The notes beneath the pieces are model-generated. The model made no database searches. It had not been told where the DNA came from and was given only the letters and a program-made list of their open reading frames with translations. A stretch of 45,824 nt of DNA from Proteromonas lacertae. Taxonomy: Eukaryota. Shown one piece after another: positions 1 through 45,824 of the stretch. The stretch spans positions 1 through 45,824 of the forward strand of contig NGBS01000639.1 in NCBI GenBank assembly GCA_002245135.1, written 5' to 3'. Every line of letters starts with the position of its first letter. Within the stretch, counting starts at the first letter, position 1. Both the position numbers and the translations under genes were made by a program.

Positions 1-1300
1 TCGCCATATCATGCTCAAGTATGTTTAATAAAAGAAAAATTAATTACAAAATATCCAAAGATCGAAGTAAACAGTGTAGATGGTTTTCAAGGTAGAGAAA
101 AAGAGATAATAATCTTAAGTTTAGTTCGAAGTAATGATGTAGGTGAGATAGGATTTTTGAAAGAATTTCGTAGAATAAATGTAGCAATAACTCGAGCCAA
201 ACGTCATATTTGTGTAATAGGTAATAAGAATACAGTTGGTAGAAATAAATTCATCAATAATTTGATTGAATATGTTGATAAGAATGGATTAGTTTATAAT
301 GGGAATGATTTTATACATAGTGATGATTTTGAGATGATAGAAATTGATAATTATAAGAGTAATAATACAAAACCATCAACAATAACAACTAAACCAAAAG
401 ATAATAATTATAATGTTAAAAGAGATAGTAAAAAGAATAGTAATAATAATAATAATAGTGTCAAAAAAGAGATTAAATCAAATGAAAGAGTGGTAAATGA
501 GTAAAATGATGAAAGTAGATAATGAAATAGTTAAAGATAAAGAAATAGAGATAGAAAATACGAAAGAATATAAACAATATTATAACATAATATCTGCATT
601 TATAAAAACTCAAAAAGAATTAGAAAATAGTGGTGAAAGTATTGATATAGATAATACTAATTCGAATGTAATATTTTGTTTTCCAAAATCTCTAAGCAAT
701 TATGAAAGACTGTTAATTCATAAAATAAGTGAAAAATTGAAAATCGAAAGTGTGAGTCAAGGTGAAGGAAAGATCGATATATCAGTATAATCTATCATAA
801 ATCTAAAAAAAAAGAAAGAAAATAAGAATGAAAAACAACAATCTCCTCCACCTACACTCCATCATTAGAAACATCAATTGAACAACCTCCACCTCCATCA
901 TTACCAAATAATAAAAACATAAAAACAAAAACCAATGAAAAGAAGAAGAAGAAAGTAATAAAAGAAAGTGAAGAAGATAATTTTGATGAAATTATTAAAG
1001 ATGCTCAAATTGGAGTTTCAAAATGTGGAGTAAGTGGATGTAAAGCTAAGAATGTAATATTATTAGGAGGTAATTGTCGATATTGTAAATTACGATATTG
1101 TTTTAGTCATATGCAACCTGAAGTTCATGGATGTGGAAGTGGTAAGAAAATGTGCAAGAGAAGAATTTCTAGAGAATAGCAAAAGTAAGCCAAAGAAGTA
1201 TAATGATTATCAACACAATGCAATAAAGAACCAATTTAATAAAAAGTTGAATGATAAATTGAAAGAACGAACAAAGAAGAAGAAAGAAACTAAAAATTAA
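1..1300 (+). CDS. IGHMBP2: IGHMBP2/SMUBP-2-like SF1 helicase, C-terminal part (helicase C-lobe + R3H + AN1 zinc finger); 5'-truncated, about 5 frameshifts
   Basis: Frame 1 from base 1 reads SPYHAQV...VNSVDGFQGREKEIIILSLVRSN...GFLKEFRRINVAITRAKRH (UPF1-like motifs V/VI). Then R3H (FPKSLSNYERLLIHKISEKL...SQGEG) and AN1 finger (CGVSGC...CRYCKLRYCFSHMQPEVHGCG); TAA at 1298-1300. Frame breaks near 500, 770, 810, 855 and 1145. Confidence 0.85.
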
Positions 1301-1349
1301 AAAATGTTTAAAATTATATTCGTTTCATAATTTTTATATTTTAAAATTG

Positions 1350-2038
1350 ATGAGTAATTTGAAAGATAAAGATGTATTGAATTTGATTACAAGTCTATCT
1401 AAAAAATCTTCAATATTATGTGAAAAGATAGAAGGTAGAGAATCTTCAAAAGAGTATTTGTTTAGTTAGTATATTATAGACATAAATCACATGATAATTC
1501 TTATCATCACCATCATCATTCTCATCATAGACATTCGCATTCTCACTCACATTCACATACTCACAAAAATCGTTCTTCTTCCTCTTCAAGTAGAAGTAGA
1601 AGTAGAAGTCGAAATAACAGAGATAGAAATGAATTATATAATCGGTTAGTTCCAAAGAAGAGAGTAGTATCTAACATTTTGAAAGGAGTAAATAGAACAA
1701 ACGAGAGAGTGAGTATAAATCAAGAGAAAGGTTCCAAAGAGAAGTTGCTAAAATTAGAAGAGAGTTTATTAAAAGAGAAGAATAATGAAATAAAACTATC
1801 ATAGTATAATAATATGAAATAATGAATATAGTGATAATAATGGTGAAGTAATAAAGAAGAATATGCATATAAATGTAGTGAAGCAGGTTGTAATGAAGTA
1901 TTTATACTCAGTACAGAGTTAAGTGATCATTTAAAGAAAGTACATAATAAGGAAATACATCCTTGGAGTAGAATAGGTAAAGTGATAATCAATACAGAAG
2001 AAGATGATAGAGATGAAAGAAATGAAGAAGAAGATTAA
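1350..2038 (+). CDS. His-rich/SR-rich protein with C-terminal C2H2 zinc finger (not in ORF track; spliced and/or frameshifted)
   Basis: ATG 1350 MSNLKDKD..., intron gtatttg...tatag, then HHHHHSHHRHSHSHSHSHTH and SSSRSRSRSR. Last segment YKCSEAGCNEVFILSTELSDHLKKVH (C-x4-C-x12-H-x4-H); TAA 2036-2038. Middle junctions unresolved. Confidence 0.6.
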
Positions 2039-2048
2039 ATTATGTATT

Positions 2049-2056
2049 TGTTTGTT
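2049..2056 (+). promoter_or_regulatory. TGTTTGTT motif just 3' of a stop codon; candidate Blastocystis-type polyadenylation element
   Basis: Exact TGTTTGTT 10 nt after TAA 2038. This octamer is the known downstream polyadenylation motif of Blastocystis. Only one exact instance was noticed next to a gene end. Confidence 0.35.
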
Positions 2057-2112
2057 AATGTTTGTAAGTATTTTTTATATTCATAATCTCAACAAAGTAA
2101 TATTAGTTAAAT

Positions 2113-3606
2113 TTAGCAATAATGACAGAATGATATTATATTTATGATAATCAACAACAATATGAAGCTTATTATACAAAATGATAATCCATTGTTTGTT
2201 TGTATATCTTTCAAAATCTCTTCATTTTTCATTGGTTTTAATTCTTCTCCTTCATTTTCTTTATCATCATCAACATCAATGTCATAAATACTATTTATGT
2301 ATTTCTTTAATAATTCTTTCGATTGTTTAGAATAATAACAACTATAGTTTAATAATTTGAAAAGAATTTCTTTTCCACAAATATCTTCTATTGTAGATAT
2401 GTGTTTTATATCATCAACAAACAAACATAAACATTTTATTATTCGATCAGTTTCTATACTATTGTATTCATTTATTAATTGAAGAAATATATTTCTTTTC
2501 AATTTTCTAGATACTATAACAATTTAATTATATAGACTTATTAATACTTTTAAAACCAATTCCACTTTCTATTACTATTAATAATCCAATTTCTTTCATT
2601 TTTATATCTTCATTATTCAATAACATTGAAATTGTTTTCTCATTCTTCAACACTCTCAAATCTTCTTCTTCAATTCTTTCTTCTTCATTGTTATAATATT
2701 TCAAAACTGTTTCTTCTATTCTTTCATCATTTATTTCTTTACAATTCAGTCTCTTATGATTTACTTTATTCTTCATTCCTAATAAATATTCATTCATTTC
2801 CATCATTTTCAATTCATTTAATACACTTGGTTCTATTTCTTCCATGTTTAGATTCTCAAAGTGAATTGATTTTAACAAGAGTATTTTGAATTCTTTATTC
2901 AATTCTTTCTTATCTTCTTCTTCTTTTATTTTCTTCTCTTCATTTTTATACCATTTCATTAATCTAGATAATAACCAATTCTCATCTTTAATAATCAGTT
3001 TTTCACTTTCTAATATTGTCTCTAAACTTTCTATCTTTAATTTATACAACAATCTTTCTATTCAATAATAATATCAATATAATTCATACCATTATTCAAA
3101 TATCTATATCCATTTTCTTTTATATGTTTTTCACTTATCTTTATTAATTCTCCAATCTCTTCTTTATTATATAAATCAGTTAATTTCATTATTTTCAATA
3201 TCATCTCATCATTCAAATGATTCTTTATGTATTTTATACAATACATCAGTATTTCATTGTCATTGTAATAAATACTCATTAATAAGATGTTTATCACATT
3301 TTCATTATGTATTTCTATACAACCACCACTGTAATACTTCTCCATCTCTATAAATCCTTCTACACTACTTCCTTCACACAAAATTAACTCACCTTCAAAT
3401 TTTTCATCTTCTAATAACTTTCTAAATGTTTCATTTCCATTAATCAATATGAACTTCATACTATACACTGTTTCTTTGCTAATTACAACTTTCAAATCAC
3501 TCAAGCCTTTTGAAATCATCTCTTGACATAATCTAAATACCGAGTAGTAATAAATTTTATATAAATTATACCCAATATCACAAATAGAACTCTTTATTAC
3601 CTTCAT
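2113..3606 (-). CDS. BTB/POZ-BACK family protein, apparently truncated before the Ig-SPRY region
   Basis: ATG 3606 MKVIKSSICDIG/intron/LCQEMISKGLSDLKV...ILINGNETFRKLL...MEKYYSGGCIEI (BTB-like), then SEKLIIKDENWLLSRLMKWY (BACK-like). CLCLFVDD...ICGKEILF is shared with paralogs at 6979 and 35648. Three short introns join ORFs 3058, 2528 and 2113. Confidence 0.7.
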
Positions 3607-4172
3607 CTGCAAATTGAAAATTGAATGTCAATTTATGTCAATTACATAAAATTTACTTAGTTGTTTTTATTTGTAATGATTATCTTATTTTATATATCTT
3701 GATTTATGTAATACATATGAAGGTGATATTTTAAGGGGGTTTCATACTCATCATATCGAGAGGTCATGCAAAATTAGAAATTATTAGAATTTCAAAAATA
3801 TATGCGTTACATATTTACAAACAATAATTCAAGCCTAATTTATTCATTTCATTTATTTTGTTTGTTATGAATTGAATAAAGCAATTCACGATGATAATAC
3901 ATTGTTATAGTTAGACAATAAAGCAATAGATCATTCTAACAATCTAAATATGCTGTTTATATATTGAATGGAATTTATAAATTTAAACAAGCAATTATTT
4001 AAGAATGACTACTAAAAATCTCTTCAATTCTGCAATCCTTACTAAAAAAGAGAAAAATCAAAATAGAATATCAAGTCAAGTAGTTTGATTCCTCAAAAAA
4101 TTTTGAGCTTAGATTATTATTTTTTAGAGATATATATCAGTATTTGAAGTGTTAGTTGAGCCGAAAATCTAA

Positions 4173-5477
4173 ATGCTTGTATTAATTATAAATGTATGCC
4201 AATTACTTTTAGGTATTTAGGTTATAGTGTCAATAATATCTCTTTCAGTAATTTGTAGTTCATATGCAAAAATAATATTAAGAAAATTTTGTGATCTATC
4301 TAAACTAGAAACATTGACTCACGAAAATATAATAAATGTTGATGTTAATAAGTGTGATGATAAATTAACTTTATCTGAAAAACTGAAGAAAGGAGAAATA
4401 TTTTCAATTGCTGTATATATTTATTATAATGTAATGTTTGTATAGGATATAGTTATTTTAGCAAAAGGGTTAGTAGCTGGATTAAGATATCTTCATAACA
4501 AAGGAATAATTCATGGATGTTTAAATCCTGAAAACATAATAGTATATGATGAAAAGACATTAAAAATAAAGATTTCCAAAGAAATAATATGTAATAAAAA
4601 TGAAAAGAATTATTTAGCTCCAGAGTTAGATAGTTATGGAAGAAGCTATGAAGGTGATATTTATGCTTTAGGATGTATATTATACAAAATATATACTAAA
4701 GAAGAATCATTTGATAATGTAAAAGAAATAGAAAAAAGAAAGAAAATAAATAATTATTATAAAGAAATATTTGAAATAGATAATTTAGATAGAAATAAAG
4801 GTATAGAACATTTAATTTGTACAATGTTGGATGATAATTTTAAGAGAAGATATGATATGGATATTATAGTAGATATTATTACAACCACTGAAATATATAT
4901 AAAAAAGTCATGTTTTCGAGTTCGAAACGCATTCAATTCTAAAACAGCTTCAATATATCATGTAGGTGGGGTTGATCCACATTGGATATTTATTACTTAT
5001 GTTGACGTCCCTGCTCATCCTGAAGTTAAATCATTATGTTATGGATATGAAGATAAAGATAATAAGTTAGTGTCAGTGAATATAAAGCCAAAAATTTTGA
5101 ATTGTAGATATATGATAAGGGTAAAAGATGTTAATGTAGAAAGTAAATATATTCAAGATTATGGAGAAGGAGATTGGTGGTGGGATAAGAAAGAAGGATA
5201 TAGATATGTTTCTGTTTATCAAAGAGATGGATATACATCAAGTTTTGTATTTAGAATATGTGTTCCAATTAGAAATGAATATAAAAATATAATTAAGATT
5301 CTGTATTACTCTCGCAAGAGTGAAGAAAGCCAATTGTTATCTATAAATTTAGATCCAGATTTATACTCTAAATATAAAAATTTTAAAGATCAAAATTTAG
5401 ATACTCTAAAGAATGTTGATGAAAATTATTATAATACAATCAGTGAATATGGTTGGTGGTTAAAATTTAAACAATAA
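4173..5477 (+). CDS. Protein kinase-fold protein (probable pseudokinase) with unknown C-terminal domain; start uncertain
   Basis: After an intron at ~4413-4445: GLRYLHNKGIIHGCLNPENII...NYLAPEL...EGDIYALGCILY...RR, continuous into ORF 4824-5477. Catalytic HRD is HGC and no DFG is present. Confidence 0.65.
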
Positions 5478-5659
5478 TGGTTAAACAGTTTCATTTAAAT
5501 AATCTGTTATTTCTGTTTATGTTTTATCACCAAACAAAAATAAAAATAAATACAAAAACTATTTCTTTTAATCCTTCATTGATTATCTGTATAGCAATGA
5601 TTTTAACCTGTAAAAAAGAAATGGAGGTGATTTCTTTATTGGCAAGAGAGTATCAATTG

Positions 5660-6079
5660 CAGTTCACTATCACAGTTATCATTTAATGTTTTTATTAATG
5701 TTTTCTCACATAAATCATACATTAAAATTGATCCTTTCATTGCTTGAAAATACATTGATATACCACACCATTCAAGATACTTTATATCATTTGTAAGTTT
5801 ATTCAACAATATGCAATGACTTTGGAGTTTTCGATAATCTTTCATAAATAAAAACACATCACAAAATTGTATTTGAATATTTACTAGACTATCACTATTC
5901 ACAATAGAATTCAATGCTTCTAGTTCTAGCTCATAATGGTTTTTGTTACGCAGTATTGGCTTTATAATGCTGTGTATACTAGAATATACAATTAGTTGTT
6001 GCACTAACTTTAATACATCTTCTCTTTCACCATTACGAAATAATGCATAAGTTTTCAACGCCTAGATTTAAATATACTA
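5660..6079 (-). pseudogene. Partial duplicate of the NAA25 5' region
   Basis: Near-identical to 24893-25356 (KTYALFRNGERED...YLEWCGISMYFQAMKG). It lacks the start exon and 3' part and has a ~46-nt internal deletion. Confidence 0.85.
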
Positions 6080-6511
6080 CAACAGCTCTTTCATACTAAT
6101 TTCCTCATATTTATATAAAATTCATGCATTTAATTTATTTATATCACAATCACTGTTATTTATCTTTCATTCATCTTTTAAATCAAGAAAATTCTTTTCT
6201 ATTTTGACAATGTCATTTACATGTATCATTTACATTTTCATTCTTTTCAAACTCATTTCATCATTATTTCTAATTCAAATACATTTTTAATATAATCACA
6301 TTTATATCTACATATTAATAGGTAATATAAGAAAATTGATGATTGTTTAGCAAATGTTGCAATTTGTGTATAAATGTAATTATAAAAATGCTGAATCTTA
6401 GTGAAAAAACTATAATTGAATAATAAATCACAGTATTAGATGATAGAAATGAAATACAAAATAATACATACAAATACATAGTAATACTGTATTTTAATTT
6501 GATTAAAAGAA

Positions 6512-8025
6512 ATGAATGAAATGAAAGAGGATATAAAGCAGAAACAACCGAATTTGGATGTATTTAATATATTGTATATGTAATGAAAATAGATAACAAA
6601 AGAAGTGACATTGATCAAATGTAAGAGCATTTATGAAAGGGAATTGAATGAAATGAAAATAGAATTAAAGAAAAATGAATGTAACAATCATATAGAATTA
6701 TATTTAATAAAAGATGAGAGAATTCAAAATGTAATAATCAACAAATACAATGAAGATAATAAAGAAGAAGACTTTAATGAAGAAGAAAGAGGAATATTGG
6801 ATAAAATGGAAGAAGAAGAATTGAATGATGAAATAATGTGTATACTAGAAATGAATAATATAAAAATGATGGAAATAGTATTGATGATAATTAAATATAA
6901 AAATATGAAAATTGAAAGTATAAATACTAAAAATATAATTAAATAGAATATATCTCAAATATCGAAAAGAGAAGTATATTGGAAAGATTATGTATGGAAT
7001 ATAATGAGAATAAAAGAAATCGAACAATGAGATGTTTATGTTTATTTGTTGATGATAAAGAGAATATTTCAATAATAGAAGAAATATGTGGAAAAGAAAT
7101 TCTTTTTAGAATATTGAATGAAGAATCTTACTTAGACTCTGATGGCAAAGACAGTTTAATTGATTATATCCAAAACAAGAGATTGAATTTCGAAGAAGAA
7201 GAAGAAATGATTGTAATAATGAAAGATAAAGAATTATTGGAAGAATTAAAAACAAAAGAAATCACATCATTTTCATATCCTCAATCAGAATATTTATTTA
7301 TATCAGATGAAGAAATGTCAATAATTCCTTCATTTGATGGAAATCGATGTGACTTTTCAATCAATCCTTCCTTACCTGATGGTTTAATGATAGATAAAGA
7401 AAATGGAATAATTCATGGAAAAATGAATAAAGAAATCGAAAAGAGAGAATATGAAATAAGTTGTAAGAATATTGTAAATGAAAAGAAATTCAAAATATCA
7501 TTAGAATTTGTTGATATAACATTCACAGAATTAAACAAAAGTGATGGAATATCAATATCAAATAATGGACAAATAATAAGTAATACAAATGGTTTTTATA
7601 ATCATTGTTATTTGAATTTGAAAATGGAAAATGGAGTTTATCATGTCAAATATAAATTTAATCAAAATGGAAGTTATTATGATATCATGATGTTAGGATT
7701 ATCAACTAATAATACATATTCTGGTTATGATATTGATGAACAATCAACAACATGTAATTATTTGGAATCTGGTGGTAAAAGTCAAGATATTACTGATTAT
7801 TGTCATATTGGAAGAGTTGTAAATAAAAATCCAAATTTCAGTAATCATGGAAATGGTTCAATTTATGAAGTGATTGTTGATATGAATAAAAGAGAATTTT
7901 GGATAAGTCATAATGATTCATCTCCTGTTTTACTTGTTAAAGATTTACCTTCTCCGTTATATTCATTTGCTGAATTAGCATGGGAAGAGGCATCAATAGA
8001 ATTATTGTCAGTTTCTCATGAATAA
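6512..8025 (+). CDS. Chimeric gene: pseudokinase-LRR family N-terminus fused to helical + Ig-like (He_PIG-type) + SPRY/B30.2-like domains
   Basis: MNEMKEDIKQKQPNLD/intron/ITKEVTLIKCKSIYE matches the gene starts at 17049 and 26289. From 6650 it matches 35319 onward. Ig: FSINPSLPDGLMIDKENGIIHGK...YEISCKN. SPRY-like: ISISNNGQII...YHVKYKF...MLGLS...GSIYEVIVDMNKREFWI...LPSPLYSFAEL. Confidence 0.75.
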
Positions 8026-8889
8026 AGTTAGATATTATGAAGACTAGTAATATTTACATTCTTTATTATGTATTGCTGTTTTATTTACTGAAAAATGTAT
8101 AAAAATAGCTCGAATTACGTTATTCAAGGCTTGATTCTCATTTTATAAAAATCAAAATAAAAAGTGATGTAATTATTTATTTTGTATAATTGACCTATGT
8201 TAGTGATCATGAGTGGTGTTGCTAAGAGTATAGTGATATGACAGTGTTATTAAGTGTTGATATAGTTTATGCTCTACATTAAGTGTTTGTAGTAGATCCA
8301 ACTACTTGTACAATCGTATATAAATTAGTTCAAACAAGTCAACAAGTTATTTTTCATAATGATAAATTTTTATTAGTAGAAGATTTAGCTTCAACTCTCT
8401 GTACTATTTTCTGCAAAACTTTATCGTTCTTATGTAATGCCGAGATATAAAAATGAATCAATTTAATTAATTTCAGTTTATCATGAAAATTAAAAAACAT
8501 ATTATCTTTATATACTATTTTTCTTATTATAGCTCAATTTCAAATAGAAACTGAATGAAACAACATTTTAGTTTTAGGTGTATAAAAATTATAGATGAGA
8601 AATTAAAATTGTTATATTTCACAGAGATTATAAAAAAAAACTAAAAAGTATTTCAATAAAGAATGGTGTTTTGTATTAGTATAGTTTGTTTATATAATTG
8701 ATAAAATATGGCTAATTAGTAAGAAATACATCCTATATAACATAAATGTTTAAGTATATTGTGGCTGTAGAAATGTATTTTCCAGCAAGAGGAACAAATA
8801 TTATCAATGACTGTAATTCTTTGAGATAATGTATATCAATATCTTCTTTCATTTACCATACAAAATAAATGATTATGATAGTATAGAAG

Positions 8890-10550
8890 TTAATTTAACA
8901 CACAATTACCCAAATGTGATTTAATTTTAATGATGTTTATCTGAGGTTCATCACTTTTTCTTTTGATAATAAGGTGAAAATCTTCTGATTTTTTACCATG
9001 AATATTTTGGACAGTTATTTTGTAGTTTTTATTACAACATTCATTGGCTATTCCGCTTATTATTCCAGTGTTTTGATCAAGCAACAATCCAGATGGAAGT
9101 TCTAATAAGCAATATATAGAAAAGTTATTATACCAGGTTCAATTGTAACATTCTCAACATCAACAATGTTATCAATTACTGGTTTTAATTCAACATTATC
9201 TCCAACAAAATAATCACATTCATATTCTTTTTTATAAGAATAATAATAACCATATGATGATGACATTTTTTTACTTATATTTTCATTTTCAGAGTATGAA
9301 ATAGATTTCAATTCATGATCTATGATGAATAAATATATATATATATATATAATATTCATACATTTTATCTCTTTCTTTTTATCTTCATCTTGAATTATTG
9401 AATCTTTTTTCTTCAATAACAACTTTCTTTTTTCTTCACTGTCAGTATTTTTATAAATATAAAGTAGTTCACCAATGTAGTTTAAATAATCACTTCCATA
9501 TATTTTCCTATATAAAGCATCATGCAGTTGTAACATCAACACAATTATTCTTATATTACCTTCATTCAATAATGTCTCAATGTCAGATGAAATTTCTTCC
9601 TTTCCTAAAGTAATCAAATGAGATTCTATTAATAATAATAATAAATAATAATAATATCAATACTTTTAAAGTCAATTATCTGAACATCTTCTTCAGGGTA
9701 ATAATGTATTAAAAAATCAAAAAAATATTCATTCTCTATTTCAGGTATTGTATAGTATCGAATAACATATTTCTCATTCTCATTTTCATTAGGAGAAATA
9801 TCTAAATCTGATAATACTTTTTTATCTTCTTCATTTAACTCACTCAATTCTTTCAAATTAAAACTACATTTTTCTATTAATCTTTTCATCATTTCTTTCT
9901 CATTTAAATTATGAATACTACATCTATAATAATCACTCAATATTCTCAATAATTCAAGTTCATTTCCGTTAAATTTAATTCCAAATGAAAATAAATATGC
10001 AATATTATCAATAGATAAGTGATTTAATAACTCATTCTTCATTAATTTGTAATTTTCATTTTTTAAGAAATATTCTAACTCATCTTTCAATTCCTTCAAA
10101 TTTTCACTTCTTAATATCTCTTTCTTTCTCAATAAATCAACAATAATATTCCCATTTAAATGATTTATTACATAATCACTTATTCTCTTCATTATGCTAC
10201 TTTCGTTGTAACATACACAGATAGCTAAGAGATCTACACAATTTTTCTCAGTTATCTCAATTTCTATACCTTGATAATATTTTTCTAACAGGAAAAAACT
10301 TTCTTTACTACACTCATCACATAATTTCAATGGTTCTTCAAAGAGAGGATCATCTAACACTTTTCTGAAGGTTTCGTTATTTATGTATAAAATAGATTTG
10401 AATGTTCGTATTTCTTCATTTTCTACTAACACTCTCAAATCACCAAAGCCATATTTTACAGCTTCTCGAATAAATCTAAACCATATTATAATTACAGCCG
10501 ATATGTATAATATACCCTTCACTTCTATATACCTCACTTCTTATTATCAT
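8890..10550 (-). CDS. BTB/BACK + Ig-like (He_PIG-type) family protein
   Basis: ATG 10550 MIIRSEVYRSEG/intron/FIREAVKYGFGDLRV...ILYINNETFRKVL...LEKYYQGIEIEI. Later TIEP/intron/ELPSGLLLDQNTGIISG...YKITVQNIHG (He_PIG-like). 3' end uncertain. Confidence 0.7.
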
Positions 10551-11028
10551 TGAAAACAGGCAAGAAAAGAAATAACAAATGAAAATGTAATTAAATGTCA
10601 ATATGACCAAATTACACATGATATTTACATCTTTATAGTTTGTTATACTCTTTTAAATTGTATGGTGAAGAATAGATAAAATGGAAACTATTTATTATAC
10701 GATATCAATTTGATGAAAACATTATTTATATGTGATTTTGAAAATGATCTTTTTTCTATCTTTATCTAACCATTCTGTTATTACTACATCCAGATTTGCT
10801 TTACTTCATCACCACTAATAAATAATGTTTAAACATAATTTCATTTTCAGTAACTTAATTGAGAGTGGTAATGTTTTAAATATTAGCGACTTAATATATA
10901 TGTTAATAAATATGTTGAATTTTAAATTTTAAAATATAATATTTCTTTCTATTCTTTATTAAAATACTATTTATCAATATAAAAACACTCAAACAATTAA
11001 ATAATATATAATCAATTTTAATTAATTC

Positions 11029-13432
11029 TTACCAACAACAAGGACAAAATGGACAAAATGTCTCTCTTTTAGACTTTTTAAATCCTTTATTCTTTCCATT
11101 ATTATTACTAGGTGGAGGTAAACCAGCAGCATATCTTTTAACTGAACTTTCTATATCACTATTCTCAAATCCAAGATTAACTAACAAATATTCATATATC
11201 TTTATAGGAGTGCATGATTCAGAAAATAACATTTCATTATCAACATCTACTTTATATTTATCTTCAATTAAAGCACTTAACTGTGTAAGACTTAAACTAT
11301 CAACTCCTAAAGCAAGAAATGTATCATTCACATTAGAAATTGGATTTTGTAAAACATTCTTTAGATCTTTTATATATTCAACATAGATTTCATCTGAATT
11401 CATTGTACTGATATTTACTTCAGCTTGTGGATGGATTTTGGCTGAACCATTATCACAAACAGCTGTTGGATTTTCATTCACTGTATTAACTGTATTAACT
11501 GTATTAGGTGTATTATTATTATTATTCTTTGTAGAGATTAATACTTTCATTTTCTTTTCTAAATAATCTTGTTTGCATTTATTTCTAGATATTTTACCAC
11601 TTGTTGTCTTAGAAATTGTTCTTGGAGGAATTAATACAATATCATCACAACTTATCCCATGTTCTTGACTTATACTTGATAATAACTGAACAGACAATGA
11701 CTTTACATCTTTTACACCATCTTTTATTTCTGCCATTATAACTAAAGATTCTTCACCATCATCTTCAATCTATATAAATATATATATATATATATAATAT
11801 TTTATACTGAAAATGCAGCTACACATCCACCTCTTATATTTGGATTATTTTCTACTGTATGTTCTAAATCTTGAGGATAGTGATTTCTACCTCTTATAAT
11901 AATCAAATCCTTCTTTCTACCACATATAAATAACTCCTCATTATGAATAAACCCTAAATCACCTGTTCTTAAATATTCACCACTATCTTTATCATTTAAT
12001 TTAGCATGGAAATCTTCTTTGGATAATTCTTCTAAATTGTAATATCCATCTGCTTTAGATGGACTATTGATCCATATCTCACCTACTTCATCTTCGCCTA
12101 ATGATTGTAGTTGATTAATATCAACTATCTTTAGATCAATAGATGGATTTTTATTTGGTTTTCCACAACCTATTACCAATGTATAAGGAGTAGTATTATC
12201 ATCATCTTTGATTATTTCTACTTTACTTGTAGTTTCAAGAACTTGTTTATTTACTTTTAATTTCTGTTTTCCACCATCACATACATATACAACATGCTCT
12301 GCTAAACCATATCCAGGTTTCATTGCTTCAGGTTTAACTCCATATTTACCAGTTACTTCTAAAAACCGGTTTACTGCTAATTCCGTTACTGGTTCAGCTG
12401 CATTAAACATATGTTTTAATGATGATAAATCTAATTCAATATTTTGTGTTAATTTCCTTGCTGTTAATAAATAAGCGAAATTGGGAGCTTGGATATGAGT
12501 TGCATGGTATTTTGATATTAATTGTAACCATAATGGAGGATTCTTTATAAATGTAATAGGTGACATGTAATATCCTGTTCCTCCACAATACATACAACTT
12601 AAAAATGAACCAATTAATCCCATATCATGATATTGAGGAAGCCAACTAACTACGATTGTATCATCACCTGCTTCTAATGATTTAACAATAGTGTTGATAT
12701 TGTGAGCAAGGTTTTTGTGTCTAACAATAACACCTTTTGGAGCTGAAGTTGATCCGCTAGTGTACTGTAAGAATGCAATATCTTCACCAGTTGCTGAATC
12801 TAATATTATTTCATTTTTACCTATTTAAAAATTAGAATTATTCAATTATACTTTTGTCAGATATTACTGGTAATTCATTATCTGTTATTATCCACCTCAT
12901 ATCTGGCCATTTAGCACCTGATGAACTAAAGAATGATTTCAATCCACCTAATTTTTTAGCAGTAATTATAATCTGTATCAGTTAGACATACTTCAGCTTT
13001 AGAACTCTCTTGTACGGAGGAGAATAAGTACATATGATTTTTAAGCTTGGTAGGATCTGGTGGAAATACTGGAACAGGAATTACATTCGCTCTTAAACAA
13101 GCAACAAAGGCAATGAAAAAACCAGCTGATGGAGGATATACTAACATAACTGTAGATCTTTCTGGAATATTCCAACTATTGGATGTTTTAATAATAAATA
13201 GAATTAATACCCTTCTTCTGAACGAATAACATAAGCAAGATCTTTTGTCTTTTGATCAAAATCCTATTCATCAATAAACTCGGAAAATATACTGTATATG
13301 TCATTTGAACAATTTCTTCACCTTTATCGTTGAGATATGTAATTATTCTCTAATAACCAATGAATATGAATAGTATACTTTGTTTTCTTTGTTTTTCACT
13401 AGATAATTCCATCTTTCAAGAAATAGTTCCAT
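11029..13432 (-). CDS. Fatty acyl-AMP ligase (FAAL) fused to an acyl carrier (phosphopantetheine-attachment) domain
   Basis: LQYTSGSTSAPKGV, VVSWLPQYHDMGLIG, QAPNFAY, PGYGLAEH, LRTGDLGF, GRKKDLIIIRGRNHYPQDLE and KTTSGKISR are FAAL-type adenylation motifs. C-terminal LALGVDSLSLTQL is a Ppant serine motif. Protein ends FCPFCPCCW. About 5 short introns. Confidence 0.9.
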
Positions 13433-13557
13433 CGTTATTAAAATTTTAAAATCGTGTTATAACAAGCCTTATTTGCTTGAACTTTTTTGTATTTTTATGT
13501 ATTGTTATTTTCATACTAATAACAACAAAATTCAAAACTAATATATAATTAACTGAT

Positions 13558-15152
13558 TTATTCAAGATCATCAGTATTGATAATTTCACCTCCAACTCCA
13601 AGAACAACAGTTTTTGGCTTACTTGACATTCCTTCAATATCACATCCTAAATCTCTCAAAGCTGCAAATGTATATGGTATTAAATCTGGATATTTTTCAT
13701 GTAAAGTTCTGATTGTTGATTCACAGTTGTTTATTAGTAATTGTGACCTATATTCAGGAGTTCTTGAAACTAAATTTCTTAATGCGATAGCAAGACTATA
13801 TAATATAACTATAAATTACTATACATGTTTAATAATTCTAGGATTATCCATATGAGTAGATAAAACACCAACAATTCTTGTTCCTAACGATGTTTCCATT
13901 ATTTCATGTACATGTTCAGGTTGTCTCAATGTCACTCCTGCAATAACTTGTAAAATACCACAAATTATATTGTTATTAGTTTTATAATGATCCAACAATC
14001 TCAATAATAAGTCTAAAAATAGTCTATTTTCACATGCCATTTTTTTATTCTCGTCACTTCTCACTAATCTAATCATACTATTTAAAGAGTTGTTTATTAC
14101 TACTTTATCTTCCATATGATTGTTCATTATATTAATTAGCAATGCAATTATACTTGTACCTCCTTGCTTATTGATATCTTTACAATATTCCTCTTTTGCA
14201 GCAATTACACCAATAGATTGACATAGAATAGGTAATAACTCCTCATTTTCAGATTTAGTCTATGTATAATACAAATATACTCAATATTTATTATACTTTT
14301 AATAAATTATAACAGGTTAAATGCAATTTATGATCATCACACATCCTAACAGAGTTTGCGAAGGCTTGAGTAGTTCCATCCGTTATATCATCATCTCTAC
14401 AGAATGTATTCATACAGTACAACACTTGAATAAGCACAGAATCATTATAAGATTCATATTGATTCAATAAAACAGAGAGTGTTTTTAAGAAGTTATTTTG
14501 ACAGAATTGCTTCTTATTCTTTTCACATTTGTAGCATAAACTATAAATTGCTCGTAAAAGTGATTCGATTATTTCATAATTTGTTTTATATTTTTCCATC
14601 ATTTGCATTAGGAGTTGAGAGAGTTCACTGAATTTTCCACCTTGCTTTTTAGTTTCCACTAATATAGTTAATATATATATATATATATATATACAGGATA
14701 TGCTAAGAACATTTGACAAACAATTCAACGAATCATTCAAACTATCAGAGTTCATTTCATTTAATGCTTTTACTACATCAATCATAGACTGTACACCTTC
14801 ATTGGTAGTAAGGATATTCTTTTCGTCTGATAATGCTGTTTGATTAATAACTTCAAAGGCATCTTTTAATGTATCTACCAAGTCTTTGTTAATCATGAAC
14901 TGGTGAAGAGTTTGAATTGCTTCTAATACAACATGTCTTGGTTTGTTATCTTCAGATCTTTCTGATGGCGCAGTTTTTATTATATTACTCAAATCAACAC
15001 CTATTTCAATACAAATAAAAGAGTATAGCAATACCCATTGTTTCGAATTGTTCTATTGCGTCTTTAACAGCTTCTTCAGGTGACATATCAAAATCTTCGA
15101 TGTTTTGATTCACACATTCATCAAAAGTTTCTTGAGTAATAACCTTACTCAT
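13558..15152 (-). CDS. ARMC6: Armadillo repeat-containing protein 6
   Basis: N-terminus [49 protein letters not shown] is the ARMC6 signature. ARM repeats follow, with C-terminal [11 protein letters not shown] at 13558-13560. Confidence 0.85.
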
Positions 15153-15337
15153 AGAGTTAAGTAAAAATTTTTAAAATTTCGGTTTGATATAGTCGAGTCG
15201 AGCTCAAGTTAGAAAGGGCTGGAATTCGTTATTCTAATAGAAAAAATATTCAATATAAATCTATTCTGCATTAAAAACATCACTTTAATATTTTATTGAT
15301 TATGTCTGTTTGCTAATATTTTTCAAAGTAAATAAAA

Positions 15338-16496
15338 ATGGCTAGTTGGCGTAGAAATGAAAGAGACTCTCTTGACAGAAGCTCGATGGCATGTTCCAGT
15401 ATATTAGCTAGTGAAGGTTCATGTTTATCTCCCAAAGCGAGACAAGTTAGTTATGCTCAAGCAATGAATGTACTAAAGTGTAAATGCTCTCCATCCAGAG
15501 AATACAGACAAATCTCAACAAGAGATACAAATATATCAATTCACACAAAAAATAATTCAAAATCTAAAGCTAGTAGTAGAACTGAATATCAATCATTAAT
15601 TAGTTCTAATAGTGTAAAGAATATACTGATTAATGTGGGATCTCAAAGAAACTATTTACGTAGAACTATTGTATAATTAATATATAATATAATATTAGGA
15701 TGAAAAAGTTCATAATCCAAACAATGCTGCAATTTTAATTCAATCTGTATTTCGTCGTTTTTATGTATTTCGTTGTTTCCAAAAGGAAGAGACTAACAGA
15801 ATTGTATATATAAACTATTAATTATTGTATATAAAATAGGAAGGAAAACACATTATAATTCGAGATTGTCTAGATAGGAAAGGGTGTTGGGGAGATTATA
15901 TACCCAGCAATAGTAGTTACTATATCCGATATTATAGTAAAGTAACAAAGGATATTATGCAATTAGTGAATATAATGAGAGATACATTTGTATTATTACT
16001 ATCTAATCTATTTTTATAGAGTTCTCCTCATATGATAGAAACTATTTTTTCAATATTTTTCACCTGCCTTCAAAATCCAAACCCAAATTGTGATTTTATA
16101 AATATGGAAGATGCTGCTTTATTATTAATAGATATAATCCAACTGCCTATCACAAGGAAAGAGTTAATAGGAGATGGTGGACTTTTGTGGCTATTACCTC
16201 ATACTGGAATTATTTATATGAATGATCTGTACAGATGGTATCTTTTATTTTGTCAAACACATAATGTTGAAAAGAAGAGTTGGCTTGATGGATTTAAGAA
16301 TTTTTTCGCTTCTCCTTTACCTGATAGATTTTTAAATGCGTTTATCAAATATAGAAGTAGTTTATTTGATTTGGTACTTAATTTAAAGAAATATGACTTG
16401 GTACATAAACCAAGATTTCGCTGTAGGTTCTGTGGATTGACAGCTACTAAACCATTAGAGCTGGCAAGACACATTGTGCAATATCACAAAGAATAA
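15338..16496 (+). CDS. Hypothetical protein with IQ-like motif and C-terminal C2H2 zinc finger
   Basis: ORFs 15338 and 16032 are linked by short GT-AG introns. The internal exon reads AAILIQSVFRRF (IQ-like); C-terminal CRFCGLTATKPLELARHIVQYH. Confidence 0.6.
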
Positions 16497-16631
16497 ATTA
16501 TAGGATTTGTGTAATTTCTAATCTTTTAACTCATTTGCATGTGTTTTTATGCTTGCTAGTTGCAAATAATCGTATTCCATTCAAAAAATTTAAAAAAGAT
16601 GTTTACTACTCTTAAAATCCTCATTCAGTTT

Positions 16632-18950
16632 TAATTTCCTACATATTTATATAAAAATTCATACAATTAACTTATTTAAACGACTTTCATCTTTGTTTAT
16701 CTTTCATTCATCTTTTAAATCAAGAAAATTCATTTCGATTTTGATAATGTCATTTACATGTATCATTTACATTTTCATTCTTTTCAAACTCATTTCATCA
16801 TTATTTCTATTCTAATTTAGTTTTTAGTATATTTATAAGTATATCTACATATTGATAGGTAATATAAGAAAAATAATGATTGTTTAGTAAATATCGCAAT
16901 TTGTTAGTAGATAAAATTATACAACAACTTAATTAAAATAGAGAATTTATAATTGAATGAAAATTCAGAATATAAGATGATAGAAATGAAATACAAAATA
17001 ATACATGAAAATACATAACAATACAGTATAAAAATTTGATAAAAAGAAATGAATGAAATGAGAGAGAATATGAAAAAAAATGAACCGAATTTGGAAGTAT
17101 CTACTATACTGTATTTGATTTATACATGTAGATAAGAAGAGAAGTGAAATTGCTGAAATGTAAGAGTGTTTATGAAGTAAAAATGTTAAATGAAATGAAA
17201 ATCATAAAAATATATGAATTGAAGAAGATTCCAAATAATAAATTGATGAAATATAAAGAGAATATGTTAATGATCGAAAATTTAAGTGATAAATATATGA
17301 AAAGTGAAATGAAAATGAGTGATGATAATAACTATGTAATGATTAATCGAGATAAATATGATATTGATTTAAAATATCTAATATACAATAGTGAGAATGA
17401 AATATCCGTGAATGATGTGATATTATCAATATGTGAAACAATGAATATATTAAATGAGAATGAAATATATAATATGAATTTGAAAAGTTCCAATATAATA
17501 AATAAAAATGGTTTAATGAAAATGTGTGATATTAGTTTAAATGAATTGAGAAATGAAGATGAAATGAGAATAGAAATGAGTAATATAGAATATATAAGTT
17601 ATGAAGAGTTGAATGGATTAGAATATGATGATAAAAGTGTGATTTGGTCAATTTGTTGTATATTATATGAAATAATTTGTAAGAAATTACCATTCAATGA
17701 AGATGATAATGTGAATAAAACAATGAAGAACATAATAGAATGTAAATGGAAAGTAAAAATCTGTATAAATCCATTCTATTACAATATTCTATCCCAAATC
17801 TTCGTAAAAGAAAAATCAACTCGAATGAGTATAAAAGAATTGTATAAAGAAATGATCAAGATGAGTGAAATGTGGAGAGATGAAGAAAATGATGTAATGA
17901 TGTGTAAAGAACGAAAAGAAATGTTATTGAATATTGATTATTTACTAGAAATAACACCATTTAATCTTCAATCAGAATATTATCTTCAATATAATAGATA
18001 TGAAAGTATAAATAATATATTAAGGATAATCTTGATTATATTTAAATAGAAGTTAGAGATTGTTTAATAGATTCTTACAACAATAAACCTAGTGATAGAA
18101 TATTATCAATATTATTGATGATGGAATTATACAAAGAAGATGAATCAATAAAAGACAGATTGAAATTTCAAATTTATCACAAATGTAAAGAAAAAGAAAA
18201 AGAATATTATTTAGATGAAGAGATGTTTAATATTAATACTGGCGGTTGGAATAAATCGAAGATTTATATACATTCATGTATGATGAATTTATGTGAAGAA
18301 TGTATGGATTTTTTATTCAGAATATTGAAGATAATCAATCCAACACTGTTGCAATTTTGTATAATCATAATCATTACAAATTATATAGACTATTATAAGC
18401 CAACCATAAATCAATCATTATTTGCGTCTTTATTCTCTCAATTATCAAATCTACAAGAATTGGATTTATCTGAATGTAATATTTCTTTTGATTTTGTTAA
18501 ATCATTTGTTAAATCAATTTCATATATGAAATTGAAATATGTAAATCTTCAATGTATCAATTTGTTTTATTATTGTTTGAAATAGCTAATCCAATTGGTC
18601 CAAAAGGCTTCAAATTATTGCTTCCATATTTACATTTATTAATAGACAAAGATAATGAGTTGAATCTTTATGAAATGGATTTAGATGATGAATCAATGAT
18701 ACTATTATCAGAAGAATTATATAAATATCCAAATCTTCAGAAAATAGATATTAGATTAAACTGGAATATCTATTCAAAAGGATTAAAAGCCTTATTATTC
18801 TCTAAATTTCCTTTATCAAAAGTGAATTTTGATATTAATAAAAGGAAATATATATTAATAGATAAAAAAATTCCCAAATTAATTATATACATACAAGACA
18901 ATGATAGACTAAATTTAAGTGATTTAAGGATTGATGATGATTTTTTCAAA
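16632..18950 (+). repeat. Direct segmental duplication with ~25874-28185; upstream ~550 bp also has a diverged copy at ~6090-6660
   Basis: Line-by-line near identity at an offset of ~9240 through the upstream non-coding region and kinase exon, decaying across the LRR exons. Confidence 0.9.
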
Positions 18951-19402
18951 ACCTTTATTTCATTAAGATTAAATGAATTTAATGAAATAAGATATCTAGA
19001 TTTGAGTAGTATAATATGATATTTTTCTATTGTTTAGATAATAAACTTACACATAAAAGTGTTGAATTACTGATTAAAAATTTATCTTCATTTAAAAAAC
19101 TTAAACATCTTGAATTATATGGAAATGAAATAGGTGATGAAGGCATGAAAATATTATCACCATATTTACATTTATTAAATTATTGTAGAATAAATTGCTC
19201 AAGTATAATTGTTGTTATATAATATGTGATAGATATGGGATTATCTTCAGTTGGATTAAAGTATTTGTTAGATGGATTAAAGACAATAAATGATGAGATT
19301 GAAATTGATATAAGCAATAATAATATTGATCCTGTCATTAAAATGGTGAATGAAGAAAATAAAAGCGTCATCAAATGGAATAATATTGTTTATTTATCAT
19401 AA
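17049..19402 (+). CDS. Pseudokinase + leucine-rich repeat (RI/NLR-type LRR) protein, copy 1 (full length)
   Basis: Kinase fold with YNMNLKSSN (for HRDLKxxN), CDIS (for DFG), YISYE and SVIWSICCILYE. LRRs: LQELDLSECNI, NPIGPKGFKLL, LKHLELYGNEIGDEGMKIL. Several short introns; TAA 19400-19402. Confidence 0.8.
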
Positions 19403-19470
19403 TAGATAGTTTTTATATTCAAAATATAATAAACTCACACATTCTATCTATTATATACATTATTAATTAT

Positions 19471-22034
19471 TTATTTGTTTATTATTATTGGTGGAGGTCG
19501 ACATTTGATTGGAGTTATTAAATTATTTATCTCACCTTTATTATTATTATTATCAATTACATCATCTTCTTTCATTTCACTTTTTTCTTCTTTTACTTTA
19601 CACAAAATTGGACTTTTTAATATATCAATTTATTATATCAATTTATTAGATTCATTATTACTATTACTATTACTATTAGTATTATTACTATTTCCATTTT
19701 CATTCATATTTCCATTTGTACTTATTTTACTTAATCTTTTACTTCCACTCATCATACTTCTACGACTGCTACTGCAACTACTACTTATTCGACGACTTCG
19801 ACCACTTATACTTCCATTCACTGGCTCTAATTTACGTTTTAATAGTCGAACTGTTAACTCATATCGTTTCAATTTTGCATCATAACTCAAATTTTCACTT
19901 ATATCTTTATCTTCCTCATCTAACATACTACTATATCTATTCATAAATTTATCTTTATCTTCATCTTCTTTCTTTATTATACTTTCATGAATATGATATT
20001 TTCGACATAAACTTTCACCATATCTTTCTGTATGATAACATGTTGTTAAATTTGCTTCGATTGATAAATTCATTTGACATAAATTTATTCCACCATATTT
20101 AATTCGACATAAGTTACATACATTCACTGAAGGACATTTACTTTTTCCACATTTATCTTCTATTGAAGGAGATAATACTGGAGGAGGTTCACAATAATCA
20201 TTTGGAATTATTTCTGTTGAAGGATAATAATCTTCTTCATCTACTTGACTTATTGTTGAATCATCTCGATCTTCTTCATTACTTCGTTCATTTGATAAAT
20301 CACTATGCATTAAAAATGTTGAAAATGATTTTAAATATTTCTTTTCTCGTTTATCTCGATGGTCTTGAACATTATGATAGAATTCTTTATCTTTTTCCCA
20401 ATCTACTTCACAAGTTCGATTTCGTAATTCATTTACAAATTCATCTCCTCGAGGAACATCAATTCCTTCATATCGAGGAGCTTTACTTCCACTTCGATTG
20501 ATTTTTGACTCTGCAATTTGCTGTCTAGCTCTATACATCATATTCTCCATCACTGCAAATTGATTCACTTTCTTGATTTTCTTTACTGGTTTCTTTACTA
20601 AATGAATTCTAAATATACCTCGACGATCAACTCGACTTCCTTCTTTACCTTCTCTCATTTGATCTAATTGCTTTAATATTAATCGATGTGTATCACTCAT
20701 CGCAGGAGCCATATAAACACCTTCATGTTCAAAGAATACATGAGCTAAATTATGAACTGGTTTACCTTCTAATAACTGACACTGAATATTATCAGGATGA
20801 CTTATTCTCCATACTGTCAGTGGAGCTATTAATTGAGTTTTAGATATGTGATAATCAATATCTCGGATTATATCAGCATCTACTTCTGGTACATATGCAC
20901 GAACTATTATTACAATTATTATATATATTTATATATATACTTGGTTTTGGTATTCCAACTAATTCAGCTGTATTGTTATTACTACTACTTTCTATCTTTA
21001 CTTCTTTATTCTCTTCACCACGATGGATTACTGTTTCTATCACTGGTGGTTCATATATTTGAACACCAATCACACTACCTGCTTTCCAATCAGGTGTACC
21101 AGGACCACTAGTTACTTTTAACCATACTTTATCACCCCATTTTACTGCTGCATCAGAAAATGGATTTCCTAATTGAATAATCTATTTAAATAATATATAT
21201 TCTATCAATAGATACTTCAAAGTTAAATATTGCTCTAGGATCAACCATTGGTTTATGTACTGATCTTATCCACTCTCTACATCGAAATTGACTATTTCTT
21301 TCACTTATACATAACCAATCCATATCTCTAACCTCAATTGCTATTGAATTACCATAATATAAGATTTCAGCTATATATTAATATTATAATAATTATATTT
21401 ATAAATATACATGGATCATCTAACATATCATCTTGACATAAGCAATGCTCATGACTAATTTTATTCAATAACGTTGATCCCATTCCATTATTGATTAACA
21501 CTCTTTCTGTTTCATCAGGAAGAACTGTCGTATCAATTTTAGCTATTCTATCAAGTTTATCTATTATTGTAGCTTGTTGAGTTTGACTATTTCATTATAA
21601 CAACTTAAAAACTATACAATCTTCCTAAATGCTTTCCACAAGATGAAGCTGATTTTCTACTTGCTATTGAATCTCTTTTTATTTTCGGTAAACTACGACT
21701 GTGAATCTAAAAGACATATTATTATAAATATCAAAAATAATACTGTCCGAGATGGACTTCCAAGCATTGTTTGAACGTTGATAGTACTTTTAATCTCTTG
21801 GTCTCCATACAACACATTTGAGAGATGTCCTCCAGTTGTCATAGATTTTATTTCTCCGTTTGATGTATCTCTAATAATTAAGCAATAAAATTATATGAAA
21901 TACATTGAATTCCATATTCTCACTTTTCTACCAAATGAGTTAGGATGTCTTCCTTTAGCTATAGCACGATGATATCTTACCAATTTTTTTCTTTGATCTT
22001 CATTATCATCAGATAAAAACTTTTGTTGATGCAT
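19471..22034 (-). CDS. Multi-exon hypothetical protein; 3' end uncertain (19633 or 19471)
   Basis: ATG 22034 MHQQKFLSDD..., coding-like exons separated by short introns (e.g. GDKVWLKVTSGPGTPDWKAGSVIG), and large exon 19633-20712. No family recognised. Confidence 0.55.
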
Positions 22035-22121
22035 AACTGTAACGTTAAAAAACAAAACCAGGTAAATTACATCAAATTGACATTCTTACATTCTCTTTTT
22101 CATTTTTGATTTTTCTCATTA

Positions 22122-22394
22122 ATGATAATTCCTGTAAGATGTTTTACATGTGGTAAAGTATAAGATGCTTTTACTTATTCATTTTATAGGTAATTGGTAA
22201 TAAATGGGATGATTATTTACAGATTTTAGCTTCAGGTGATATGACTGAAAGGTATAATTACGAGAATCTATATGATTTTACATAGTGCTGCTCTTGATAA
22301 ATTAGGGTTAAGAAGATATTGTTGTCGTAGAATGATTTTAGGACATGTAGATTTAATCGAGAAACTGTTGAACTATTCAATTAAGAGAGCATAA
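22122..22394 (+). CDS. RPB10: RNA polymerases I/II/III subunit RPABC5 (Rpb10), not in ORF track
   Basis: [12 protein letters not shown]/intron 22158-22189/[21 protein letters not shown]/intron 22252-22285/[35 protein letters not shown]. Confidence 0.97.
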
Positions 22395-22531
22395 TAATTT
22401 TATTTTCCGTTGTTATTTAGCCATGTGTTTTTACTGTAGTAATTTTCAAGAAGTTTCACTTTATCAACCCCCAAAAACTCAATCTATATACTTTTAAAAT
22501 AATAATAATATTGTTAATTTCAATAATAAAT

Positions 22532-25485
22532 TCATATTTTTACTTTATGAGTAAGATTTTGTCTAAATGTGACTTGTTTCATAATATTATTCACAATATC
22601 TATATTTCCTCTTACTACAGCACTTATAACATCAGAACAATCACAGTCAGAAAATATATAACTCATTTCAACATCTTTCTTTTCTGATTTTGTAAAACTG
22701 TTACACTTCTCAACTATCAGCTTTAAAATTTCTTGATAATTAACTAATAAGTGATGTAATGATGTAACATATTGTTGAGGAATATTCTTCTTTGTTCCTG
22801 GTTTTGATAGAGTTATAAATATTTCACTTGTTATAAAACTAATAACAGAAATGAAGAATTGCATTTGTTTTACCTTCTCTATATCTAATATAACATTTTC
22901 TTCATTCAATAACTCGTTTATTATCACTTTAAATTCATCAAAACTTTTGTTTAACTCATTAATAACATTCTCTACATTCTTATAATCCTTATTCAATACC
23001 GAAACAATCAAATCCATCAATTTCATAACTATAGCAATATTCACTTCATATTTATTACATTTCTCTCTATTTTCTTCATTGAATATATCATCCAATTGAA
23101 TTTTTATCTTTTTCAACTCATCTGCTGAACTTTCTATAATATAATGAAGTAATTTTGGAAATAAAATGTAAAATCTTTGAATAGGTAATTGCTCAACATA
23201 GTAAACATCATTAGTGTGATTTGTTTTAGTGTATATTTTATCCCATTGAATTAATGGATTATAATTGTTATGATTTTCATAAGAAGGTATTTCTGATTGG
23301 TTGAATAAATAATTATACTTCAAATCACCAATTAAACAGCTTTTAATTGCTGCATTAATATCATTTACTGAGGATGATCTCATATATAAAAATGACAAAA
23401 TATAATAATTATAACTCTTAACAAATGATATAGAATGAGTTAAACTGTTTTGAAACTCTAAGAATTCTGGTATTCTTGAATAAGTCCTGTTATCCATTGC
23501 TGTTAATATTGATTCAGTTATTTCTTTATCACTATATATATAGGAATTAATATAATTTATACGATTTTATATAGAATCTAACCATACTTTCAGACAGGTC
23601 TTCTAAATTGGAATAATTCATATGATATAAGTAATTATCTAATTCAATATAGTTCAATGTATCATATTGAATATTAGATATTCTCATCATTTCTATAACA
23701 AAATATAAAACATATATATATATATACTATAGTTAGATTGAGAATTAACTATGTTACCAATCTCATTATCAATTGATACACTTATAAATCTCAATTGATT
23801 ATCACCTTTATAATTCTTTAAACCTATGTTACATAACATACTACAATTGATTAAATAACAATATTTCTTGTCTTTTAATATTAATGATTTCTCTCTTAAT
23901 ACGAATATGATATATAACAATAAATTATTTATATATTGTTCATTAGCTACAGTATTGGCTAATTTAGTATTACTATCAATATATATATTGTATAAATGTT
24001 TTAAAAACATTTCTTCCTCATTTTCATCTTCTTTATTGAATGAATAACCACAGTATCTGATTATTTGAAGTAATAAGATAATATAACATATATTATTGAA
24101 CAAATCTTTACCTTTTACAATAACATCACCACCACCATTATTATTATTATAGTTTTTAACTATTTCTACATATTTTCCAAGTGTTTCCATTATAATATCT
24201 TCACTCAAATGTATCTTATTATCTTCATTCATATCGTTCATTATTAATAATGATAAATATGGTTTGATATCATGAAAACATCCACAATAGTGCTTATATT
24301 TTTCAATATGACTATTCAAACAGTCTAAATATACTTTTATATATTTACTATCATCAGTATGAAGGTATAATGTATAATAGAAATAAACAAACATCAAACT
24401 ACCATACCTGTTTTTATTGTCTCTCTTTTCAACGATTGTCTTTATTTCATTGATTTTTTCTTTCATTCTTTCAACACTTTCTAATTAATAATATAAATAT
24501 ATTATTATAATATATATATATACCATCGCTAATCTTATTATTGATTATAATAATATCAATATATTGTTTATATATATTCCAATCAATATCAATACAATTC
24601 TTTAATAACTTTTCATAGGTACTTTCACTATCGTGATATTTGTTACTCTTCAACTGATATTCGCCTAATAACTCATTGTAATATTGATAATTAAATGGAC
24701 GACTAATATTTTTCCACTATAAAACAATATAAATAAATATATATATACAAATGGTGGTTCTTTTTCTACAGATTTTTTGTCTTTTTCTTCATCTTCTCTT
24801 TCTTCTTCTTCTTTTACTGGATGTAATTTTAATAAATTAATTGACTCTTCATATTGTTTCTTCTTTTCATATAAAATACATATAAATCTCAACAATTCAC
24901 TATCACATTTATCATTTAATGTCTTTATTAATGTTTTCTCACATAAATCATACATTAAAATTGATCCTTTCATTGCTTGAAAATACATTGATATACCACA
25001 CCATTCAAGATACTTTATATCATTTGTAAGTTTATTTAACAATATGCAATGACTTTGGAGTTTTCGATAATCTTTCATAAATAAAAACACATCACAAAAT
25101 TGTATTTGAATATTTACTAGACTATCACTATTCACAATAGAATTCAATGCTTCTAGTTCTAGCTCATAATGGTTTTTGTTACGCAGTATTGGCTTTATAA
25201 TGCTGTAAATATATTCATCAACTGATTTATTATACTATTACATTACATATACATACTAGAATATACAATTAGTTGTTGCACTAACTTTAATGCATCTTCT
25301 CTTTCACCATTACGAAATAATGCATAAGTTTTCAACGCCTAGATTTAAATATACTATCATAATACCTTTACTGTTTCATCTCGACATACTTCTTTACGAC
25401 TACACTGTTTTATTGCTAAACTGAATTTACCATCGTCAATTGATTCATATATCGATTTCAATATTTCTGCACTTTTGTTACTCAT
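22532..25485 (-). CDS. NAA25: NatB N-terminal acetyltransferase auxiliary subunit (NAA25/MDM20)
   Basis: N-terminal IYESIDDGKFSLAIKQC...ALKTYALFRNG (TPR-like), NIQYDTLNY, and AMDNRTYSRIPEFLEFQNSLTHS are typical of the NatB_MDM20 family. Multiple short introns. Confidence 0.8.
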
Positions 25486-25662
25486 GAGATTTTAGTGAAA
25501 ATTCAAAATTCTAATCTTCAAACAGGTTTGATTAAAGAAAAAAGAACATAAAAGAACTGATTGTTAATACCAAATAAGATTTGTTGTACAATTTAAATAT
25601 TCAATAAGCAAGTTCATTTAAACAATAAATTTTACAAATTATAATTTTCACTGATCTTACAA

Positions 25663-25743
25663 TTATACATTCATATCTCCTCTCAATTTCATTCCATCAG
25701 GTAAAACTTTTCTACTTCCACCAAATAACAAACAACAAATCAC
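25663..25743 (-). pseudogene. Isolated ~80-bp fragment of an MCM5 gene
   Basis: Minus-strand translation VICCLLFGGSRKVLPDGMKLRGDMNV* matches the MCM5 pre-Walker-A motif (CLLFGGSRKxLPDGxxxRGDINV). Flanks are not MCM-like. Confidence 0.75.
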
Positions 25744-26288
25744 TCATTACACATAATTCACATAAAATGAATTCATTTATAACATCAACAAAAACAAATA
25801 GAACTATTAAACAGAATTTAATATATCATTCATTCTACAATCAAAATTATGAACTACAACAGGTCTTTAATTCTAATTTCCTACATATTTATATAAAAAT
25901 TCATACAATTAACTTATTTAAACTACTTTCATCTTTGTTTATCTTTCATTCATCTTTTAAATCAAGAAAATTCATTTCGATTTTGATAATGTCATTTACA
26001 TGTATCATTTACATTTTCATTCTTTTCAAACTCATTTCATCATTATTTCTATTCTAATTTAGTTTTTAGTATATTTATAAGTATATCTACATATTGATAG
26101 GTAATATAAGAAAAATAATGATTGTTTAGTAAATATCGCAATTTGTTAGTAGATAAAATTATACAACAACTTAATTAAAATAGAGAATTTATAATTGAAT
26201 GAAAATTCAGAATATAAGATGATAGAAATGAAATACAAAATAATACATGAAAATACATAACAATACAGTATCAAAATTTGAAAAAGAA

Positions 26289-28204
26289 ATGAATGAAATG
26301 AGAGAGAATATGAAAAAAAATGAACCGAATTTGGAAGTATCTACTATACTGTATTTGATTTATACATGTAGATAAGAAGAGAAGTGAAATTGCTGAAATG
26401 TAAGAGTGTTTATGAAGTGAAAGTGTTAAATGAAATGAAAATCATAAAAATATATGAATTGAAGAAGATTTCAAATAATAAATTGATGAAATATAAAGAG
26501 AATATGTTAATGATCGAAAATTTAAGTGATAAATATATGAAAAGTGAAATGAAAATGAGTGATGATAATAATTATGTAATGATTAATCGAAATAGATATG
26601 ATATTGATTTAAAATATCTGATATACAATAGTGAGAATGAAATATCCGTGAATGATGTGATATTATCAATATGTGAAACAATGAATATATTAAATGAGAA
26701 TGAAATATATAATATGAATTTGAAAAGTTCCAATATAATAAATAAAAATGGTTTAATGAAAATGTGTGATATTAGTTTAAATGAATTGAGAAATGAAGAT
26801 GAAAATATGATAGAAATGAGTAATATAGAATATATAAGTTATGAAGAGTTGAATGGATTAGAATATGATGAAGGAAGTGTGATTTGGTCAATTGGATGTA
26901 TATTATATGAAATGATTTGTAAGAAATTACCATTCAATGAAGATGATAATGTGAATAAAACAATGAAGAACATAATAGAATGTAAATGGAAAGTAAAAAT
27001 CTGTATAAATCCATTCTATTACAATATTCTATCCCAAATCTTCGTAAAAGAAAAATCAACTCGAATGAGTATAAAAGAATTGTATAAAGAAATGATTAAG
27101 ATGAATAAAAAGCTGAGAGATGAAGAAAATGATGTAATGATGTGTAAAGAACAAAAAGAAATGTTATTGAATATTGATTATTTACTAGAAATAACACCAT
27201 TTAATCTTCAATCAGAATATTATCTTCAATATAATAGATATGAAAGTATAAATAATATATTAAGGATAATCTTGATTATATTTAAATAGAAGTTAGAGAT
27301 TGTTTAATAGATTCTTACAACAATAAACCTAGTGATAGAATATTATCAATATTATTGATGATGAAATTATACAAAGATGATGAATCAATAAAAGACAGAT
27401 TGAAATTTCAAATTTGTCACAAATGCAAATATAGAATGTTTCGACGTTATTTAGATGAAATGATGTTTAATTTCAAAATTGAAAAAAATGAGGAAAGAAT
27501 TGTTGTTAATTCAAAATGTATATGTGTATGTGAAGAAGGAATTAATTATATATTCAGAATATTGAAGATAATCAATCCAACAAAACTTGATATTAGTATA
27601 ATATTTATATTTATTATTATATTTTTACATAGATTTTTATTGTCGAATCCAACATCAATCATTAATAGCATCATATTTATCTAATTTATCAAATCTACAA
27701 GAATTGGATTTATCTGATTGTAATATTTCTTTTGATTTTATTGAATCATTTGTTAAATCAATTCCATTGATGAAGCTGAAATATGTAGATCTTCAATGTA
27801 TTTATTGTTTATTTCTACATTTTATTGATATAGCTAATCCAATTGGGACAAAAGGATTCAAATTATTACTTCCATATTTGCATTTATTAATCAACAAAGA
27901 CAATATATTGTATCTTTGTAAAATGCGTTTAAATAATTCTTCAATTCTGTTGTTATTATCAGATTTATATAAATATCCAGATCTTGAAATAATAGATATA
28001 AAAGAAAATGATAATATAGATTTAAAATCATTACAAGCATTATTCTCTAAATTTCCAATTTCAAAAATAGAATTTGATTTGAATAAAAAAAGTGAACTAC
28101 TTATTGATAAAAACATAACAGAATTAATGAAACACGCAAGTTGTTTAATTATGAATAATAGTGAAATGGATGATGATTTTTTAAATTATTATTCAGTGCA
28201 TTGA
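26289..28204 (+). CDS. Pseudokinase + LRR protein, copy 2 (3'-truncated, possibly pseudogene)
   Basis: Kinase exon nearly identical to 17144-18049 and LRRs diverged. Homology stops at about 28185, where copy 1 continues for ~450 more bp. Confidence 0.75.
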
Positions 28205-28689
28205 TGTAAATATATTCATCAACTGATTTATTATACAATTATGAAAATTTACTTCTCTACCTAATCATTTCTCACCTATCTTCATTCAAATTAATTTTCA
28301 CAATTTTTTGATAGTTTCATAATTCTGTAGAAATACGTTTACTTTAGTCATTATATGCTTCATTATAATTGCATTGCTGTTTTGACATTGTCACAATAAT
28401 AATATCCATCCTATTTCAAGTAAAAAACAATTAATTTTCAGAAACATAAAAGCTATTAAAAGCTATTAATATACATCAATATAGATATAAAAAAATGTAT
28501 AGAATACAGTTGAAAGATATCTCATTTATATGTTATCTAGTTGTCATAAAAAAAAGAAACGGATATTTCAAATGAACTTAATTAGTGACTTGATATATTT
28601 ATTTTAATCTAAGATTCACAATGTTTATATCCATTCTTTGTACATTCACTATTTCCTTCTATACATTTTCTTTAACATTTCGATTTCAT

Positions 28690-29250
28690 TATTTTCACAA
28701 GAATAAGATTCTACATACATCGACTTGTTATTAAGATATCTTCATAAATTGGTTAACAATTACAATCACCTTTTACTAAACCTTCACAACTACCTTGACT
28801 TCCACTTCCTCTACAACTCATTTCTTCTATTATACTTGTTCCATTTTGATAACATATTGTTCCATCTGCTAAAGGCATTCTTTTTCCATACTCCCCAAAC
28901 ACCTTGTAAGAAACCTTTACCACATTCACATTCACTTATACATTGGAGTGTTTGTATTAGGATTAGGATATAAACACATTCACCACTTATTCAACCACTA
29001 CATATACCTTCATCATATCCGTTACAACCACTATCAATTGTAATATTATATTCATCTACTCTTCCACATACTAGATTATTCTCGATATTTATATATCACC
29101 ATCTTCCTTCAATATATTCTTAATAACCATATCCACATCGACATCTATCAATATATCTTTGACTTCTTTCTGTACATACTCGAGGGATGATTCCCTAAAT
29201 CATCTTTAAATCACTTGGATCATTCTCTAATTCATGAGCTACTCTTTCCG
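28690..29250 (-). pseudogene. Degraded Cys/Gly-rich coding remnant
   Basis: Minus-strand pieces IDSGCNGYDEGICSG, CISECECGKG, PLADGTICYQNG and SCRGSGSQGSCEGLVKGDCNC are broken by stops and frameshifts. Confidence 0.35.
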
Positions 29251-29929
29251 TATCTATAAAAATTATCAAAATGAATTGATATATCAGACAAATTAAGTCA
29301 ATATATCAAGTCAAGTTACAATATAACACTATAAGAATTCTAATCTATGTGAGTAAAGCTAAGAAAATATCTCCTTATATGCAAATGACATTTCAAATTT
29401 ACACCATTACAAATTTATAAGTTTTTTTTTTGACTTTGAAACGTTTTTTCTCAATAACTAAAATAAATTGGACGATAAAAATTTGCCACTATATGAGTTA
29501 TGAGTTGGAATATATACTGGTGTAGTTAGTTTCAAAAATACGTGATTTTGGTCATTTCTTCTTTTTTAATTTTATATGTAAATTTTGATAACTCTAACCA
29601 AAATACATAACATGAAGAATTTTCTTTTAAATATTCTTTCTACGAGTTGCTAAAAATATATTTAAAGTGAGTAAAAGTAGGTAAAAATCCGAAAACCAAA
29701 CACCTAAAAAAAATTGTCAGAATCGAAAATCTCAAAATTCATATATTAATAGGAAGTCAAATAAATTAATATTAAGGAAACAGAATGTCTGGATATGCAG
29801 TTTACTTTTGGTATATATAGCTAAGTGTTATAAGAGAGGTAATTTAGATAGGTAATGTCAAAGTTGGTAATTTATATTTCATTTATAGAATGAATGCTAT
29901 TCTATTGCAATTATGATTATTACATAAAA

Positions 29930-31520
29930 CACAAACAAAATTAATTAATTTATAATATAATTTCTTCACCATCATATATTACACATATTCTTTGTAATCC
30001 AACCTATATAAATATAAGATAAATAATTAATTATACTATTGCAAACATCTAATTCTAAAAAAAATTATAAAAAGAATAAAAATATACTTAAGGTTTTTCC
30101 ATCTACAACATAATAAAACAAATAAAATATACATTCTACTCAACTGAATCTAGTTCATTTGTTAATAGCATCACGCCTTCATCTTCAATTAAAATACTAT
30201 TCAGTCGATAATCAATTGTAATATAAATATTATCACATATAAACATATACTTATGAATGAAGAACTTTTCAATACTCATCTTTTCTTCTTCTACTAATAC
30301 TATTGTAATTCATTTCACCTTTATGAACTAACATATCAATTTGAATATCTATTTCATTATAATTATTGAATATTATTAATATAAATATATATACTGTTAA
30401 TGAATAACTTGTAAAATAATATTTAATCCACTTGAAGATAATTCTATCTCTATTGAAGTAAATTAAATTATTATTATTATACTTGTAGATTCTATTAAAA
30501 TGTATTCTATTAAACTCCTCTTTATATGCGAATAATTCTATATATAATATATTTAATTTCTCTTACTAAACTACCTGTAAATGATATCTATAAATGATAC
30601 CTGTAAATAATACTTTCTTTTCTACTCTTTGTTTCAATAATTCTTCATAAGCAGCATCCTTTACTTCCATCACACCAAATTATATATCCAATCACTTCAT
30701 TTCAGTAACTTTGGATATACGGAATATTGATAACACTATAATTTACATTAATATATAAAATAATATTAATTATTAGTATTATACATTCTTTTATGAACTA
30801 ATATATTGGATAAATGATCAGTAAATTTCATTGTCTCACTGTGAACAACTGCTTTATACTGGAGCAGCAACTGGTGCACTACTACGAACTAATTCATTTT
30901 CTCCTTTCAATAAACGAGGTGAAATTGGTGACTTGATATAATGAAGTATTTAAATTCAAATTATTTAATTTTGTACTTCCATTAATATTACTATTACTTG
31001 GAGATTCTTTTAATGATTTTGTTTATATATTATTCACATTCTGTTTGTGTATCATCTAAATGGCTTATATATTATGAAATATAAATACTGTTGGAGGAGG
31101 AGTTGGATTATAAATATGTTCATTCTCTTTATTCTCAATCTCATCAATAGATTTTGTTATTGAATATTTACTCTTTCTTTTCTGTTTTTGTTGAGAAAGG
31201 AATCTTGCGCTTTTACTCTTGGTTTCAATAATTCTTCATCTTTTAATGTAAATGTATTCCTGAATCTGCAGTCTCATTTCCATCCAATTGAAGTTCTTTA
31301 AGATTTGGCACTGAAAATAAACGGCTAATATGTATTTCTACACTTTCATATGTTGATTATCTAAATGAATATAAAAATATTAAATTATACTTCTCAAATC
31401 TATCTTTTCTGTTTCTCTGAGTTTATTTAACCTTAATGAAGTGAAGGAGTTGCAAAAAAAGCAATACTGATATCTAAAATATTCTTGTAATAACACATAT
31501 ACCATCAAACTAGCCCATAT
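29930..31520 (-). pseudogene. Probable multi-exon gene or remnant of unknown function
   Basis: Coding-like minus-strand segments (e.g. IYNPTPPPT, SPISPRLLKGENELVRSSAPVAAPV) bounded by gtat...tag intron-like ends. No clean model could be built. Confidence 0.3.
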
Positions 31521-32730
31521 TCCTAAATCGAAGGTTATTCAATTACAATTTATAGAACTACCAAATACAAATCAATTCTATAAAAAAAGATTTAAAATAA
31601 GATTTGAAAGAAATGAAAGAAAGGAAAGAAAGGAAAGAGGAAATATTAATAATATAAATATACTGCTTGAACTGCATAAAATAACAATAAAAAAAAAATT
31701 AGATTCAAAATACGTTTATAGTTTGAGAATTTTATAGAATTTTCTAAAATCGAAAATGAGTATTTTAGAAAATATCGTAGCAGCATATCCTCTTGCTGAA
31801 ACTGATTTGATTTTTTATAATAAAAATAATATATTATTCTATACCACAGTTAGTATAGGAATAGATTTCAAATCACATTTTAGAGCTACTATTAAATATG
31901 ATATTTCAACACCAATAAATCAAATAATCATTTCTTTGATGCACTACAGTGTATTCATAATAACCGAAAAATTAAAAATTATATCAACTGATGTGATAAA
32001 AAATTCATAATGATGATTCATATTCCAATTTTTTATTTCTTTTAAACTTTTGTAGTATACATAATTTTTATAAATTAATGGATATATACAACAAATATAT
32101 ATTAAAATATAAATACTTTAATATAAATATTAAAAATATAATACAAATAATATGTAACTATATATTATAAATAATATGTTTGATTTGTAGGTATTTTTGT
32201 TAGATATTCAACTATTTTATAATGTCTGAGGTAGTAATTTTATATAGATATTATAGATGAATATAAAGAAAGATTGCATATAATTGTAAATGTTAGTTGA
32301 AAATGTTAATTATTTTTATATTTTATGCATTAATGCACATTACTATGTAATTTTCGTAATATTAGTTGCATTATAAATCGGTTTTAAAGTTAATTCAAAA
32401 ATCATAAAATTTTATTTTTTGATGTTATATGCTTATATAAAACTTTAATAGTTTTCTATTATGTATATAAAATATAAACTTCTAATTCAAACTCAAACAT
32501 AACAAAAAAATGAAAAGAAGAAATGTTAAAAGCAAAGAACCGGACACCGATCTGAGCCTTGTATACTAATCCCTATATAACCTCAAGCCAAATTTCTTAT
32601 AGTGTATAATTATACAATTTATATTATGTTGTTTGTATGTAATATCTATATTACAACCTATATTATACGATCAGATATTACATATAACTTCAGATTGAAT
32701 ATTCTTTTATTTGATCAATGATAGAGAATA

Positions 32731-33285
32731 TATACGATTCTAATAAGCGATTTAATAACCAACTCTCACTTCGAATTATCACATCTTTCATGTTTAATAT
32801 CTCGATCAAATTATTCATTTCTAATCTCAACAAATATTCATTGTTATATAAATATTTATATCCTCGCTTCTCTATTTCTTTCTCTAGCAAATCATGAATC
32901 TCTTTTGAATGTTCAGGGAATTTGTTTGAAATGTCTATAACTTTGATTAAGATATCATCATCAATATCTTCCATTATAAATCCAATACAATCATCCATGA
33001 ATTTTTTGTCAAAAAAATAAAGATTAAATATCAATATTTCCCACACAGTATCTTTACAGATTATCAATTCACCACCACTGTAGTATCTCTCCATCTCATA
33101 AAAAATAGTTTCGCTTATATCTTCAGGTAACTCCAAAACTCCAACAAACTCACGATCTAACAACAGTTTCTTTAGAGTTTCATTTCCATTCACTAAAATT
33201 GACTTGATTGATTTGATTATATTATCTCCACACCTCACTTCTATATCACCAAAACCACTTTCAACCAATTTTCGACATAATCTAT
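32731..33285 (-). repeat. 555-bp inverted duplication of 34636-35190 (BTB exon fragment; truncated ORF 32690-33268)
   Basis: Reverse complement matches 34636-35190; the translations are identical up to LLNRLLE. Spacer is 1350 bp. Confidence 0.95.
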
Positions 33286-34573
33286 TATTATAACATCAAT
33301 TTTCTTGAAGATGACAAATGTATATATTTTTACTTCTTTTACTAATGAAATTTAATTATTATTCGTTTCAAATATTATCTGATATGAAAATTTTATAATA
33401 ACTTTAACAGCAGCTTATTTAAAAAAGAAATTAAAATGTAGGCTTTTGCGAGGCTTGAACTCATTTTTTCTTTTTTCACTACCTTAACATTAAAAATAGT
33501 GTATTCTATTCATATCTTATAATGTATTTTAGACTGTAGTAGTCACTGATACATCAAAATAGAAAATATACAAAAATTAGTTTAATATTGAGAATAATGA
33601 AGTTCATAAAAAAGTATATCACAGATGTAGGTCATATGACAAACTAACTATATATTTGTTAATAACTCTTTATAACTAAGATAAAAATGATATTAGTTTG
33701 TTTTAAAAGTAATTATATGATGAGAGAGGCTCAACGGCGCACAACAGCTCGTACAAGTATTATGAAATTTAGCAACATTTGATTGTAACAATCTGTAACG
33801 AATTTATTTTTATTATGAAACTAACTACACTACAGTAAAGTTAAACATATAATCGAGAAAAATCACTTTAAGTCAAAATATAAAACGTTTTATATTTTTC
33901 AATTATAATTCAGTAATAGAAAGGTCTACACTACAATGAGATACGTGATGTTAGATATTCGATGGAAAGTGGTGCAATGAGAAAACATCCTCACGAATTG
34001 CTGATGAATATAATGAAGATCATGAACAATATAGTAACATAGTAGAATATATGAGAAGTTGTGTAAATAGAAGATGTACAATTGTTTATTACAAAGAGAA
34101 ATTGCTACTACTACAGTTACAGCCAAATTCAAAAGTGTGTGATGCTGCTTCTGATTTTTTTAATTCTTCTCCTACACAACAATAAGAATAAACTATTATA
34201 ATATGTAAATTGGCTTGATAATAATTCTTCGTGAATATACATACCAGGAACTTCACCACTTATTCGTCTGTTTTAATTCTTCTAAAAATAATATCACATT
34301 CTCATTATCAATAACTGCTTTTTGGAATGTTCTTTCAATTTATCACAAAACATTTTGAATGTAAATTCTCTTGTAGTGTATAGAATGTTGCTCTTTGCAT
34401 ATGTGATACTAAATTAACTAATGATAAGATTGAACCTGCTTTTTAACTCAATGTTCTATTTATCTTTGAGATTGATTCTATTACTTGAGGGAATAGTTTA
34501 ATATTCATCAGAAAAATGTATTATTGTCCTTATCACACTATCTGCAATAGAATAAAATCATGTTTACATAAAG

Positions 34574-36697
34574 ATGATAATAAAAGTGAATAAAAGCATA
34601 AGAGAAGAGGGGTATATTTTATATTTAATTTTATGATAGATTATGTCGAAAATTGGTTGAAAGTGGTTTTGGTGATATAGAAGTGAGGTGTGGAGATAAT
34701 ATAATCAAATCAATCAAGTCAATTTTAGTGAATGGAAATGAAACTCTAAAGAAACTGTTGTTAGATCGTGAGTTTGTTGGAGTTTTGGAGTTACCTGAAG
34801 ATATAAGCGAAACTATTTTTTATGAGATGGAGAGATACTACAGTGGTGGTGAATTGATAATCTGTAAAGATACTGTGTGGGAAATATTGATATTTAATCT
34901 TTATTTTTTTGACAAAAAATTCATGGATGATTGTATTGGATTTATAATGGAAGATATTGATGATGATATCTTAATCAAAGTTATAGACATTTCAAACAAA
35001 TTCCCTGAACATTCAAAAGAGATTCATGATTTGCTAGAGAAAGAAATAGAGAAGCGAGGATATAAATATTTATATAACAATGAATATTTGTTGAGATTAG
35101 AAATGAATAATTTGATCGAGATATTAAACATGAAAGATGTGATAATTCGAAGTGAGAGTTGGTTATTAAATCGCTTATTGGAATGGTATAAATTCCAAAA
35201 GAATAAGAAAGATTATAAAGAGTTAAAAGATGATTTTAAACACATGATAGAAGAAGATATCGATGGTGAAAAGATAAAAGAGAAAGAGATAACAAAAGAA
35301 AATAAAGATACGTTGAAAGAAATGATAATAGAATTAAAGAAAAATGAATGTAACAATCACATAGAATTATATTTAATAAAAGATGAGAGAATTCAAAATG
35401 TAATAATCAACAAATACAATGAAGATAATAAAGAAGAAGACTTTAATGAAGAAGAAAGAGGAATATTGGATAAAATGAAAGAAGAAGAATTGGATGATGA
35501 AATAATGTGTATATTAGAAACGAATAAAGTAAAAATGACCGAAATAGCATTGATGATAATGAAATATAAAAACAAGAAAATCGAAAGTATAAATATTACA
35601 AATATATTTAAATAGAATATATCTCAAATATCGAAAAGAGAAGTATATTGGATAGATTATGTATGGAATATAATGAGAATAAAAGAAATCGAACAATGAA
35701 AAGTATATGTTTATTTGTTGATGATAAAGAGGATATTTCAATAATAGAAGAAATATGTGGAAAAGAAATTCTTTTTAGAATATTGAATGAAGAATCTTAC
35801 TTAGACTCTGATGGCAAAGACAGTTTAATTGATTATATCCAAAACAAGAGATTGAATTTCGAAGAAGAAGAAGAAATGAGTGAAATCTTCAAAGATAAAG
35901 AATTATTGGAAGAATTAAAAACAAAAGAAATCACATCATTTTCATATCCTCAATCAGAATATTCATTTATACTAAATGAAGAAATAATTATAATCCCATC
36001 AGTTGATGGAGATGTAATTGAATTTTCAATAAATCCACCATTACCTAATGGAATAATGATAGATATAGACAATGGAATAATTTATGGAAAAGTAGAAGAA
36101 GAATATGAAAAGAGAGAATATGAAATAAGTTGTAAGAATATTGTAAATGAAAAGAAATTCAAAATGTCATTAGAATATGTGATAGGAAAATTTACAGAAT
36201 TAAACAAAAGTGATGAAATATCAATATCAAATAATGGACAAATAATAAGTAATACAAATGGTAGTTATAATCATTGTTGTTTGAATTTGAAAATGAAAAA
36301 TGGAGTTTATCATATCAAATATAAATTTAATCAAAATGGAAGTGAATATGATGATATTATTTTAGGATTATCAACAGATAATACATATTCTGGTAGTGGT
36401 ATTCATAATGAATCAACAACATGTAATTATGTTGCATTTGAAGATAAAAGTCAAGATATTACTTCATATTGTCATATTTGAAGAGTTGTAAATTCAAATC
36501 CAAATTTCAATAATCATGGAAATGATTCAATTTATGAAGTGATTGTTGATATGAATAAAAGAGAATTTTGGATTAATCATAATGATTCAGATCCTGTTTT
36601 ACTTGTTAAAGATTTACCTTCACCATTATATCCTTATGTTGAAATGTATTATTCAGAAAATTCAATTGAATTATTATCTATTTCAAATCAAAATTAA
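34574..36697 (+). CDS. BTB/BACK - helical - Ig-like (He_PIG-type) - SPRY/B30.2-like protein with one in-frame TGA (36479-36481)
   Basis: ATG 34574 MIIKVNKSIREEG/intron/LCRKLVESGFGDIEV. ORFs 34653 and 35648 are joined by an intron. After TGA (GGA in the 6979 paralog) the frame continues RVVNSNPNF...LPSPLYPYVEMYYSENSIELLSISNQN*. Confidence 0.8.
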
Positions 36698-36976
36698 ATA
36701 CTGATTGTTTTTTTAAATATATTATTTTCGTTTTATTTTTGATGTATAAATAATTTCCATAACATAAAATCAGTGTTAGTATACTTCCTATATATAGCAT
36801 ATACGCTATTTAACTATATAACTATTTTAATAAACACATAATTACACGAAAATACTCACAATTATAAATATAAAACAATTTCATCCTATCCAAAAAGCCT
36901 GTATACTTTGCTTAATTGTTTTTCTACCTAATGTTGTAAAGAAATATATTAATGATTTTAAGCAGGGTTGTATAAA

Positions 36977-37512
36977 TCGGTCATGACCGACGGAGAAAAC
37001 CGATCGGTCGTAGGTCAATAAATAAATGTTGACCGACACCAGGCTGTAGTAACTATTAGCTGACCTCCTCCTAAACATGTGATATTAATAATATTATCTA
37101 ACTGTACATATTGAATTCAAGCTCTATATATCATTCTATAAAATACCGAATTAACCGTCGGTCGATGCGCTTTTTTCTTTCTTCATAATTGAATCTAACC
37201 TTACCAATGAGTTATTCTATATATATATGTATAACCGTAAGAATATCACTGTATGTGGGTAAACCGTACCAGACTATTCTTAGGTGCCTTCTACAGGTAA
37301 GAATAAGCGATTTGAGTGTGAATTAGTTTTTGGTACGGGTTATACTGGAGCAAGCGGTGAATTTTAAATTGTGTATATATTTTAGTGTGTGAATAAATTT
37401 ATGGGTCAAATTTTATTTTTATATTTTTAATAGTTTTTAGCGTAGGATAGTAGAAATAAAGTGTATAAATAGATAAGTAGCTACCTGTTCTACCCCGGCA
37501 GGGTAGCTACTT
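36977..37512. repeat. Palindrome/hairpin cluster with five GACCGA/TCGGTC hexamers
   Basis: Palindromes TCGGTCATGACCGA (36977-36990) and ACCGATCGGT (36999-37008). Inverted repeats GACCGACGG 36985/CCGTCGGTC 37155 and AAGTAGCTACC 37475/GGTAGCTACTT 37502. Confidence 0.75.
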
Positions 37513-37863
37513 TATAAAATAAGAAATGTATTTCTATGTAAGTAAGTAGCGTGTCCTGTGTAGCCTGACTAGGACTTAGTGATTAAATAGTGTGGTGGCC
37601 AAGCTACAGAATGCGTTCTTACTTTTTTTTTAGTTATTTTTTTCATTTATCAATTTATTCATGGATTTATATAGTGTAGTTAAAAACATTCAAAAGAATT
37701 TAAATAGTGTCAAAAATATATATTTAAAGAATTATCTGCAGTATTCTATATTTTTTAATAAATCGAAATTCTGACGAGAAACTGTTGTTATAAACAGAAA
37801 AAAGAAACAGTTTTGATTTTCCTGATATTTTAGAAAAACCGTTTTTATCAAAAAATATAAAAT

Positions 37864-38343
37864 ATGTGTGCTTCAGTAAACTTTGCTTTCTTTTGTTCAT
37901 TTAGAAATAATGAAGATTATTTAGATAAGTGTATATGCGGAACATGTAAGTTTTACTTATATTTTAACCATAATATAAGTGCAGTTTTAGATAGCCCATT
38001 ACCTAAGGAAGAGATAAAGTCTTATAATGAATTCTGTGCTATTTGTCATCAAAAGATGTGGACAAAGTATAGTGATAAGAGATATTATATGATGCTTTTC
38101 GATATTAAACCATCAGTAAAACCAAGAGGATTAAATAGACATTATTTTGCAGTGTTTGATAAGTATATTGAATGGTTAACACTACCTGAAGGAATGGGAA
38201 GTGTTCATTTGAAGAAGAATCCTATGTTGAAACATTATGTAAAGAAGAATTATATATTTGATGATAGTGATGATGATGAGGAAGAAGAAGCACAAGAAGA
38301 AGTTAAAGGAAACAATGATCAAACTACGATAAACATAGTTTAA
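37864..38343 (+). CDS. Cys/His-rich (putative zinc-binding) protein with acidic tail, probably viral
   Basis: 159-aa intronless ORF with CICGTC...H...CAICH and C-terminal DDSDDDEEEE. Confidence 0.6.
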   Translation: MCASVNFAFFCSFRNNEDYLDKCICGTCKFYLYFNHNISAVLDSPLPKEEIKSYNEFCAICHQKMWTKYSDKRYYMMLFDIKPSVKPRGLNRHYFAVFDKYIEWLTLPEGMGSVHLKKNPMLKHYVKKNYIFDDSDDDEEEEAQEEVKGNNDQTTINIV

Positions 38344-38466
38344 ATTTTAAAACGAATCTTTATCTTAAAATGATTTGGAACAGGGTTTAAAAATATGCGT
38401 AATTTAATAAAAATCACGTAATATAATAAAAACATAATAAAAACATAATAAATTCTATAATAAAAA

Positions 38467-39330
38467 TTATAGTAATTGATCTGTATCATAATAATAATCA
38501 GAGAAACCAGTATCTAAAAACTTTGTATCTATCGTTTGTGGTAATATAGCTTGGTATTGATTTGCATCTACTCCACTACTTTGTAATAATAAATCAAAAC
38601 TGCGAGTATCATTATATAAATAGAAATTACAGTAAATTTTTTGTGGTGGTATTCTACTATTATCATGTAGCTCTATAGGGAATGGAATTGCATTAGAACC
38701 GTCATTAGGATATGCTTTTAATAAAGCATTATAGTATTTTTCAAGCATATCATTTGTATTATATTTCTTTTTTAACACGTTATTAGCATCTAACCATAAA
38801 CGTATACTACATTGACGATAATCACCACTAAATACTTGACATAATTTTAATATCTTAATTCTCATAAATGTAGTAAATAAAGTTACTTTAATAGGAATTT
38901 TATCAACAACTTCACCATCTCTTCCTACAGTCCATGTACAATAATATTCACTTAAGATGACTGGAGTTTTAATGTTCATTAATTTACAATGCTCATATAT
39001 AGATAAACAACATATGCCTTTGTTATAATCTATAAAATCACTATAATCATAATCATATTTTTGATAACCAGTTACTTGTTTTGTATTATAATCATTTTGT
39101 TCATTATTAGAAGATAATGTTGTGACTGCAGTTAATGTACTATCAATTTTATTATCACATCCACTTATTTTAATATTACATTTTTCAATTTCATCATTGA
39201 TGGGTTTAATAATAGTATCAGGATCAATAGGATCAGAAGGAGGAGGTATATTTATTTTGTCAGCTATATCTTTAGCAAGCTTATCTGTATCTATGTTTAA
39301 ATCAATAGTTTGTCTATCCCCAATAAACAT
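38467..39330 (-). CDS. Hypothetical viral protein, fiber/spike-like candidate
   Basis: Likely start MFIGDRQ at 39330. Pro hinge (IPPPSDPIDP), heptad stretch (INDEIEKCNIKISGCDNKIDSTLTAVTTL), then a globular aromatic-rich C-terminal domain. Co-oriented downstream of the ATPase/capsid genes. Confidence 0.6.
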   Translation of the reverse strand: MFIGDRQTIDLNIDTDKLAKDIADKINIPPPSDPIDPDTIIKPINDEIEKCNIKISGCDNKIDSTLTAVTTLSSNNEQNDYNTKQVTGYQKYDYDYSDFIDYNKGICCLSIYEHCKLMNIKTPVILSEYYCTWTVGRDGEVVDKIPIKVTLFTTFMRIKILKLCQVFSGDYRQCSIRLWLDANNVLKKKYNTNDMLEKYYNALLKAYPNDGSNAIPFPIELHDNSRIPPQKIYCNFYLYNDTRSFDLLLQSSGVDANQYQAILPQTIDTKFLDTGFSDYYYDTDQLL

Positions 39331-39374
39331 TTTTTGTATTAATAAACAATAAAATAATAAAATTAATAAAAACA

Positions 39375-40136
39375 TCAAGAAACTGCAGAATGATCTTCAA
39401 TTAAAATATTGAAGTTAGCTCTAAACACTTTTTTAACATTATCAATATATAAGAAGTTATATTGTGGCTTAGTAACAGCTAAATATAACTCTTTAAATGT
39501 TTCATATTCAGGTATCCATATATTCAATGAGTTGTATAAGTCAAACAAATTTCTATTACTCAATCCATAAAATGTTAAACAATAATCTACTTGTGATCTT
39601 GCTGAAGGCACTATATCAGTAATATATTGACTACTAATTATAATTTTTGATTTTAAATGTCTATTTTCTTTCATTAATACTGGTATGATATTAGCTGTTT
39701 TCAACTCTAAACTAAGATCATCAAATATTATAATATGTTCTGCATACTCATAATTATCTTTGTTTGTATCATCAATTGATTTCATTAACTTCTCTACTAA
39801 ATTATCTCCTGAATAAGGTTCAAATAATGAATCATTTTCATCATAACTAATTTCATTATAATCTAATAACTCTTTAATTGAATCATATATCCTATCTTGT
39901 TTGATTGTGCCTACGAAAAAATGTACATGTTGTTTTTTCTTATATTTTGGATCTATAATATGTCTTAATATATTGTATATCAAAGTGGTTTTACTACTGT
40001 TCTTACGAGCCACAATAAAAATATTGCAGAAAGGCTCATTAAAGTAATCATAACCCAGAATTTTCTTAGGATCAAAAGACTCACCACCATCAACAGGCTC
40101 AATTTGTATGTTATTTATTTTTTCAAATTTAAACAT
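39375..40136 (-). CDS. A32/FtsK-HerA-family DNA packaging ATPase
   Basis: Walker A IFIVARKNSSKTT, Walker B IIIFDD, then ENRHLKSKIIISSQ and IVPSARSQVDY, which are the A32-type RH, SQ and P-R motifs. Confidence 0.9.
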   Translation of the reverse strand: MFKFEKINNIQIEPVDGGESFDPKKILGYDYFNEPFCNIFIVARKNSSKTTLIYNILRHIIDPKYKKKQHVHFFVGTIKQDRIYDSIKELLDYNEISYDENDSLFEPYSGDNLVEKLMKSIDDTNKDNYEYAEHIIIFDDLSLELKTANIIPVLMKENRHLKSKIIISSQYITDIVPSARSQVDYCLTFYGLSNRNLFDLYNSLNIWIPEYETFKELYLAVTKPQYNFLYIDNVKKVFRANFNILIEDHSAVS

Positions 40137-40206
40137 AGTGTGTATATATATATATTATGTAGTGAGAAATCAAAAATAAAAATAGAAGTCAATAATAAAG
40201 TGTTAT

Positions 40207-41628
40207 TTATACTACTTTCTCAACACCTCTTGGTCCAATAACTAATTGTTTACCTGTAATAATATAGAATTTATGATGAATTGTATAAGTATTTTTTGCA
40301 GTATCAAAATCATGATTTGAGCAATCTAATGTAATTTTTAAATCACTTGCTAAGTCTTTACCAGCTCTTAATTTTAACTCAGTTAATCGATCAGTACTGA
40401 AATTTAATACATCAAAGAATCTATAAGGGAATGAATATGCTGAACATTTTTCATATAATGTATTTTGAATAATATTTCTCATATATTCCCAAGTTTGGTA
40501 TTTTGCAGGATATAAGTAGTCAGGAGTATAGACAAAATCATTAATTTGCCATCTAATTCTATCTTCTTCTTTATCAAAAGGAACTATAGTTCTTATATAA
40601 GCATCATTTATGTATGCTCTGTATAATATAAACTTAACATAACTTCCTATACTGCTATTAATACTGAAGTTATAGTTAAAAGTACTATTACCTGGAATAG
40701 GATCTTTAGTTATTTGAACTATGTTAAAATCAGTAAAGTCAATAGGATGATGAGTTGAATAATTGATGGTATTGGCATTGCAAGTTGGATCTTTGTTATA
40801 ACAAACATAAAGATGAGGATTAACTATTTTCATTCCTAAAAATGCTTGCCATTGGTTTATATATTTATCTCCATCATTATGATGAACCCAATTCATTATA
40901 GGTGCAAATGTGAATTGAATATAAATGACTTCACCAAAATAAATATCATTCTTCAAAGCTAAAATAGTATTGTATATGTCTGCAAAATGAAATCTACACA
41001 GTATTTGACCATGTAATGTATCTGTCACACCATTTTGCATTACATAATAATTTTGAACACCTCCACTTGGATTTAATGTATTAGCTGAATGACATAATAA
41101 ATTTTCACCTATTTTTTGATTTGCAGTATTAAATCCTAAACCATCAAATATTTTCTTGTAATAATCTGGTTCTTTTAAATCATAAGGAAATTGATTTGCA
41201 ATTTCATGAGCTAAATCTCTATATTCATTATAACTAGTATCCAAATCACATAGCAAAGTTCCTGTTTTGTTGTATACTTTTAATGTACCAAAATTCATAG
41301 TATTCTTCAATGTTAGTTTATCTAAATTATTTGCACTAGTATCTCTTTTAGGTACAAAAGGCATATCCCAATTACCTGAATCTGCAGCAGCATGAGCTCT
41401 AGTTTGACCTGTAGTATAATCTAATATGAATTCAAAATAGCTTTTTGATAAGTTAACACAATTATCACCAGATATTTCAAATGTAATAGCATCACTGTTT
41501 GAATTTAAAGATAAAACAGTCTCATTCCTGCTTTGGTTTGGAGTAACTAAAATATGGTTGTAAATTGGTATGTAAGCTGGCACAATGCTTTCATGCTTTT
41601 GTGAATTAGGTATAGCAGTGATTGACAT
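40207..41628 (-). CDS. Major capsid protein (double jelly-roll, Polinton/PLV type)
   Basis: 473 aa, beta-rich. N-terminal ITFEISGDNCVNLSKSYFEF resembles the Polinton-type I-x-F-x-I...[DN]L-S-x-S-Y-[LF] strand. Located between ATPase and penton; terminal strands KFYIITGKQLVIGPRGVEKV. Confidence 0.8.
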   Translation of the reverse strand: MSITAIPNSQKHESIVPAYIPIYNHILVTPNQSRNETVLSLNSNSDAITFEISGDNCVNLSKSYFEFILDYTTGQTRAHAAADSGNWDMPFVPKRDTSANNLDKLTLKNTMNFGTLKVYNKTGTLLCDLDTSYNEYRDLAHEIANQFPYDLKEPDYYKKIFDGLGFNTANQKIGENLLCHSANTLNPSGGVQNYYVMQNGVTDTLHGQILCRFHFADIYNTILALKNDIYFGEVIYIQFTFAPIMNWVHHNDGDKYINQWQAFLGMKIVNPHLYVCYNKDPTCNANTINYSTHHPIDFTDFNIVQITKDPIPGNSTFNYNFSINSSIGSYVKFILYRAYINDAYIRTIVPFDKEEDRIRWQINDFVYTPDYLYPAKYQTWEYMRNIIQNTLYEKCSAYSFPYRFFDVLNFSTDRLTELKLRAGKDLASDLKITLDCSNHDFDTAKNTYTIHHKFYIITGKQLVIGPRGVEKVV

Positions 41629-41682
41629 AATTTATGTTATTTTAAAAGATTAAAAAAATACTTAAAAATAGCAAGAAATTTA

Positions 41683-42654
41683 TTAATACAAAATAATCTC
41701 AAAATAAATAGGTAAGTTTTTTAAATAAATTGCATAACCATCTTGTTGTGTGACTGATATAGTCATTCGTTGATATTCGTGATATTGCATCTTCTTAGCT
41801 GTCCATTCAATTTGTGGATTAGTGAATGTGGTGTAGTTAGCATTAAGATCTTTCACAGGTATGTTAGCTAAAACCATTGAATTCTCACCACTATTAACCC
41901 AGTCACATCTAATTTGTATGAATGACACCCAAATTAAAGACGGTTGATTAGGCAATATTTTGTCATATTCTATATCAATATTATTAAAAAATGCTTCAAT
42001 TGGAGCTGCTGTATGATAAATATCTAACTTTTTGTTCATCTCATCTACACCATATAACTTATAAACTAAGTTAGGGAATTCAATGCTAAAATCTGTGAAA
42101 TATAATCTACCAAAATGAGTTAAGTATTTGAATTTTAAGTGTAATCTATTTTCTGAACTTTCACTAAATTGAAGTATATCTGTTTGATCATCTATTTTAC
42201 GAAACGGATAGTTTTGTGAAAGATCTTCATCTGGTAATGGTCCTGCTGCACCTGCTATTTCTGCAAAACTTAACGATAGTAACTTATTACTAAAAAATTC
42301 TAATAATTCTTTACCAGTATAATTTCTTTGAGGTATTTTAGCATCAATAGTTTTATAATAAGGTCCAAGCTGATTCTCAGGTTTTTCCCATTCTGCTGGA
42401 TTTGTTTTATCTGGATTTATGCATTCGTAGTAAGTGAAATTAAAGAGAATATGATCATTTACTTCATCTTGTACTGTATAGAAGTTATTTGGAATAACTG
42501 CAGTAATTAAACTCATATATTGATATTTTTCAGTAATAGTTGGAGTATTAATACATCTAACCCATTTATTAGATAATTTTTCATTATAGTCTGATGTTGT
42601 TAAGAATAATGTTCTTCTATTAGCTAATATGTTGTTACTATCTTTTGGTTGCAT
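41683..42654 (-). CDS. Minor capsid protein (penton, single jelly-roll)
   Basis: AVIPNNFYTV (IPNxFYxI/V motif), IQIRCDWV...SMVLANIPV and TISVTQQDGYAIYLKNLPIYFEIILY are typical of Polinton/PLV/virophage pentons. Confidence 0.85.
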   Translation of the reverse strand: MQPKDSNNILANRRTLFLTTSDYNEKLSNKWVRCINTPTITEKYQYMSLITAVIPNNFYTVQDEVNDHILFNFTYYECINPDKTNPAEWEKPENQLGPYYKTIDAKIPQRNYTGKELLEFFSNKLLSLSFAEIAGAAGPLPDEDLSQNYPFRKIDDQTDILQFSESSENRLHLKFKYLTHFGRLYFTDFSIEFPNLVYKLYGVDEMNKKLDIYHTAAPIEAFFNNIDIEYDKILPNQPSLIWVSFIQIRCDWVNSGENSMVLANIPVKDLNANYTTFTNPQIEWTAKKMQYHEYQRMTISVTQQDGYAIYLKNLPIYFEIILY

Positions 42655-42733
42655 TATGTTTTATAATTGTTGAGAAATATTAAAATATAATTTTATTTGA
42701 ATTATTCTTTAATTTATATATTGTTATATATAT

Positions 42734-45421
42734 ATGCAACCGCAACCTCAAGTTAACAATTCAAATGATGATGAAGAAGATGGACCCACAGATGATGATG
42801 AATATGAATATGAAGAAGATGAAGATAATGTACCTATTGATATGAGCAGAATAAGACATAGAAGAAGACATAGAAGGAATCAAGTCATACCATTTCAAAA
42901 TATAAGTGAAGATGATTTAAATAATTATGTGGATCAAGAAGTGAAAAGATTTAACAAAGCATTAATTATTCAATATAGACTTATTCCAATAGGTTGGCCA
43001 AATCATGAGTTTAATAGAATATATAATTTATATGATGAACATATGAAAATGTTTAATTGGTGTAAGAATTTATTTGTAACAGGTCCTTTTGCGCATGGTA
43101 AACCATTAGAAGCTTATAATCCAAAATTAACAGGAAATGAAAACTCTGCTAATGCAAGAGAATGTGGCATATTTAAAACTCGTATAGCAGATGGTATTGA
43201 TAAATTGTGTATGGCATCTGATTTTATATTACAAAGAAATCCATTTGTTGTTTTACACCCAAAAGAGAGAATAGGTGTTACACAACTAGAAAATAGAAGA
43301 ATTAAAAAAACTCATTATGAAATTGATGAAAGACATCCAGAACCAGAAAATGATTTTAACATAATGAATAATGAACATTATAATAGTGCAGCTGAAATAA
43401 GAGCGGAAAATGTTATGCAAAATAGACATGATAATATGGTAAGAGGAGTATTAGTAAATGCAGACAATGGAAGTAATGATAATAACAATAATAACAACAA
43501 TGGAAATAATAGCAATGATAATAATGTAAATAATAATAACAATGCAAATTATGATATAATTAGCTTTTGTGATTCTCTGAAAGATAAGTTAAAGTTTTAT
43601 ATAGGTCGTTTAATGAGAACTAAATTTTGGTATTTAACAAATCAAAAAGAAGAAACAGCTTATTCAATTGCGTTAATCATATACAACTGTGTAACTGATT
43701 TGTATATATTAGCTTTATATTACATACCAATATTAAAAGATAAGTTAAGTGGAGATTATCAAAATGATAATGAATATACTTTACCATATCATCCTGATAG
43801 AAGAAATTTTATGGGATTACCAGATGGTGATAATAGAACTGGATATAGATATAACTATTTAGCAACTATACAAAAAATATTATCAGAAGCTCATGTACCA
43901 CAAGGACAAATCAATACAAATATATTTGCTAATCCTATAACTTTTAGAATGAATAGAGCTTTAGATACACAACTTAACCGTCAAATTAAACATAGAAGAT
44001 CAGTTCCAGCTTATGTTGGAATGAATGTTGCAGATCATAGAAATTGGAGATATGTTGCACCAGCTAATTATCCTCCTGCTCATCCATCAATTACTGCAGA
44101 TTTGATTGATAGAAATGTTAATGCATTTTATAATGCATCACCTGCAAATAGTGATAGTGAAGATAATGATAATAATCCATCAAGTAGTGATACTGAAGAA
44201 GATTCAGACACTTATGATCTTGGTGATATGAGTAATCAAATACCACCGCCTCCTTTGCCACCAAGACCTATACCAGCAAGAACTGATCAACAACAACCAC
44301 CTCCACCTCCTCCTGTATTAAATGTATCTAGATCTAATGTAATTAGTTTAAATAATCAATTTAATCCTCATCATCTTATACCATCTGATAGATTTTCATT
44401 TTTAGTACCAGATGATTTGCTTAATGCTATACCAAATCCAAATAGAGACTTTAATAAATCTCATAGATTTTTAGCTACTAGAGAAAATGGAGCAAAAATA
44501 GGTGTAACTAAGATAATACAAGAGTTTTATACACAATTGTTAACAAATAATGGTAAAATCTATTCAATTGATGCATTTATACATAATCATAATCCACCTT
44601 GTACATTTGTAGATGAAAATTCAAATAAGAGTTATATGTTCTTTACTGATTGGGTTAGAGAAGAAAACATCAATTTACCTTTATTACCTAGATCTACATA
44701 TAATGCAACTGAAGTAAATGATATACCTCAAAATTACAGTAGTATCAATATGATGTTTTATGGATATGATTACAATAGAAATATATATTCATATACTGGT
44801 TTATTAGAATATTGGTTAAAGAATCATCGAGGAACAGCATTTAATGAAAGACAAGCTAAGCAGGAAATATACATATATAATCCATGTATTAATATTCTAT
44901 CAGATGATGAAGAGGAAAATAAAAACATAAAAGTATTAATAGGTATGGATTATGATAAAAATTGGCCTAACGATAAAAAAATCAAATGTAAACAAATTAA
45001 AGTAATAGTATCTCAAGAAAGTGATAGAGCATGGTATGTAATAAGTGATCCAATGTTTGATTATATGTCATGCGATATACCAGGTGATGGAATTCACAAA
45101 TTCTATAACTATCCATTCTTTGTTAAGATAGGAGATACAGTAGAATTGATAGTACCAGTATCTTTAAAAGATAATATTTATGTATTAAAAGATGCAAGAT
45201 TAGATGATAAAGATGAAAATAATTATTTAAAAATTGATGATTATATGAGAAATGCAAATCGAGATAGTATTAATCAAAGAGCTATTGATGATAGAGAAAC
45301 AGCTAAGCGTAGAATACAAGGTTTAGGTAAAAAGCGTAGAAGAAAGACACAATCATTAGTAAAATTGTATACCAAATTGTTTACACACAATAATAAAAGA
45401 AAAAGAATAAAAATTATATAG
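42734..45421 (+). CDS. 895-aa viral hypothetical protein (acidic N-terminus, Arg-rich NLS-like, poly-Asn, poly-Pro, basic C-terminal tail)
   Basis: Single intronless 2.7-kb ORF, divergent from the capsid module; ends IQGLGKKRRRKTQSL...KRKRIKII. Confidence 0.75.
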   Translation: MQPQPQVNNSNDDEEDGPTDDDEYEYEEDEDNVPIDMSRIRHRRRHRRNQVIPFQNISEDDLNNYVDQEVKRFNKALIIQYRLIPIGWPNHEFNRIYNLYDEHMKMFNWCKNLFVTGPFAHGKPLEAYNPKLTGNENSANARECGIFKTRIADGIDKLCMASDFILQRNPFVVLHPKERIGVTQLENRRIKKTHYEIDERHPEPENDFNIMNNEHYNSAAEIRAENVMQNRHDNMVRGVLVNADNGSNDNNNNNNNGNNSNDNNVNNNNNANYDIISFCDSLKDKLKFYIGRLMRTKFWYLTNQKEETAYSIALIIYNCVTDLYILALYYIPILKDKLSGDYQNDNEYTLPYHPDRRNFMGLPDGDNRTGYRYNYLATIQKILSEAHVPQGQINTNIFANPITFRMNRALDTQLNRQIKHRRSVPAYVGMNVADHRNWRYVAPANYPPAHPSITADLIDRNVNAFYNASPANSDSEDNDNNPSSSDTEEDSDTYDLGDMSNQIPPPPLPPRPIPARTDQQQPPPPPPVLNVSRSNVISLNNQFNPHHLIPSDRFSFLVPDDLLNAIPNPNRDFNKSHRFLATRENGAKIGVTKIIQEFYTQLLTNNGKIYSIDAFIHNHNPPCTFVDENSNKSYMFFTDWVREENINLPLLPRSTYNATEVNDIPQNYSSINMMFYGYDYNRNIYSYTGLLEYWLKNHRGTAFNERQAKQEIYIYNPCINILSDDEEENKNIKVLIGMDYDKNWPNDKKIKCKQIKVIVSQESDRAWYVISDPMFDYMSCDIPGDGIHKFYNYPFFVKIGDTVELIVPVSLKDNIYVLKDARLDDKDENNYLKIDDYMRNANRDSINQRAIDDRETAKRRIQGLGKKRRRKTQSLVKLYTKLFTHNNKRKRIKII

Positions 45422-45824
45422 TTTTAAATTTTGTTTCTAACATTTTAGCTCTTTTTTCTCCTTTTAATGAATTAAAATTTGTTGCTTGCACAAACGATTT
45501 GTTATTTACTATGATATCAACTAAAAACAAAATTGCATGATAACCACATCTTACACTATCAACTCTTTGATTTTTAACTCTATTTATTTTTATCTTATAT
45601 CCATCATTAGGATATTATTTTAATTTTGTTAAATCTTTATAAAACTTTGTTATTTGTTTAGGTTTATCTCCAAAACTATCATAGTACATTATCCTCCTAG
45701 TATTATTGTTAACACATAAACTAACCCAATGACCTATTTACTTACAGGATCTTTAGTTGTATTAGTACAAAGTATAACACACCAAACATTTTCATTTTTA
45801 CATAGTTGACCTATTTTGCTAAGT
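45414..45824 (-). pseudogene. Adenain/Ulp1-like (clan CE) virion maturation cysteine protease, 5'-truncated by the window; one frameshift and one in-frame TAA
   Basis: Manual translation: ...WCVILCTNTTKDPVSK/fs ~45738/IGHWVSLCVNNNTRRIMYYDSFGDKP...KLK*YPNDGYKIKINRVKNQRVDSVRCGYHAILFL...KFKTI*. His at 45729, Asp at 45678, Gln, and Cys at 45546 are in clan-CE order. Confidence 0.85.

Follow-up and report, generated by a model that had tools for sequence, protein, structure and literature searches.

The window analysed here, i.e., the whole 45,824-nucleotide stretch of Proteromonas lacertae contig NGBS01000639.1, closes with what we read, at a probability of roughly 0.8, as the left portion of a Polinton-like DNA virus (subphylum Polisuviricotina) that is likely integrated, encodes a capsid of double jelly-roll type and a protease of adenain type, and likely falls in the unnamed Proteromonas lacertae capsid cluster. 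The viral portion inside the window amounts to ~8.9 kb and, together with the nearest host gene, is laid out as follows:

34653..36697, plus strand: nearest host gene (BTB/BACK-like family), outside the element, with a 29-nt intron at 35587
36960..37600, no strand: likely left end of the element, a candidate terminal repeat; non-coding, CpG- and GC-rich, with small hairpins
37864..38343, plus strand: 159-aa ORF with a cysteine-rich N-terminal half and an acidic tail
38467..39330, minus strand: candidate fibre/spike protein of 287 aa (ATG start) or 303 aa (TTG start), with a trimer model
39375..40136, minus strand: putative packaging ATPase of A32/FtsK type (253 aa); P-loop atypical, Pfam and PDB matches weak
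40207..41628, minus strand: major capsid protein (MCP), 473 aa, with a double jelly-roll model
41683..42654, minus strand: likely penton, 323 aa, a single jelly-roll carrying a domain insertion, encoded immediately upstream of the MCP
42734..45421, plus strand: 895-aa protein of no known family; predicted adenain-type site at residues 861-865, then a 31-aa basic tail
45414..45824, minus strand: 3' part of an adenain-type (clan CE) cysteine protease gene, bearing a frame break and an in-frame stop

The positions and strands of these ORFs, first described in a sequence-only reading of the same DNA, were borne out upon re-reading of the window, and the proposal of a Polinton/PLV/virophage-type morphogenesis module adjoining protist genes is supported by the present data. 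The six whole viral ORFs carry no interruption and are separated by intergenic gaps of 45-124 nt. The module had also been called complete, its long ORFs open, and its integration recent; these descriptions need revision at the protease gene, the reading frame of which breaks near 45736-45740 and meets a stop codon at 45617-45615, and which starts beyond the window end, such that the module is incomplete as assembled and the case for recent integration is weakened, though both lesions could be sequence errors near the record end. With the stop read as X, the encoded protein matched Peptidase_C48 (E 9.8e-7) and Peptidase_C5 (E 3.1e-5; 24.2 bits vs. a cut-off of 21.3), both above the Pfam cut-offs, and its His, Asp, Gln, and Cys motifs are visible, consistent with its original assignment as a cysteine protease of adenain type. 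An alternative genetic code was rejected as an explanation for the stop, since the same codon ends the MCP and the penton exactly where their homologs end; an intron at the frame break was likewise discounted, as the one GT-AG span seen there measures 12 nt, well short of the 29-44 nt of host introns. As assembled, this copy could not yield a working protease; either decay is setting in or the sequence close to the record end was miscalled.

The MCP, penton, 287-aa, and 895-aa proteins gave no sequence match in Pfam, PHROG, or the PDB, and the only match for the 159-aa ORF was a sub-threshold C4 zinc-finger (E 0.07). Neither pPolB nor a retroviral-type integrase was found within the window, at whose last nucleotide (45824) the element is cut, nor was a second copy of the element. 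Polinton-like viruses in the broad sense have genomes of 15-45 kb that include a replicase, an integrase or recombinase, and terminal repeats. Scans of IMG/VR, JGI metagenomes, and GTDB genomes with a few short patterns returned no related loci. A promoter scan using a bacterial model, which is not apt for a eukaryote, gave chance-level results, and a Blastocystis downstream motif (TGTTTGTT) was set aside, its seven exact matches in the window having no tie to gene ends.

To the left of the element, the flanking intron-bearing genes are eukaryotic (a NatB subunit, kinases), with GT-AG introns that in 13 of 16 script-picked candidates measure 29-44 nt (the other three, at 24, 76, and 93 nt, are doubtful picks), in keeping with the small-intron protist genes reported beside the module. 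The nearest of the host genes has a BACK domain match below cut-off (E 9e-4) and contains an in-frame stop at 36479-36481, a position at which the frame remains open in a paralog at 6644-7974 (91% identity over 1332 nt). GC contents are 24.6% for host and 27.1% for element sequence, in line with the published values of 27% for Proteromonas and 21-23% for tortoise Blastocystis (PMC12129017). The left border had been drawn at 36900, where we found none of the tested marks; it would lie somewhere between 36698 and ~36960. The segment that follows (36960-37600), the limits of which were picked after the CpG/GC profile had been seen, holds 20 CpG at a GC content of 0.343 in 641 nt, vs. at most 15 CpG and at most 0.328 in host windows of the same size, and the region 36900-37860 displays a folding z of -2.4 against 20 shuffles. 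No Rfam match was detected in 33000-45824, and no partner of the candidate terminal repeat is present within the window.

From this sequence context, the element is likely integrated in the host genome at this locus. We consider it improbable that a real virus genome, either free or differently located, was joined to the host contig by the assembler. Such a join would fit with the element seeming to sit at the end of the record, as well as with the distribution of damage: both protease lesions fall within the final 410 nt, and the other viral ORFs (~7.2 kb) are free of stops and frame breaks, a pattern resembling poor contig-end sequence. However, the junction side is marked by a distinct 0.6 kb of non-coding sequence rich in CpG, as expected of a terminal repeat; the element has no match to the rest of the window that could cause a repeat-induced join; and related capsids are represented by hundreds of matches in a protist assembly, according to the accessible part of Bellas et al. 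2023.

For the 473-aa protein, lack of a jelly-roll fold had been named in advance as a refutation, and its structural model (pLDDT 53, i.e., low confidence) passed this test with both Foldseek and VIA, confirming a double jelly-roll capsid at the level of the predicted fold. Foldseek against the PDB returned the MCPs of mavirus (E 9.5e-11) and Sputnik (1.1e-8), with all of the top five rows occupied by mavirus or Sputnik MCPs, and VIA ranks 1-14 were all double jelly-roll proteins (for PBCV-1: Z 14.8, rmsd 4.3, 317 aligned). The best structural match depends on the set, being to virophage capsids in PDB Foldseek, nucleocytovirus capsids in VIA, and that of an ascovirus in BFVD; the fold thus does not fix the virus class. 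By sequence, MCP homologs were found in seven Logan clusters at 38-77% identity, and the six close relatives that were checked are present only in Logan assemblies. A capsid profile (A1) recovered 12 proteins at E≤1e-30, followed by a tail at ~20-30% local identity; none of 50 chosen profile matches (of 150 listed and 213 found) belonged to a Pfam capsid family. A quick tree built from 34 rows, namely the 12 core rows plus 22 from the tail (fragments and other matches left out), puts the core rows together on one side of a long branch (SH-aLRT 100); as the tree contains no named reference capsid, it does not place the clade. Motif searches with the tail group in the accessible part of the Bellas et al. 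supplement gave no named group.

The accessible part of that study nonetheless offers a home for the window capsid, against which the earlier suggestion of an undescribed lineage loses ground. Bellas et al. 2023 (PMC10120064) recorded 285 endogenous MCP matches in the lizard-gut protist Proteromonas lacertae, forming one cluster without a named group, with membership set at ≥25% identity over 30% of length. When the window MCP was compared by eye with the first ~400 residues of the 450-aa P. lacertae MCP printed in their Table S3, six blocks in the same order were apparent, with 59 of 91 residues identical in these hand-picked blocks (a value not to be taken as overall identity), making the window capsid a probable homolog by eye. 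We therefore regard the capsid as a likely member of the P. lacertae MCP cluster, on the strength of this sequence comparison with the portion of the source at hand.

This placement bears on whether the element could instead be a divergent endogenous virophage (Virophaviricetes), parasitic on a gut-protist giant virus. In favour of this are the full set of four virophage core gene types, the position of the penton immediately upstream of the MCP, and the mavirus and Sputnik MCPs that fill the first five PDB rows mentioned above. In virophage MCPs (10 of 12 in PMC6048507), the C-terminal domain typically contains multiple GG|X or GX|G sites, a characteristic trait and not a formal criterion, the latter being detection of MCP, ATPase, and protease by the virophage HMM profiles (Roux et al. 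2023). The window MCP stops where its fold does, and its last 100 residues are free of such sites; GG is present in this stretch in four of seven MCP homolog representatives, there as part of the aligned fold rather than of an extension. Moreover, in the accessible part of Bellas et al. (PMC10120064), other, non-virophage PLV capsids also match Sputnik first, and the Proteromonas cluster is filed outside the virophage columns. A virophage is thus highly improbable as the source of this element, and we retain the Polinton-like virus reading.

Assignments for the remaining virion proteins are of graded strength. For the 323-aa protein, the outcome of the jelly-roll test was weak: its model is of low confidence (pLDDT 59.5, with jelly-roll parts <50), BFVD matches included putative minor capsid proteins (E 7e-6 and 6e-4), and the best VIA Z, 6.6, is no higher than common folds may give, with the long alignments being to pentons (mavirus penton: Z 6.2, rmsd 12.3, 220 aligned). 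Together, these results weakly support a penton-like protein. Its homologs comprise five Logan clusters (36-60% identity), the longest contigs of which have the same five sizes as those of the MCP homologs (9425, 5898, 5312, 4850, and 3110 nt), suggesting from sizes alone that penton and MCP homologs are on the same contigs. The 253-aa protein is weakly supported as an A32-like packaging ATPase by sequence matches; its best Pfam (Pox_A32, E 1.3e-3, 18.7 bits, under the 22.8 cut-off) and best PDB match (STIV B204 packaging NTPase, E 0.0075) are both packaging ATPases and both weak, and phage records yielded no match. Its P-loop reads ARKNSSKT, with serine standing where glycine is usual. For the 287-aa protein, a three-copy model scored 0.41 vs. 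0.00 for the best control, with runs agreeing in at least 44% of contacts at a pLDDT of at least 48; in the calibration, which was based on two copies, not three, 21 of 30 solved pairs and 0 of 23 single chains attained the score mark. A trimeric coiled-coil stalk is predicted at approximately residues 40-86, followed by a C-terminal region of uncertain fold, lending support to its initial description as fibre-like.

What is new in this locus concerns the 895-aa protein: a conserved adenain-type site and basic tail terminate this protein as well as its one homolog cluster, while the window capsid has no virophage-type cleavage sites. The homologs, from a search covering lengths of 492-1567, fall in a single Logan cluster with 20 members, at 43% identity over 96%, and the site near the C-terminus is present in 15 of the 15 members listed. 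The window protein and its homolog share Ile at P4 and Gly at P2 and P1', even as the 17 residues upstream of the site are deleted in the latter; the basic tails that follow are 31 aa (window) and 19 aa (homolog) long, and contain no cysteine. Another consensus site in the same protein (residue 782) was discounted, as it is not kept in the homolog. Because the MCP lacks a cleavable tail, the 895-aa protein is the likely protease substrate; we thus predict from sequence that it is cleaved by the viral protease, a claim based on one homolog cluster and a motif defined post hoc.

A competing account, which we rate as quite possible but somewhat short of even odds, is that the C-terminus is no more than a glycine linker followed by a nuclear localisation signal, with the protein being a non-virion factor. 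Lys/Arg runs at a C-terminus are a common nuclear signal, the cysteine-free tails of 31 and 19 aa are unlike pVIc, a consensus site occurs somewhere in ~1/4 of shuffles of such a protein, and the gene is oriented opposite to the capsid genes. Set against these points, the P4 and P2/P1' residues have been kept despite the neighbouring deletion, and the C-terminal site is the only consensus site common to a window protein and its homologs. In addition, a site plus basic run arose in only 0.8% and 0.4% of 20,000 shuffles of the last 45 residues, frequencies for a motif defined after being seen and for two compared sequences that are related.

By analogy with known relatives, the MCP would form an icosahedral shell whose vertices carry the 323-aa penton and the 287-aa trimeric fibre, the ATPase would drive genome packaging, and maturation of the particle would fall to the protease. 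The MCP would be left uncut, and the 895-aa protein would be an internal virion protein that loses its basic C-terminal peptide; replication and integration genes would sit past the window end. More speculatively, and in our estimate doubtful as a whole, the element may represent an unnamed deep Polisuviricotina lineage, perhaps confined to gut opalinatans, with adenovirus-like maturation in which the protease spares the capsid and frees from a large internal protein a basic C-terminal peptide serving, like pVIc, as DNA sled, protease cofactor, or nuclear signal. If true, this would constitute a protist-virus counterpart of adenovirus maturation, complete with a fibre-bearing vertex.

Endogenous Polinton-like viruses are already known to be common in protists, and one more insertion is ordinary. 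The capsid clade, in the accessible part of the searchable literature, is represented by counts, one supplement sequence, and one network-figure label only; to this, the window adds the arrangement of its genes, along with a penton, a candidate fibre, a protease, and a testable predicted substrate. The targets of Polinton-type proteases for capsids without a cleavable tail were not met with in the accessible part of the literature searched, and the 895-aa protein would provide a direct test.

Among known systems, mavirus and Sputnik share with the window the same four core gene types, a penton beside the MCP, and the best PDB Foldseek matches, yet their MCPs are only 9-12% identical to that of the window in structural alignment and have the cleavable C-terminal domain that it is missing. 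Gosseviruses (GKS1), the one major PLV group with a core protease, are found in stramenopile genomes (10.64898/2026.06.19.733378); they and the group 1 Maverick-Polintons (Polintoviricetes) resemble the window in combining MCP, penton, A32 ATPase, and cysteine protease, this last Polintoviricetes trait being present in the window with its gene broken in this copy. However, the GKS1 MCP as printed (576 aa) contains none of the shared blocks by eye, and the Proteromonas cluster is kept apart in the accessible part of Bellas et al. (PMC10120064). The Blastocystis and rumen MELD viruses, which are mid-size DNA viruses (Starrett et al. 2021, PMC8502044), likewise come from gut-protist datasets and have virion proteins unrecognisable by sequence; the MELD match of the MCP model in BFVD is at 14% identity, and MCP and penton homolog searches returned no named MELD protein. 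Also close is the P. lacertae MCP cluster (25 or 26 by column count, PMC10120064 Tables S3-S4), from an AT-rich protist, with a capsid homologous by eye and 15 listed genes of 304-509 aa, a range similar to the length of the window MCP; the accessible part of the source gives MCP counts and one printed sequence for it, without gene order, penton, protease, fibre, or 895-aa protein. As for the predicted cleavage, adenovirus pVIc is an 11-aa peptide with a strictly conserved Cys10 (PMC4246237). No homology was found between pVI/pVIc and the 895-aa protein, which differs in precursor length and in its longer tail without a conserved cysteine; still, both have an XGX|G-type consensus site near the C-terminus, followed by a Lys/Arg run.

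At about 37 kb, the intron-bearing host genes give way to closely packed, uninterrupted ORFs, with 45–124 nt between viral ORFs and a GC content of 24.6% in the host part versus 27.1% in the element. This element is genuinely a Polinton-like morphogenesis module; it is likely integrated, has a broken protease and is laid out as follows.

159-aa ORF, plus strand, first of the run
287-aa ORF (fibre candidate), minus strand
253-aa ORF (putative ATPase), minus strand
473-aa ORF (major capsid protein, MCP), minus strand
323-aa ORF (likely penton), minus strand
895-aa ORF, plus strand, after the 323-aa ORF
protease fragment, minus strand, at the window end

The MCP had no sequence match in Pfam, PHROG or PDB; seven Logan clusters match it at 38–77% identity, and folding with these gave a model of pLDDT 53 and pTM 0.54. 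Structure search with this model recovered mavirus MCP (E 9.5e-11) and Sputnik (1.1e-8), while in VIA (48,161 chains) ranks 1–14 were all double jelly-roll proteins, led by PBCV-1 (Z 14.8, rmsd 4.3, 317 aligned), with the first unrelated row at Z 7.4. On the model, the double jelly-roll fold is established, in line with the sequence-only reading of the protein as a major capsid; the structural matches do not fix its class, those in BFVD being a mixture of ascovirus, MELD, virophage and adintovirus entries. When 1.84 billion representatives were searched with a profile, 213 proteins passed E<=0.001; the number fell to 34 at 1e-10 and to 12 at 1e-30. In a quick tree of these 12 core proteins and 22 more distant ones, built without a named reference capsid, a branch 1.58 long (SH-aLRT 100) separates the core from the rest. 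All six close relatives looked up were Logan-only, and one of four distant ones was a Lithocolla globosa (protist) transcript. In all, ~200 proteins are distantly like the MCP, mostly of 430–480 aa among those listed; no Pfam capsid family was found among those scanned.

The 323-aa protein, matched by five Logan clusters, is likely the penton; its model is good in the insertion only. BFVD returned 15 matches at E<=0.001, putative minor capsid proteins among them; VIA Z-scores reached at most 6.6, which means little by itself, but alignments spanned 199–234 residues for viral capsid chains, including the mavirus penton, and ~100 for generic jelly-rolls. Because penton and MCP homologs have the same five sizes of longest contig, the two may be linked elsewhere too. 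For the 287-aa protein, a three-copy model scored 0.41 versus 0.00 for the best control (the mark, calibrated on two copies, was reached by 21/30 solved pairs and 0/23 single chains), with at least 44% shared contacts, pLDDT of at least 48 and a heptad-spaced stretch at about residues 40–86 in the modelled interface, which supports a putative coiled-coil fibre.

Read with X in place of its stop, the protease exceeds the Peptidase_C48 and Peptidase_C5 cut-offs; it carries both a frame break near 45736–45740 and an in-frame stop at 45617–45615; the "complete" module claimed from sequence is thus not complete as assembled. Both decay and poor sequence near the record end fit these lesions. The remaining viral ORFs (~7.2 kb) are free of frame breaks and stops, with MCP and penton aligning to both ends of their homologs and the 895-aa protein over 96% of its length. 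The 253-aa protein is tentatively A32-like by sequence; its P-loop (ARKNSSKT, 39981–40004, minus strand) has serine before the lysine, where glycine is usual. The serine may be typical of the family, or else a third lesion or a miscall.

At the left border, the last host gene ends (3') at 36697; it shares 91% identity with a paralog at 6644–7974 and has an in-frame stop at 36479–36481 where the paralog (6943–8025) reads through. The non-coding stretch at ~36960–37600, whose borders were chosen after viewing the profile, has 20 CpG and a GC of 0.343, above all host windows of equal length. We take it to be the left end of the element and perhaps a terminal repeat, the partner of which would lie beyond the window; it contains GC-rich hairpins and a short palindrome (36978–37035 and 37490–37506), possibly an origin or terminal-repeat structure. 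Integration in the host genome is likely, and a "recent" insertion is unproven. Some 1.8 kb left of the virus, a 563-nt inverted duplication of the 5' part of the BTB/BACK-like host gene (32726–33288 and 34633–35195, 99% identity, copies 1344 nt apart) may reflect recent rearrangement or faulty assembly.

Five of six host ORFs scanned had a Pfam match, and contents include a NatB subunit, two kinases, part of an AAA_12 helicase and an intron-split AMP-binding enzyme (11029–12824, minus strand, E 2e-41) with an apparent C-terminal carrier domain, which we take to resemble a fatty acyl-AMP ligase, possibly transferred from bacteria. Kinase, LRR-like and BTB-like genes occur in several segmental duplications of 91–99% identity (5660–7974, 16624–18890, 24893–28135, 35313–36640; two ~9240 nt apart), which make the region rich in recent gene-family copies. 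The description of the host as a small-intron protist is fair, since 13 of 16 script-picked GT-AG spans bridging long ORFs measure 29–44 nt; host GC content and intron length are compatible with Proteromonas or reptile Blastocystis (PMC12129017).

The sequence-only reading also suggested an undescribed lineage, which this probably is not. Table S3 of Bellas et al. 2023 (PMC10120064) prints a 450-aa, Foldseek-confirmed MCP from Proteromonas lacertae, with which the window's MCP shares, by eye, six hand-picked ordered blocks (13/20, 9/15, 5/8, 16/23, 8/13 and 8/12 identical residues, including NLSKSY and INSSIG). Table S4 there gives 285 P. lacertae MCP matches in one "new" cluster (25 or 26 by column count) bearing no group label, and Table S1 has 10 Blastocystis rows without a count. 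Our search for Proteromonas, Polinton and capsid had one match, a 2026 preprint in whose network Proteromonas MCPs form a PLV cluster (10.64898/2026.07.28.741278); the main text of the 2026 PLV framework (10.64898/2026.06.19.733378) does not name Proteromonas. Because the literature searched yielded only counts, one sequence and one network cluster, the clade is catalogued but not described, and the element probably belongs to this known but barely described capsid clade.

The element gives one specific lead on virion maturation in its group. The 895-aa protein matches one Logan cluster (20 members, 43% identity over 96%) and ends in IQGL|G followed by KKRRRK, as its homologs end in ISGG|G followed by KRKR (15/15 members listed). 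Full-length homologs all lie on contigs of 2.86–2.97 kb, barely above gene size, a pattern suggestive of assemblies breaking at either side of the gene, which many similar copies would cause. Site plus basic run, a motif defined after being seen in two related sequences, recurred in 0.8% and 0.4% of 20,000 shuffles of the last 45 residues, and a bare consensus site somewhere in 25–29% of whole-protein shuffles. The rival account is a plain nuclear signal, of which a C-terminal Lys/Arg run is a common form. By consensus, adenovirus protease cuts at (M/I/L/N/Q)XGG|X or XGX|G (PMC6048507), and the site that releases pVIc is IVGL|G (PMC4246237). We favour the 895-aa protein as a predicted protease substrate, at a probability of roughly 0.55, and hold a cofactor role for the released tail to be less probable.

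pVIc has a conserved Cys10 (PMC4246237), whereas the predicted tails (31 aa with 13 Lys/Arg in the window, 19 aa with 7 in the homolog) contain no cysteine. The mavirus protease cuts the tail of its own MCP (PMC6048507), whereas the consensus site is absent from the window's MCP, as from its penton, and the predicted substrate here would be the 895-aa protein.
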